Source of the DNA: Salisapilia sapeloensis CBS 127946
Lineage: Eukaryota; Protista; Oomycota
Length of the DNA stretch: 64,000 bases
Reading direction: 5' to 3'
Assembly (NCBI GenBank): GCA_023334545.1
Contig: JAADVB010000018.1
Location: 67,233-131,232 of the forward strand
The position numbers and the translations under genes were made by a program. Below are positions 1 to 64,000 of the stretch, piece by piece. The notes beneath the pieces were generated by a model, which ran no database searches, was not told the DNA's origin, and was given only the letters and a program-made list of their open reading frames with translations. The stretch's first letter is position 1, and each line of letters opens with the position of its first letter.

Positions 1-742
1 TAGATGCTAGCAACGGATAGCCAGAACATGAGCGAGAAAAAGTAGCGGTAGTTGCCACGGCCGATGCAATTGTTCACCCAAGGGCAGTGGTGGTCCATCG
101 AGTCGATGCAAACGTCGCACACGGAGCAATGGTGAGCTCTTTGCGGCCGATGCGTACGACAGCTACGACAGTAGGTGAGGCCTTTATCCGATGGAGACAG
201 GTCTGGTGTGTCCTGAGCATGTTGCTTGGTCGTGTCAACAGCCAATGAACGAGAGATAAGGTTCGAGTCAGAGCTTTTCACGACCGAAGTCTCATCCTCG
301 CTATCACTTTGGTCTGCTTCTTCGGATTGGATGACACCTGGGTCACTGGCAATGCTCAATGCGTAGTTGAAGTAGATGTTAAACGATAGGAAGAGCGTAG
401 CAGCCATGTGCAGCAGGTATTGCGAGCTAGTGGCACTGATGACTGGCACTACGGCATAGGCAAAGAGCGCTGTGACGCTTAAAAAGAGTCCTATTGCAAT
501 TCGTTAGTACGTTGCAATGTACTACAGCATATATCGGAGGTCATACCAAAGCCAAAGCATGTGAGCAATGGACCGACATGTCGAGTGAAGGAGATGCCAC
601 AGCGGATGGCCGATGCCGCCAGGAGGAATGGAATTTGCGACGGTTCACGCCATTGAGGAGAGAGGCCCATATTCTTCCAAGGTTGACGAGAAGCAGTCGG
701 ACGTGCGCGATATCTGGAAGAAGCAAAAATAGAGCCACCCAT
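1..742 (-). CDS. DHHC-type palmitoyltransferase (3' end runs off the window); intron 491-546
   Basis: Minus-strand translation gives [45 protein letters not shown] (complete DHHC Cys-rich domain), preceded by TM helices and SDPG. The intron GTATGA...TACTAAC...TAG joins ORF 491..742 in frame to the DHHC exon. Start codon uncertain. Confidence 0.93.
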
Positions 743-1992
743 GGTCGTCTGCCGACTCCGACCCGTTGGATTGACTTGGATCTGAACTTTTGTATGGATT
801 TTCTATAACGGTTAAGTGTTGCATTGTAAAGTGTACCCATTTCGATAGCGTGTCGCGGAATGCTTCGTCGACAAGACGAAGATTGATGTTGCAGTCGTTT
901 GCTCTCTCTAATGTCTTATGATTGCTGACAAGGTACTTGCCGATCTTCTTTATAGCTTTGTGCTATCTGGAAAAGTAGGGACTTGTCAACGAGATTACCA
1001 TATCTTGGTGCTTCTATTAATTTGATTTTGTGGATGGAAAGTTAGGAACACGGATGATGTCGGCAACAAGGATGCACTTGAGTTGTGTAGCTGCTTCAAT
1101 CTGAGACTTCCCGCACGATTTGATGAACGACTTGAACGCAAGTATTGAAATGAGGATGGGCGTTGATCGAATCTCGTACAGGAACAATGTATCTTGATTG
1201 ATCGCATCTTTATTTTGGATCGGAAGGGATGCAAAGAACTCGTCTATAGTCAAAAGCACTGCTATCTAAATCAACGCAATGGACGTATGCGAGAACACGG
1301 CAGCATGGACGATACAAGACAACCCAGCAGTGAAAAAAAGTAGGCTTTCACATAGATGTCCAGTGTGGAGAGTAGACCAGTCACCAATGCATATTGAATG
1401 CTGGATTCTATAAGGGAGAGATGATATCCTTCAATGTCCCCGTGAGGTGGGTTCACCATTCGCTACCAGGTTTCTAAATGATGTATTTAAGACAGAAAAG
1501 ATGCGATAAGAGATATCGAGTTATGGCTGTTGTAAAATGACAAGCATCATTGCACAGCGACTTGCGATCAAGATGGTGTTTGCATTGACCAAATCATATT
1601 AGGATTTGTTGAACACAAAGCGAGATATGATCCAGCATGAGAAACATGAAACAATTGGAGATAGACGGGCTTGATAATATCACGTACATTAGTACAATAG
1701 CTTTGAACTATTCCTTTGCATGTTTCAATCAATAAAGCCTCTAATTTCATTATACAAAGGAAATCAGCGACTATGTCGATGTTATGCTGTGGATCAGTCC
1801 TACCTACTATCATCTCATTACAATTTTTAACCGATCTTTCGCTTCAAAGGTTATATGACGGGATTATACTAGCATGAGTAGTGCGGCTGACTATAACATA
1901 GCTTCTGCCTGTATCGATTAGTCGCAATGCTGCAGATATAGCACATTGCATTTCGATCGCTTCATGTTCAGAAATCGATTTCATATCTATGG

Positions 1993-2002
1993 TTTGATTG
2001 GC
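1993..2002. promoter_or_regulatory. CCAAT-box-like element (TTTGATTGGC) upstream of the calpain-like gene
   Basis: Inverted CCAAT about 70 bp upstream of ATG 2070. CCAAT boxes are established oomycete core-promoter elements. Similar copies lie near 52903 (CCAATCA), 57171 (CCAATAG), 58189 (TGATTGG) and 58223 (CCAATCA). Confidence 0.4.
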
Positions 2003-2069
2003 AGTATATCATACCTGAGCATTTTCATTGGTCATGTGAAGAGCCATTTCATATCTTTAAAAGTCGCCG

Positions 2070-4294
2070 ATGACGGTGGTAGCCAAGCATGGCGATGAGC
2101 TCTTGGTCATATCCTCCTTCCGCTTTCTAGATGCGAAGAGCAAAGACAAGAAGTTCATGTGCTACATCGGACAAAACACTGGATTCAAGTCGTATCGAAT
2201 TACGTTAGATTTTAGCAAATCACGTAATCTAGAGCTCCGTCCATCATGTCCGCCTCATCATAGAGCATCTTCGTCCTGCTCTGGAATGCAATGGGTCGGT
2301 ACAATCTACCCATTTGAACGCAAATTGCTCGTATCTATTGTACCTATAGAACGACATAAAGCGTACGTTCGCGCTGAATGCAAAGTGGATAAAGTAGAGC
2401 TAAGTTCCGATCAAATCCGGGATGCCATGGATGGACTTAACACAAGGCTTCAACAAAAACTTGAACGTAACCATGAAGCTGATTGGAAAGCTGCGTTAAC
2501 ATTGTCAGGAAAGCACGCCATATACCAATGCAATGAACTCAATCGGCTAGCTCTACATACTCCAGATGACTTCATGGACGTCGATTTCCCTCCTACTACA
2601 AGTTCTCTTGTCGGAAAGTGTGAAGATACTGCTTCCTCTGTATACAAGATGTGTATATGGAGGCATCTAACAGAACTTATTGATTCCTCCTGGTCTACTT
2701 CTGAATTCCATCAAAGCTCACTCGTCTGTGGGTTACCTGATCAATCCTCTTTCCTGTGTGCTCTTGACGCGCTATCGTCCAGTCCTGATAAATACCTACC
2801 GACTATTTATCCATCCTATCATCCGCTTAATGTTAAAGTACTTCAGCCTTATCAGTTTGCATATGCTGCTGTCGCCATGCCGATATGTCGATATGGACTA
2901 CAATGGGAATATGTAGTAGTGGATCTGTACCTTCCTTGCTTTCCTATCGGTACTGGTTTTATGATAGCACAGAGCAGACAAGGCAATATTTATCCAGCAA
3001 TGATCCATAAAGCATACGCAAAACATATCGGCAGCTTTGCTGTTCTTTCATCTATTCCAACTATCCACATACTACACGAACTCACAGGTCGACCATGGTA
3101 CGTATCATGTTTAATGTTTATAGCACATCCTCAACTAATTAAACTTGTAATAGGATAAAACTGATGCCTGCAAAAGACGATGGAAGCGGTAGTCAACAGA
3201 GCCTTCAGTCCTATCTCCTCCGATGCTTTGAAATTGATTTCAGCCTTTTGATGATATCGTTTGAAGAAAGTCATATAGCGTTTCCTGTATGCAATATATC
3301 CCAGGATCATCTCGTAATACGACGCACGAACAATCTTGAGATGCACGATAGCTATTTGGACGGAAACCGGGTGCACAATGAAGGTATGAGAACGATTACT
3401 TGGGATCAGCTTTTCTCTCAAGAACCTACTTTTTATTTTTTATCTTCCAACATGGCGTACTCCTATCGAAAGCGACATCTCTTGCATGCAAAGGATCAGG
3501 AAGTGAATGTCCAATTTGTTCTGAGTGCCCCATTTACTACGAACATCGCGATGATGATCCAGATTCGTTCTTTCGATGGCTCTCGTCTTCAAAAAGAATC
3601 ATATCAAGTTGAAATGGAGCAAGTCCAAAGTGACTTTACCTGCAAGACATTCACGCCGTCCCTAACTTCTATTCCAGGCTGCACTAGCGACGTTGTCGGG
3701 GATAACTGTCAGCAAACAGTAGAATTACTATTGATATTCCTATTTGCTGTCTTTATCTCAACTTTCCACTAGATTTTGACAACGCTTGGAGAAGGAGACT
3801 ACGTCTTGACAATATCTACTTTAGACCTAATAAATAATCAATTTGCAGACAGTCAACAAGCATTTTCCATGGAGACAGTGAATGGAAATTTGGACTTGCT
3901 CCTTCAACACATTGATACCGACGTCAATGGCTTTATCTCTCTTCCGAGTCTAATTAACTTTATACTGCGAGTGGAGCGAGCACAGAGCGAGATGTGGATT
4001 GCCAAGGCGAAAGAGATGTTTCATCAGTTCGCATGTAAGGTTCCAGATCAAGCAGTTCTCGGTATTGATCGATGTGGACTAAAAGGAGTCTACCAACATC
4101 TTTTTGCTACTCTATCGCACAAGGCACAAGAGGAAGGAGGTAGCGATATAAAGACCTTAGCTTGCATAGTGTGGGAAGATTTGCAGCTAGCTCTGCAGGT
4201 GCCAGAAGATACAAAGATAATGCATAAGGACATGTACGAAATTCTTTTGTGCGTTCATACTGACACGGAGTCAGTCTGTCTAGAAGGGTTATAA
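2070..4294 (+). CDS. Calpain-like protein (N-terminal beta domain, CysPc, domain III, EF-hand-like tail), probably catalytically dead; exons 2070-3097, 3154-3718, 3773-4294 (about 704 aa)
   Basis: Calpain motifs FMDVDFPP, IWRHL, VVVDLYLP, MIHKAYAKHIGSF and ILHELTG, plus EF-like DTDVNGFIS. Two phase-consistent GT-AG introns (3098-3153, 3719-3772) join the three tracked ORFs. Confidence 0.8.
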
Positions 4295-4364
4295 GCAAAA
4301 ATGGATGGCACTTTTTCTGTTTACTCTGACTCTTACATCTTAGCTTCTCCGATGTCGACAACAT

Positions 4365-5138
4365 CTAGAGATGCATTCGTTTCTGAAACTCTTGCGTCAA
4401 TTCATCCAACGACAGATTCGAATTCTCTTGCAAGTACGTTATAAACTCTTGCGCAGATGCAGCACGTTTGCTGTTTAATGCTTGACTTTCTTGAATGTCC
4501 AAGTGTTCATTGGCATCTTGCAGAATACTTTCAGCTTCGTATTGTAGCATTCGCTTGTCATAAAACTCTGGGTCGGCTGCTCGACGCATTAGATTTAAGA
4601 ATTGGTCATACTCACAACAAGCTTGAAGGATTTGGACGAAGAACGACATGCGAGTATGTCGCTGTCTGTCAGCGGAAATCTTTTGCTCTTCCTCACATCG
4701 TTTCTCGTACTCTTCCATTGTAAATCCATGCTTTTCTAAGAAACCTATTCCAGAATACATATTAGAATTCACATCTATCCCAAGATGCAAGGCGCGTACC
4801 TTTGATGCGATCCATCGAAGACGTGACAAATTCTTGATGAAGCTGCTTCCAGTGCCTACATGACCCTATCAATACCTCATACTTTATGCATACGATTGGA
4901 AAGAATTGCTGTACGGTTCAATCGCATCTAACTCTTCTGAGGAAGGACCTCCTTTGGTGAGCAAAGTAGCAAAAGCTGGTCCGTGCTTGTCACAAAAGTC
5001 GTCGACTTCATCCAGAAAGTCTTCACTACCGACGTAAGCTGCGACCCACTCCAAGACATCATCACCTGCCTCCATATCCTTGAGCAACGGTGTCTCGTAT
5101 CTCGAAAGCATATCAATGGCATCGAACTTGGTACTCAT
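4365..5138 (-). CDS. BART (ARL2-binding, CFAP36/ARL2BP-like) domain protein; exons 5138-4915, 4855-4800, 4744-4365 (219 aa)
   Basis: Spliced product VLEWVAAYVGSEDFLDEVDDFCDKHGPAF...WKQLHQEFVTSSMDRIKGFLEKHGFTMEEYEKRC...FVQILQACCEYDQFLNLMR follows the BART helical pattern. Both introns are canonical and frame-consistent. Confidence 0.7.
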
Positions 5139-5319
5139 GGTCTGTCTTCTTCTGTTCAGAATGACGTACGTAATCTGGATGTCGATCATAAAGAGATGAT
5201 GAAACGAACGACTGTGGAAGATCTTCACGCTTCATTCAAGTACGAAGACGAGAAATATCCTCTGGACCGTAGCGTTATCCGGCCTACGCCAGTACTTGCT
5301 TAATTCTGTCATTCGCATC

Positions 5320-6004
5320 ATGACTGGTACACGCGTGCTTTTGATCGACAATTATGACTCGTTTACGTACAATATCTTTCAGGTATCTAGTAGCTTTGTA
5401 TATATATATCGATCGAGGACTTATGTGTACTAGTATATGTCGCAATTGGGGGCACAAGTCGACGTCTATCGGAATGACCAGATCAGCATCGACGAGATTC
5501 GAAAATTAAATCCGGATCGGATTATGATTTCACCAGGTCCAGGTTCTCCGAAAGACTCGGGTATCTCGTGTGATGTCATTCGTGAGTTTGGTGGTCAAAT
5601 TCCCATTGCTGGTGTCTGTCTCGGTGCGTCATCTTCGTACATGACACGACTAGTAGCATGCTAATGAGCATAAGATAGGATTGCAATGCATGTTTGAAGT
5701 GTATGGCGGTACAGTCGGTCGTGCAGGAGAGATATTCCACGGCAAGAGCTCTACGATCGAGAATGATGGCAAAGGATTATTCCAAGGCATGAAGTCGGAA
5801 GTAGATGCCATTCGATACCACTCGCTCATTGGTTTCCCAGACACACTACCGGATGAATTGGAAGTGACGGCACGAGTCAAAGGTAGTGACATGATAATGG
5901 GTGTTCGTCACAAGACGTACAAGATGGAAGCTGTTCAATTCCATCCCGAGAGCATTCTCACGGAAGACGGCATGAAGATGTTTAACAACTTCTTAGCCAT
6001 GTAA
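5320..6004 (+). CDS. trpG: Anthranilate synthase component II (class I glutamine amidotransferase), stand-alone; introns 5383-5433, 5624-5678 (192 aa)
   Basis: [27 protein letters not shown] (catalytic Cys), HGKSS, RYHSL and VQFHPES (His/Glu) are all present. Confidence 0.93.
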
Positions 6005-6062
6005 AGAATCAAAAGCATTTTCTTTGATTGACTTGAGAGTACAATTCTACTTGAAGTAAAAG

Positions 6063-7689
6063 CTATCGAGTCCGCATGGCTCGACGTCGGCTGAGTGTCC
6101 AGCAAAGACCGATAAACGTAAGCAAGACGGTGCCAGCACCGACGATTATCCCAGTCGTCAGCCACGTATCAAAGGACATGCCGAAGAACTCGGCTTTGCC
6201 ACCGCCATCAATTGTCGTATTTACAGGACCAGCAACAGCACCAGTCGGGATGACAGGAAAGACACTGACGCCACAATTGATCTTGTTATCAGTCCGCAAC
6301 TTGACGAATCCCTTGTCTCCCCACGCAGGACCATACGAGTTTTTCAAAATCCAATAGTCTCCATCGTCACTTCCGTAGCCTACGAGCACGAGCGCGTGAT
6401 CAATGGAGGAGCTGTCCATCATGACACCATTGTCCGGACACTCGTACACGCCACCCTTGTAGTCTTTAAAGGTACTTCCAGAGTTAATCGCGACAGAGAT
6501 CGGTTGTTGCTGTAGTGCTGCTTTTAGTAGTTGCGTCGAGTCAGAGGACTGTTCGCAATCTTTCCCGACTGCTTGTTCCCAGCTCTCGATACTAGCAGCA
6601 GCTCTCGACTCGTCTGGTTGACAAGTGGCAGAATCGTTCCGTGTGGCCGATGGATTGTATCCATGCGCCCCACCAGCGTCTTGGTACGGCAGTTCCAATT
6701 GACTCAGCAAGTTCATACGCAATTGAGCAGCGTCAGCAAAGGCACCGTGGGTCATGCCACCGTTACATCCGTTGTTAAAGCTCCCCCATTTCATTCGAGA
6801 TTGAAGCCAAGCAGCGCCACTCGCACCAGCACCTTCGACCCAGCAGTACTCGAACGTCGCAGTCATCTGACGCGTACTGCAGTCGAGGAACTGCTGCGGA
6901 GAGAGGGAGACGGCCGAGGCATTGGAGTTGATCGCGACAGCGCCTTCGATGGCGTCTGCGGCGGCAAAGGCCCAGCAACTGCCACAGTTTTCTTGTGACT
7001 TGACGGACGAGCAGACGCTAAAGCCGAGTGGGTTGTCTGTCGTGCACCAGTTTAACGATGACGGAAGCGATGATGTGCTTGGTAAATCTGATGGTGCTGG
7101 AGCTGGCGTAGCAGCTGAGTTGGAGGCTCCTAGAGGTGCGAAATCGACGGGTTGATCGCTCTGTTGAGCCTCTTGGAGTCGACGCTGTTTCTTCGCGACG
7201 AGTTCTTGCTCGACGAATTCACGAGCGGTCTGATGATGATAGTCGTCTTCATAAAGATGTCGGTGGTTGACACCCATCTTGTAGGCAAACTGATGATCGA
7301 GTTCGAGCGCATGGCGATGGACATCTAAGGAGAAAAGAAAAAATTAAGAATGATATATTTCTACCAATGTATGCTTCATAGGAATACTGGGGAGATTCTT
7401 GTATATATAGAAGATGTGTGAATATTGGTAGAGAGTACATACCTTCAATGTACTCGACATGATCTTCTAATCGTTGTCGAAATTCGAAGTGAGTCGAGTA
7501 GTCGAGGTCATCCGAGGCCATGAGCTCTCGGATCATTGTGTGGGCATCCACGGCGTTTCCGTTCGAGTCAGCCCATAGGCATGCTCCAGTGGTTTCACAT
7601 CGGAGCAACGTGCCCAAGGATTCACTCCCGGCATGGACCAGGCTCAGACCAGCAGTCAGGATAAGAGCCGGTAATTTTCGCACCACCAT
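6063..7689 (-). CDS. Papain-family (C1A) cysteine protease with signal peptide, degenerate prodomain and C-terminal TM helix; intron 7325-7442 (about 502 aa)
   Basis: QENCGSCWAF (Gln/Cys), CNGG, DHALVLVGYG (His), YWILKNSYG (Asn). Hydrophobic N-terminus, and C-terminal TM TTGIIVGAGTVLLTFIGLCW followed by a basic tail. Confidence 0.92.
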
Positions 7690-8182
7690 CTTTAGAATGT
7701 AGATGTGTAGTTGATGAAAGGCGGGAGTGCACCTCTAGGAGATGCTCGAGCGTGGATATGACGGTGGTCGAAACGAGGAAGAGGTAGGACACGGAAGCTC
7801 TCTACCCGACGACAAATGCGATCACTGGGTCGAGCCCAGTCTGCAAGTTAGAAAAGTTACTTATTGCCGATAGAACGCGTTATTTCGAGACGATTGCAGC
7901 ATTTTGTATGGTCGGTCAGTATAATAGCGACCATTTGACAACTGCATAGGTTAACGGTTAGGTGTACGCGAAGACTTGACTGATTAAGGTTTCGGTGCCT
8001 GTGCTGGACGCAGGTCCATGAACCTGCGTACCTCTGAGTAGATTGATGCCATTATTCCATTCCTAGTAGAGTCGTACGGTGTGTGCAGAAGGGCGACAGC
8101 ACTCACAATCTAGCGAGCATTGGTTACGAACCAGTATTAGTTTTCGATCTTGGAAGGTCGCTTCCAGTCGCAAATCCTACAG

Positions 8183-11100
8183 ATGCCGAAGCGTACATCG
8201 CACGCGTGTGCTGTTGTCTTGTTCGCGCTCGTTCTGAGAAATGTGTTTGGGACACTATCCGATGTGACTATCGCTCCTAATGACGATAGCGCTGGTATCA
8301 CCGGGACCATCTCCATCACGTTTGTATCCGATCTATCCATTGCTCTTGACAGTGAGCTTTCCATCCTCCTTCCTACAGGCTTTGAAATTGCAAGTACAGC
8401 AGCAGCATCTCCTGATAATAGCAACTCCGACGGGACAACATTGTCAGTTGTCTCTCAAGCGTCTACTTCTTTGCGATGCAAGATCGAGACAGCGGCAATT
8501 TCTTCATTTACAGCTTTTGCTTTCGATGTCACGGACGTCACGAATCCAGCCGAGGGATCATGGCAACCGACGACGTTGATTCTATACGATAGTGAAGGCA
8601 TCGAGTTGGATCGAACCAGTTTTATTCCAGCCATCGACATCGTCTTGACGCCATTCAGTTCTGTAGCCACTGCGCTGGACACAACGGATGCAGGTGCGAC
8701 AGGAGCAGCCTCGATATCCTTTACAACAGATGTAGCTTTAAAGATTGGTAGTAAGATCGTAGTCGTTTTTCCAGCAGCATTAGCACTTCAACCAACAGAG
8801 GTGACGCCCACTAGTAGCATTTTAGACTCATCGAGTACCTTGTCCTATCAGGCACCGTCGACAGCAACTGTTGTCATCCAAGGCACAGATATTTCGGCAG
8901 GTGAAGACGTGTCTTTCTCGTTAGATGGTATCACGAACCCAGGCGAGAGTTCCTTGGCAGACTTCGTTGTTACATCGACGGATGGATCGAATAAGATCTA
9001 CCAACGATCTCCTGTTGCTGGTGGAGACATCACTAGTACAGAGTTAACTGATGTCCATTTAGTCAGTACATCTCTTCTTGCAGGTACTCCTACAGCATTC
9101 ACGATAGAATATACGTCTAAGGTGCCAATACCAGTCAACGGCATGTTTGTACTTAGCTTACCGACAGATTATAAGCTTGATGCCTCGTCTTTTGTGCTGT
9201 CAGATAGTAATAGTGGTGACTCGATAAGCGGCATCTTGTCTTCCCAACTGATAGTGTTTCCTTTCGATGCTGCTGTGGCATCTGGGGCACAGAGCTTTAC
9301 CCTGGAGCAGGTGTTCAATCCTAGTGCCCGTACCACAGACACCTTTATGATGTGGACAGCAGATGCAAATGGATTGCTGTTGGAAGTAGCTGTTGGGATC
9401 AACGGATTTGAAATTGCCGCTGGTACGATTTCAGATGCACACTTTCAACCGCAACGTGCGAATCCTGGTCTAGACTCATCCGCTACGCTTACGTTTACCA
9501 CTTCTGCTCGACTAGTACCTGGCAGCTACTTGCAATTGTTCATACCGCAAGATGATTATAAACCAGTAGGAAGTGGACTATTCGTAGATGTACAGACTCC
9601 TTCGTCAATCACAGCTACGATTACTTGGGATACAGGAGCGTCTAAAGCTGTTATAAAGATTACTGGACCCAATACTATTCCACCAGGAGCTGACGTTACA
9701 ATATCTTTATCTACTTTCCAAATGCCTCCATCCGTCCGTGCGGCAACATCTACAGCTTCAATTGAGAGTTATGACGCGTCTGATCTAGCTTTAGATGCAT
9801 CCAGTGTTGTAAACATGGCTGAAATTGAAGCCGTGACCATCCTCAATTGTGTCTGGACGACATTTTCGCCCAATCCAGGCATATTATCGAGCGTTGAGAT
9901 TGTATTTGAAACTAGTGGTCGTATCCCTGCGTCTGGAGCTGTTAAAATATTGTTACCTAGTGATGACTTTAGTGCTGCTGTTGTCGAAAACGCACCGAGT
10001 ATAACATTTATCTATCCGTCCAATATGACAGGAACAGGGTCGTTTGATGCGGATCTACATGAATTGGAAATTGTTCTAGATGAGGAACTGCCGAGGCTTG
10101 GTACCGTCAAACTACAAGTAGCGACACTGAATACACCATGGTCGGTTCGATCGGCGAATCGATCCGGATCAACGTTACGGACACTTGACACAGTAGGAGT
10201 GACCATCGATGGACCAAGTCTACTGCAGCTTGATGCTATTCAGCCAGGGCCATTATTAGGTGACCGATTGTGGACGTCAAGTGAGCCGTATGCAGGTATC
10301 ACAAGCGATCAAGAAGTGACGTGGATGAACCACGGTCAGCTCTCTGTTGGCAGTCGCATTGAAATCACGCTTCCAGTAACTGGATGGAGTGCGAGTGAGA
10401 TTTCGACCGTAGATCTCATCTCTCCAAACATTGGATTAACGTTTAGTTATGCCTTTGATCTTCCGACACGAACACTAACATTGACAATTGATGGATCAGT
10501 GGATCTACCGTCTAATTCTGTCATTCTGTTACAATTTCCAGGTGTAAAAAATCCTCCGAATGAAGTCGGCAATACAAAAGCAAGCGTCACTACGTTTGCA
10601 CCGGACGGCATTGCCGTAGATGGACCCGATACGATTTCCATTCGACCGATTGGGGTCGGGCAGATAACAGGTGTGAAGACATTGACAAGTGTGAATAATG
10701 CGGCGAGTATGGCGAGTGACCAGGAAGTACGTGTGACGTTGAATGGTGCACTTGCATCTGGGGGCTTTATCTATTTTATTTTTCCACAGGATGTAGGATG
10801 GAGAGCTCTAACACTTCCATTAGATGTTCAATTTAGTAGTCCACCAGATATCACAGCTACTTCTGTCGAGTGGACTGCAGCAGAGTGTGAAGTACGCATT
10901 GAGATCGATGGAAACATACCGGAGCGAACAGATATTGAGGTGGTAGTTAAAGGATTGGCAAATCCGTATCAGATACATGGCACGTCGTTGCTTACTGTCT
11001 TGACGAAAGTGTCAACTCGATTGGCAGTAGATGCATCAGATAATATAGTTATTAACTCCATATCAAGTGGAGAGTTACCTAGTGGAGCAACATGGACATC

Positions 11101-14100
11101 GACTATTGCTACGCCAGGCGTATCATCTACACATATCTTGTCGTTGACAACTGCTGGTGAGATGTTGGAAGAAGCTAGTATTTGTCTTTCTTTCCCAAAG
11201 ACAGACTCGTGGGTGTTCCAGTCTATGAACAATGCTAAACTAACTGATGAAAGCACTGGTAAGACCGATACAACACAGGCGTTGTGGTATGCATCTCGGA
11301 AAGAATTGTGCGTCATGATCGTCTCTACTATCAAGCAAGAGACGTCAATTATAGTTGAGATCATAGACGTCGTATCGCCCATGTCTGTTCGTTCGGAAAC
11401 AAATAGAAGTATGAAAGCTGTGGGTCATCTAGAAGGTGACATTGCTTCTGGGACGTATACTCTCAATGCGGTTACAGCAGGAGAGCTTACTGGAAGTCTA
11501 AGTTGGGAGTCGGCGTTTTATTCTCCGGGTGCAGTGGCAGGTCTGAGAACAAGCGCAACCTTAATGTTTACGACGATAGGTGCGATCCCAACCGGTAGTG
11601 CTGTGGTACTCACACTACCCGTCGAATGGAAATTACTTCCTGAATGCTTTGTTTCTCGCATGCTGCCACCGCTTTCTGTGTCTGCGTTATGTAGTGACAA
11701 CATTTTAACGATCTTACTGGAGAATGATGTGAATGAAGGACAAGCGATAGAGCTTGAGCTTAATGGAGTTATAAATCCACCTACGACACAACCTGCTGGT
11801 ATTGCAACAGCCACGAGTTATGCTTCTGATGGAGGTATAATCGATCAGTCCATCGCTATAACAACGAATGCGATTGTGAGTCAAGTGACGGATATCCAAA
11901 GTGCTGGAGACGTTCGTGTGGCTGTTCGAGGTGTCGAAAAGGTATTTACTTTCGTCGGTGATAGCGTTGCTTCTCAAGATATTGTCAAGTTCATGCCATT
12001 TGATACATCGAGTGATACGAACTGTGGAACGTTTACGTCAGGTATGTCAGATGCAGGTGGGGTGACGATACAATACCTCGATTCGAAACTTTCTATAGCA
12101 CTGACATTCGGTGTCTCCTCTATCGATGGACAGCCTTTTACGATCTGCTACAAGCACGGATCAAATCCTTTTCGATTATACAGTAGCTTTGCATTCTATG
12201 TTAAAGAAGTAAAAGAAATTGTTGTAAATGAAGGATTAGCATCATTAGCAGTCTCCAACTACATCAAGAACTGGAGGATAGTCGGCAATGGACTTGCAGA
12301 TGGAGACTCTATCCGATGGATCGATCTAGATATTGTAAACGCTGCAATCTCTATAGAAGATGTAGATTGCTCTGATACGAATCACTTGGCTGTTTTACTC
12401 GGTGATGATAATCCACTACCTGGAGAAGATGACTACACGAGGGTGCTAAATAGACCTCTTTTCGAGTCTATGTATGCTTTTACAGAAGCAGACGCTGGGA
12501 AAACGTTTTGTCTTTGCATGAAATTCGGACAAGAACCTTTTACTGTATACCCGACTCTGCAGGTTAGAGTAAATCATGTGAGCGATATGACTGCCGCTGT
12601 CATGGGTAGCAACGATGTGGTCGTAGCTGATGCGACGAAACGCTTCTTATTGCATGGACATGGGCTCAAACAAAGTCATCGCATCTTTTTCATCGAAAGT
12701 GATGGAGCTGAGGACTGTCATCTAGCTTTCAACGATGAAACGAGGAGACTACGTCATTACTTTGATAATCAGTACCAGACTATACTCTACCTTGATGCAG
12801 ACCAAGCCTTCGATGTTCATTTTGACAGTGCTGATGCTGGAAAGTGGGCGTCTCTGTGCTATGAATTCGAGAATGAGCCCTTTCAATATTACCCGAGTCA
12901 TTCTGTATACATTCATGGCGTTTCTGGCTTTAGTGGATCATTAGGAGAACCTGACTTTGCTGTTGCGCATGTACCAGAGCCACTCACCTACTTTGGTTTT
13001 GGACTGCATGAAGGAGATCAAGTTCGATGGGTCGCAAATGGGCAGAGTGACTGTGAGACGAACTTTGGAAAGCTTGTGGCAAGCGATACATCCGTCGTGT
13101 TTGAAACGACGACGTTAGATTCAGACTCTAGTGCCAGCTTTAACTTTTCATCTGATCAAGTCGATTATAACCCTGTCCTTTGCTACAAGTTTGGGTCGGA
13201 AGAATATAAATTGTATGAGCAACTGACGATATCGATTGGAACGATCAAACGTAAGGTTGCAACTGTCGGAGAGAAAGATGTGGCAGTCACGCACTATCGA
13301 AAGCTATTTGCGTTACAAGGTGAGAATACAGCAAAGGGAGATCGAGTCGCTTGGACGTTTGATACGTCCGTTAATTCCTGTGATGACTTGGCACAACAGA
13401 ACATAGACGCAGAGACAGGTGATGGACCATTGCTGGCGTATGTCAATGATGATCTGTACGTCGGAGTGAACTTTATCTCTGCCGTGTCAGGACTTCGAGT
13501 CTCTCTATGCTATGGCTTTGGCACGGAGCCATTGAAACTTTATTCTAACCTTCAGGTACGCGTGAAAAGCGTTAAGGGCGTCTTGGCAGGACGAGGAAGT
13601 CCGTCGATTGCTGTTGTCGGAGCTCCTAAGTCACTAGAGTTTAGAGGCGACGGGGTGAGTACTGGTGACTTTGCAAAGTTCGTCGCGCAATCACCGGATG
13701 GATGTAACCAGCCTGGTGTGTCTTTGATAGACATTGCAAAGGAGTATGATCGATACGATGATATGGCTTTGTATTTATATCAGACGATGGCAGGCGTCAC
13801 TAGTGCTAGTTTTAACTTTGTCGATGATGATATGACGCCAGGTGAACAGCGCGTACTGTGCTACTCGTTCTCTGGGAAAGAGCCGTACTTTTACTATGAA
13901 GATTTTGTCATTGATATACATACTGCTCGTGCTTTCGAATATGCTGAAGGGTATGCCTTTGGTGATCCTTCTATTGCTGTCGCACGTGAAATAAAAAAAG
14001 TTGTACTCACTGGCGTGGGTATCACTCAGCATGATGTGGTAAAATTCATATCATCTACAGCTGCATCTGATCAGGATTGTCTTGACTTTCCACCGATGGG

Positions 14101-17100
14101 GATGTCTTCTGATGTGACAGTAGAGGAAGACGGTGTGATCACCTTGGCATTTGATCACGGATCTAAAGACACCGCCTGGCGTCTTTGCTATCGAACAGGC
14201 GATGAGCCTTATCGACTCTTTCCATCCATGACCATGGAAGTAAAGGAAATAACTAATTTCCTCGACTACTTGAACCCTAAATCGACAGTGCTTAGTCGGA
14301 TGGCGACGATCGGGCATGAAAAAGTATGGCAACCTATAGGCTCAGGTATCTCTGCTGGGGATACAGTAAAATTCGTATATAGGACTGTCGTCTCAAGCGA
14401 TGCTTGTGGTGGTACAAGTGCGAATATGGTACTAGGTACGACGATGATGACTGTGTCAGCAGAACACCTTACATTTACAGGTCTCTTTACGCAGTATCCG
14501 TCCGTCCTGAGTGATGCGTATCATATTTGCTATCAATTTCAGAACGAACCATTTGCTTACATTCCAAACTTTGATATCAAGACGTTCGGTATTAAGGGTA
14601 TTGATAGATCTACGATCTTGGCACAGGCGGCGACGCTTATACGCGTACAAGGCTTTCGTATAAGTAGTGACGATCAACTCGCATGGACAAAGACAGAATC
14701 TTGTGCAGATGCATTTAAAGTCTCGAATGTCGTAGACACAGAAGCTGTCGTGCAGTTTGACACGGTGTACGACGAGCTCTTCCTTTGCTATAGTTTCAGT
14801 AGACAACGATGGGAACGTTTTGATAGTATTCGGCTATCTGTAGTGCAAGCTGATATCTGGGTACCTTCTGTCGCGACGATCGTAGCGCAGCAAGAGGAGG
14901 TCATTGAGGTGTCTGGAACGTTCGGATTGACGATGGGTGAGAGTAGCTTGGCATGGATCCCAGCTGACGCATCCGCGTGCAGTGAGAGCTTAATGGATGC
15001 GTACGCAGGTATTATGCAAAGCTCTATCGTAGCTTCCGTAGCTTCTTCAACATCCGTCGCACGATCCGGATCGTCTGTCTTCCGCGTCAAGTATGAAGCT
15101 CCAGGTGCGGAGACAACAGAAGGTATAACAGGTGCGAATATTGGTGTCTGGAAGCTTTGTTTTAAATTTGGCAGCATGTCGAGCACTCTTTTATTCGACG
15201 ACGTCCTCTGTGAAGTCTTGAACGTTTATGATGTGAGCTTAGTAGCTCGTGACACGACGTTAGGTGGTACCACCATGACGTTCCAATTCAAGGGAGTTGG
15301 ATTAGAAGATATGGATATGGCAAAGTGGGTAGCTGCATCAGACGTCGTTAGTGATGAAGACTGTGAGACAGCGCCTCCGCTTGGTGAGAGCGTGGAGTCT
15401 GCTGTGCTTAATAGTAGAGCGACGTTCACCTTCCATGACGTAAATACAGATATGGCTCTCTGCTATTTATTCAAAGGACACAGCTACAAACTATATGCAG
15501 GTCTAAATGTCCGCGACGCGACATCGGCTTCATCCGTGTCGAGTGTGCAGCGTGATCTTTCAGCTACGACTGAAGAAGAAAATCATCTTGATGCAGTGGA
15601 AAGTGAACAGATACATAGAAGCTCACAAGCAGCCACAGTGCGGTTGAGATTAGATAGAGATATAGACTTGATACCACCAGGATCGGATGCTGAAGCTACG
15701 TTCAAGACCGACTTTATCTCTGCTTTATCTATAGCCTTAGACATTCCTGCTTCTAGAGTAGTTATAAAGCAGATCACAAGAGGATCGGTTATTGTCGAAT
15801 TCGACATCTTGCCATCCGATAACGTTGCTGACCCTCTTGCAAACGAAGTAGTACAGTCTATAGCTAGTGAGCTTGAAGATCCTCAGGGCACACTAAAAGA
15901 CAACGCTGTGATGGCGGATATTGATACCCAGGATGGTCTTCAGACGATATATTATTTTCTAGATATCGAAGAGAGCACGCCGAAGCCGTTCAAGTCTGTT
16001 CCTTACCAGCGCAAGGGTCTGTTCACGTTCGTCCAGCCTGTATATAGCATTACAGAAGAGTCCAGTACGCTTAGTATTCCTATCATGCGACTTCATGGTA
16101 CGAACGGCATGGTCACCGTGCCGATTGATATAGACTATAGTGGTATCGGTTCGGCAACGTTCGATGAAGATTACTCGATCGTAACGGATTTAAATGACGC
16201 AGGTCGACGTAGATTCGTTCGTTTCGATGCTGGAGAGAAGGTCAAATACGTAGATGTAGTGGTAGCGAATGATAGTATGGTGGAAGCACACTTTGAAAGC
16301 TTCGAGATAACGCTTCAGACACCAGAGGCGCTCCAGACAGCTTTAGGAGATATCTATACAACCACCATTCGGATATATGATTCACGTCAAGGAGAAGTAC
16401 TTGCTTCATCTACATTTGGTAACTCTGATCCACAAGGCTGGAGTGTTGTTGGGAATGGAAATGACGCACACTTGCGTGTTAGTTCCAATGGGATCTTTGC
16501 AGTGGACAACAGTGTCGGTGAAGGGGAGTATAATGAGAAATGTGATGCAGCCTCCCCGACTGGCTCATGCTCGTATACATGTACTTTAGGCGGAAATATC
16601 TTACACGGTAGTGGATTGAGCTCCCCTTACAATTCCTTACTACTGGACGGAGATGATTACGCCGTCAGCACTAGCGAACTATCCTCCTTTCCGACAAAGG
16701 TACCTTCTCTATCTCTACATCATGCTCATATTTACTTATTCTGGTTGGTTTTAGGAGTTTACTCTGTCGCTGTGGGTCAAGACAACTTCGACGTCGACGG
16801 ATAATTGTCTATTCTCCTACTCGATCGTTTCGTCCACAACTCCTCTCGTAGCTTTGGCAATCTGCAATCCATCCAACCTTCAAATCTACATCAATGCTCA
16901 CAACGATTTGGATGGTCTGACAACGTTTGTAAATATTTCGGATGGTGCATGGCACTTTATTGCGCTTGAATGGGATTCACAAGACGGACGAGTATACTTG
17001 TTCGATAACGCCTTACTAGTCTTTGACGGAGGGCCTTATCATGGAGGTATGCCTCTGCACTCAGCGCGCGGTTTATTAATTCTTGGAGCTCTGGTGCTAT

Positions 17101-17903
17101 CTGGATCAGAACCTTACTGCACAAACACGATGAATGAAAGTCTGGAAGGAGATAGAATTGAAGTATCCTGTGACATCGTACTTGGCTCTGGGTTCCGTGG
17201 TGAGCTTCAGCACTTGCATGTTTGGAGTAGAGCGTTGTCGTTATCCGAACTACGAAGGGAAGTGGCTTGGCCGATGCAAGTGACTTTAAATGGTCTCGTC
17301 GTTGGATGGAACTTCGATCGCCCGCATCTGCTCGACGATGGATATCACGTGAATGATATCACGACTACGGGACAGCAAGCAAAACATATAGGCTATATTT
17401 ATTGTTCAACATTACTAGGATCCAGTTCTTGCTTTTCGCAAGGCAGCGTGCCATCTCTATACTCTCCAAGCTTTCCTTGCGGCCCAGTGTATGCCAACCT
17501 CTGGCACTTTTCCGCTCCAGAGTACTTTGTCCAGCAATTAGCTTTTTCCTACGGCGGCAGACTGCAGTACAAGATGCTCGCTCCTAGCTACAACGGAAGG
17601 CCTCGACCTAGAAGAGGCCAAATCTCACTCTTTGCATCCGATGGAACGCATCTCTCTCGATCGTTAGGGAGTTTCCAATTGCCTTTAGCATCATCTTGGA
17701 CGTATTACTCTGTTATACTACGAGAGGACTTTGCTTGGATTCAAGAACCCGCCGGTACGTCCGTTAGTACAGAGACATTTCGACACGTCCTAGAGACAGC
17801 TTCTAGCTTATGGATACGAGGGGACCTATGGGGATCAAGTACGTCTGGATTAGGACAAGAAGTAGTCTATCTAAATGACGTCATCCTACATGCACGACCG
17901 TAA
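8183..17903 (+). CDS. Giant secreted repeat protein A (about 3,221 aa): signal peptide, 9 Ig-like repeats, 11 Cys-pair repeats, SEA-like, Calx-beta, laminin-IV split by a pentraxin/LamG domain; intron 16700-16754
   Basis: 8.5-kb open frame. The intron AAG|GTACC...TTTTAG|GAG restores KEFTLSLWVKT (pentraxin) and joins ORF 16854..17903. Calx-beta GLFTFVQPVYSITEE...FVRFDAGEKVKYVDVVVAND; laminin IV WHFSAPEYF...SYGGRLQY...LWIRG. No C-terminal TM seen. Confidence 0.85.
8256..11880 (+). repeat. 9 tandem protein repeats of about 130-140 aa (beta-rich, Ig-like) in protein A
   Basis: Recurrent pattern [AP]G..s...i.FtT...l..Gs.i.l.lP..[FWY]...l..v.NP, e.g. DAGATGAASISFTTDVALKIGSKIVVVFP, NPGLDSSATLTFTTSARLVPGSYLQLFIP, NPGILSSVEIVFETSGRIPASGAVKILLP. 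Confidence 0.75.
11890..15520 (+). repeat. 11 tandem protein repeats of about 110 aa, each with a Cys pair, in protein A
   Basis: Recurrent G.G[LIV]..GD.[VI].[WF]...C...F...LCY.FG.EP[FY].LY, counted 11 times. Confidence 0.8.
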
Positions 17904-17966
17904 CACGTACAAACTTTATGATATTTCAGTCAAACAAATTGTCTTCTACTTGTATTCGCGAAAGAA

Positions 17967-20458
17967 TTAGCAAGCAATGCAACCACAAAATAGTTTCTGC
18001 TTCGGTGGCTGCGGGTCCATGTCGCCTGCTTCGACAGTTTGTCCAGCATACGAGCTCTCGACTCCACATAGCGTCGCGTGTAGGGACGCTAGTGTCGTGT
18101 TTTCATGGTATAATATCTCTTCCGGTACTTGGACTTGGTACTTTTGGTTGATGATCCCTTGAAGCTGCGTCAGTGCCATCGAATCCATGCCCATTTGCTG
18201 CAAAGGAGTCTCTGCTCTAATGTTTGACTCTTCGACTTGCAATTGCTCCGCCAGTTCCGATCGTAAAAAGTTGAACACTTCATCCGGTGAAGCGTTCGAA
18301 ATGACATGCGCCATAGATGGATTCGTCGGGGCAGGAGGCGGCTCAGTACCTCCTTGCTCACCACTGTCATTGTCATCCTCTGAAAAGCTTCCAATCATGT
18401 CTTCATTACGATAGATCTCGTCCAATTCCTTCATCATCATGGCTTTCTTACATCTCGAACGCGAGATCTTCCCGCTCGTCGTCTTTGGAATCGTACGTGG
18501 TTTTACAAGGATGATCAACGTGACTTGAACACCATGCTCTTTCGAGATAGCAGACCGAATTTTACCACACAAACTAGCTTTATGCTGGATCGAAGGGTCT
18601 CGCAACTCACTTACAATCGCTAGTTTCTCACTATCATCCTCATCTCCTGGACTCGAGTAAGAGAACGCAGCTGTGCAGCCTGGACGTAGCTCTTCATGAT
18701 TTTCACTCGTCGCTTCGAGGTCTTGTGGGTAGTGGTTTCTACCTCGAATGATCACGAGATCTTTCATTCGACCACAGATGAAGAGCTCGTTCTTGTACAT
18801 GACACCGAGATCTCCAGTGCGTAGGAAGCGATCGCTCGAATCGGACAATGCGGCATGGAAGGTCTGGTCCGAGATCTCTTTCATCTCGTCGCCAAAGTAG
18901 CCTTGTGCCACTGAGTCACTGGAAATCCAGACTTCACCGACATGACCGTCCTCTACTTGGACACTTTCTTCTGAATTAACGATCCGAACGTCGATACCAT
19001 GATCTTTCTTCGAAGGTACACCACACCCGACCATCTCCTTACCATTCTCCGGCGCATTTACTTCTTGGATCTGATTATGTGTTTCTAAAGTTACTGGATC
19101 AACGTATAGAGTCTCTTTTCCACCGCCACAGACGTAGACTGTATGTTCTGCTAGTCCATACGTCGGTTTAATCACGTCTTCCGGTAGTCCGTAGGGCATA
19201 AAAGCCTTATAGAACGCACTCATCGCTTCCTTCTGAATCGGTTCAGCGCCATTGATCATATGCCGGACACTAGACAAATCGATTTGCTTATCTCTTAGAT
19301 TCGCAGTTTTCCGAGCACACAAGTGGTAAGCAAAGTTTGGTGCTTGGAGGTGCGTTGCTTTGTGTTTTGAAATGAGTTCAATCCATAGCATCGGATTCTT
19401 AATGAAAGAGAAAGGAGAAAGGTAGACGCCTGTGCCACCATTAAAGATTGTGCCGAGATACGCGCCGATGAGACCCATGTCATGGTATTGTGGTAACCAG
19501 GAGACGACGACTGTGTCTCGACCGGCGTGGAGGGCGGAGGTAATGCTTTTTAAATTGTGATTCAAGTTTGCATGGGAAAGCACGACTCCTTTCGGAGCAG
19601 ATGTACTTCCGGAAGTGTACTGAAGGAAGGCAGTGTTGTGGGTATCGACTTCTGGGATGGCAATGTCGATGGATTTGGACGTGAGATTGTCCGACACGAT
19701 CCATTTCAGGTCCTCTGGCCACGGGAGGTTGGCTGAGAAAGATACCTTTTGCTTAATTGCAGAGATCTGCTTCACGTGGTAGTAAGTCGATGTGGTCAGA
19801 GCGATCGACGGCTGGCAGTTTTGAACGACTGCGACGAACATATTAATATCTTTCTTCATCTTTCGTGGATCTATACGAATAGAGGTTTAGTATATAGGAT
19901 AAGACGATGGTGTAGAAGGGATGAACCTGGAGGATAGACTGGAACGGCTACGACGCCAGCTCGTAGACAAGCCAAGAAGGCGACGATGAATTCGAGACCA
20001 GGAGGATAAACGAGGACGACACGATCCCCTTGCTTTAAGCCGAGACTAATATACGAGGTCTATTAGGCTGTCAAGTAGTAGTTTATGCTTGTATTGTACC
20101 CTTTCGGATGGTCCGAGGCAGGAGTGACGAGAAGCGCTGCTAATGTCTGGACTTGTTTGTTTAAATCCTACCATAGACAGCGAGAATATTGAGCTATACA
20201 ATGGAAGGAATGTATATGATAAATAGGTACCGAGCATGTGAGGGACGAGGTGGTTTTGCCATTGTCGTCGACGAACGTCAGGAGTGTCTATACCGAACAC
20301 CATGTCAAATTAGCTTTTTCCATCCTTTTACTCTGAACTAAACACAGAGGTTTCGCTAGTAACTGCTAGAGTCATGCAGCAATACACATGTAGCTTTAAC
20401 GCACCTTGGATGGTGTCTCCGTGGCCCAAGCCTCTAATCGCTGGAGTAGTTCCGACAT
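17967..20458 (-). CDS. Fatty acyl-AMP ligase (FAAL-type adenylation domain) fused to a C-terminal acyl/peptidyl carrier domain; introns 20288-20404, 20168-20230, 20046-20099, 19871-19926 (733 aa)
   Basis: FLQYTSGSTSAPKGV, SWLPQYHDMGLIG, YGLAE, LRTGDLG, GRMKDLVIIRGRNHYPQDLE, PKTTSGK. Carrier motif MGMDSM. The reconstructed N-terminus MSELLQRLEAWATETPSKTLLTFVDDNG...GDRVVLVYPPGLEFIVAFLACLRAGVVAVPVYPPDP is frame-consistent across all four introns. Confidence 0.9.
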
Positions 20459-20698
20459 ACTCGAATCGGAATGCTAGAATGGGTGCGAAGCTGACTTCCC
20501 ACACCACTTGGGTTCAGTATGGTCGAACGTCTGTCGAAAGTGTAACTGCTACGTTTCAAAAAAGTTATAATTAGCCGCATCTGCGGACACTTATCTTCGG
20601 ACTCTATCTACTGCCGATCTACGTCCACTTTCCCATCCACCTTTGTACCTTTAGCTCACGTATACTAGTGGGAAGGTATCGAAAGAGGCTGAGTCAAG

Positions 20699-22302
20699 AT
20701 GGTACTAACGGAGAAGCAACGACAAGACTTGTACGTAGTGCTACGTTGATTTAGAACGGACATTTGTATGCACCGTGAAGGAATGATCTTGTTCATATGC
20801 TTTTGGAATGATAGACATCAATCGATATTGGCGTATATGACTTCCATGGGTGATCAGTTCCATGCTTCTGTTGTGGCGTTTGCGAAAGAAGCAGGCTTGA
20901 ATCCAGACAAACATCGTACGTGTCGAAAATCACCATTTCAACGAGTCTTGCGTGGTACTGACATGTTCATGTGTGACTTGTATAGCTGCAAACAATGCAA
21001 CAGGGACGCTAGAAAAAAAATGGACTAGTGTCATCCGATTACAGCGCAAAGTCATGGAGTTAGAGCAGGAGGTACAATACCTAAGTGAACAGTCGAAACT
21101 GAATGGAGTCATCAGTCGTCGAGATGTCCTCGGTGCCAACCAAAGGGAGCTCCTACCTCATTCCCCCGCGACATTCTCCTTGCAAGCTCATCGAGGCCCC
21201 ATTACAGTACGTAGTGACCTCCTTATGAGCGTCTACGGAGGCTCCTATCGGGTTGAGTACTAAAGTATGCTTGGTAGGACGTTGCTTTCCATCCTGTGTT
21301 TAGTATCTTTGCATCTGCAAGCGAAGACGCGACGATCAAGATCTGGGATTTTGAGACGGGCGAGTTTGAACGGAGTTTAAAAGGACATACGAATACCGTC
21401 CACGGTCTTGCGTTCAATCGTTCTGGTACTTTGTTAGCTTCTGCGTCGTCTGACATGAGCATCAAGATCTGGGACTTCCATTCTGATACACGGTATGAAT
21501 GTCTACGTACGCTTCGAGGTCATGATCATCATGTCTCTTGCGTCCGTTTCTCTCCTTCTGACGAGACCGATCGATTGTACTCGAGTAGTCGAGATCAAAC
21601 GATTAAAGAGTGGGAAGTATCTACTGGCTTTTGTGTTCGAACGATAAGTACGAACGATTGGATACGTGACTTGAGTGTCAGTGACGATGGCAAGTACTTG
21701 TCTGGAGGTGGAAATGACCATCAGATCGACGTGTACGAGACGAGGAAGTGGAGTGTGATGCAGACTCTAAAGGGACATGAACATGTCATTGAGTCCGTCT
21801 GCTTCGCATCGAATAAAGTAGCGAAGCAGATATCCAAGTTGCATTCGAAACAACTATCAGGTGCCCATGACGCGCACTTCGCGTCGGAGGAATCGCCAAC
21901 GATCGAGGAAGGACGGTATCAAGATGATGTACGAGAGAATCAGTTCGTCTTAACTGCTTCGAGAGACCGGAGCGTTCGGTTGTGGGAAGTGGTGCATGGT
22001 ACGCTCTTGATGACGTTCACGAGTCATGAGAATTGGGTCAAAAGCGCGAGGTTTCATGCCAGTGGCAAGTACGTGATCAGTATTGGCGATGAAAGGACGA
22101 TCCGAGTGTTTGAGATTGAGGTAGGCCGTGTACTGTAGTAGGAATGGTAGGATACTGACGTTGGATGTAGACAGGAAGATGCGTTCGGACGTTAGATGAG
22201 GTGCATGACCACTTGCCAACGGCATTGGATGTCCATCCGACCTTGCCGTTGGTCCTTTCGGGTGGATTGGATCACTTGGTGAACGTGTGGGAGTGTGATT
22301 AA
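20699..22302 (+). CDS. LIS1: Lissencephaly-1 homolog (LisH, coiled coil, WD40), multi-exon
   Basis: [11 protein letters not shown]..., [72 protein letters not shown]-like [18 protein letters not shown]. The last exon ends LVNVWECD*. Confidence 0.93.
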
Positions 22303-22579
22303 AAGAATCGAATAAAGAAATTCTGTCAGATGGATGCTTGGTCGATACAAGTCTGGTAGGAAGAGGAGGAAAGACGAATGCAACGTGTACCTGGTGTTTG
22401 CTCATCGAAAGAATGACAATATTACCGCTTACGAGCCCTTCCTACTCAAAGCAAAGTCGGTCTATGAACGACCTCCTACTTTCTCCACTTGTCCTCGAGG
22501 CTTTTCTTTGCATTGAAAGCCTGGATGATGCCTGCAATCTGGACCTCGACCGTCAAGTGGAGTGAGCTCGTGATGGCGC

Positions 22580-22841
22580 TTACCTCAAGCGGCGAGCCTC
22601 ACGCTCCCACTCGAGGAGGCACAGGATGTCACCCTCACGCACTGGACCCTTGACGTTACGGATGATTTTGCGCTTGTCGTCCTGGAGGAACTCGACACGC
22701 ACTTGCGTCACGTTACCCGTGTTGCCCGTACGGCCTAGGACGTTGACCACCTTGGCCAGCATGTAGTCGCGTTGAGCATCCTATTGCCATACATGAATAC
22801 CTCTTCACATGGGGTCATACGAGTATAGGATCATCTACCAT
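22580..22841 (-). CDS. RPS28: 40S ribosomal protein S28; core 22580-22762, probable upstream micro-exon with intron 22781-22820
   Basis: [12 protein letters not shown]...VTQVRVEFL...[27 protein letters not shown]. The 5' end is ambiguous. Confidence 0.93.
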
Positions 22842-23124
22842 AGTTGTTGTTAGAAGAGTTGTAGAGCGGCGATGAGGCTTACTTTCTGATGGAAATGGCT
22901 CGACCAGCCAGCGTTGCGCTTCCACCCGTTTTAAATTTCGAACCGAGCGGATTCATTACGAAACTTTGGATAAATTACAGAGACAATCCTCTTGATTTAA
23001 GTATAGTTGATATGAAAGGCTTCGATAAGCCAATGAAAGGAATGTTGCAACTGTAAAGAACCAAGCACTGATGCTGACGAGGTTATATTTCAGACAAGAG
23101 TTGCGGACAGAAAATGGAGGTAGC

Positions 23125-24884
23125 TCATGTTGATCCGAACTTGGATTGCCACTGCTTGTACTTGCGTTGCCATAAGCTAGTGGATGGTTTTGTCTTATCG
23201 AGAGCTTGTGCCAAGTCATTTGGCTGGACTTTTTCTAATAAATCTTGCCAATTATGCACTGGAATGGTAGTTAGTATATGCAATGTTGCTTTCATCAATA
23301 CGAATACGTACCTGCGTCTCCTACTTGATTATTTCCGTTATTACTCCCACTTTCTAAAGTTTCAATTTGATGCATGAGTCGACGTACTGGCATCATGCAT
23401 GTCTCTTTTGCGACTAGCTTTAAATCTGCACCAGAGTAGCCTTCGGTCGATGTCACAGCCACCTCCACGTCAAAGTCGGTCGATACATACGGCTCAAGCA
23501 ATGTATGCAAAAGCACTCTTCTTGCATCTGGTGAAGGCAAGTCAACTAAAACTCTCTTCTCAAGTCGGCGTAGCATGGCAGCGTCTAATTCCCATGGAAT
23601 GTTACTCGCCGCAAGCACGAACACGACATCATCTGTCTTAGTTAATCCGTCCATTTGAATCAGAAGTTCTGTTTTCATACGCCTACTGGCTTCGTGCTCT
23701 TGACCTCCCCCTCCACTCTCACGTTGACCCATGATCGAATCAATTTCGTCAAGAAAGATAGTCGACGGCGCGTGATACCTGGCTAGCTCGAATAGTAATC
23801 GAATAAGCTTTTCCGAGTCCCCTCGATATTTACTTACTATGGATGATGCCGAAATGTTAAAAAATGTTGTTTGGCACTCGGTTGCCACGGCCTTTGCCAG
23901 CATTGTCTTTCCGTTGCCTGGTGGACCGTAGAGTAAAATGCCACACCAAGGGGACAAGAGACCAGAAAACAATTCAGGGTATCTGAGTGGCATTACGACA
24001 GCTTCTTTTAATAAACGTTTAGTTTCGTCCAGTCCAACAACATCCTCCCATCGAACGTTTGGGTTTTGCTGGAATATTTCTCGGGTGATGGTTTCAGCGA
24101 GAGGTTTGAGCTCGGTGTCGAGAAATGCTGTTGGCAATGGCTTCAGAAGTCGTTCTTCTACAGACTCACTTTTGTTATCTTCTTTTGCTTGCTTCTTTGT
24201 GCTGGATGTGTTTGTTGGCTTGTAACCCACAAGTCCCAAATCTGGACCATCCGCTTCCTGCTCTTCGGGTGGTGTCTGTTTCGAGGGCGCCGTGGTTTTG
24301 CTCGGTATATGCCGGGTCGATCCAGACGCATTGGTGCTACTCGAACTTATCGCCTTAATAGCTACGTTTGATTCGACACGTGCTTCTGATGGCATATTAG
24401 GGGAGCTATACTCATTTCTTTTCCTTCGATTTTCTCTCGCGACTGCTTTCTTGTCTCCAACCGATTTTGCACGCTCGTGATCTTCTGGCGATAGTCGTCG
24501 AACTAGCTTTGGCTTTTTACCGAATTTCACCTCTTCATACTCTTCATATTCCTATACGAGTGATGTCATGCTCTATTTTAATTATGTGAAAAAGTGATGA
24601 CGACATACCTGAACAATTCGCAAGAGGTCAAGATTATCAACCACCTCAAACTTAGAGATCGCAACTCCTGCTTCTTGCTGCAGTCGTTCAGCTGTTTGCA
24701 GATACCCATTCTCGGCACAGTAATGCTGCATTAGAATCAGTACATTGCGCTTGCGCTCAATTAATCTCTTTTCTTCCTAGCATTCGACAAATCAATATCT
24801 TTGATATAAATCAAAGTTTCTAGAAGAATTAAATACAGCTAAACGACTCTCATTCTGCGCTTTCAGCTGCATTAAACCACTCAT
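23125..24884 (-). CDS. KATNAL2: Katanin p60 ATPase-containing subunit A-like 2 (LisH + AAA); introns 24777-24836, 24552-24608, 23259-23311 (529 aa)
   Basis: N-terminal [31 protein letters not shown]...[32 protein letters not shown]; Walker A GPPGNGKT; Walker B IFLDE; C-terminal [12 protein letters not shown]. Confidence 0.9.
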
Positions 24885-25091
24885 CTTGATACTTTAGATG
24901 TTGGGACAGATTGACAAGTCAGGTTGGAATCATGAAGGACAAAATGGGCGTTTCATGTCTGTGGAAAGTCAGACTAGAAGTATTCATATGCGACTCTTGC
25001 GATCGACACTGCTATATCCATTTTAAATTGTTAAGCAACAGCATATAGCTTTCTAAAGAATACCTGTGCATCGAGATCTACCACAGATAGG

Positions 25092-25400
25092 ATGGCAACG
25101 GAAGTAAGTGAACAGGAATACCGAAAGATTTCGTCTCGACCTCACCTCAAGCACAATGACATGACATCCGAATTGTGCACGGAAGCACTTGAAATCGTGA
25201 CGATGGCGTGTGACAAGCACGTTCCGATGAAGAACTATGAAGCTGCAGCGCAGCTCATCAAACAGAGTATGGACAAGAAATTTGGTGCATCTTGGCACTG
25301 TTTTATCGGCGAAGGCTACGGATTCGACATCAGCTACCAACAACGACACATGCTGTATCTATACGTTGGTGAGATCGGCGTACTCATTTTCAAGTGCTGA
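25092..25400 (+). CDS. DNAL4: Axonemal dynein light chain 4 (LC8 family)
   Basis: KHNDMTSELCTEALEIVTMACDKH...YEAAAQLIKQSMDKKFGASWHCFIGEGYGFDISY...LYLYVG...LIFKC, a DNAL4-type rather than cytoplasmic LC8 pattern. Confidence 0.8.
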   Translation: MATEVSEQEYRKISSRPHLKHNDMTSELCTEALEIVTMACDKHVPMKNYEAAAQLIKQSMDKKFGASWHCFIGEGYGFDISYQQRHMLYLYVGEIGVLIFKC

Positions 25401-25680
25401 TCAGTTCCACCATTTTCGTTAAGGAAACGAACTATAGCAGAGAGGATAAATTTCTATCAAATGAATGTGACTTGGAGATCGATTGTTCTGCTGTGTTGTC
25501 ATCAACTTCATTCTTATCAATATCCTTTGGGCGAGCTATACTTGACGCTGATACAAGACAAGAATACGTGAATTCTGTATTTGCGAAGCGAATCGTTTTC
25601 GTTATGCTACACTCCAAATGTCTTGCTATGACTCTACTTGTGGTAAATAAATAGCGGACCAAGATGTTCCTGCACTACGA

Positions 25681-26016
25681 CTAGACAGCAACAGCTTCTC
25701 TGCTTTCGTCCAAACCCTTGGTTTGTTGCATCTCCCGTCTAATTCGTTCCTTAATCTCGCGATCGGAATCGATCGTCAGCTCCGCTGCTTCTGGTTGCGA
25801 CTTGATAATACAACGACGTACTCCTTTGATCAGAATCAGCAGAATAAGTACTCCAGCATAGCATCCAGCCGCAAGATAACAATTTATTTCCGCTCTTTTT
25901 GCATCGGCTTTCAATCCCCGCACATACGTCGGTTCGAATCGAAAGACGAGTCCGAACAATGGTAAGAGAAGAGTACCTGCAGCTGATATTAGCGTCAAAG
26001 CCACTAGCTTACTCAT
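25681..26016 (-). CDS. Small two-TM protein, RNase kappa / V-ATPase subunit f-like
   Basis: Two hydrophobic helices flanking a loop, with NCYLAAGCY matching the family's C.IAA..Y motif. Recognition by eye only. Confidence 0.5.
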   Translation of the reverse strand: MSKLVALTLISAAGTLLLPLFGLVFRFEPTYVRGLKADAKRAEINCYLAAGCYAGVLILLILIKGVRRCIIKSQPEAAELTIDSDREIKERIRREMQQTKGLDESREAVAV

Positions 26017-26228
26017 TCTCGTAGCGAAACTTGTTTATGATGGAGACTGTACTGTCGACTTGGAAGGTTCTGAAGAGAGATCCGAGTCCAAGTACTCCGG
26101 AGCTCGTCTCATCCGTTTCAAGATAAAAGTGGGTTCATGATATTCTATAAGGTACGAATGATTTTTATTTCTTATCGAAGATATATGTTGATTACTCTTC
26201 TACTATTGTGGTGGTTTATATTGGAAGT

Positions 26229-27896
26229 TTATACTGGAGATCTACCTTCATGGAAACTCTTGAGTTCCGTGACACGGACGAATCGATGGTAGATCAGCGG
26301 ATGAAGCTGACTCAATCGCGTCGGGTGCTCCGCGAAGCATACAAATAACGTCTTAATCACTCCACCAACGAGGTGCACAGCAATGGCTACTGCACTATAG
26401 CTCGCAACGAATGTGATGCCAGATACTAGTAGTGGCATGTCGACTTGAGTACCCATAGTTAAAAGAGCGATGGTTGCAATGAGACCGGCCCACCCATTGG
26501 AAATAAAGAAGAGCGATCGACTTGTTAGATCATCATCGACAATCGCTTCCACACCTCTTGCTTGCATCAACTGCCACGTATCATGTGCTGCAGCGTAGAA
26601 TGGTTTGGAGTACCCCGCGATATGAGCGAAAGAATACTTGTGGTAGGACTTGATAAGGTGTTCTACTCGAGACGATCGAAGCCACGAGTACTTTTGTCGG
26701 ATGGAAGACTCGTCTCGAGTCGCCCATCGAAGTACATTCCAGATGAAGTGGGAGAGCGGACAGATCAACGATCCGATGCAGATGGACCCAAAAGATGTTG
26801 TGAGGGAGCACCGGAAGTAATGGAAGACGACGTGGCGATTCATAGAAGTGGGTTTGTGGAACCACATAGAGGATGGTGCTTCCTCATCTTCTGGTGGATC
26901 GATGTGGTCTGATACTTCAAGAGTGTCATCAGGTGACTCTTCTTCCTCCACTGCTTCGGTTTTGTTGTACCAGATCATTGTTGTGCCTGCTACGACGACT
27001 GTGACGATATTTTTAAAGACGTTGGACGTCCAGTAGAAGTGAAAGTAGAGGTAGAGCATGCTGACTGAAAGAGGAGACACGCCATGGTCTGTGGTGATGG
27101 CTATGGTCGTACAGAGCCAAGAGACCCAAATCGTGTACACAACTAATACACCTGTGGATACAACTAGTAGAGCAGTATGGTCTAGTAGGACGTCCGTCAC
27201 GAGATCGAAGAGGACGGCGACAAAATCGAAACCGGATTGGAACTTTACTTTCCATCCGAAATCGACTAGCACAACAAAGACGCCGATAATACCAATCGCA
27301 AGGGCTTCGTCACTAGTGTCAGCCGAGAGGAGAGATATGGTGAAGGATAAAAGACCGATGGAAGAGAAGGCGGTGGAAACGACGATTAATCGCTTCTTGC
27401 GACTCAATAAGAAGATCAGTTGCCATGTAATAGTAAAGAGGAGGCTCAAGACGGACAGCCAATGGAAGATTAACGCAATGGAAGAAGCGTCGAGAGTTGG
27501 GAGAGCTCGATCATCTACTTCGACTTGGCCGAGTGGTATTTCGGTCTCGATGGTAGTAGATACTTTTGACCGTTCTGGCAGAGAACGAATGTTTTTGGTT
27601 GCGAGGACTGCAATGATGATGTGAAGGATAAAGAGAAAGGTATAGACTTTATCACGGTATGTAGCTGGAGATGTGAGTGTCGGGAGAGGCCGATTGCCCT
27701 TGGGACTAGCTGCAGAAGATGGCAATAAATGGTCCTTGTCTTCGATGCTATCGTCATCTGTTGTCATTATGACAGTCGGAGGTAGTGTCAAGTTCTGTAG
27801 AGCCGACCGCGGTGTCTGCACAGCTACTGGAACATCGTCCGTGACCTTTAGAACGTCCTTGTCGTCATACTCGTGAACATCCTCCGAGTCACTCAT
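26229..27896 (-). CDS. Choline transporter-like (SLC44/CTL/PNS1) membrane protein
   Basis: About 10 TM segments; FYWTSNVFKNIVTVVVAG, SFGSICIGSLI, YSFAHIAGYSKPFYAAAHDTWQL, TLFVCFAEHP. Confidence 0.88.
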   Translation of the reverse strand: MSDSEDVHEYDDKDVLKVTDDVPVAVQTPRSALQNLTLPPTVIMTTDDDSIEDKDHLLPSSAASPKGNRPLPTLTSPATYRDKVYTFLFILHIIIAVLATKNIRSLPERSKVSTTIETEIPLGQVEVDDRALPTLDASSIALIFHWLSVLSLLFTITWQLIFLLSRKKRLIVVSTAFSSIGLLSFTISLLSADTSDEALAIGIIGVFVVLVDFGWKVKFQSGFDFVAVLFDLVTDVLLDHTALLVVSTGVLVVYTIWVSWLCTTIAITTDHGVSPLSVSMLYLYFHFYWTSNVFKNIVTVVVAGTTMIWYNKTEAVEEEESPDDTLEVSDHIDPPEDEEAPSSMWFHKPTSMNRHVVFHYFRCSLTTSFGSICIGSLICPLSHFIWNVLRWATRDESSIRQKYSWLRSSRVEHLIKSYHKYSFAHIAGYSKPFYAAAHDTWQLMQARGVEAIVDDDLTSRSLFFISNGWAGLIATIALLTMGTQVDMPLLVSGITFVASYSAVAIAVHLVGGVIKTLFVCFAEHPTRLSQLHPLIYHRFVRVTELKSFHEGRSPV

Positions 27897-28083
27897 TGCG
27901 ATTCCGATAGTGGCTTGCTAGCGATTTTAGTTGTTTGTATCCTTTTCGTATAAATAAATACAAAAATATACTATATTTTAATATAATTTACTTCAAATGT
28001 ATATACACATGGCTACTTTTGATACTCCTTGACACGAATACTCTAGCTTTTCATCTTTGGATCAGTATTGGTTTTTCGTAGAC

Positions 28084-29348
28084 ATGCAAGTACGATCATC
28101 CTTGTATACTTGTATAAACCACTTCTAGAAGCTAAAGTATATGTACCTAGCTACCAGTGACGCTCTTGGCTATGCTGGCCATGATCCTATTGTGGATCGT
28201 GGGCGCGATTTTTACACCTGAAGAGGAATCTGCTGGCGTGCTATCCATGTCCGTTTCCGAGTACGTCCCTATTCGAACCTACCACTCGACAAGTCTAATG
28301 ATGATTGCAGCGCAATGTTGGAGCACATTCGGCCATGGGTACATCTCACCGCAGGTTTCTACCATCCTCATGTGATCCAATTGGTCTTTATCCTACCAGC
28401 TACATTCGTCTTGGGGAAGCGCGTGGAGCCGGAGATTGGCTCCATGACGATGCTTAAGATGCTTGTCTTCGCCAACACAATGTCGACGCTGTCCCTCTTC
28501 GCTGACCTCTTTGGCTTTTATATCCTCTTCCGAGATCCGTCTTATTTGTACTTGTTATGCTTCTCTTTCGGTAAATCACGTACTGATATAGACGGATAGG
28601 ACGACAAATTTCGCTGGGTTCTACGGTGGTATCACTGCTCTCCTAGTTGGGTTCATGAAAGACATGCCCAATGCTTCGCTACCATCTTTGCCTGGCATAA
28701 AACGCCGCGTACGAGTCAATTGTACCTTGTGTAGGACTCTGTACTGATGCATGGTATAGTTCTACCCAATCTTGGCAACCACCTTCTTCTCAGCTCTTTC
28801 CATGGTCGGAAGTAACACACCATGGCTGGCAATCCGAACGATGCTCCTACCGGCCGGTCCATACTCGCTCTTTGGAGGTTTCTTCGGATGGTACTACCTC
28901 CGCTTCCTAGCGAAAAATGCGGATCGAACAATTGGAGACGTCTCGGAGGACTTTGCTCTTGTCTCTTTACTCCCAGACTGCTGCGGGTACTCCTACCAAG
29001 TCGTTTGATCCTTGGAAGGCTACTGACATGCGATGACATAGACGTCCTCTAGCTCCGTTGATGAACTTTTGCTTTAACGTCGCTCGACTGTGTGGATACT
29101 TTACAGACCGATCGTCCAAGACAGCTACTTCTCTCCCTGTCTACGTATGTTCTTTTCTACCACCAATCTATGATCGTGTCTTAACCGTCTATCTATAGGA
29201 CTCGAGAAGTGATCCGATCACAGAACGTCGAAAGTAAGTCTTGAGGTATACATGCACTAGACTGATTCATTCACATCGATATAGAGCAAGAGCAATGCGT
29301 GCGTTAGATGAGAAACTAGCCAAGTTGGCGACCGCTCGAGAGACATAA
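28084..29348 (+). CDS. TMEM115: TMEM115 / DUF1751 rhomboid-like membrane protein, multi-exon
   Basis: PWVHLTAGFY, GKRVEPEIGS, FAGFYGGITALLVGF, FGGFFGWYYLRFL, GDVSEDFALVSLLP, and C-terminal DPITERRKARAMRALDEKLAKL. Several GT-AG introns with CTGAT/CTGAC branch sites; exact exon borders partly inferred. Confidence 0.72.
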
Positions 29349-29390
29349 GTGATACAAATCTAAAAACCAAAACGTATGTCGTTGGATTAG

Positions 29391-30689
29391 CTAGTTGAAA
29401 AGCATCGAGACGGACTTTTTCCCATGGATGCTCTGAATGGCTTGCGCCACGAGCGGAGCAATGTCCAATTGCACAATCTTTTCGTTGCCTTCACAGCTCT
29501 TGGGCAATGGCGTCGTGTTCACCACTACCACTTCCTTTAACGCAGACTCCTTAATACGTTCACTTGCTGGTCCGTTGAATAGACCGTGGCTAGCGAATGC
29601 GTACACGTTCCGAGCGCCGTGGTCCGATAAGTGCTGCGCAGCTTTGCACAAAGTACCGGCCGTGTCGATCATATCGTCGACGATGATGCAGTCGGAGCCT
29701 TCGACGTTCCCGACGAGGTCCATCTTACCCACCTCATTCGCCTTGACACGCTGCTTGATGATCATGGCAAGTCCGGTCTGTTGCAAGTCAAACTTGCCGG
29801 CAAGCCACTCACGGAACTTCTTTGCACGGGCGACACCACCGGCGTCAGGAGAGACGACGACCGGGTTGACTAGATCGTGCTCGCCAAAGTACGAGACGCC
29901 GACGAGACCACCATCGAGGTTGTCCACAGGGACGCGAGGTCCGAAGAAGCCCTGGATCTGACCACAGTGGAGGTCCACAGCCACGACACGGTCGATGCCC
30001 ATGGCTTCCAATAGACGAGCGACGTCTGCGGCGGAGATAGGCACTCGAGCAGCCATCTTACGGTCCTATGGTGCATGCACGTAAGTATCTTGTCGGGAGA
30101 TAGGAAAACTAGCTGTTAATTGATATACATAGCTACTAGACTAGTAACTATCATGATGTGGTACGAGCTATTATGGATGTGAAGAGACAGAGATACGAGT
30201 ACTTACTTGTCGAGCGTAGCCATAGTATGGCACGACGGCAGTGATACGGCGAGCAGAGGCCCGTCGCATGGTGCTGACCATGAGGAGGAGCTCCATCAAG
30301 CTCTCGTTGACTGGCTGGCACGTCGGTTGGATGATATACACGTCCTTGCCACGCACGTTTTCATGCACCATGACGTTCACTTCGCCATCGGCAAAACGTT
30401 CGACCGTGATTTTACCAAGGTCGACGCCAACGAGTTTTGCAACGTTCTGTGCCAATTCCGGATTCGAAGTGCCGCTAAAGATCTTGAGGCCGTTGATCTT
30501 GGGCTGCTTCTTGGCAATCGCCGGACGAGGGTACTCGCCATCATCACTGTTCATATTGATGGCGATCTCCTGCGGCGCCGATCGGGCACTGGAGCTATTG
30601 TAACTGCCTAGCAAGGCTCCAGCGCCGAGTGCGGCGCCCATGAGCCGCGGCATCGGCTGTGAGGCTCGGCCAAGGAACTGTCGGAACAT
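29391..30689 (-). CDS. PRPS: Ribose-phosphate pyrophosphokinase with N-terminal targeting-like extension; intron 30066-30206 (385 aa)
   Basis: FADGEVNV, PYYGYARQ|DRK across the intron, VDLHCGQIQGFF, VVSPDAGGV, IIVDDMIDTAGT. Confidence 0.95.
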
Positions 30690-30842
30690 GCTTATTGCGA
30701 TATGCTGGGTGGCTGTCCATTAGGATGGATGGCGCTCGTCCTGGAATAATTCTTTATAATAAATACAAAATGTGTGTGTAAATGCGTACTTTAAAAAGGG
30801 ATATTGTGTAGTTTCACCGCTCGGACAATAAATTAGGAAGTT

Positions 30843-33800
30843 ATGCAGGCTACTAGTGGTACTCGGCGATCTCGTCCAGAGCGTCAGTCTGCAGATAGTG
30901 GATATGCTCATAGTCCATCCACAAGAAGTAGTGGTATCTACCCAAATTCTCAAAGTTCATCGTTATCGTCGTTCAAGCCGTCTGAGTACTCGAGTGAAAG
31001 CTCGAGTACTTTTCGAGTAGGCATGACGACACCACCGAAGAAACGAATGCATGGAAAGACACCGTTTAGTTCGACTTCATTTACACATGTATCTGAAAGT
31101 CAGGAGCAGGAGGATCCGTTGACGCCGAATAGTAGGAAGCAGCTCACTCTGATGAATCAACAGACAGAGGAAGATGAAAAGATGGAGGAAGAGGTAGACG
31201 CAGAGTTTACTTTTACACACACCTCAGATTGGAAGAAAGCAGATGAAGTCGTTGTCACTCCATCTAATATCGTCTACGACAGCTCCATTCGTCTGCAATT
31301 GAATAATCATGAAAGCATGCGACTAGAGACCATTGACTCGGACTCGGACGAAGCTGTTTTAAATGGTACAGGCAACGGTGTGGACACAGAAGACCAGACG
31401 TTCGAGTTTCTAAACGTCGACCGGATATCGCTTAGTGGTCCGGTGCAGTACGGCGATGTCGTCGGCATCCAGTGCACGTCCGGTCGATGGAAAGGATACG
31501 TGCTTCGAGTCGATAACGTCGACCGTACATGTGGCGTGAAAAAAGGTCCGGTATGTGGTCGACTAGAACGGTGGCTAGTAGTCCATCCGGACTCGACACC
31601 GGAAGCCTACGGCACACGTTCAAATCAGCAGAATCAGATCTTTTACTTTGGTCAAGAAGATGCTTCGGCTGCTTTAAAGCGTCCAGTGGAAACGGGAGAT
31701 AAGATCTGCCTCGTCTCCCTCGCGAATGACCTATACCTGTCTGCCATCCCGGATGCCGACGGCAATGTGGCTATCAAATTAGTATCCAAGGACGATCCTC
31801 TGGAGCCTGCTGTCCAAGCATGGCAAGTAGCACAGAAGAATCTACCGTATGAACCGAATTGGAATCGCCAACGACCGTACTTGACAGGCTCGTTTATGGT
31901 TGAAAGTGATGAAAAGCGAGAACAGAATCGAACGGCATCAGATGTGAACAAATCTCCATTAACGCGACTGCCTACGCCAGCACAAGAGACGTCTGTGATG
32001 GATGATCTCTTGTGTGCTTTGAAAGGCATCGAAGGCAAGTTTATCTTGCTTCGAGTATGGGAAGACCAAAGCAAGCGGTATGAGTTTTACATGGATAAAC
32101 ACAAGATGGACCAGTCCATTGCATCCATGGCATCTCGCTGTCTCCCACTAGGCTCGTACTATATCACTCTAAAGTTATTCGTCGAACAACAGTCTCGATA
32201 CGAGTATGGACATGTCAATCACGCGTTTTGTGCTGCGTTGAAAGTGCTATTGAAAGAATACATGGTCGTCGTCGGTCAGTTAGAGCGTCAGCATATGAAA
32301 CAATCGTCGTTCGGTCTGCAGCAGATGTGGCATTGTCTCCAGCCAAGTCTTTTGACGATGCAAAAGCTTTCGGTCTTAGCGACAAAGTGTCAGTCGCTTA
32401 CAGGTGGAGCGATATTAAGTCAAATCCAACGTATCAAGAGCTCGTTAGCAGGTGATGAAGCGTCGAATCGAGCTTTTCACTTCCTCCTCGTACGATCAAG
32501 TGTACCGTATTTAGAGATGGTAGAAGAATGGATTTATACAGGCAAGTTGGCAGATCCATACGATGAATTTATGGTCCAGTCCGATGAGAATTTAGGCATT
32601 GACGATCTCCAACGGAATATGAACTCAACGTACTGGACCAGTAGGTTTGTACTTCGAGAGGAAGAGACGCCATTGTTTCTACAACGTTCACAGAAAAAGA
32701 TTTTAGATGCTGGCAAGTACCTCAACATTTTTCGTTCTTGTGGTCGTTCAATCGAATGTCCATCTCGATCACCTCTATCGCTTTCAAACGAAACGTCAAC
32801 ACTGGATACAGCCATTGATAAGGCACACAAGTTTGCTAGTGAACGACTATTGCAGTTGTTTATGGATGAGTACGACTTGAAGAAACGATTGGAGTCGTTG
32901 AATCACTATTTTTTCATGGACCACGGAGACTTTTACGTCGACTTTTTAAATGTCGCGGAAGTCGAGTTGAAGAGTAAAGCAGCAGACGTACCAGTCGGGC
33001 GATTAGAAAGTCTCTTGCAGCTTAGTCTACAGACGAGTAGCTGTGCGAATGATAGATATAAAGAAGACATGACGTGCTTTTTAAGTCGAAGAGGGATGGT
33101 CCAGCAATTGGAAGTCATCCATGCAAGTAATAAGGAGAAGAGTGAGGTCGTACCGGAACCTGCGCTCGATAGGGCTGGCTACAAGGTGATTGATGCGTTC
33201 ACGTTGGATTATAAGGTCTCGTGGCCGTTGTCGTTGCTGTTGTCGTTTAGTGCCTTGAGCAAGTATCAACTCGTCTTCCGTCATCTCTTCTTCTGTAAGC
33301 ACGTGGAGCATCAGTTGAGTGAAGCGTGGTTGAACCATCAAGCTATCAAAGAGCTCCGGCTACGAGGTGTCATGACCCAATCCTTTCTTCTTCGCCATCG
33401 CATGCTCCACTTTGTTCAGAACTTTGTTTACTACATGACGTACGAAGTCATATCTCCTCGTTGGCATGAGCTCCAGACGCGACTACATAGCGTCGAGACA
33501 GTGGATGACGTCATGGTCGCACTTGAGTACTTTCTCGATATGGTCATGAAGGAGTGTCTGCTATCTCATGCCGATCTGCTACGTGCCGTAGCGCAAGTGA
33601 TGAACATGTGTGTGCACTTTGCAGGTCGCATCGAGTCTGTTGTTGGACCGTACATTATGGATGAAGAGACGATAAAGAACGAGAGGGAGGACCAGCGGAT
33701 GAGACGAGCGGAGAAGAAAGCTGAGCAAGATGCTGATCGGCTGCTGAAGAGACATACGAAGACGTTTGTCAAGAAAGGAGCCAACTTGAGACGACGTCCG

Positions 33801-34117
33801 AGCTCCCAAGTAGATCTTCGAAAGCAGCGGATTAAGGAACTGGAGACTGACATGAAGTCTGCTTTGAATCCACCAGAAGAAGGGCAGGTGAATCCGTATG
33901 TAAAAATGACCAAGGAGAATGAAGCCGAGTTTGATGCCCGACTGGATAAACTCATGAAGATGCTAGCTCGCAAATCTAAATCCGAGGTATGTAAGATATA
34001 CTGTCATGGTATTTGCGTTTATAGTCATGTTTGTATGTGTAGGCAGATGCCCACTTGTCGAATTTGGTGCGTCGTCTGGATTATAATGGTTTCTATGCAG
34101 ACTTGCAAAAGCAGTGA
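30843..34117 (+). CDS. TUBGCP2: Gamma-tubulin complex component 2 (Spc97/GCP2) with long N-terminal extension; intron 33987-34042 (1072 aa)
   Basis: DDLLCALKGIEGKFI, YEYGHVNHAFCAAL, PYLEMVEEWIYTG...DPYDEFMV, YFFMDHGDF, YKVSWPLSL, YQLVFRHLFFCKHVE. Splicing restores the canonical HLSNLVRRLDYNGFY end. GCP2 rather than GCP3 is judged by eye. Confidence 0.85.
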
Positions 34118-34382
34118 GGACGATGGTACAGAGGCTGTAGGTAAGAGCAGTACGAAATGGCAAGTGATCGTTAGACTTGAAATCTCCATAATGCTGTGTA
34201 CATCTATTTGATATTAATTTGATAAGACTATTTGACACGTCCAAAAGGTGTCTGTGGAAGTATCCTTTCGTATCATCTACTTAAACAATATCTGACTTGG
34301 CTTGCTATAAAATAGAAAAACAAGGTGAAGGGTCATTTGGATACGTCTCTTCAGACATCAAGGTCCGACTTGCCTTCAAGCC

Positions 34383-37300
34383 ATGATATATGGATCTAAT
34401 CGCTATTCTCTTATCCTGCTTAGCGTTCTCCTGCTTTACTCTATTGTTTTGATCGAAGCATACAAGCTACGTATTCATGTACAACCAGAGACAAGTACAG
34501 GAGGAGATCCTTTCGCGGTTGATCCTGTTGTCGTGCTCACTGATAATTCCGATATCGATCTTGACTCGGTCAATGTCGGTGGTGTTCTCGCTGTTATTGG
34601 TGAGAACCCGAACATCTATGGCGTGGTCGAGCCGTCCAATACGATATTTCCATTCGTCAATGGCGTAGCGACACTGACAGGACTGTATATCGACCTCGTT
34701 GCTTCTGATTATACTTTGATCTTCATATCTATTTCGCATGGCGTCAAGGTTGAATCCAATCCGTTCGACATTATTGTTGGTGACATGTATGGACTAGCGT
34801 TGATTACAGATATCAGTACAGCTTATGGAGGCACGCCATTCCGTCCGCAACCTATCGTCGCCGTTGTCGACCGTGGTGGTAATGTCGTTGATACACACAA
34901 TGACGGGACGATCACGGTGGTGATTAAATACAATCCTACCGGCGGGAATTTGTTACCAGTCACAGGCTTAACAGCAACTATTGGAGGAGGTATGGCTAAG
35001 TTCCAGGCAATGTATATTGACGTCGCAGGCTCTCCGTACGTATTAGAATACACTGCAGACTTTGATCTTCCTGCTGGCTCCGTCATAGAGACGAACCCTT
35101 TTACGGTTGCTGCCGGAAGTGCTGCATTCTTGGTCTTGTCTAGCTCACCTAGCTCCTCTATTGGTGGCAAAGCCTTTGGCGTGCAACCAGTTGTAGAGAT
35201 TCGAGATGCAGGAAATAATTTACGTGAGGAAGATAGCAGCAGTTTCGTACGAGCGTACATTGGGAATAATCCATCCGGAGGTACGCTATTGCCGAGTAGT
35301 GCAACTGAAGTACACGTGAAGGATGGTGTTGCAACCTTTCGAAATCTACGCATTGATCGAGTAGGAAGTGACTACTCACTCATATTCGTCTTATATGCAC
35401 ATGTACCTGGCACTACTTCATATATTAAAACAGATTTAGAGCTAGTCTCTCCTCCATTTGACGTTGTGGTAGGTTTGCCAGTGGAGTTAGCTATAACTCA
35501 AAGAATGTCAGACGGCGTCTTGGATGGACAGCCGAATGCTGTACAACCAGAGCTCGAGTTATGGGATGCAGGAGGTAATGTCGTCAATTCAGTGGTTTCC
35601 GGTGATGTAATCGCACACGTTGTGCCGAGTCTGTCGGTAGGTGCGACCGTCATCATTGATACGTCTCATGCTCCTGACGTGACTGTTAGTCATGTACAGT
35701 ATGTGACGAATAGCGATTTGCCCATGCCTCTAGGCGTCGGGGCGCTCATACACGTGCAGGTCGTGTTTACAGCTGAAGTACGAGCCACTGGTGTTCCGAC
35801 ATTAGAACTCTTATCATCTGAAACTGGAGGTCCGAATGGCATCGCCGAGTGCATCAACGTCGGTGTATGGACCAAATCACTCGTATTTGAGTATGCTGTC
35901 ATTGCCACAGATAGCACACCGGACCTAAACTATGTCTCCGTAGATGCTTTAAAAGTGGTAAATGCTATTATCATTGACCGGAATATGAGACCAGCCTTGC
36001 TACAACTTCCGGCATTAGACGGTGGATATTCGTTAAAGAGTCGTAGTGATGTCGAGATCGATACATCAGCACCTGTCATTTCGTACGTCCATAGCGTGTT
36101 ACCAGGCAATGGAGAGTATGGTACAGGTGAGAAGGTCTATGTAGGCGTTGTCTTTTCAAGGCCAGTAACAGTTTATTTTAACATCTACGGAGGTAGCCCA
36201 TACATTAATGTTGTCCTTGCATCGACCAAAGATGGTAGCAATAAACGAGTTGCAGCCTTTCATGATGGCAACAATACAGATACTATTACATTTCTGTATA
36301 CCGTTGAAGACGGTGATTCAGTCGGGCTTCCAGGCATCGACGTTGTTGAAGACATCAATGTCAACAATGGATTTATTAAACACTATTCTTCCTTCCCAAC
36401 CACTGATGCTGACGTATCTATGGTCTCGGATTCATCAGGCAACAACCTTGCAAGTATGAATCAGATACGAATCGATACCTCTGTCCCTGTCGTTGATGCG
36501 AGTGTTGGCGTGACATCCGTATCTCAAGACGGAACGTACGCTCCTGGAGATCGGATCACCCTCGCCGTCACCTTTGATAAGCCTGTCAGGGTCGATGGAT
36601 ATCCTAGACTATACTTGGAAACAGGAGCATATGATCGTCCAGCAGGGTATGCGACTGGGAGTGGCACGCGAGTACTTCAATTTATATACAAAGTAATGGC
36701 ATATGACTCGACGGGTGGTGGCTACTTGGACTATCGGGATGCAACTGCTCTTAGTCTTAATGGTGGAGCGATTAGAAGATTGCTGAGCGATGGAAGTGGT
36801 GGTGTTCATGCTCAAATATCGTTGCAAGATGCTACTGATACCGGGAAGAACTTGGCGAATACATCGCAACTGACGATTGATGCCCAGCCTGCTCGAGTAA
36901 CTCAGGTGTCTGTAACTTCACCACCAGCGTCGGTGACAAGAGGAGACCAAGTGGAGATTGTCGTTAGCTTCACATCAATTGTAATAGTAGATACGACTGA
37001 AGCTATTCCTTCGTTGAAACTACATATTGGATACTACGACCGACGTGCCTACTATACCTCTGGGAGTGGATCGCAAGCACTCAAGTTCGTATACACGGCG
37101 ATGCTTGGTGATGACGCCGATACATTGGACTATCGGTCCATCAATGCATTGGTTCTCGACGGTAGTAAGATCCGAAAGTACTCCTCGGATCCAACCATGG
37201 ACGCTTTCCTCATCCTCCCGACCCCAAACCTTGCTGCATACAACATTGAAGTCGATCCGGCAATGGGTTTTACTACGACTGTATCGTCTATCACTGCGGA

Positions 37301-40300
37301 TGTCGATCCTGGTATCTACGGTGTAAAGCAAGTGATTACGATTGTGGTCTCTTTTTCAGACGAAGTTTCTCTGTACTCTGGCATGCCATACTTAAAGGTT
37401 TCCACAGGAGCCCTAGTGCCATATGCTGAAGGTAGCGGTACCTCCCAGCTTACGTTCATGTACGCTGTACAGGCTGGAGAAGCTACATCTGACCTAGACA
37501 AGTTTGATGACGACGCCATCATCTGCTCGGGTGCTTGCCAAATTGTCAACTTTAACCGAGAAGGAGTAGATCTATCACTTAGTGCCTTACGACTTCAGCC
37601 ACCACTTATTGTTGTCGATACGTCTGCACCTTTTGTTGTCGACGTCTACAGTGTCTCCCCCATTCCGACTATTAACGATCAAAAGTTCGTCGTTGGAGAT
37701 CAGATTGATATCGTTGTGGAAATGAGCGCTGATGTGCATATCGATCCACCTCCTGCAGACTATCCTGAGAAAGCACCGACGCTGGTGTTAGATGTAGATA
37801 CATTGGGAAGGCATGTACTCTGTTCTGGGTACTATGGTAGTGACAAGCACAAGCTCTTGTTCGAATACATCGTACAACATGGAGATACCAGTGCTGAACT
37901 CATGTACGTTGATACAGCTTCGTTGACCTTAAACAAAGATCAAAGTGCTATTAAGAGATATTCGACAAGTCCAACGACAAATGCTATACTCACTCTTCCT
38001 GCTCCAAGTCCTCTTGGATCAGGCAATGTAATACAAGTCGATACAACACTTGTTCCGCATGTGGTGTCGGTAACCTCCTTACAGAATGACCCAATTTATC
38101 GCGCTGGAGACATTATCGATATACAAGTCTTGTTCTCGTACGAAGTAGCTGTCTCCGGTTCGCCATTCGTCTGGCTGGATCTCGGTTACCACTCGAAGCG
38201 TGCCACATACCTCTCCGGTACAGGCTCCAAGTCACTTGTGTTTCGATATACCATCGAAGAGGATGATTATAGCATCGACTTGGACTATATCGACCGCCAC
38301 TCTCTCGACACTTCGGATTCCAAATCTGCCATCTACCATGCTGCGACGCATCCTACGTTGCTTGCAAACTTGTATCTGCCATACCCTTCTACACAGGACA
38401 GTCTTAGCTACAACAAGGACATCACAGTGGACGGTCGTAAACCACGTGTCATCCATGTCGCTTTCGTGACCGCCGAAGATTCGTATGGCGTCGGTCATCA
38501 AATCGTCGTTGAGATCACATTTAGCTCCAGCATCGTCGTGATTCCTGATGATGCAGGAACGGATACGACGCCCGTACTGCGGTTCCGTCCTGACGGTGTC
38601 AGTGGTATCATCACGCGATACGGTTACTACGTGAGCGGCAGTGGAACAAACACGCTACGGTTTCAGTATGAGATCGAAACGGGTGATACGTCCAGCCATC
38701 TGGATTACGCTGGTGTGGATGCGATTGAAACACGACGATCTCGTATCTTGACACAGACGACCAACGTGGGTTTAACACCGACACAGAGTGTTAACTTGCA
38801 TTTAAATCCACCTGGTGGACGACTCCTTGGCGACACTGCACAGTCCATTGCGTTCGGTCGAGTGGTCTTTACAGATCTCATGGTGAATCAACTCGGATAT
38901 GAATACGAAATCATCTTTAGTACACAAGTAGCCACCACGACACTTATCACGAGTTCACGCTTTGACTCCTTGTACTCGGCTGTATACGGATTAAGATCGT
39001 CACCGAGTGAGCATGGAGACAAGCTTGGGTATAGCGTAGATATTGACGAAGATACACTCGTCATGGGAGCTCCAGGAGCTCAACGACCGATCTCGGCAGT
39101 GCAGATTATAACTGCCATGTGCGACTCGAAGGATTATATCGACGAGATACAGACGGTAACGACGAGAGCGACGGCTCAACCAGCGGTTCAAAAGATAATT
39201 TCTAGTGCTGATCCAGGGGCTACGATCGCTGGCAATTTCCGTCTAGCTGTTGCCGCGACGGGGAAGTCGAAGGTCTTACCTGCAGACGTCGACATCGACT
39301 TACTTTCGGTAACGATCGAGCAAGCGTTGGGATTCGGCACCCACTCGGTGAACATTGTAAGAGAAGAGAACACTGCATGTGAATGTAAGAACGCATATAT
39401 CTGGACCATTACGTTTATATTTGCAGAAGGTCCTCTTGCACCTCTCTTGACTATCAGTGAGCTCGAAGGTGATGGTGCGACTATTGGAGATGGCTTAGGA
39501 TCCCCAAATGCAAAGATTATCGTCGAGTCTACAGCCATTAGTGGCACATTTACACTACGCACAGCCACATCCGTGACGCGTTTGATCGACTATGACATCT
39601 CGCCAATAAAGCTAACAGAGTATATCACGAATGACTTGCAACTGGACGTACGGCACCTTCGAAGGACTGGACCATCGACGATGAGAGAATATACGTGGTA
39701 CATTACATTCTTAGCAACTGATCAACTTTATGACGTCCCGGAACTCGAAGCTCAGAGCAGTGGCTTGTACGGATACCAAGCTCGCGTTAAGGTGGAGACG
39801 TTACGAGATGGTCTCGGTCGTTTGTCCGGTTTCTTTCGGCTGAAATTTCGCTCTGAAATGTTTCCAAGCGATGAGACGGAAGATATTGCTGTTACTGCTA
39901 GTGATATTGACGTTGAAAATGCGTTGGAAGCACTCACATCGATTAATGATGTGCAAGTGAGTCAATCGTCTTCTATCAATGCTTATGGCGGATACTCCTG
40001 GACCATTACGTTCTTACAAGTGAATACAAGGAATGAGTATGGTCCAGTTGAAGACAAGTCTGGCACTTTACCTCCTTTAGAACCAGTTACAACGACGCTA
40101 GTGGGTGGTGAGGCAGTGACGTTATTGAAAGGAAGTAATGCACGCATTGATGTCCAGACTGGTGGGTTCGAGCTGTCGCCACTGACTGAAGGAGCAACGA
40201 ATTGGGGTCTACCAGGAGAAAATGCTGGCATGGCAAGTGTCTTCACAAGAGGAGAGAATGATTGGAAACAGCAAGGATCGACAATTTCGGCCATTGATAC

Positions 40301-43300
40301 AAGGACGGGCGATTTGTTTGGCACTAGTGTTGGCATCTCTGGAAACTCTATGATTGTGGGAGCACCAGCAGCAGCTTATTACGGCGCGTTTGAGCTTCAA
40401 AACCTATTATGTGATGCTGATGAAGGGTACTTTCGCATCGTATATCAAGGAAGGAAGTCTAGTCCGATTGAATTTGATGCCACGAGTATGCAGCTTCGAT
40501 TGGCGATTGTCGAAGCTATGTCAGTGCCATACGGAGACGTTGTAATCATGACAGACTTTAACGATCTGTGTGGTGGAATTGAGATAACGATTCAACTCCG
40601 ATCTGGAAATCACGGAGATACGAGTGGAAACATCCCAGAGTTGGTGGTAGATGCTACTGGATTGAAGAAAGCTGGTGTCCAAGGCATTGGTCTCGTTCAA
40701 GAATATCAACGAGGCACGTTCCAAAAGGGCGGAGAAGGAGCAAAGGGACTCCAGTGTGGAGCTGCGTATGTATTTGAAAGAAATGAGGAAGAGGTATGGG
40801 ATGAAAAGGCTAAACTTACACCTCCAGTCGATATGTTAAGCGATGTCACCGAGTTTGGTAGTCAAGTGGCTATTTACAATCGATGGGCTGTTGTCACTGC
40901 TCCTGGTGCTTATCATCATGAAGGAAGAGCATTTGTATACGAGTACGATAGTGGGTCCAAGATCTGGAGTTTATTTCAGATCTTAGATGCTTATCCGTAT
41001 GAAAAGTCATCCTACGATCGATTTGGTGATTGCGTCGCGATATCAGGACATGACGACGGGACGGTCGTCATTGCGATTGGGGCACCAGGGTTTGCCTCAG
41101 CCCATGGATCTGTCTTTGTCTTTGACCTTTTATTCGGTGTCTTCCAAAATCGACAGTCGATCATCGATCCATATCCTGGAATGGGTGAAGCAGCTCGCTT
41201 TGGGTCATCTGTTGGTCTAGATATGTCATCCACCTTTACGCTTGTGGCTGGTGCACCGAACTATGCGACTGATGTAGGTGATAAAGATAGTGGAATAGCA
41301 GTAGTATTGACGAGAAGGTCAGGTAAAGATACTTACTTTAAGCCACAGCAAGCATTAGTAGGCTCGGATACTCGATCCAAGGACCGATTTGGAATTAGTG
41401 TCGCAATATCGAAGGATACACTTCTAATTGGGGCGCATGAGCTGTATCAAGGCATCCAGACGATTCGAAAACCAGTGCAAAGGGTAGCAAGTGTCGTGCT
41501 AGATGATGGACAGTCCGTCGCGAGTGGATCATTTAATCTTGCTTTACTCGTTGTGAACAATACTGCAGACAATTCTAGTAGTCTCGTGATAACGAGAACG
41601 ATGGCATTTGACGTCAGCGCATTGTCGATGCAGTCTGCGATAGAAAATGATCTACCGCTCGGCCATGTTCAGGTACGTCGTGATGGTCCGAGCGATCGGA
41701 ATGAGTTTTCGTGGTATATTACATTCACACAAGCAACGGGCAATATTCCTTTAATACAAGTAGGAGAGAACCACTTAGCAACGGATGCAATCGTCAATTC
41801 AGCGAGTGTCATGATAGACATTGAATGGGCTGTCACCATGCCACCAATCCTTCGTAGCAATGTCTACACGTTCACAAGAAATGAATTCAATCGATGGACG
41901 GAGCAACTCTCGTTCTTCCCACGTGCAAAGCAGTACTTTAGCTGGTTCGGTACATCCCTTGCTCTTCACGAACGAACTGCCATCGTTGGTGCATATAATC
42001 TAGACACATACGCAACAGGTAGCAACTCTGGTGGTGGCTTTGTCTATGATTTAGGTATTTTAGGCGTGCGATTTTCATCCAAAGAGTATGATGTGATGGA
42101 AGGAGAGACGTTGTCTGTAGATGTAACGAGATGTAATGAGGATGGAATTTACTGTGCTATGGATGTCGCTGCTGAGGCACAGCTATATGTCAATTATGAT
42201 ACTGGCGACGCATTCTCGAATCGAGAATCAAAGAATGTGGTCAAAATCGAGCCTCGAATCGGATACTATCAGCGTCTGTCGATGTTGGAAGCCATTCCAC
42301 AGTCGGTATCGTCTTTCTACGCGTCCAAGGTGTTAGGACAAGAGCCATACCCGCAGCGAGGCTACGGTCGATGGCTCCGGATTGATTCAGCTGGTACTGC
42401 GAATGCTCGAAACCAGTTCTACGGTAGTAGTGAACGACGGTCGTTGTGGATTGACTCGCAGTATGATTATGATGGAGAAGCAGATTACGCGACGAGTTCG
42501 GGTGAGTTGTACTTTGATTTAGAAGAACCAATTCATTCCTTCCAGGTTGCCACCACAGGTGACTTGGTGTATGAGGACTTGGATGAATCCATCATGCTGC
42601 GCTTGTCTCTGCCTGGTATTTGGCCTAGTCGAAACGGTCAGTTGTGGTCGACAGCAACGATATTGGATGACGGTGATGGAGGTATGGGCACACAGTCATA
42701 CTTAGATGTTTTATCTCCGGAAGAATCGGACTTGCAGCTCCACAGCCAGTTTGGATCCGTTGTTAGTATTTTCGATGATGCTAATGTCGCCGTTGTCGGT
42801 GCTCCGTTCGATCAAGAAGATGAGAATGGTATCGTTACATGTGGAGCAGCATACTTTTACGCAAGAAAGAGTGGAGTATGGGAATTGCAGAATCGTCAAA
42901 CGCCTTCATCTTGTGTACACGGTATGCTATTTGGTGCCAGTGTAGCTGTAGATGGTAGTCTCGGGCCTGTACGTGCCATCGTTGGTGCTCCAGGAGCTAA
43001 AGAAGCTTACATCTACTTAAAGACGGGAAACACTTGGGTGGAAGAAGCGCAGTTATCGCATCCAGATGCAACCTCTCACTTGCATCACTTCGGAGGACCT
43101 CGAGCTGTCGGTATCTACGGTAACATTGCTGTCGTTGGTGCAGCTGGATTAGAAAGTGCTTATGTGTATCATCGATTGATGACCGGGTGGGTGTTTGATA
43201 GAGAGCTCAAGTGCAGTGATAGTGTCGTGACTCCCATTCTGCAAGACACTTTTGAACAAGAGTATCGATTTGGATATGCTGTTGCCATCAACAAGCGTAC

Positions 43301-45455
43301 GATTGTTGTTGGTGCGCCATTTAGTGATAATGGCAAGTTCTCTGGTGATGAATATCATGACCCAATGTTCGATCGAAAATACTTTGGCAATGGTGCTGTC
43401 TACGTCTTTTATATCGAAGCACAAGTGCAGCGAATACAGCTACAAACGGATCATGCGCTATCCAAAGGTACATTCCAATTGCAAGTAAACTACCGCGGCG
43501 TACTTGAGAAGACGAATGAGATTGCGTATAATGCCACTTCTACTCAAATGAAAAAGCACGTGGAAGATCTGTCGACATTGGCATTCGTAGAAGTAAGTCG
43601 AGAAGGTAGTCTAGACAAGGGCTTTACATGGTACGTTACGTTCATTGGCGCCATCATGTCCGTTCCACCTTTTGTACCTCTTTGGAAAGGATATGGATGT
43701 GATGTGTGCGATGAGTTCAGTAGCTCCTTCGTAGCTGCACCTGCCCAGCAGGTTAAAATAACAGAAATGGCATCGATTGGTACTTGGCAAGAGCAGGCAA
43801 GACTACATGCTCCGGATGGTAATCCAGGTGACCAGTTCGGTGCTAGTGTTGATATTAGCAACCATCAAGTTGCCGTCGGAGCTCCTGGATCCGATGCACT
43901 GACGACAACAACATGGAACTTTGAAACGGGCGATTTAACCGGATGGCTCGTGACGGGCACTGCATTTGATGCTCAGCCTACTTTTGGAGATAACAGTTAC
44001 CGTCGTATCGATACCTATCGATTCACACCCAAAACGCATGATGGTCCTGGACAGCACTCGAATCATGAAGGGAGGTACTGGATCGGTACGTTTGAAGATC
44101 GAGTTGGTAGAGGAAAAGATGTGAATGTCATTGCGACTTGTCCATTTGCGAATGATCTATGTAGAGTACCAAAATACGACCTGCCAGGTCTAAATGCTGC
44201 TGGAACGTTTCAAGGAGATGGACCGCAAGGTTCACTTACGTCCCAACCATTTTTGATCTTAGGTTCATGGATGTCCTTTCGACTAGGAGGAGGCTGCGAC
44301 ATTCGTGTTGTGTATGTTGAGTTAGTCGTAGATGGACTTCCAACGTACAAGGCAACAGGTAGGTGTGAAGAAACGATGCACGTAGTCACATGGAACCTCA
44401 ATCCATATTTAAATCGTACCGCCCAAGTACGACTCGTAGATGCCTCGAGCAGTCACCACTGGGGTCATATCAACTTTGACGATGTGCGCTTCAGTTGGGA
44501 TGTGTCCCAGCCGTCGACACCACGGGCAGGTGCTGCCTATACATTCCGCCGGAAAGCTCCAAGTAGTCGAGAGCGTTGCAGTGGGATGAACGTAATGGTT
44601 TGTGACTGGGAGTTCCAGGCAAGACTAGGACCGGGTGATAAGAAAGATGGAGATTTATTCGGATTTTCAGTAAGCATCGACGATGATTCTGGATTGTCCG
44701 TCGTCGGAGCGCCTGGGCAGTTAGGCTTTGACGCGAATAATACGCTCCTGGTTGACAGCTTTACTGGGTTTCCACTCGAATCGGTTGGTAGTGTGTACCT
44801 TTTCCAACGTACAAAGGAAGTACAGGATGGTAGAGGAGTATTGCTAACACCTCCACGATGGACACCGAAAGAGATCGTCAAGCTCCAGTACACACAAAAG
44901 CACGCTCAGTCTGAATTCGGGTATGCAGCGCAATTAAGCAAGTACTCGCTCGTGGTAGGATCTCCAGGATACTCGAGAACACCTTGGAAAGCCAAGGTCG
45001 GCCAGACATTTGCGTATGACGTTCGATTTAGTCATGTACGCTTCACTGCAAAGGAGTTTGGTTGTGTGGAGAGTAATTTGGATGGCTGGGCTTCACTTAC
45101 GATTGTGCGAGATGAAACGAATGTGTCGGTTCCATTGACAATTGGGTATGCCACGTCGGATGGAACGGCTGTGGCAGTTGATGCGGCCAAGTACGCTGCC
45201 TGTATGAAGGTTGCGATTAATCGACGACAAGGGTGCTTTGATTACCAGCAAGTTGCAAATGAGATCACATTTGCTGCTGGAGAAACGTCCAAGCAACTAC
45301 GTATTCCGATCGTAGATGACGATTGCTTTGAATCGTTTGCAGAATACTTTACAGTTCGATTGAATGTGCCAGGGGGAGAAGCGTTGGTTGGTGAGCAATA
45401 TGTCGCTAGAGTGCGAATCGATGATGATGACTTTGATTCGGATGCATGCCTATAG
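34383..45455 (+). CDS. Giant intronless secreted repeat protein B (3,690 aa): Ig-like repeats, 8 bacterial-adhesin-type repeats, 2x(7 FG-GAP blades + Calx-beta), inserted beta-domains and a CBM-like module
   Basis: 11-kb ORF with signal peptide (SLILLSVLLLYSIVLIEA); 14 FG-GAP-type motifs (e.g. GDLFGTSVGISGNSMIVGAP); Calx-beta motifs (EITFAAGETSKQLRIPIVDDD). No TM or GPI signal seen. Confidence 0.88.
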   Translation: MIYGSNRYSLILLSVLLLYSIVLIEAYKLRIHVQPETSTGGDPFAVDPVVVLTDNSDIDLDSVNVGGVLAVIGENPNIYGVVEPSNTIFPFVNGVATLTGLYIDLVASDYTLIFISISHGVKVESNPFDIIVGDMYGLALITDISTAYGGTPFRPQPIVAVVDRGGNVVDTHNDGTITVVIKYNPTGGNLLPVTGLTATIGGGMAKFQAMYIDVAGSPYVLEYTADFDLPAGSVIETNPFTVAAGSAAFLVLSSSPSSSIGGKAFGVQPVVEIRDAGNNLREEDSSSFVRAYIGNNPSGGTLLPSSATEVHVKDGVATFRNLRIDRVGSDYSLIFVLYAHVPGTTSYIKTDLELVSPPFDVVVGLPVELAITQRMSDGVLDGQPNAVQPELELWDAGGNVVNSVVSGDVIAHVVPSLSVGATVIIDTSHAPDVTVSHVQYVTNSDLPMPLGVGALIHVQVVFTAEVRATGVPTLELLSSETGGPNGIAECINVGVWTKSLVFEYAVIATDSTPDLNYVSVDALKVVNAIIIDRNMRPALLQLPALDGGYSLKSRSDVEIDTSAPVISYVHSVLPGNGEYGTGEKVYVGVVFSRPVTVYFNIYGGSPYINVVLASTKDGSNKRVAAFHDGNNTDTITFLYTVEDGDSVGLPGIDVVEDINVNNGFIKHYSSFPTTDADVSMVSDSSGNNLASMNQIRIDTSVPVVDASVGVTSVSQDGTYAPGDRITLAVTFDKPVRVDGYPRLYLETGAYDRPAGYATGSGTRVLQFIYKVMAYDSTGGGYLDYRDATALSLNGGAIRRLLSDGSGGVHAQISLQDATDTGKNLANTSQLTIDAQPARVTQVSVTSPPASVTRGDQVEIVVSFTSIVIVDTTEAIPSLKLHIGYYDRRAYYTSGSGSQALKFVYTAMLGDDADTLDYRSINALVLDGSKIRKYSSDPTMDAFLILPTPNLAAYNIEVDPAMGFTTTVSSITADVDPGIYGVKQVITIVVSFSDEVSLYSGMPYLKVSTGALVPYAEGSGTSQLTFMYAVQAGEATSDLDKFDDDAIICSGACQIVNFNREGVDLSLSALRLQPPLIVVDTSAPFVVDVYSVSPIPTINDQKFVVGDQIDIVVEMSADVHIDPPPADYPEKAPTLVLDVDTLGRHVLCSGYYGSDKHKLLFEYIVQHGDTSAELMYVDTASLTLNKDQSAIKRYSTSPTTNAILTLPAPSPLGSGNVIQVDTTLVPHVVSVTSLQNDPIYRAGDIIDIQVLFSYEVAVSGSPFVWLDLGYHSKRATYLSGTGSKSLVFRYTIEEDDYSIDLDYIDRHSLDTSDSKSAIYHAATHPTLLANLYLPYPSTQDSLSYNKDITVDGRKPRVIHVAFVTAEDSYGVGHQIVVEITFSSSIVVIPDDAGTDTTPVLRFRPDGVSGIITRYGYYVSGSGTNTLRFQYEIETGDTSSHLDYAGVDAIETRRSRILTQTTNVGLTPTQSVNLHLNPPGGRLLGDTAQSIAFGRVVFTDLMVNQLGYEYEIIFSTQVATTTLITSSRFDSLYSAVYGLRSSPSEHGDKLGYSVDIDEDTLVMGAPGAQRPISAVQIITAMCDSKDYIDEIQTVTTRATAQPAVQKIISSADPGATIAGNFRLAVAATGKSKVLPADVDIDLLSVTIEQALGFGTHSVNIVREENTACECKNAYIWTITFIFAEGPLAPLLTISELEGDGATIGDGLGSPNAKIIVESTAISGTFTLRTATSVTRLIDYDISPIKLTEYITNDLQLDVRHLRRTGPSTMREYTWYITFLATDQLYDVPELEAQSSGLYGYQARVKVETLRDGLGRLSGFFRLKFRSEMFPSDETEDIAVTASDIDVENALEALTSINDVQVSQSSSINAYGGYSWTITFLQVNTRNEYGPVEDKSGTLPPLEPVTTTLVGGEAVTLLKGSNARIDVQTGGFELSPLTEGATNWGLPGENAGMASVFTRGENDWKQQGSTISAIDTRTGDLFGTSVGISGNSMIVGAPAAAYYGAFELQNLLCDADEGYFRIVYQGRKSSPIEFDATSMQLRLAIVEAMSVPYGDVVIMTDFNDLCGGIEITIQLRSGNHGDTSGNIPELVVDATGLKKAGVQGIGLVQEYQRGTFQKGGEGAKGLQCGAAYVFERNEEEVWDEKAKLTPPVDMLSDVTEFGSQVAIYNRWAVVTAPGAYHHEGRAFVYEYDSGSKIWSLFQILDAYPYEKSSYDRFGDCVAISGHDDGTVVIAIGAPGFASAHGSVFVFDLLFGVFQNRQSIIDPYPGMGEAARFGSSVGLDMSSTFTLVAGAPNYATDVGDKDSGIAVVLTRRSGKDTYFKPQQALVGSDTRSKDRFGISVAISKDTLLIGAHELYQGIQTIRKPVQRVASVVLDDGQSVASGSFNLALLVVNNTADNSSSLVITRTMAFDVSALSMQSAIENDLPLGHVQVRRDGPSDRNEFSWYITFTQATGNIPLIQVGENHLATDAIVNSASVMIDIEWAVTMPPILRSNVYTFTRNEFNRWTEQLSFFPRAKQYFSWFGTSLALHERTAIVGAYNLDTYATGSNSGGGFVYDLGILGVRFSSKEYDVMEGETLSVDVTRCNEDGIYCAMDVAAEAQLYVNYDTGDAFSNRESKNVVKIEPRIGYYQRLSMLEAIPQSVSSFYASKVLGQEPYPQRGYGRWLRIDSAGTANARNQFYGSSERRSLWIDSQYDYDGEADYATSSGELYFDLEEPIHSFQVATTGDLVYEDLDESIMLRLSLPGIWPSRNGQLWSTATILDDGDGGMGTQSYLDVLSPEESDLQLHSQFGSVVSIFDDANVAVVGAPFDQEDENGIVTCGAAYFYARKSGVWELQNRQTPSSCVHGMLFGASVAVDGSLGPVRAIVGAPGAKEAYIYLKTGNTWVEEAQLSHPDATSHLHHFGGPRAVGIYGNIAVVGAAGLESAYVYHRLMTGWVFDRELKCSDSVVTPILQDTFEQEYRFGYAVAINKRTIVVGAPFSDNGKFSGDEYHDPMFDRKYFGNGAVYVFYIEAQVQRIQLQTDHALSKGTFQLQVNYRGVLEKTNEIAYNATSTQMKKHVEDLSTLAFVEVSREGSLDKGFTWYVTFIGAIMSVPPFVPLWKGYGCDVCDEFSSSFVAAPAQQVKITEMASIGTWQEQARLHAPDGNPGDQFGASVDISNHQVAVGAPGSDALTTTTWNFETGDLTGWLVTGTAFDAQPTFGDNSYRRIDTYRFTPKTHDGPGQHSNHEGRYWIGTFEDRVGRGKDVNVIATCPFANDLCRVPKYDLPGLNAAGTFQGDGPQGSLTSQPFLILGSWMSFRLGGGCDIRVVYVELVVDGLPTYKATGRCEETMHVVTWNLNPYLNRTAQVRLVDASSSHHWGHINFDDVRFSWDVSQPSTPRAGAAYTFRRKAPSSRERCSGMNVMVCDWEFQARLGPGDKKDGDLFGFSVSIDDDSGLSVVGAPGQLGFDANNTLLVDSFTGFPLESVGSVYLFQRTKEVQDGRGVLLTPPRWTPKEIVKLQYTQKHAQSEFGYAAQLSKYSLVVGSPGYSRTPWKAKVGQTFAYDVRFSHVRFTAKEFGCVESNLDGWASLTIVRDETNVSVPLTIGYATSDGTAVAVDAAKYAACMKVAINRRQGCFDYQQVANEITFAAGETSKQLRIPIVDDDCFESFAEYFTVRLNVPGGEALVGEQYVARVRIDDDDFDSDACL
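35655..38800 (+). repeat. 8 tandem protein repeats of about 125-135 aa in protein B
   Basis: Consensus P.V..V......Y..G..I.I.V.F...V.V.G.P.L.L......A.Y..GSG[TS]..L.F.Y.V..GD....LDY, counted 8 times. Confidence 0.85.
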
Positions 45456-45467
45456 AAATAGACCTTT

Positions 45468-46571
45468 TCATACTTTAACCATGCCATACATGGAGGATGA
45501 GGAGTTGATGATTGTAAGTCGGTTGGATGTAGATGGCGAGCAGATACTTTTCATATCTGCGTGTGTCAAATGAACGGCAATAGATCTAGTCTGTACGAAG
45601 TGCGCTGGAAGGCGTGCATGGGTGAATACAATAAAATTATCTTTATACTGTATATTTGCCGTTAAAGTTACCAGGCAGTCATCTCCAACATGCATTACCA
45701 GTAACAAAGGAAATTTTGAATTTGCTTTAAACATTGAAACGAGAGACGAAACCAGCATGTATGCAATTGAGAGCACTCTATCCATAATGTTGCCATACAA
45801 GTATGTCAGTGTTGCGTTCACACTGACTATGTTTGCTTCGTCTATAGTCGGTCGAGACCAGCGAAAGTTGCAGTAATTACTAGCACGTGTTAAACAGGTC
45901 TTCCAGGCTGCTAGAGATGACGATTTAAAGTACAAATATGGACGGGAAGGTCGGAAGACGTACAGGCATATTCTACAAGATAAAACTATTGCTCGAGCAT
46001 GCTTGACTAAACATACATAGCAACAAACAATGGGAATCAAAAACTGGGTTCCAAAAGTGCTTTTGGCAATGCTTGCTTAGCTACTAAAGGTGAGATTTGT
46101 TTGTCGACGAGTTTTGTCGTGGAGTTGAAAGTAGGTTGGACATCGTGCTAGCTTTTCAAATGCACGCTGGTGAGTAATGACGATTTCGGATACTGGTTTC
46201 TTCGGTAAATGGAAAGATTGCCAGAAGTCGGATATCGACTAGATTACTATCTCCTATATTTGGCAAGTCTTGTGAATAAATTGGTCGTGCCGTTCAAAGT
46301 GTTTGATGATCATATTCATGCTGGAAAACACGTTTGAGTAGATCGTTCTAACGCAAATCTAATGGAGATACCGTAGTACTTGCTTGAGCCTTCCATTTAC
46401 CAGAGATCTGAGTTGCCTGATCATAAATCCAGTACAGGTAGTTGCGTTACCTACGATGACAGCGAGGCAGATATCTGCACGAAGCTTTCTGACCCGAACG
46501 GAATCCTTTTGAACTTTCAAGGTTTTCGATGCAGCTTCATCGCTTGTTGTCGTGTCTTCGCAAGGTGACAT
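45468..46571 (-). pseudogene. Eroded 368-codon reading frame of unknown product with 4 internal stops
   Basis: Tracked ORFs 46359..46571 and 45468..46040 are in the same frame. Manual translation of the gap finds only TAG (46361-46359), TAG (46256-46254), TAG (46241-46239) and TAA (46079-46077), with no frameshift. Confidence 0.45.
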
Positions 46572-47026
46572 CGAGTCTGGTCCACCTCCAAATTACTCGG
46601 TGAGTTGCAATCTACTTTCAGCTATACACTAAAAGTAATCTATCGTCCTTTTAACCGGAACACAGTGTCATTAGCTCATGATAACGGCCATTGTCCAGCA
46701 TGGCACGCACGCCGAGAGCTGGCAGCGATGAATCCATGCGACCTTTTAAGATTCGGTAAACTTCTGTTTTTTATTTTTGTTCGCTCGTCGTGCATACAAA
46801 CGACAAGAGAAAAGGGAACCCATCGTGTCAAGTCGTCGATAAAAAACGAATGTATGCCGACATAAAATACTGGAACGGCCTGTGCGTCGCGAAGGGAAGA
46901 AAACGCGACGACAGCGCAGCCACCCTCGAGCTTTTTTTCTACCTACTACTGCCTCCACATCCGTCGACCAGTCAAAGCCCATTCATTCATTTCATATCGC
47001 CAAGAAAGCTCTCGTTCAAGTAGAAA

Positions 47027-48850
47027 ATGACAGGTATGTCTACTCGTCGTATACCGTGCTCTTGTATCCTTTCGACGGAACTAGCCAGAGCGAGACGCTT
47101 AATTCGATGCTTAGTCTATAGCTGGGGTCGAGGCGAAGATGGTCAATTGGGTTTGGGCAACACGAGCGACCAGTTCAAGCCTGTGCTGATCGAAGCACTG
47201 GAGGAGCTGCCAATCACACAAATCGCTTGTGGCAGTGGGCACACGGTCGTCCTGAATGGTACTGCTCATACCGTCAATATCAATTCAAAATGCTCATGTC
47301 TGTATACTAGAGGACGGAGAGGTGCTGACGTGGGGCAGAGGAGATGATGGACGACTGGGCCATGGCGATAATGGGTGGAAATTCGAGCCTAGGACCGTCG
47401 AAGAGCTGCGAGGCAAGAGTATTAAGCAGATCACATGTGGTAGCTACCACACTGCTGCCGTCACAGGTATATCAAGTCTTCTATCTACTAACCGAGACAT
47501 TCTAATCTTCCGTCGATAGTCTCTGGCGAACTATATACATGGGGAGGAGGCATGTATGGTAAGTTAGGTCACGGGAACGAGACTGGGCACTCGACACCAT
47601 GCCTCGTAGATGCCCTAAAGAGTATGCTGGTGAACCAAGTCGCGTGTGGGTCTCGACATACCGTCGTGCTCATGGAAAACCGGGACGTGTACACGTGGGG
47701 AGACAAGGAGAACGGCGTCTCTGGTCATGGCGACACGGAAGGACATCAGTATGCCCCGAGCCCAGTGGAAGAGCTGCGTGGAAAAAATATCAAGCAGATC
47801 TCTGCCTGTGGATTCCACACGGCTGCCCTCACGGAAGATGGGGAGGTATACACTTTCGGCGAAGGCAAGTTCGGTCGACTAGGTCATAGCAACGAGCGTA
47901 ATCAGCTTGTCGCGAGGTGTGTAGATGCGTTAGCTGGTAAACGAGTGAAGCAAGTGGCATGTGGTGGCTTCCACACTGCTGCCGTCACAGAAGCAGGACA
48001 GGTGTATACGTGGGGAGGTGGCGAGCATGGTCAGCTCGGACATGGAGATAAAGTGAATAAAACAGCGCCGACGCTCGTGGAAGCGTTGGCAGACCATCAT
48101 ATTATCCAGGTGACTTGCGGCTGGAGCCACACGGTCGCGCTGTCGGACACCGGAGTCGTCTTCACGTGGGGCAATGGCGACCACGGCAAGCTTGGACATG
48201 ATGATACGATGAAGGTGACACTTCCGAAGGCTGTAGGTGCGTTTGAAGGAGAGCATGTAGTTGCGGTGGCATCGTACAATGAACACACAGTGGCACTCGT
48301 CGAACCCGCGGCGCATACTCATGCCAATATGCTTACGTCTTCGTACCTGGCGGAGATGCGGGAGCTGATTGACAACCCTGAGTTCTCGGATGTGACGTTC
48401 ATAGTGGAAGGGCGACCGGTGCATGCCCATCGAGCGATTCTGGCAGCTCGTAGTGACCACTTTCGAGCTATGTTTTCGTCCGGTATGCGCGAAAGTCGGG
48501 AGACAGAGGTAGTGCTGCAGCATATTCGCGTACCAGTCTTCCTCGCTCTTCTCGAGTACATCTACCTAGATAGTGTAAACGTCTGTGCGGACATGGCTCT
48601 CGAGTTGTATGCTGCAGCCGATCTGTATACACTCGATCGTCTAAAAACTTTGTGTGAAGTCATTGTGCAGAAGAATATCGACGTCGAGAATGCTGCAGTG
48701 CTATTTCAATCGGCGGATGAACTCCATTCGCAACGCCTGCGAGAGATCTGTCTCGCCTACATCGTCCGTCACTTTGATATGGTGACCAAGACAGAAGGGT
48801 TTGCAAACCTCAGTCGAGATTTGATCCTCGAAGTACTACGTAGTAGATAA
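47027..48850 (+). CDS. RCC1-repeat + BTB/POZ domain protein (RCBTB-like putative CUL3 adaptor), multi-exon
   Basis: Seven RCC1 repeats (VYSWGRGEDGQLGLG, QIACGSGHT, CGFHTAA...) followed by BTB (FSDVTFIVEGRPVHAHRAILAARSDHFRAMF). Introns near 47250 and 47468 with CTAAC/CTAAT branch sites. First exon uncertain. Confidence 0.9.
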
Positions 48851-49136
48851 TGTAGTCGCCCGTAGACCTTTTGCTTTAATACAGCATCTTTATTCTGCAT
48901 ATTACTACATGTCTTTCGTCTTAAACGCATAACTGTACGTCGATTCGTCATGTAATAAGGACGGTAGGTGATCTATAGAGTAGAGATGGTTAGGATACAT
49001 GCATCTAGTTGTATTATGGAGGGAAGAAAGGCTTGTGTAGTCAAAAGTACGGAAGAGTGTATTGACAGTGTTATTATCTCGTCATGGCCTAACGATACTT
49101 TGATCGATGCAAAGTGAAAGAGTACATCAGACAAGC

Positions 49137-50159
49137 TTAGAACTGAGGATCACAGTCCGTTGTGTGGTCTGCGCCAGCCGACGGTGCCGGGGTCACAACT
49201 GGAGAGTCGGCCGCAGATTCAGCTCCGTTGTCGGACGAGACCGAGGCGGCAGCGTCCGAGTTATCAGTGTTTCCACCGTATGCGCGGTCGTTCGACTTAT
49301 AAGCGTCCGTGGGAGCTTCCGGGCCTTCCGGAGCATCTATCGGCGCTTCCGTGGGCGCTTCCGTGGGCGCTTCCGTGGGCGCTTCCGTGGGTGCTTCCGT
49401 GGGCGCTTCCGTGGGCGCTTCCGTGGGTGCTTCCGTGGGTGCTTCCGTAACGTCTTGTGCGTATTCGTTAGCAACCGATTCAGTGCCGTCTTGCTGCGAG
49501 CTCATGGTGCTCTGGTTCGCACTGTCAGCAGACGCGTCAGCCGATTCAGACGTGTCCGTGGCGCTGTCTCCAGAGCCACTGGAGGCAGGAGGGGTGGACG
49601 CATTGTCGTCTCCGCTCGAGCCATTCGGTTCGTAGAAAATGACCTCAAAGCTCGTACCAGCGTCACAGTTGTGGGTCTTGGTGTCATCCTTTGGGAAGTT
49701 GTACGCGTCTGGGCATCCATCTTCTGGGCAGTCGATTTCGTGACAGTTTCCAGTAGTGTCTTCACCCTGAGGAATGATCTTGACAGCCTTGTTGAAGCCG
49801 ATACCAGACTGAGAGTTCTTCTTACAAAGGTCGAGTGTATCACAGAAAATGAAGCCTGGGTTCAGTCGCGGCGGGATGATAGACAAGTCCCACCACGTCT
49901 TGCCTGAGTTATCAACGGAGAACTCGGCTAAAGTTGCCGCATCATCAGATCCTGCTCGAATGTTCCCCTCGAATCCGGCATCAAGACTTTTGGTAATCGA
50001 GGCACCGACAGCTACTTCGTCCGACTCATCCCCGTAGGTACCGCCTAGACGGGTGTAGATAGTCTGAGAGGTACTGCACTTGTTGGTGATCGTAATGCTG
50101 CTGGCATCAACGAGTCCGACGGCGGCGAGTGCTAGAGCGGTGGCAGCAATGACTTGCAT
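49137..50159 (-). CDS. Secreted thaumatin-like (PR-5) protein with Ser/Thr-rich linker and TEAP mucin-like repeats (340 aa)
   Basis: Signal peptide MQVIAATALALAAVGLVDA; ITITNKC, TLAEFS, WDLSIIPP, GFN, CPDAYNFPKDD. Confidence 0.8.
   Translation of the reverse strand: MQVIAATALALAAVGLVDASSITITNKCSTSQTIYTRLGGTYGDESDEVAVGASITKSLDAGFEGNIRAGSDDAATLAEFSVDNSGKTWWDLSIIPPRLNPGFIFCDTLDLCKKNSQSGIGFNKAVKIIPQGEDTTGNCHEIDCPEDGCPDAYNFPKDDTKTHNCDAGTSFEVIFYEPNGSSGDDNASTPPASSGSGDSATDTSESADASADSANQSTMSSQQDGTESVANEYAQDVTEAPTEAPTEAPTEAPTEAPTEAPTEAPTEAPTEAPIDAPEGPEAPTDAYKSNDRAYGGNTDNSDAAASVSSDNGAESAADSPVVTPAPSAGADHTTDCDPQF
49345..49448 (-). repeat. 12-bp tandem repeat (gcttccgtggg[c/t]) x8 plus a partial copy, encoding (TEAP)9
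   Basis: Counted directly in the sequence. Confidence 0.97.
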
Positions 50160-50656
50160 TTTCGATTGATAGCTTCTGACTAGCGAAGTAAAATCGTTTA
50201 TGGTTGGACGAGAACGAGAAAAAGGCTTGTGAGTTGGACAGCTGGAGGTGCGAGGCGTACCGTATCTCATTACATTCGAGCAAAAGTCTCTTTCGTGTCC
50301 ATTGTCAGTAGGAGTCGAGGTGCTTGATGGATTCCTATGGGTGGGAGGGTCAGGTCGAGCTACATTCGTGTGCTGGAGGCTCTACCGCTGTATACTAGGG
50401 TCACTTGCAGCCACTACGTTATTTCGAATAGGTTTTCAATCAAGCTCTCCCGCAGTTCATGCGAGAAACATAAGTGGTAGATCGCACGCGTGTGGAGAAG
50501 ATGCGAATAAGATCAATGTTGTCCAGTTGTAGATGCAAATTATTCCTGTCGTTGCATTGTGTCAACTTCAATGTAGAGTCTCGTGAAGAGACACTATGCG
50601 ATCCTGACAGGCTGCTTGCAAATGAGAAGGTGGTTTTAGTATCTCGAGTCGTCCAA

Positions 50657-51571
50657 ATGGATCACATACGAGACACGGTAGAAGAGCTTCGTGAAGCCGT
50701 TCTGTTTGCACACAGCAGGCACAGTGGAGCGTCGACTTCGTTCTTTGACTTGTCGAATATCTCCGAGCTTACCAATTCTCAAGCTCCACGCTACAGTCAG
50801 ATTTCTTGGCCGGATAATGAAAGTAGTCGTGTACGGCCTAGAGCAAGAACAATGTCGTCGTCGGCACATGGAGAGAGTCGGATGCAATTGGAGGATCTGG
50901 TAGATAGCTCGACAGGATGCGATGCCGATCCGTCGACAAAGCGATCCATTACATCCTCCACCGCATCTCACCACAGCACTAGAGAACTGAAATTGGAGGC
51001 AAAACTTCGAGAGTCGGAGCTTGCTGTTCTTCAATGGCAAGGTGCGTATCAGGACCAGGTTACCACAACGAATCGACTTCGTGACCAGCGAGATATGCTG
51101 ATGGAAGATCATGATGCTCCAATCGACCATAAAGCCGGCTGCGAATCTTCCGTCTTTACTCATACATGTAGTGACACCAGCAGTTTGATGAATGAGTTGG
51201 AAAATAAATTGCGGTATCAGGAAGAAGAGTACGAGTTGCAACGTCGTAGATGGGAATTGGAAAAGTGGGAGATGCAGGAAAATGCGAATGAACTGTACGA
51301 AATAGGTCGCGAGTCTTTAAAAGCAGTGCACGTGGCACAAGACGAGATGCATGAGCAGGAGCGCATGACCAAGTGTCATCAACGAGAGATCACTCGTCGG
51401 CTCATGGAAGAAACGGTGGCTTTGCTTTTGATAGCCAAGCGACTGACAAAAGCAGCAAAGGATGGACAAGGTGTCGAGTCGAAAGCGATGCAGCCTAGAA
51501 CAGTGATGAAAGTGCTCAAACGGTTAAAGAAGGTAATGGATCGACTGGAGGACACGGCAACGGCCGCGTGA
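50657..51571 (+). CDS. Hypothetical coiled-coil protein (about 304 aa)
   Basis: Long ORF with Ser-rich linker and heptad-rich helical C-terminal half. No family recognised; start chosen at first plausible ATG (MDHIRD). Confidence 0.6.
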   Translation: MDHIRDTVEELREAVLFAHSRHSGASTSFFDLSNISELTNSQAPRYSQISWPDNESSRVRPRARTMSSSAHGESRMQLEDLVDSSTGCDADPSTKRSITSSTASHHSTRELKLEAKLRESELAVLQWQGAYQDQVTTTNRLRDQRDMLMEDHDAPIDHKAGCESSVFTHTCSDTSSLMNELENKLRYQEEEYELQRRRWELEKWEMQENANELYEIGRESLKAVHVAQDEMHEQERMTKCHQREITRRLMEETVALLLIAKRLTKAAKDGQGVESKAMQPRTVMKVLKRLKKVMDRLEDTATAA

Positions 51572-53063
51572 AAGAGTTTAATACAGTTGGAAGCTTTAAA
51601 TTGTGATCTGTTGTCGAAACAATGACGTATACGATCAATTACATCAAGATCTAGATGATTGTGCATACTCTTTTGTGTCGATCGTATGGACGTGTTGGTA
51701 CACTCGTGGCGCTTTTATGATTGCAGTGCGTGTAGGATGTTGCCAACTAGTATATCCAGAATAAATGACGAGTAAGAACGTTGAGGTATAAAATCAGAAG
51801 AATTGTTTCTCAATATCAGAAGGTGAGCTCAAGTCCGGACTAGCGTTGCATGTACCCGGGATCCTTTGCAGCAATTGGTGTCAGCTGTAGGCGTCGAAAG
51901 TGGCGTATGCGTATACGAAGCAGCTTCGCTAGTAAAATGAGAAACGCTACAATACCAGTGTGCTTGAAGTAGTTGAGATTTGGTGAGATGCATGCAGCGA
52001 GATACATGCGTGTTTCTTGTATATAGGTAGCTGTGCAAGGTGAGTATTTGTACAAAGTGAGGACAGGACGAAAAGGCGCGATAAGTACTGTTGATGTCTC
52101 TACGATCGTAACTGGCCACATTGCACAGATTTGGTACCGCTGTCAATTGATCCGTTCGGATAGGATTTGGCTTCAAGCGTTGGGACTAGGACTCAGTTCA
52201 GCCTCGCCTTTCTTTGATGTGCAGTCAACGATTTTGGTAAGCAAATCAAAAAGGTAATGCTCATCCCTGCCTTCAAGAAAAGAAGTAGAGCTAGCTTAAA
52301 GCCAACAGAGCAATTAATCATAGAAAATCTACTGGTAATCATTTAGTAGATGTACGTGCTGATTATATATAGAGAGTCGCTGGCTTGTATGGGGCTTGCG
52401 CACTTGAGTTCGTACCGACCAGTCCAGAAATAGCAATCTAGTTTATCTATTCAAGCAAACGGCATTCTGACTCTAGATCCAGACTACTTCGCCTCAACCG
52501 GCACGACAAAAAATATACAAACGGCTTTTCTGTACCCGACGCCTTTGAAAAGTCTACGCAACCTTTTACTAAGCACGCCGAACGTCGAGATAGAGGCAGT
52601 AGGAACGGTTACGCAAAATTATCGACATCGTACGTATCTTGCGTATGCAATGGTACCAAAATTATGCTGGGCGTGATCTTCGCACGATACCCACTGACTA
52701 CATCGTCTGAATCACATGGAAACCTGGGATAGCAAGTATGGTAGAAAAGTGGTGACTAGGTAGACGAACCAAGAAGCTTCTTCAGCCCAGTGCCACGTGC
52801 GGATCTTCGGGACACGTCCTTCCTCTAGGATCGTCCGCTTGCATGCATCAAACGGATTTTCCCTCCGAGGCGCCAGGTCCATCCGGGTCCAATCACCTGC
52901 TGATAACCGACACAATCGAACACCGGATCTGTCATTCCAGTCGGTCTAATCTATCCGGACCACATTGTTATCATTTCTAAGCCGCACTCACCTACGCACG
53001 TTTGCAGCGTTTCTAGCGACTCCACTGCACACGTAGAAGTTTTGGGAGTCGACAAAAAAAGAA

Positions 53064-55079
53064 ATGGACGTCCACGCGGTCAAGTTCCCACTCGACACCG
53101 GACGGCTGCCTCGTGTGCTCTTGAGTGCGCCGACGATTCGCAGTCTCAAGGAGACCGCCGAGCGCGAGATCGGTGATGTTCTGGAGGACCCGACGTCCTG
53201 GTACTTTCGCTTCTTCGAGTTTCGAGACATGTACAAGCAGTCTTATGACAAGAACGGCATTAAAGGGTACTCGCAAAGGAAAAAGCCCGGCACGTCCGAT
53301 TCCGTCGCTCGATTCCAGTCACTCTCGTCGTCTGGTTCCTCATTGAGCAAGACTTCAAGCGGATTCAATTCGGTCGGTGAAGTCCATGCACTATGTGAGA
53401 CTCAACTCACGTTGACAGAAAAGGACGTGATCAATGCGCTGCACTGTGAAGACACGCACCAATTGCGTATTCTAGGCTCGTACCTCTACGACGACCAATT
53501 CCTAGATGCAGCCGTCTTATGGAAAGACAAGACACATACGCCTGATGAGCATGACCCGTTCCGTTTCGCTGGCATCACCTGGTTCTGTATTGACTCGCCA
53601 GCGCTAAGTAGTGACGGTCCGCGTGATCTGATCGAGTTCCGGTATCACGTACGGACATTTGATAACGAAGGACGACGCGTCCTTGTCCGGTACGTCCGGC
53701 CGCTGGAACTGGACTTGACACAGGATCGATTTAAGGAGCACAGTCTCGGCATCGGTCGTTTCCACTTGTCCATGATGGACGTATTTCGGGAAGACAAAGG
53801 TCAGGTCGTGTATCGTGGATGCGGAACTCTGGACTGTGGCGACCCGAAAGCCATGAACCTCTTCTTCCGATCATATCAGTACATTATTCCTTTGTCGGAA
53901 CTTCGAGCGTTATCTGCTGCTGGTCTACTGCCTACTCTCGCCCAACAGGCCAACAGCAATCGTCGTACAAAGTCCAGCAAAGAGATTGCAAAGAACGCCA
54001 AGGACTGTAATGTATGCCACAAGAAGCTCGGGGGTATCCTTCGATCGAATAAGAAACCTGTCGAGTGTCTTGGATGTGAGCACGCCGTGTGTGGCAAATG
54101 TACTGCCGATGTCAAATTCGTCAGCTTATCATCCAAACGTTCTCCAGGAGACGGAGGTTACCACGTGAAGCATGAAAAGTTCTGTCTACGTTGCATCATC
54201 CAGGCACGAGACAAGCTAGGAAAGCAAGCTGCTGGTACCTTCAACCCCTCGTCAGTGTTTGACGTAGAGAAGAGTCCGTCGGCTGAAGAGAATGCATGGC
54301 CGACGCAGGAGCAATGGGAATCCCATCAACGCAATGTTTCGGCCAGCAGAAGTCTCAGTGGCAGTAACAACCAAGCTCTTGAAGCTTCTGTATCTTCTAC
54401 ATCCAGTGCAGGGTCTGTCACTGGCGGGAATAGTAAACTCTCTCTCTGGATGCCTGCTTCTCAGGGCAAGAAGAAAGATTCGCACCAAAAGTGGTCGTAC
54501 GTCAAGCCGGAGAAAACGACAGGAACTCCGACAAAACATGCTAATGGCAACACTAACTCGAGTACTCGGGTACCTAGCAACGTCAGTGCGGAACGTGGTC
54601 GCTCTAGCTCTCAAAACGATGGCACGGAGAGATCTGGATCGAGCTTATCTAAGAAGAAATCTTCAGTCGAGATCGATCCCAAGTTGAATGGCCTCGTGGC
54701 GACGAGCAAGCACAGCTATGAATCAAGTGATTCTGTGCAGGATCGACTGAACCAGCTAACTATGTCTCCAACGAACAAGAGCTCACTGCAATCGAGCGGA
54801 ACAGCATCTCCCACGAATAAGAACTCGTTACGGTCAAGTGGAGCGACGTCACCGACCTCGTCAAGAGGTGGAAGCTCATCGTCCTATGGCTCGGACACAT
54901 TCCATAAAATGAATGAATCGATTGCGGCACAAGAAGCGATGCTGAACATGCTAAAGAAGGAAACGCAGCGGTACATGGGCGGTTCGCGTGGACGTGGCGA
55001 AAGCAGAACGACTGGCGATCCGATGATCACGCATGCGGTCCAGGAAAGCACGATGGACCGATTTGAAGAGCTCGATTAA
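53064..55079 (+). CDS. Oomycete-type START-like + degenerate FYVE zinc-finger protein with Ser-rich tail
   Basis: START-like segment with FLDAAVL, DPFRFAGITW, RDL; Zn-finger CNVC...CLGC...CGKC...CLRC. Confidence 0.7.
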   Translation: MDVHAVKFPLDTGRLPRVLLSAPTIRSLKETAEREIGDVLEDPTSWYFRFFEFRDMYKQSYDKNGIKGYSQRKKPGTSDSVARFQSLSSSGSSLSKTSSGFNSVGEVHALCETQLTLTEKDVINALHCEDTHQLRILGSYLYDDQFLDAAVLWKDKTHTPDEHDPFRFAGITWFCIDSPALSSDGPRDLIEFRYHVRTFDNEGRRVLVRYVRPLELDLTQDRFKEHSLGIGRFHLSMMDVFREDKGQVVYRGCGTLDCGDPKAMNLFFRSYQYIIPLSELRALSAAGLLPTLAQQANSNRRTKSSKEIAKNAKDCNVCHKKLGGILRSNKKPVECLGCEHAVCGKCTADVKFVSLSSKRSPGDGGYHVKHEKFCLRCIIQARDKLGKQAAGTFNPSSVFDVEKSPSAEENAWPTQEQWESHQRNVSASRSLSGSNNQALEASVSSTSSAGSVTGGNSKLSLWMPASQGKKKDSHQKWSYVKPEKTTGTPTKHANGNTNSSTRVPSNVSAERGRSSSQNDGTERSGSSLSKKKSSVEIDPKLNGLVATSKHSYESSDSVQDRLNQLTMSPTNKSSLQSSGTASPTNKNSLRSSGATSPTSSRGGSSSSYGSDTFHKMNESIAAQEAMLNMLKKETQRYMGGSRGRGESRTTGDPMITHAVQESTMDRFEELD

Positions 55080-55178
55080 GAGTTGTGCATCTTGAGTAGT
55101 GTGAATTGCTTTTAGGAAATAAAAAAACATAATGTCTTTTTGACATTTTATATATATGGAATACGCTCTACATGTAAA

Positions 55179-57068
55179 TTAATCATCGATCGTTTCGATG
55201 TCAGTGTTCAAGTGTGCTCGAGTCTTTTGCGCCATCATTCGTCGAAGGAGACGTTCTTGAGCTGAAAGCGCTTCTTGTACTCGGATGAACGACGACGGCA
55301 TGAAATTCTCTTTGTCACTCGATTGTTCATATAGCACGGTGTGGTTTTCCGGTCGACTCCATTCGTCCGAAGTCGACTTGAGGTTTCGATATCGCATTGC
55401 CATGGATTGGGACAAGTGGAAGGTAGCTAGCTCTTCATCGGGTGTAGTGGACGATACATCTGGACTGGCAAATGATGTTGTAGTCGATTGCGTCTCGTAT
55501 TGGATGGAATCCACGTCGGAGTAGATTGAGGTAGTCGAGGCCACGGTGCTGTGAGTCGTAGCCGACGGAACACGACATTTTTTCTGAGGTTGGCAATTCG
55601 AGTCAATCGACAACGATGCGTTACTTTCCACTATGAACGGTTCGCAACTGTCCGAGCTACTACTGAAGGACTGTTCACTCGATAGCATCGACAGCGACTC
55701 TAATTTCGGTAGCTCTGGCATTCCTTGTGTCAGAAGCTTTATCCGAAAGTCCTGAATACATTGCACGCAAAACTTTTCCCTCACAGCGACATCCGTGTTT
55801 CCGTGTCTGGATGGCAAAGGCCGTTTGGACTCTGGTAAAAGGTGTGTCTGGATTCCCAGATCCACGCTGCAGCTTTGGCACATGAGGTCGGCACAAGCAG
55901 AACAGTTGTGTCGCGGACGGAGGCGGACGAAAGCCAACAAACAGACTTTGCACACAGGTCTACTGTTCGGAGCCTTGAACGGTCGATCCGTGATGTACTC
56001 CTTGGCCATGATATACCTCGCATCAGAAGCAGTGCCGAGTCTGGATGCGTACATGGCAAAGGCTGATTCGATACGGTCACCTAGCCAGTTCGGTGTATGC
56101 ACTGCGTCTCCTCGGAAATGTAGTGACATTTTGATCGTGGAATCGAGCACATGAGTTTTGTCCGTCGGAGTAAAAAGTTGTAGATACTTCAAGTCTGGTT
56201 TCGCGAACTTGAATGGAGTGGGTGTGCACGTGGGATAGTCGTCGAGATCAATAGATGTCATAGATCTGGCAATGATCGTCCGACCACGAGGACTGACGAT
56301 TTTCTGACAAACGTCCAAATAGACAATTTCGATGCGAGTGGAAACGTTGGCATCGACTGTCCATTGCAAAGCCATCCACTTGACCATGCAAAAGTCAAAG
56401 GGAGATTCATCTGTCGGAGCTTGGTGCACTTGAAGAACGGCAGCGTCCAAGAAGCTGGATTCAAACAGATGTGCAAGAGAGCAACGCAATGTATCCGTGG
56501 TGTCTGCATTAATACCCCACGCGAGGCGTTTCATGTCTGTACGAACTGAGCATCGGATGCGCATCTCTTCAAACGGACTGACTTTGGACTTGAGTCGATG
56601 CACTGTGATGTTTGTCTTCTTGTCAGTCAGTTTCTTCCACTGGTAACCTCGAGGCACGGGGGAAGCTCTTGTCGGGTCTTTTGCCCAGATATGATCGTTT
56701 GAGGACGCTTGTCGAAGTTGGTCGAGAGCATTTGTTTGGAAAGTTTCGATCACTCTTGGAGGAAGATTTAAGACCGGGAGATTCTTCCGAGAGTGGAGTG
56801 GAAACCGAAATGCTTTTCCCGTGTCGAGCACCTTGATGATACGTCCAGTCGTCGGTTTCGTCCGACGGCCGAGCCGATGACTTGTTGACGCTCCCGAGGA
56901 TCCAGTAGAGTGCTTGCTCGCATAAGACTTTTCCATGTGATCTGGAATAAAGGAGGGCGCTCGGACACTAAAGATGGCGCTTGCTCGAGCGCTGTAGGTG
57001 CTTCCGCTGCTGCTGCTACTATTGGAATGCTTTCGTTCCATTATAATCGAGGGCACCGGCGATCTCAT
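55179..57068 (-). CDS. Oomycete-type START-like + FYVE zinc-finger protein (paralog of 53064-55079)
   Basis: FLDAAVL, PFDFCMVKW; CKVC...RHNCSAC...CQSC...FCVQC; both paralogs end with a similar helix (SIAAQEAMLNML / ALSAQERLLRRM). Confidence 0.72.
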   Translation of the reverse strand: MRSPVPSIIMERKHSNSSSSSGSTYSARASAIFSVRAPSFIPDHMEKSYASKHSTGSSGASTSHRLGRRTKPTTGRIIKVLDTGKAFRFPLHSRKNLPVLNLPPRVIETFQTNALDQLRQASSNDHIWAKDPTRASPVPRGYQWKKLTDKKTNITVHRLKSKVSPFEEMRIRCSVRTDMKRLAWGINADTTDTLRCSLAHLFESSFLDAAVLQVHQAPTDESPFDFCMVKWMALQWTVDANVSTRIEIVYLDVCQKIVSPRGRTIIARSMTSIDLDDYPTCTPTPFKFAKPDLKYLQLFTPTDKTHVLDSTIKMSLHFRGDAVHTPNWLGDRIESAFAMYASRLGTASDARYIMAKEYITDRPFKAPNSRPVCKVCLLAFVRLRPRHNCSACADLMCQSCSVDLGIQTHLLPESKRPLPSRHGNTDVAVREKFCVQCIQDFRIKLLTQGMPELPKLESLSMLSSEQSFSSSSDSCEPFIVESNASLSIDSNCQPQKKCRVPSATTHSTVASTTSIYSDVDSIQYETQSTTTSFASPDVSSTTPDEELATFHLSQSMAMRYRNLKSTSDEWSRPENHTVLYEQSSDKENFMPSSFIRVQEALSAQERLLRRMMAQKTRAHLNTDIETIDD

Positions 57069-57601
57069 GCAAAATGAAGAATGAGCGTTCGCACGCTAAT
57101 CAGTCTCTACACAGGTGATTCGCAGACCTATCGCTCTCTGTTTGCGTTGAGTTTGTTACACGTCAGCTGGCCAATAGCACCACCTAAGTCTTTTCCCATC
57201 CATCATAGCCTGGACGGTCGTGCGAATCAAGTGCCGAGAATTTAACTATCAGACCAGAAACTTGGTGGACCTGCGCACGCCCATAGAGTATGCGAAGATA
57301 TGTATCCAAATTCGATGGCTTGATGGGATTCTGCTAATGCTAGAAACCATTTGGTAACCCAGGACAGATTATAGTACCGCTTGGGTATCTTATCTGTCTA
57401 ATCCGCTTGACTGCTTTGTCCATTTCAACGACTTAATGATCTTATCTATCTAGTCGGAAATTTCTTCCATCTAGGCTTGGACTGTGGAGAAGATCTAAGC
57501 TTGAAGGATGGAGAAGAGAAGAATTATGGGATCAGAAGCTACTCCATAGTTGGGTCTGACTGATCCTAGAAAGTCAAAGGAAGATGGGCACAAATGTAAC
57601 A

Positions 57602-58156
57602 TTATACAGTCAAGTTGAGTATAGGCTCTTTCGTGATTGACGTTTCGTCCATGTGCAGCATTCGTGGCTCTGGTCGAAAAGAGAGACCGTGACGTCGTAA
57701 AAATCCCTCTCGCCATGTACCCGAGGCGCCGAAAGCGGAGCGGGAGAAGCCTCTCTTCGCAGCGATTTCCAATGCTTTCGCACTTAATTGAGCGGGCGAT
57801 ACATTATCACCAGCCGCATGGCGCTCTTGAATCCACTTGACCAATGCGTTTTCATCCTCATCACTTAATGTCTTGCCGTCGCCGAGTCGTCGCATACGCA
57901 ATAGCCGGGCAGACTTGACAGTGCCACACATTGCCATGATCCGGTCTTTGTCCTTAACCCATCGGTAGATCGCTCGTTTCTTATTCCGCCTCGCTTGGTC
58001 ACTCAGGTCATCGTAAAAGTGATCCACTGTTTGGGTAATGTCTCGACACTCTTCCAGGTACTCGATCACGGCTCGACGATGTTCAAACGATGTAGACGGG
58101 CGCAGGAACCGCGTGGCCTTCTTCCCTTCACTCGCCTCCGTCGTCCTTCCACGCAT
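57602..58156 (-). CDS. Pogo/Tigger-derived DNA-binding protein (N-terminal HTH + CENP-B/Tc5 HTH), no DDE domain
   Basis: RRAVIEY...KKRAIYRWVKDK...R.R..G.GKTLS.EDENALVKWI...G..VS...L.AKALEIA...F.AS..W..GFLRRHGLS is the pogo transposase N-terminus. The ORF stops about 20 aa later and no TIR pair was found. Confidence 0.72.
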   Translation of the reverse strand: MRGRTTEASEGKKATRFLRPSTSFEHRRAVIEYLEECRDITQTVDHFYDDLSDQARRNKKRAIYRWVKDKDRIMAMCGTVKSARLLRMRRLGDGKTLSDEDENALVKWIQERHAAGDNVSPAQLSAKALEIAAKRGFSRSAFGASGTWREGFLRRHGLSFRPEPRMLHMDETSITKEPILNLTV

Positions 58157-58414
58157 TTTGTGTTCTTTCTGAGTACGCAAGTGGAAGCTGATTGGTTTGA
58201 TTAGATACCTTTCTTAAACTTGCCAATCAAGGTGGATAATCATACCAGTTTAGTAGATGATAATTGCATACAAAGAGCAAGATACACTAAAAGCTACTTT
58301 ACGAGACACGAAACCCATCACGACGTTATCTTCTCATGCGTCCGATCGAGGACCTTTCATTCCATCCACTTTATCTATAACCTTGTGCCTTGTAAAGGCT
58401 TATTTGCCATTCTA

Positions 58415-60688
58415 ATGCAACATCCCAATCCATCTCTTGGGCATATGCACGAAGATGAAGAAGAAAATGAACCGAACCTTTCGTATTTCCTACCAAATGG
58501 CATCACAGAGGACTCGCCACCCAAGCCAAGTACTCGACTTTCCGAACCTAGTTTCGGTCCAATCGGTGGTCGTGCATCTTGGAATCAACCATCGAATGGC
58601 ACTACACAAAGCATGCATCTCCTTGATGAAGGCTTTTCGTCCTTTCGACTACATCCAGAGTCCCATCCGAATCAATTCTTTCTTCCATCACCTACTTCCA
58701 CCTCATACGGGTACCAAGGCCAACGTCCTCCAACCTCTAGATTCTTTCCTGACCGCAGACAAGTTGATCCGCCTCTTCACGATACTTACCAGTCTCCTGC
58801 CTTTGCATCATCATCTTCCTATCGTTCTACAGTGGCTTCAGAAGCGATTCCTACCTACCTACCATCGTCTCGATCTTCTATGGCGTCGTTCTCGCCTAAT
58901 GCTAACTGGAACGCGCAGGCTTTATCAACTGGTGAGAAGAAAAAGGTGCTCCAAGCACCTCCAGGGCTTGGTGATGACGCCGATGAGCCGCCATTCACCG
59001 ATCAAAAGCTTCCATCGTTCACTTCAAGTGGATTCGACACTTTGAATAATGCACAGTCACCACCACTTGCTGAAACAAGTGCGAAAAATGACTTTAATGG
59101 TTTCAATTCGCCCTTATCTAGCCTCACGCTTCCTTTTGATACCACTCCGTCGCTTGCTTCTTCACCAGAATCCAAACTAGCAGAGCTAAACAGTAGTTCT
59201 GTACCTATAGACTCTCCTGTGGAGATACCAACATCCAAGGAATCACCACCACAGACACCAACTCCCAAGGAGTCGACACCACAGATACCTACAGCCATCA
59301 CACCATCTCCACAGACTCCTATAGCCAATAATTCATCACCAGAGATTCCGGGGGAGGAAGAATGTCCTTCCTCGTATAGCACTCCAAAGAAACCAACTCC
59401 AGTGACATCTGAGCCAGTGAAGAGCACGCCTAGTCCAGGATCTTGTGACGAAAAGAGCTCTCCTGACAGTTCTTGGGTGACAGTAAAACACCAGACTCGT
59501 GATCGACCTCGACGACGCAAACTGCATGAAGTGGCAGATCGCACGAGCTCAGAGGAAAAGACTCCTGTCATCTCGGAACCGACACCAGTGGATAAATCGT
59601 ATCCAGACCCACCACCCAAGAAGAGTAGCTCTAACTCGGATAAGAGTGAATCCAGTGATGACGTTATTCAGACGCAAGTCAAGCCGGAGGTAAAGTCAAA
59701 ACCTAGTGAACGAAAGATTAAACAAAAGAAAAAGGAGCGAAAGAAGGGAAGGAAGAAGAAAATGGTGGATGAAGAATCTGTCTTGGAAGAGTTTGCCATG
59801 GAAACAGCGGCCGAGTCGACACCTCTGTCAGAAAAGAGTAAAGCAGCTGCCTTGTCGTGTCTTGATGGCCTCTACGCGCTACTTTTCAGTCTCTACACGA
59901 CTTTTAAAGGCGCTCGAGTCGCCTGTCAACGAGCTTGGACATGGCTGTCGAGACGAATGCAGCTGACATCCTACTGCCTCACAGTGTTTTCCCACGTCGA
60001 GTCGGTCATGGCCGTCGTATTTAGCGTCGTTCTTCTCGTATCTCTCCATGGAGCGTCCTGGTTCATCCGCGTTCATCGTGTTGCCTTCCGAGCTGTCTTG
60101 ACCCATCGTCATATTGGTTTCTGCTTTGCTTTCATGTACGCTTTTCCGTTGCTCGTCCAGTACGTCTTCCCGTGGGCACCTCCATGGGCACCAGTGTGTC
60201 TCTGGTACGCATTCCTCGTGCAACTCTTCTGTACTGGCGGTTCGTCTGCCATGACCACTACATTCCGAGTTTTGCTACCTCTAGTCTTTGTGGTTGAAGG
60301 CATCTCGTACCATTCCTTTTTGCTCGATCTAAATGGGGCAGAGCTCTTGTTGGCAGCGTTTATCTTGTCAGCTTTGAAGACGAGTACACTCAGCAGTCCA
60401 ATCTTCTTTCTGTCCTTGGCGGCACAATGCCTCTCGGTGGTCTTCCTCGGGTCTGACTTGTTGGTCCAGTGGTTTCAATCGACCTTGGCGCTGTACTCCT
60501 TGCATTGCATGGCATCGGAAGAAGAGTGGGGAGGAGTGGAAGACGAGGACGGAGTGTTGCCTTCGATGGGCCTTCCTTCCGTTGCTGAGTATTCGCATCA
60601 GACAATGCCCACAGCATCTGCAGTTCAGAAGAACAAGAAGGTGGATAAGAGAGCGCTGGCTTATGTCCGTGGACGGAAGCTTCATTGA
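58415..60688 (+). CDS. Hypothetical protein: long Ser/Pro-rich disordered N-terminus, Lys-rich segment, C-terminal multi-pass membrane domain (about 757 aa)
   Basis: 2.3-kb open frame; several hydrophobic helices in the last roughly 250 aa; no family recognised. Confidence 0.75.
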   Translation: MQHPNPSLGHMHEDEEENEPNLSYFLPNGITEDSPPKPSTRLSEPSFGPIGGRASWNQPSNGTTQSMHLLDEGFSSFRLHPESHPNQFFLPSPTSTSYGYQGQRPPTSRFFPDRRQVDPPLHDTYQSPAFASSSSYRSTVASEAIPTYLPSSRSSMASFSPNANWNAQALSTGEKKKVLQAPPGLGDDADEPPFTDQKLPSFTSSGFDTLNNAQSPPLAETSAKNDFNGFNSPLSSLTLPFDTTPSLASSPESKLAELNSSSVPIDSPVEIPTSKESPPQTPTPKESTPQIPTAITPSPQTPIANNSSPEIPGEEECPSSYSTPKKPTPVTSEPVKSTPSPGSCDEKSSPDSSWVTVKHQTRDRPRRRKLHEVADRTSSEEKTPVISEPTPVDKSYPDPPPKKSSSNSDKSESSDDVIQTQVKPEVKSKPSERKIKQKKKERKKGRKKKMVDEESVLEEFAMETAAESTPLSEKSKAAALSCLDGLYALLFSLYTTFKGARVACQRAWTWLSRRMQLTSYCLTVFSHVESVMAVVFSVVLLVSLHGASWFIRVHRVAFRAVLTHRHIGFCFAFMYAFPLLVQYVFPWAPPWAPVCLWYAFLVQLFCTGGSSAMTTTFRVLLPLVFVVEGISYHSFLLDLNGAELLLAAFILSALKTSTLSSPIFFLSLAAQCLSVVFLGSDLLVQWFQSTLALYSLHCMASEEEWGGVEDEDGVLPSMGLPSVAEYSHQTMPTASAVQKNKKVDKRALAYVRGRKLH

Positions 60689-63600
60689 CATGTACATTTG
60701 CTGTAAGCATTTTAGATAAGTAAAGCTCATGAGGATCTTTGAGCTGGTGCATCTGTAAATGAGAATACAAAGGCATTTCGCAGTGGAGATTTCCGTCTTT
60801 ACTCATATTGCACCCTGTGACCTACGCAAAACCACGCGTTATCGTTATTCTTTTCGGATTGCTATTCATTCGCCACTAACCTTTAGCTATATTTCTACTC
60901 GTTCTTGCTTCGTCTAAAATGTAAACGTAGTTTATCATTTGACTGTGGCGACTAAGCTTATGGAAATGCAATGCCAGTTCTGTCGGACTAAGATTGTAAG
61001 TTGCCATGGGATATAGAGTAGGCTCGACTGCTGTGTCTTTAGTCTTGGCTGATGATGTCTATCTCAGCCTAGTTACTTTAAGACTTGAGCTCAGCTCTGA
61101 AGATGACGGAGTGAACAGTTCAGGAGCAAGGATGTGAAGGACTGTACTTTGATTTGACCAAGTGTATCCAGCTTTGTTGGCTACCTATAAAAGATAGAAA
61201 TAAACTTTACAAATAATTTTGCATGTTTGGATAAGGTAGGAATGGTATTCTAGTGCAGATGATACACGAGCCTGGTTGCTTTAGACTATGCTAGTACTAT
61301 TTAAGGCGATGAGCTGATGCCTTTGGTTTGTGGAGACATTTGGAAAAGGATACCACAGGTACGCCAAGAGGAAGATAATTACAGCGATAATGGAAGCCAA
61401 GGAGCTTGAGTTGGTAGCGTCTGAGTAGATGATGGCCAGCAAAGCTTAAACACAGAGAATAATACATATCACGGCTCCAATAACATGAAAGAACGTTGAT
61501 AGGAGCGCTCTATTTCCGCTTCACTGATCTGCAGCGCGATGAACGAAGGCAGTTTTAGTACTTACGACACGAAAGTTTCATGGAGTGACGAATTTGCAAA
61601 CGCAGATCCGAGACGAATATCTTGAGCAAAATAATGAACCCATGGAGCCAATGGTGATGGTTAAAAACGATGAAACCTGCATATGATACATCTTTCTTCG
61701 GTACATCTAATAAGGAAGTTCAAAAGTGGACGGCGGTCTTTACGAAGACAGAAAGCAGCATATCAATAGAATGAGAGACCGAGCACTTCATGTAGACGTA
61801 GTAAACCGTACTTTGTATGGGTAGCATTATCGAATTGTCCAACGGTAACATCGATTTAAAGGAATCCAAAAGAGATGACGCAGAATTTACAAAGACCGGA
61901 GTGCTGGATTCGGGCATCGAGTCTTTCAACACAACTAATAGGACAATGGCCACGATTGAACCTGTGAAGTTAATAGCACCTCGTGGAAATTCGTTTCATG
62001 AGACCATCACTTTATCAACGCTATCGTACGACTCAGCAGTGTGAGCGTAGAGCTAGGGAATAAAAGGAGAAACTTTTATAATACTCGGAAACCGATGTGG
62101 AAACTTCGAAATATGGTGAGCTACCCAATCCTCATATGGGATCTAATAGGAAGAACCAACGTACGATACACGAATAAATGGGAGTGTTAACACATTGACA
62201 ATGAAACCTTTGCGGAACGAAAACTTCGCGCAAATGAATTTGAGTCTAACATTAACACTGTGCATAGCAAGCGCTAAGAAACAGACCCAATAGCCATCAA
62301 AGTCGAGAATGATAAAGCAGTTCGAGCTTACGAGCATCAAAAGACAACCACCATGAAGATGATCTTAAGACACTCAGCGAAACCAGCCAGACAAGCGGCG
62401 CGACTACCAATACCTTGGAAGTCAAAAATCATAAAGGCTTTCTCCTTTTGGATACATGGCCGACAACTCGGTGATCGAAGACGAAAGCAGGACATACAGC
62501 ACAGTGGGAAGGCAAGGACGATAAAGAGTCCCTTGAACCGTGATGCAAATGCCACCTCCCAATCGAATAGTTTCATCGTGATGATAGTACCTCCGGCCTG
62601 TATCCACAGTTCGGCAGGGTGTGCGAACCTTGATGTACCATCGAGCATGTCTTGCATGTAGGGAGTAAATCTGCTTGTGGTAACGCCTTTTCGCCTGATA
62701 ATGTGCATCTAAACCGATTATACCCCTTCGACTATCCCTGCATTGTAGTCTCTGACATCGAGATGACTCATGTTGTCATCCTTTAATCCACACAGTCCAT
62801 GTGGATACTTGTGAATGTCGTGAAAGCGGGTAAAGGATATTTGGAAGTTCAACAAGGTAGAGAATATCAACGTGAAAGGACAAGCATAACGAAAAGGTGA
62901 AAATGGTAGCAAATCACCAACCAATGAGTTGAGATCGCCGCACAAGAGAATTCAACATAGCTGCACACGTCTTGATATTAGCTCCCGTGCATGTTTCATT
63001 TGCGCGCGAGGTGCAGGAGTTTGGCGGTTTTATGGCAAAGCAAGATCATATCTGAAGAGGAAATTATATCTGAAGAGTCTGTAGCTATAAGTATCTGCCT
63101 AAATTGTGTGTACTGTATTGCTCGCGTGCTTTTTGTGGTCTTACCATCCTTTGTAGACTCCTTTCCTTTCATAATATTGCTATATCATTTATGGGTTTGA
63201 TTTACATGCCATGTCTTGATCGACTATATACAATAGCTACATCAACTTATGGAAACTTCCCTTCTAGATTATGGATATTATCTTATCGCAAAGTGATGCC
63301 CTAACCTACTAGACCGGATCGATAGTCAGTCTGTTTGTTATAATTTGAGCTTACATGGTATATCAAGTAGCGTGTCAGTATGCTCGTAGGTCAGATACGT
63401 GCACACAATATACAGCTTTTACACATCAGCGTGGTCCGAGGTCAGGTACTTACTCATATTATAAAACTTCAATCTTATTGGGCTACTCATTGCCGAAGAT
63501 TCAGCCCTAACATTCTCTCTACTTCTTACATCGCCCTCTCTGCATCCTCCGAGTACTTCGTCGTTTGACTGTGTTGAGTAATTTGATGGAGATGATGTGC

Positions 63601-64000
63601 TAGTCTGGTCCATTTGTTGCTTAAAGTTACTACGAAAATTAGATAAGACGAAATCTGACAGCCTGATACGTAAACCTTCCATGATAGTTCTACCGGTCCA
63701 TCGTAGCGTCTGGCTCGTGAACATCGATCTGGATTAGGCTAGTCATTTGTTTGGATAGAGCCTTATCGATAGTGCCACTCTCGTGCAATGTTAGTTAGGA
63801 CATCATTGGAGAACGCACTTCTGGTGTCTGCTGTTAATGGAAACTTAAGAGAACTTGCTATTTCCTAGTTGCCTCTGTCTATAATGCTTTTGTCAGGTTT
63901 ATAATCTCCAAGAAATCTGGTCGCATCATCGCATCACATGCCCGTCCAAAGTTCATGACTTTGACTTGTAAGATTACTTGCAGCATCAATTGTACCGTAG

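What the first reader, a model, noticed from the sequence alone, without database searches (positions are those of the whole stretch)
17967..20458. Stand-alone FAAL-acyl carrier didomain ending in a Cys-rich CaaX-like tail: a possible membrane-tethered, CoA-independent acyl-transfer system
Seen: FAAL-type motifs (WLPQYHDMGL, YGLAE, and an insertion TLYVDPVTLETHNQIQEVNAPENGKEMVGCG at the position of the FAAL-specific insertion); an acidic linker; a carrier domain with the phosphopantetheine Ser (GMDS, codon 18182-18180); and the C-terminus KLFCGCIAC*. The last four residues, CIAC, fit a CaaX box, with an upstream Cys available for palmitoylation. Known: bacterial FAALs reject CoA and load fatty acids onto ACPs of adjacent PKS/NRPS. 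No PKS, NRPS, reductase or acyltransferase is fused or nearby. Inference: a prenyl-anchored acyl-ACP generator delivering acyl chains to an unknown membrane acceptor (lipid, protein or signalling lipid) in an oomycete, a pathway I do not recognise as described.
Basis: partly seen in the sequence, partly recalled or inferred. Interest (0 to 1): 0.78.

Follow-up and report, generated by a model that had tools for sequence, protein, structure and literature searches.

The report
Lipid-tailed fatty acid activating enzyme
This water-mould gene makes an enzyme that activates fatty acids onto its own built-in carrier arm instead of coenzyme A, and it ends in a strictly conserved cysteine tail that probably pins it to a membrane, pointing to an undescribed lipid-making route shared with diatoms and their relatives.

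Summary
On the minus strand, 17967-20458, lies an expressed five-exon gene. Transcript contigs from three runs match all four introns and end about 50 nt after the stop. It encodes a 733-aa fatty acyl-AMP ligase (FAAL) fused to a carrier domain.

Sequence, profile and fold searches all place it with solved FAALs, not CoA ligases. The published CoA-rejection residues sit at the expected positions.

The tail KLFCGCIAC is not chance. It is identical or nearly so in 32 of 32 peronosporalean-type orthologs, after a variable linker. Of 122 family members, 99 end in a canonical CaaX box; all named members are stramenopiles. Most of the rest have Cys clusters with basic runs.

A nested sister clade lacks the tail. 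It carries instead a transmembrane hairpin and a DGAT2-type acyltransferase fused after the carrier domain.

Best reading: a cytosolic, lipid-anchored, CoA-independent acyl-ACP generator feeding a membrane acyltransferase. Prenylation of the oomycete tail itself is unproven, because Saprolegniales have the Cys at -5. The acceptor is inferred only from the fusions.

No PKS, NRPS or acyltransferase lies in the window.

Surveys list FAALs in oomycetes and diatoms. I found no paper on the tail or the fusions.

The scan noted this same stretch twice, in overlapping windows of this genome, not on other DNA.

The parts
17917..20491 (-). Extent of the mRNA: about 30 nt of 5' UTR, five exons, about 50 nt of 3' UTR
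   Evidence: Single transcript contigs of 2281 nt (X1), 2285 nt (X2) and 2236 nt (X4), 100% identical, lie on 17917/17936 to 20461-20491 with four joints
20405..20458 (-). Exon 1, from the ATG at 20458 (residues 1-18)
   Evidence: joint 20287|20405 in transcript contigs
20231..20287 (-). Exon 2 (residues 19-37)
   Evidence: joints 20287|20405 and 20166/7|20230/1
20100..20167 (-). Exon 3
   Evidence: joints
19927..20045 (-). Exon 4 (holds GDRVVLVYPPGLEFIVAF..., the start of the adenylation core)
   Evidence: joints 20045|20100 and 19870|19927
17967..19870 (-). Exon 5, including the TAA stop at 17969-17967 (residues 100-733)
18390..20458 (-). FAAL adenylation domain, N- and C-terminal subdomains (residues 1-593, spliced)
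   Evidence: Pfam AMP-binding 4e-48 and PF23024. PDB phmmer gives Legionella FAAL 1e-85 and FadD32 3e-74 against CoA ligases at 1e-15 or weaker. NCBIfam FAAL models reach 1.5e-105 against 6e-38 for FACL. The top 30 Foldseek hits are all FAALs
19470..19499 (-). WLPQYHDMGL. W224, P226 and M231 correspond to the EcFAAL residues that block the CoA pocket and line the alternative pantetheine tunnel
   Evidence: Residue numbers coincide with those given for EcFAAL in PMC8460268. The residues are invariant in 48 family members
19392..19418 (-). SPFSFIKNP: the FAAL-specific helix (residues 251-259)
   Evidence: Same positions as the EcFAAL FSH, R251-P259. Predicted as a helix in the model (exon-5 numbering 152-157). 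Near-identical to the Legionella FAAL sequence SPFSFLQNP
19326..19343 (-). APNFAY, with F279 (the bulky residue at the base of the canonical CoA pocket)
19020..19112 (-). FAAL-specific insertion between motifs A5 (YGLAE) and A6
   Evidence: Aligns with the matching stretch of Legionella FAAL with only short gaps. A5-A6 spacing is 74 residues. The model shows it structured (strand 253-256, helix 258-264, strand 277-281)
18315..18389 (-). Acidic, Pro-rich flexible linker (residues 594-618)
   Evidence: pLDDT below 50 over exon-5 residues 493-519; sequence
18063..18293 (-). Carrier (ACP-like) domain. The phosphopantetheine Ser663 codon is 18182-18180
   Evidence: Pfam PP-binding 46.7 bits. The Ser column is conserved in 119 of 122 and invariant in A1. 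Four-helix bundle with pLDDT 84-97; the Ser sits at the start of helix 563-577
18003..18062 (-). Variable, disordered spacer between the carrier domain and the tail
   Evidence: 30-55% column conservation; pLDDT about 32
17970..18002 (-). Basic, Cys-rich C-terminal tail KQKLFCGCIAC. Cys726, Cys728 and Cys730 (the -4 position), with Cys733 last
   Evidence: The last 9 residues are 84-100% conserved in 32 orthologs. Cys -4 is invariant in A1. 99 of 122 relatives end in CaaX

Best explanation
An expressed nuclear gene of a peronosporalean-type oomycete encodes a soluble, cytosolic 733-aa protein with no signal peptide and no transmembrane segment.

Proposed mechanism:
1. The FAAL domain adenylates a free, probably long-chain, fatty acid.
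2. Its canonical CoA pocket is blocked, so it passes the acyl group to the phosphopantetheine arm on Ser663 of its own fused carrier domain, not to CoA.
3. A roughly 30-residue floppy spacer then leads to a basic, Cys-rich end (KQKLFCGCIAC). This is lipid-modified and holds the loaded carrier domain on the cytosolic face of a membrane. The likely modification is prenylation at the -4 Cys and/or S-acylation of the neighbouring Cys residues.
4. There it hands the acyl chain to a membrane-bound acyltransferase. The most likely partner is of the DGAT2/MGAT type, giving a CoA-independent route from free fatty acid to a neutral lipid or glycerolipid.

Shown here: the gene and transcript structure, FAAL-clade membership, an intact carrier domain, strong position-specific conservation of the tail, and the existence of FAAL-ACP-DGAT2 fusions in a nested sister clade.

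Inferred: rejection of CoA, pantetheinylation, the kind of lipid on the tail, which membrane, and the identity of the acceptor.
For: Gene and transcript. Four introns are confirmed by 100%-identical transcript contigs in three runs from two samples of one study, and the contig ends about 50 nt after the stop.

FAAL membership:
- PDB phmmer gives 1e-85 to 2e-58 for solved FAALs, against 1e-15 or weaker for CoA ligases.
- The ten best NCBIfam hits are nine FAAL/FadD or related models plus one model named long-chain-fatty-acid--CoA ligase (NF005850, 2e-93), at 1.5e-105 to 6e-66. The next CoA-ligase model is at 6e-38.
- The AF2 model (pLDDT 83.8) has FAAL structures as its top 30 Foldseek hits, including the olefin-synthase FAAL with stearoyl and palmitoyl adenylate.
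- W224, P226, M231, helix 252-258 and F279 sit at the positions published for the E. coli FAAL CoA-rejection elements. They are invariant in the family.

Carrier domain: Pfam; Ser conserved in 119 of 122.

Tail:
- 32 of 32 peronosporalean-type orthologs end [K]L[FLV]CGCI[AS]C.
- 63 of 63 ochrophyte 'GCPPG' type relatives have Cys at -4.
- Overall 99 of 122 end in canonical CaaX. The others have CGC ends or Cys clusters followed by Lys/Arg runs.
- Within each clade the distance of the Cys from the C-terminus is fixed, as expected for a prenyltransferase signal.
- The tail is disordered and follows a variable spacer.

Acceptor:
- At least six FAAL-ACP-DAGAT fusions, two of them from named species: P0056 from Chattonella subsalsa and P0180 from Chromulina nebulosa; the others are P0139, P0148, P0156 and P0165. 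DAGAT scores reach 3e-39.
- Additional ACP-DAGAT proteins or fragments: P0290 and P0292, which carry carrier-domain sequence ahead of the DAGAT domain.
- The fusions lack the Cys tail and have a two-helix hydrophobic hairpin instead.
- They form one clade (SH-aLRT 99) nested inside the Cys-tail family.
- P0165, P0148, P0290, P0292 and P0293 keep the PHG, GGIAE and RKGF..A..TG..VP..FG motifs.

Parallel in the literature: the FAAL-like domains of opisthokont DIP2 are needed to move DAG species into TAG (PMC9342972 abstract).
Against: - No biochemical or localisation data exist for any member.
- The oomycete CaaX is atypical: a2 is Ala and X is Cys.
- All six Saprolegniales orthologs end CCGCIAIR or CCGCIRIR, with the Cys at -5. 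The shared oomycete core is therefore CGCI[AR], not a strict CaaX.
- The DGAT link is by fusion in a sister clade, not in oomycetes.
- Several fusions (P0056, P0139, P0156, P0226, P0248) have lost the catalytic His of the HPHG motif. In those the DGAT-like part may be only an anchor.
- No oomycete stand-alone relative of the fused DGAT domain was recovered, though that search is limited by its word index.
- No conserved gene neighbour points to a partner.
- The substrate chain length is not determined.
Confidence: 0.6

Rival explanations
1. Same enzyme and membrane tethering, but the oomycete tail is not prenylated. The CGC/CCGC cysteines are S-acylated by DHHC enzymes, or even self-acylated from the protein's own acyl-pantetheine arm. 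Together with the upstream Lys residues they give a reversible anchor.
For: The motif shared by both oomycete branches is CGCI[AR]. In Saprolegniales it is followed by two residues (CIAIR/CIRIR), so there is no Cys at -4. Other family members carry Cys clusters followed by polybasic runs that cannot be CaaX: P0088, P0100, P0144, P0158, P0163 and P0283. Ala at a2 and Cys at X are unusual for prenyltransferase substrates (general knowledge).
Against: The distance of the Cys from the C-terminus is fixed within each clade: -4 in 32 of 32 peronosporalean-type sequences and -5 in 6 of 6 Saprolegniales. S-acylation alone does not require that. 99 of 122 relatives have textbook CaaX ends. From memory, not checked here, five-residue C(x)3X ends have been reported as farnesyltransferase substrates.
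Confidence: 0.25
2. The protein is a classical loading didomain for a PKS, NRPS or fatty-acid-modifying enzyme encoded elsewhere in the genome. It would make a specialised lipid or signal rather than feed a DGAT-type acyltransferase, and the tail only places it next to that partner.
For: All characterised FAAL-ACP didomains (HapA, NocH, AmbG) prime PKS/NRPS or related machinery (PMC11837247). The nearest non-family relatives are FAAL modules of multidomain synthases. Eukaryotic genes need not be clustered. A survey reports FAAL-NRPS architectures in Oomycota (PMC12820801).
Against: No such gene lies in the 64-kb window or beside the Pythium oligandrum ortholog. The family is conserved as a single stand-alone unit across oomycetes and ochrophytes with very different secondary metabolism. 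The only recurrent fusion partner found within the family clade is a DGAT2-type domain.
Confidence: 0.1
3. The Cys-rich end is not a lipidation site. It is a metal-binding, redox or protein-docking motif, and the protein is soluble.
For: Three to four Cys residues lie within eight residues (CGCIAC). No experimental evidence of lipidation exists.
Against: The Cys pattern is not conserved as a ligand set across the family: single-Cys CaaX, CC, CGC and CPCLLLCC patterns all occur. The segment is predicted disordered, at the extreme C-terminus, after a variable spacer. Replacement of the tail by a transmembrane hairpin in the fusion clade argues that its job is membrane attachment.
Confidence: 0.04

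Closest known systems
Bacterial FAAL-ACP didomain proteins (HapA of hapalosin, NocH of nocuolin A, AmbG of ambruticin; reviewed in PMC11837247)
   Same: The same two-domain architecture, FAAL then a fused carrier domain. The FAAL has its specific insertion, and the acyl group goes to its own carrier instead of CoA.
   Different: Those proteins are encoded inside PKS/NRPS gene clusters and prime an assembly line. They have no C-terminal Cys tail. This one is a spliced eukaryotic gene with no synthase nearby and a conserved lipidation-type end.
Solved FAALs: Legionella pneumophila FAAL (3KXW/3LNV), Synechococcus olefin synthase FAAL domain (7R7E-G), mycobacterial FadD32, FadD23 and FadD28, E. 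coli FAAL (3PBK)
   Same: 33-36% identity in the structural alignments (29-30% for E. coli FAAL), TM-score by target 0.6-0.76. The same insertion, FAAL-specific helix and pocket-blocking residues W224, M231 and F279.
   Different: They are stand-alone enzymes or the N-terminal domains of megasynthases. None has a fused ACP followed by a lipidation tail.
E. coli Aas (acyl-ACP synthetase / 2-acyl-GPE acyltransferase; NCBIfam NF006386)
   Same: It works alike in outline: a membrane-associated AMP-forming ligase puts free fatty acid on ACP and couples this directly to an acyltransferase, bypassing CoA.
   Different: It is not the same clade (NF006386 scores only 3.8e-25). Aas is an integral membrane protein with an AGPAT-type domain fused at the N-terminus, and it uses free ACP.
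DIP2 (opisthokont tandem FAAL-like protein; PMC9342972)
   Same: A eukaryotic protein with FAAL-type domains, and the Pfam DIP2-like C-terminal AMP subdomain also hits here. It is functionally linked to converting DAG species into TAG. This echoes the DGAT2 fusions in this family.
   Different: DIP2 has a DMAP1-binding domain plus two divergent FAAL-like domains, no carrier domain and no Cys tail. The stramenopile proteins are classed as the 'bacterial/plant' FAAL type.
FAAL-ACP-DGAT2 fusion proteins of ochrophytes (P0056 Chattonella subsalsa, P0180 Chromulina nebulosa, P0165, P0148 and others)
   Same: FAAL and carrier domains are 43-46% identical to the window protein. They form one clade with the Cys-tail proteins.
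   Different: After the carrier domain they carry a hydrophobic hairpin and a DGAT2-type domain instead of the spacer and Cys tail. I found no published description.

Membership tests
Fatty acyl-AMP ligase (FAAL) clade of the ANL superfamily | ANL core motifs (A3 P-loop, A5 YGxxE, A7 TGDxG, A10 Lys) | tested here: met
   YTSGSTSAPKG 184-194, YGLAE 337-341, TGDLG 451-455, TSGKISR 564-570. Pfam AMP-binding 4e-48.
Fatty acyl-AMP ligase (FAAL) clade of the ANL superfamily | Scores with FAAL models and structures well above acyl-CoA ligase models | tested here: met
   NCBIfam FAAL models score 354-223 bits. One model named as a CoA ligase (NF005850) scores 313.5 bits, and the next CoA-ligase model scores 130 bits. 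PDB FAALs score 1e-85 to 2e-58 against CoA ligases at 1e-15 or weaker. The top 30 Foldseek hits are FAALs. The curated whole-protein cut-offs were not reached, because the query lacked the first 100 residues and the models are bacterial.
Fatty acyl-AMP ligase (FAAL) clade of the ANL superfamily | FAAL-specific insertion between A5 and A6 | tested here: met
   Residues 353-383 align to the insertion of Legionella FAAL with only short gaps. A5-A6 spacing is 74 residues. The insertion is structured in the model.
Fatty acyl-AMP ligase (FAAL) clade of the ANL superfamily | CoA-rejection elements: bulky residues in the canonical pocket, FAAL-specific helix, Pro at the tunnel mouth (Patil et al. 2021) | tested here: met
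   W224, P226, M231, helix 252-258 followed by P259, and F279 sit at the positions given for EcFAAL. They are invariant in 48 relatives, and the helix is predicted. The mapping is by identical spacing, not by a printed alignment to 3PBK.
Fatty acyl-AMP ligase (FAAL) clade of the ANL superfamily | Forms acyl-AMP and loads holo-ACP but not CoA | not testable with these tools
   Needs an enzyme assay.
Phosphopantetheine carrier (ACP/PCP) domain | PP-binding profile above the curated cut-off, with Ser in the (L/M)DS motif at the start of helix II | tested here: met
   46.7 bits against a cut-off of 20.8. GMDS has Ser663, and the column is Ser in 119 of 122. Four-helix model with pLDDT 84-97.
Phosphopantetheine carrier (ACP/PCP) domain | Converted to the holo form by a PPTase of the same organism | not testable with these tools
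   The genome cannot be searched as a whole. The scan's notes hold no PPTase entry.
CaaX prenylation substrates | Cys exactly four residues from the C-terminus of a cytosol-exposed protein | tested here: met
   The protein ends CIAC then stop, and the transcript confirms this end. No signal peptide or transmembrane segment was found; the only hydrophobic stretch is the adenylation core.
CaaX prenylation substrates | Aliphatic a1 and a2, and an X residue typical of FTase (M, S, Q, A, C) or GGTase-I (L, F) | tested here: inconclusive
   a1 is Ile, a2 is Ala (small, not favoured) and X is Cys (accepted by FTase according to textbook lists, which I recall rather than tested). Ochrophyte relatives have textbook ends: CVIL, CTIL, CVIQ, CVVM, CAIM.
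CaaX prenylation substrates | Motif kept at -4 in orthologs | tested here: inconclusive
   It is kept in 32 of 32 peronosporalean-type and 63 of 63 ochrophyte 'GCPPG' sequences. All 6 Saprolegniales orthologs have the Cys at -5 (CIAIR/CIRIR).
CaaX prenylation substrates | Carries a farnesyl or geranylgeranyl group | not testable with these tools
   Needs metabolic labelling or mass spectrometry.
Loading didomain of a PKS/NRPS gene cluster | PKS, NRPS or tailoring genes adjacent or fused | tested here: not met
   No such domain occurs in any large ORF of the window or beside the Pythium oligandrum ortholog. The mRNA is stand-alone.
FAAL-ACP-DGAT2 fusion proteins | DAGAT (PF03982) domain after the carrier domain | tested here: not met
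   The window protein stops 31 residues after the carrier domain. It is a sister form, not a member.

The most novel reading that the evidence does not exclude
Stramenopiles (oomycetes, diatoms and other ochrophytes) run a cytosolic, CoA-independent acylation pathway. A lipid-anchored FAAL-ACP activates free fatty acids at a membrane and feeds them as acyl-ACP directly to DGAT2-type acyltransferases. In some lineages the two are fused into one polypeptide. The products would be triacylglycerol or another neutral lipid. This would be a eukaryotic acyl-ACP-dependent lipid assembly route outside plastids and mitochondria.
Probability: 0.3. Interest if true: 0.8.

Novelty: new variant of a known kind. 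Interest (0 to 1): 0.64.

Why it matters
FAALs are known as bacterial devices that keep fatty acids away from CoA and commit them to special lipids. Their role in eukaryotes is open, even for DIP2.

Here a whole family combines the FAAL with its own carrier and a membrane-targeting lipidation tail, or in a sister clade with a DGAT2-type enzyme. The family is conserved from crop-pathogenic oomycetes to diatoms, which are of interest for oil production.

That gives a concrete, testable scheme for a CoA-independent acyl-transfer route in eukaryotic cytosol. It supplies a fusion-based (Rosetta-stone) hint about the acceptor. It also identifies a conserved single-copy gene that could be knocked out in Phytophthora or Phaeodactylum to look for the lipid concerned.

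It may also help explain how FAAL-like proteins such as DIP2 influence DAG-to-TAG flux.

Tried and rejected
1. Conserved gene neighbourhood as a clue to the partner. The window neighbours are a calpain, a papain-like protease, a giant laminin-like secreted protein, LIS1-type WD40, a katanin-like AAA protein, a choline-transporter-like protein, PRPP synthetase, GCP, RCC1-BTB and FYVE. The Pythium oligandrum ortholog sits among FYVE, Band_7 and PI3/PI4-kinase genes. There is no shared or lipid-related neighbour.

2. A search for stand-alone oomycete relatives of the fused DGAT domain (P0165:770-1127). It gave 13 hits, none from oomycetes. The closest named proteins are apicomplexan DGATs at 38% identity. 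The word index limits this search, so the blank is weak evidence.

3. A first search for more fusions with P0056 residues 640-1053 found only one further protein. The exhaustive representative search was needed to find the others.

4. Literature searches for CaaX or prenylation together with acyl-AMP ligase, DGAT2 with AMP-binding and phosphopantetheine, FAAL in Phaeodactylum, and NRPS-like genes in Phytophthora, plus two recent reviews of diatom and stramenopile TAG metabolism. Nothing was found on this family.

5. The scan's own notes for a PPTase or a prenyltransferase in this genome. None is recorded; there are only other CaaX-ended proteins.

6. A chimeric-assembly explanation for the DGAT fusions. 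I rejected it because the architecture recurs in at least six clusters at or below 60% identity, from different sources and two named species.

7. A transmembrane segment in the window protein. The only hydrophobic stretch, residues 69-97, is the conserved core of the adenylation fold.
Full report
**1. What is there**

The minus strand between 20458 and 17967 carries a five-exon gene: 20458-20405, 20287-20231, 20167-20100, 20045-19927 and 19870-17967. All introns are GT-AG, and the product is 733 aa.

Public runs X1, X2 and X4 (one organism, two samples, one study) are transcript assemblies. Each holds one contig of 2236-2285 nt, 100% identical to the window. These contigs lie on 17917/17936 to 20461-20491 and skip exactly the four predicted introns, read as CT..AC on the plus strand.

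The mRNA therefore has about 30 nt of 5' UTR and about 50 nt of 3' UTR, and it is not spliced to any further domain. A second organism (X5, about 93% identical) shows three of these four joints; no X5 contig spans the 19870|19927 junction.

**2. Domains**

Pfam finds AMP-binding (4e-48), the DIP2-like C-terminal AMP subdomain, and PP-binding (3.9e-12, 46.7 bits against a cut-off of 20.8).

Against solved structures by sequence, every strong hit is a FAAL:
- Legionella FAAL 3KXW/3LNV: 1e-85
- Synechococcus olefin-synthase FAAL domain 7R7E: 2e-84
- FadD32: 3e-74
- FadD23: 6e-65
- E. coli FAAL 3PBK: 2e-58
- CoA ligases begin at 1e-15.

The ten best NCBIfam hits run from 1.5e-105 to 6e-66. Nine are FAAL/FadD or related models and one (NF005850) is named a long-chain-fatty-acid--CoA ligase. 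The next CoA-ligase model scores 6e-38.

I built an AlphaFold2 model of the last-exon product (633 aa) with a 48-sequence family alignment. Its mean pLDDT is 83.8. Both adenylation subdomains and a four-helix carrier domain are confident. The acidic linker and the last 28 residues have pLDDT below 50. The top 30 Foldseek matches in the PDB are all FAALs (4e-46 to 1e-35, TM by target 0.6-0.76).

**3. FAAL-specific features**

Patil et al. 2021 (PMC8460268) name the elements that make FAALs reject CoA:
- bulky W224, M231 and F279 in the canonical pocket
- a FAAL-specific helix (T252-R258, drawn as R251-P259)
- conserved prolines such as P226 at the alternative pantetheine tunnel (all in E. coli FAAL numbering).

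In the full-length window protein the same numbers hold W224, P226, M231, the stretch SPFSFIKNP at 251-259, and F279. The helix is predicted in the model. These residues are invariant in the 48-sequence alignment.

It lies in a 74-residue A5-A6 interval.

The mapping to E. coli FAAL rests on identical spacing, not on a printed alignment. I consider it sound because the flanking motifs are invariant.

**4. Relatives**

The word-index search returned orthologs at 50-66% identity from across the oomycetes (Phytophthora, Nothophytophthora, Peronospora, Hyaloperonospora, Bremia, Pythium, Globisporangium, Lagenidium, Aphanomyces, Saprolegnia, Achlya, Thraustotheca). It then returned diatom and other ochrophyte proteins at 41-45%. 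The window's own organism is thus an oomycete of the peronosporalean type. In the tree it groups with Phytophthora boehmeriae on a longish branch.

An exhaustive HMMER search of 1.84 billion representatives added further short relatives, followed by FAAL modules of large PKS/NRPS proteins.

I built a maximum-likelihood tree of 67 rows (quick search, SH-aLRT support only). It puts all short eukaryotic proteins in one clade (support 98), apart from the multidomain modules.

**5. The tail**

*Oomycetes.* Thirty-two peronosporalean-type sequences, the window included, end K-L-[F/L/V]-C-G-C-I-[A/S]-C. Counted from the C-terminus these nine positions are 84-100% conserved. The twenty before them are 30-55% conserved and vary in length. 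All six Saprolegniales orthologs end CCGCIAIR or CCGCIRIR.

*Ochrophytes.* Sixty-three ochrophyte sequences end G-C-P-P-G-V-x-C-a-a-X with the Cys at -4 in every one. The ends include CVIL, CTIL, CIIL, CVIQ, CVVM and CAIM.

*The whole set of 122*:

| End type | Count |
|---|---|
| Canonical CaaX | 99 |
| Cys at -4 with non-aliphatic neighbours | 7 |
| Saprolegniales form (Cys at -5) | 6 |
| Ends in CGC | 2 |
| Cys cluster (two followed by a Lys/Arg run) | 3 |
| Evidently truncated gene models | 3 |
| Fusions (see section 6) | 2 |

The representative search added more Cys-rich ends, such as CPCLLLCCPK plus polybasic runs, FPCCFCCY, CGC, CVVS, CTVS and CAMM.

*Reading.* The carrier Ser is kept in 119 of 122. 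A disordered, extreme C-terminal, basic and Cys-rich motif with a clade-fixed distance to the end is the signature of prenylation and/or S-acylation signals. The variety of Cys patterns speaks against a metal site.

The protein has no signal peptide or transmembrane segment. The tail would therefore meet the cytosolic lipidation enzymes.

**6. A clue to the acceptor**

At least eight relatives at 43-46% identity to the window protein lack the Cys tail and continue after the carrier domain.

Six have a Pfam DAGAT (DGAT2/MGAT family) domain:
- P0056, from Chattonella subsalsa
- P0139
- P0148 (6.5e-30)
- P0156
- P0165 (3e-39, nearly full length)
- P0180, from Chromulina nebulosa.

P0226 and P0248 have a homologous but more divergent extension.

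In P0056 and P0139, the two fusions scanned, a hydrophobic hairpin of about 40 residues lies between the carrier and the DAGAT domain. ACP-DAGAT proteins or fragments (P0290 and P0292, which carry carrier-domain sequence ahead of the DAGAT domain) show that the arrangement is common.

In the tree these fusions form one clade (support 99) nested among the Cys-tail proteins.

P0165, P0148, P0290, P0292 and P0293 keep the PHG, GGIAE and RKGFxKxALxTG..VP..FG motifs of active DGAT2 enzymes. P0056, P0139, P0156, P0226 and P0248 have lost the His.

My reading is that the lipid tail and the membrane-embedded acyltransferase are two ways of bringing the loaded carrier domain to the same kind of partner. 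This is inference from domain fusion. It is not shown for oomycetes.

**7. Context**

No large ORF of the window encodes a PKS, NRPS, reductase or acyltransferase. The Pythium oligandrum ortholog has unrelated neighbours.

**8. What is known**

- Patil et al. list Saprolegnia and Achlya proteins as 'bacterial/plant FAAL' in a supplementary table.
- The FAALPred paper counts 121 FAALs in Oomycota and 2.9 per diatom genome (PMC12820801).
- A 2025 review states that FAALs occur in stramenopiles (PMC11837247).
- The words 'prenyl' and 'membrane' do not occur in the FAALPred paper, and my searches of the other two surfaced no lipidation tail or DGAT fusion.
- Searches combining CaaX or DGAT2 with these domains found nothing.
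- Two recent reviews of diatom and stramenopile TAG metabolism do not mention the family.
- The FAAL-like domains of opisthokont DIP2 are required to redirect DAG species into TAG (PMC9342972). This is an interesting parallel.

The enzyme class in these organisms is therefore catalogued. The membrane-anchoring tail, the absence of a synthase partner and the DGAT2 fusions appear to be undescribed, as far as the held library shows.

**9. Verdict**

The FAAL-ACP nature and the stand-alone status are firm. Lipid anchoring is strongly suggested by comparative evidence (I put it near 0.75). Prenylation of this particular CIAC end is about even odds against S-acylation. A DGAT2-type acceptor is a lead (about 0.35).

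It is a new variant of a known kind.

Noticed in passing
window 20565-20900 and on to about 22138 (+ strand): The divergently placed neighbour is a LIS1-type WD40 gene. It has a confirmed 84-nt GT..AG intron (20730|20815). Its transcript contigs have much higher nominal depth than the FAAL gene's.
   Followed up: partly
P0056, P0139, P0156, P0226, P0248 (relatives, not in the window): Some FAAL-ACP-DGAT2 fusions have lost the His of the HPHG motif while keeping the rest of the DGAT2 fold motifs. These are possible pseudo-enzymes that serve only as membrane anchors or acceptor-binding modules.
   Followed up: partly
window 8150-17903 (+ strand): A giant ORF (2884 aa plus a 349-aa continuation) with Laminin B and LamG-like hits at its end converges on the 3' end of the FAAL gene. 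The stop codons are only about 60 nt apart, and the transcript contigs overlap at 17917-17925.
   Followed up: partly
window 34383-45455 (+ strand): A 3690-aa uninterrupted ORF. Its first 1500 residues have no Pfam hit at E<=1e-4.
   Followed up: no
window 26229-27896 (- strand): A choline-transporter-like (CTL/SLC44, PF04515) gene lies 6 kb from the FAAL gene. It is the only other lipid-related gene in the neighbourhood and is not conserved beside the Pythium ortholog.
   Followed up: partly
run X5 laid on window 18021-20900: A second organism, about 93% identical at the DNA level, carries the same gene with three of its four intron joints seen. Most listed differences are transitions spaced at multiples of three, as expected under purifying selection.
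   Followed up: no
P0298, P0299 (Hammondia, Besnoitia): The closest named stand-alone relatives of the fused DGAT domain are apicomplexan DGATs (38% identity). Apicomplexa are also listed as FAAL holders in the surveys.
   Followed up: no
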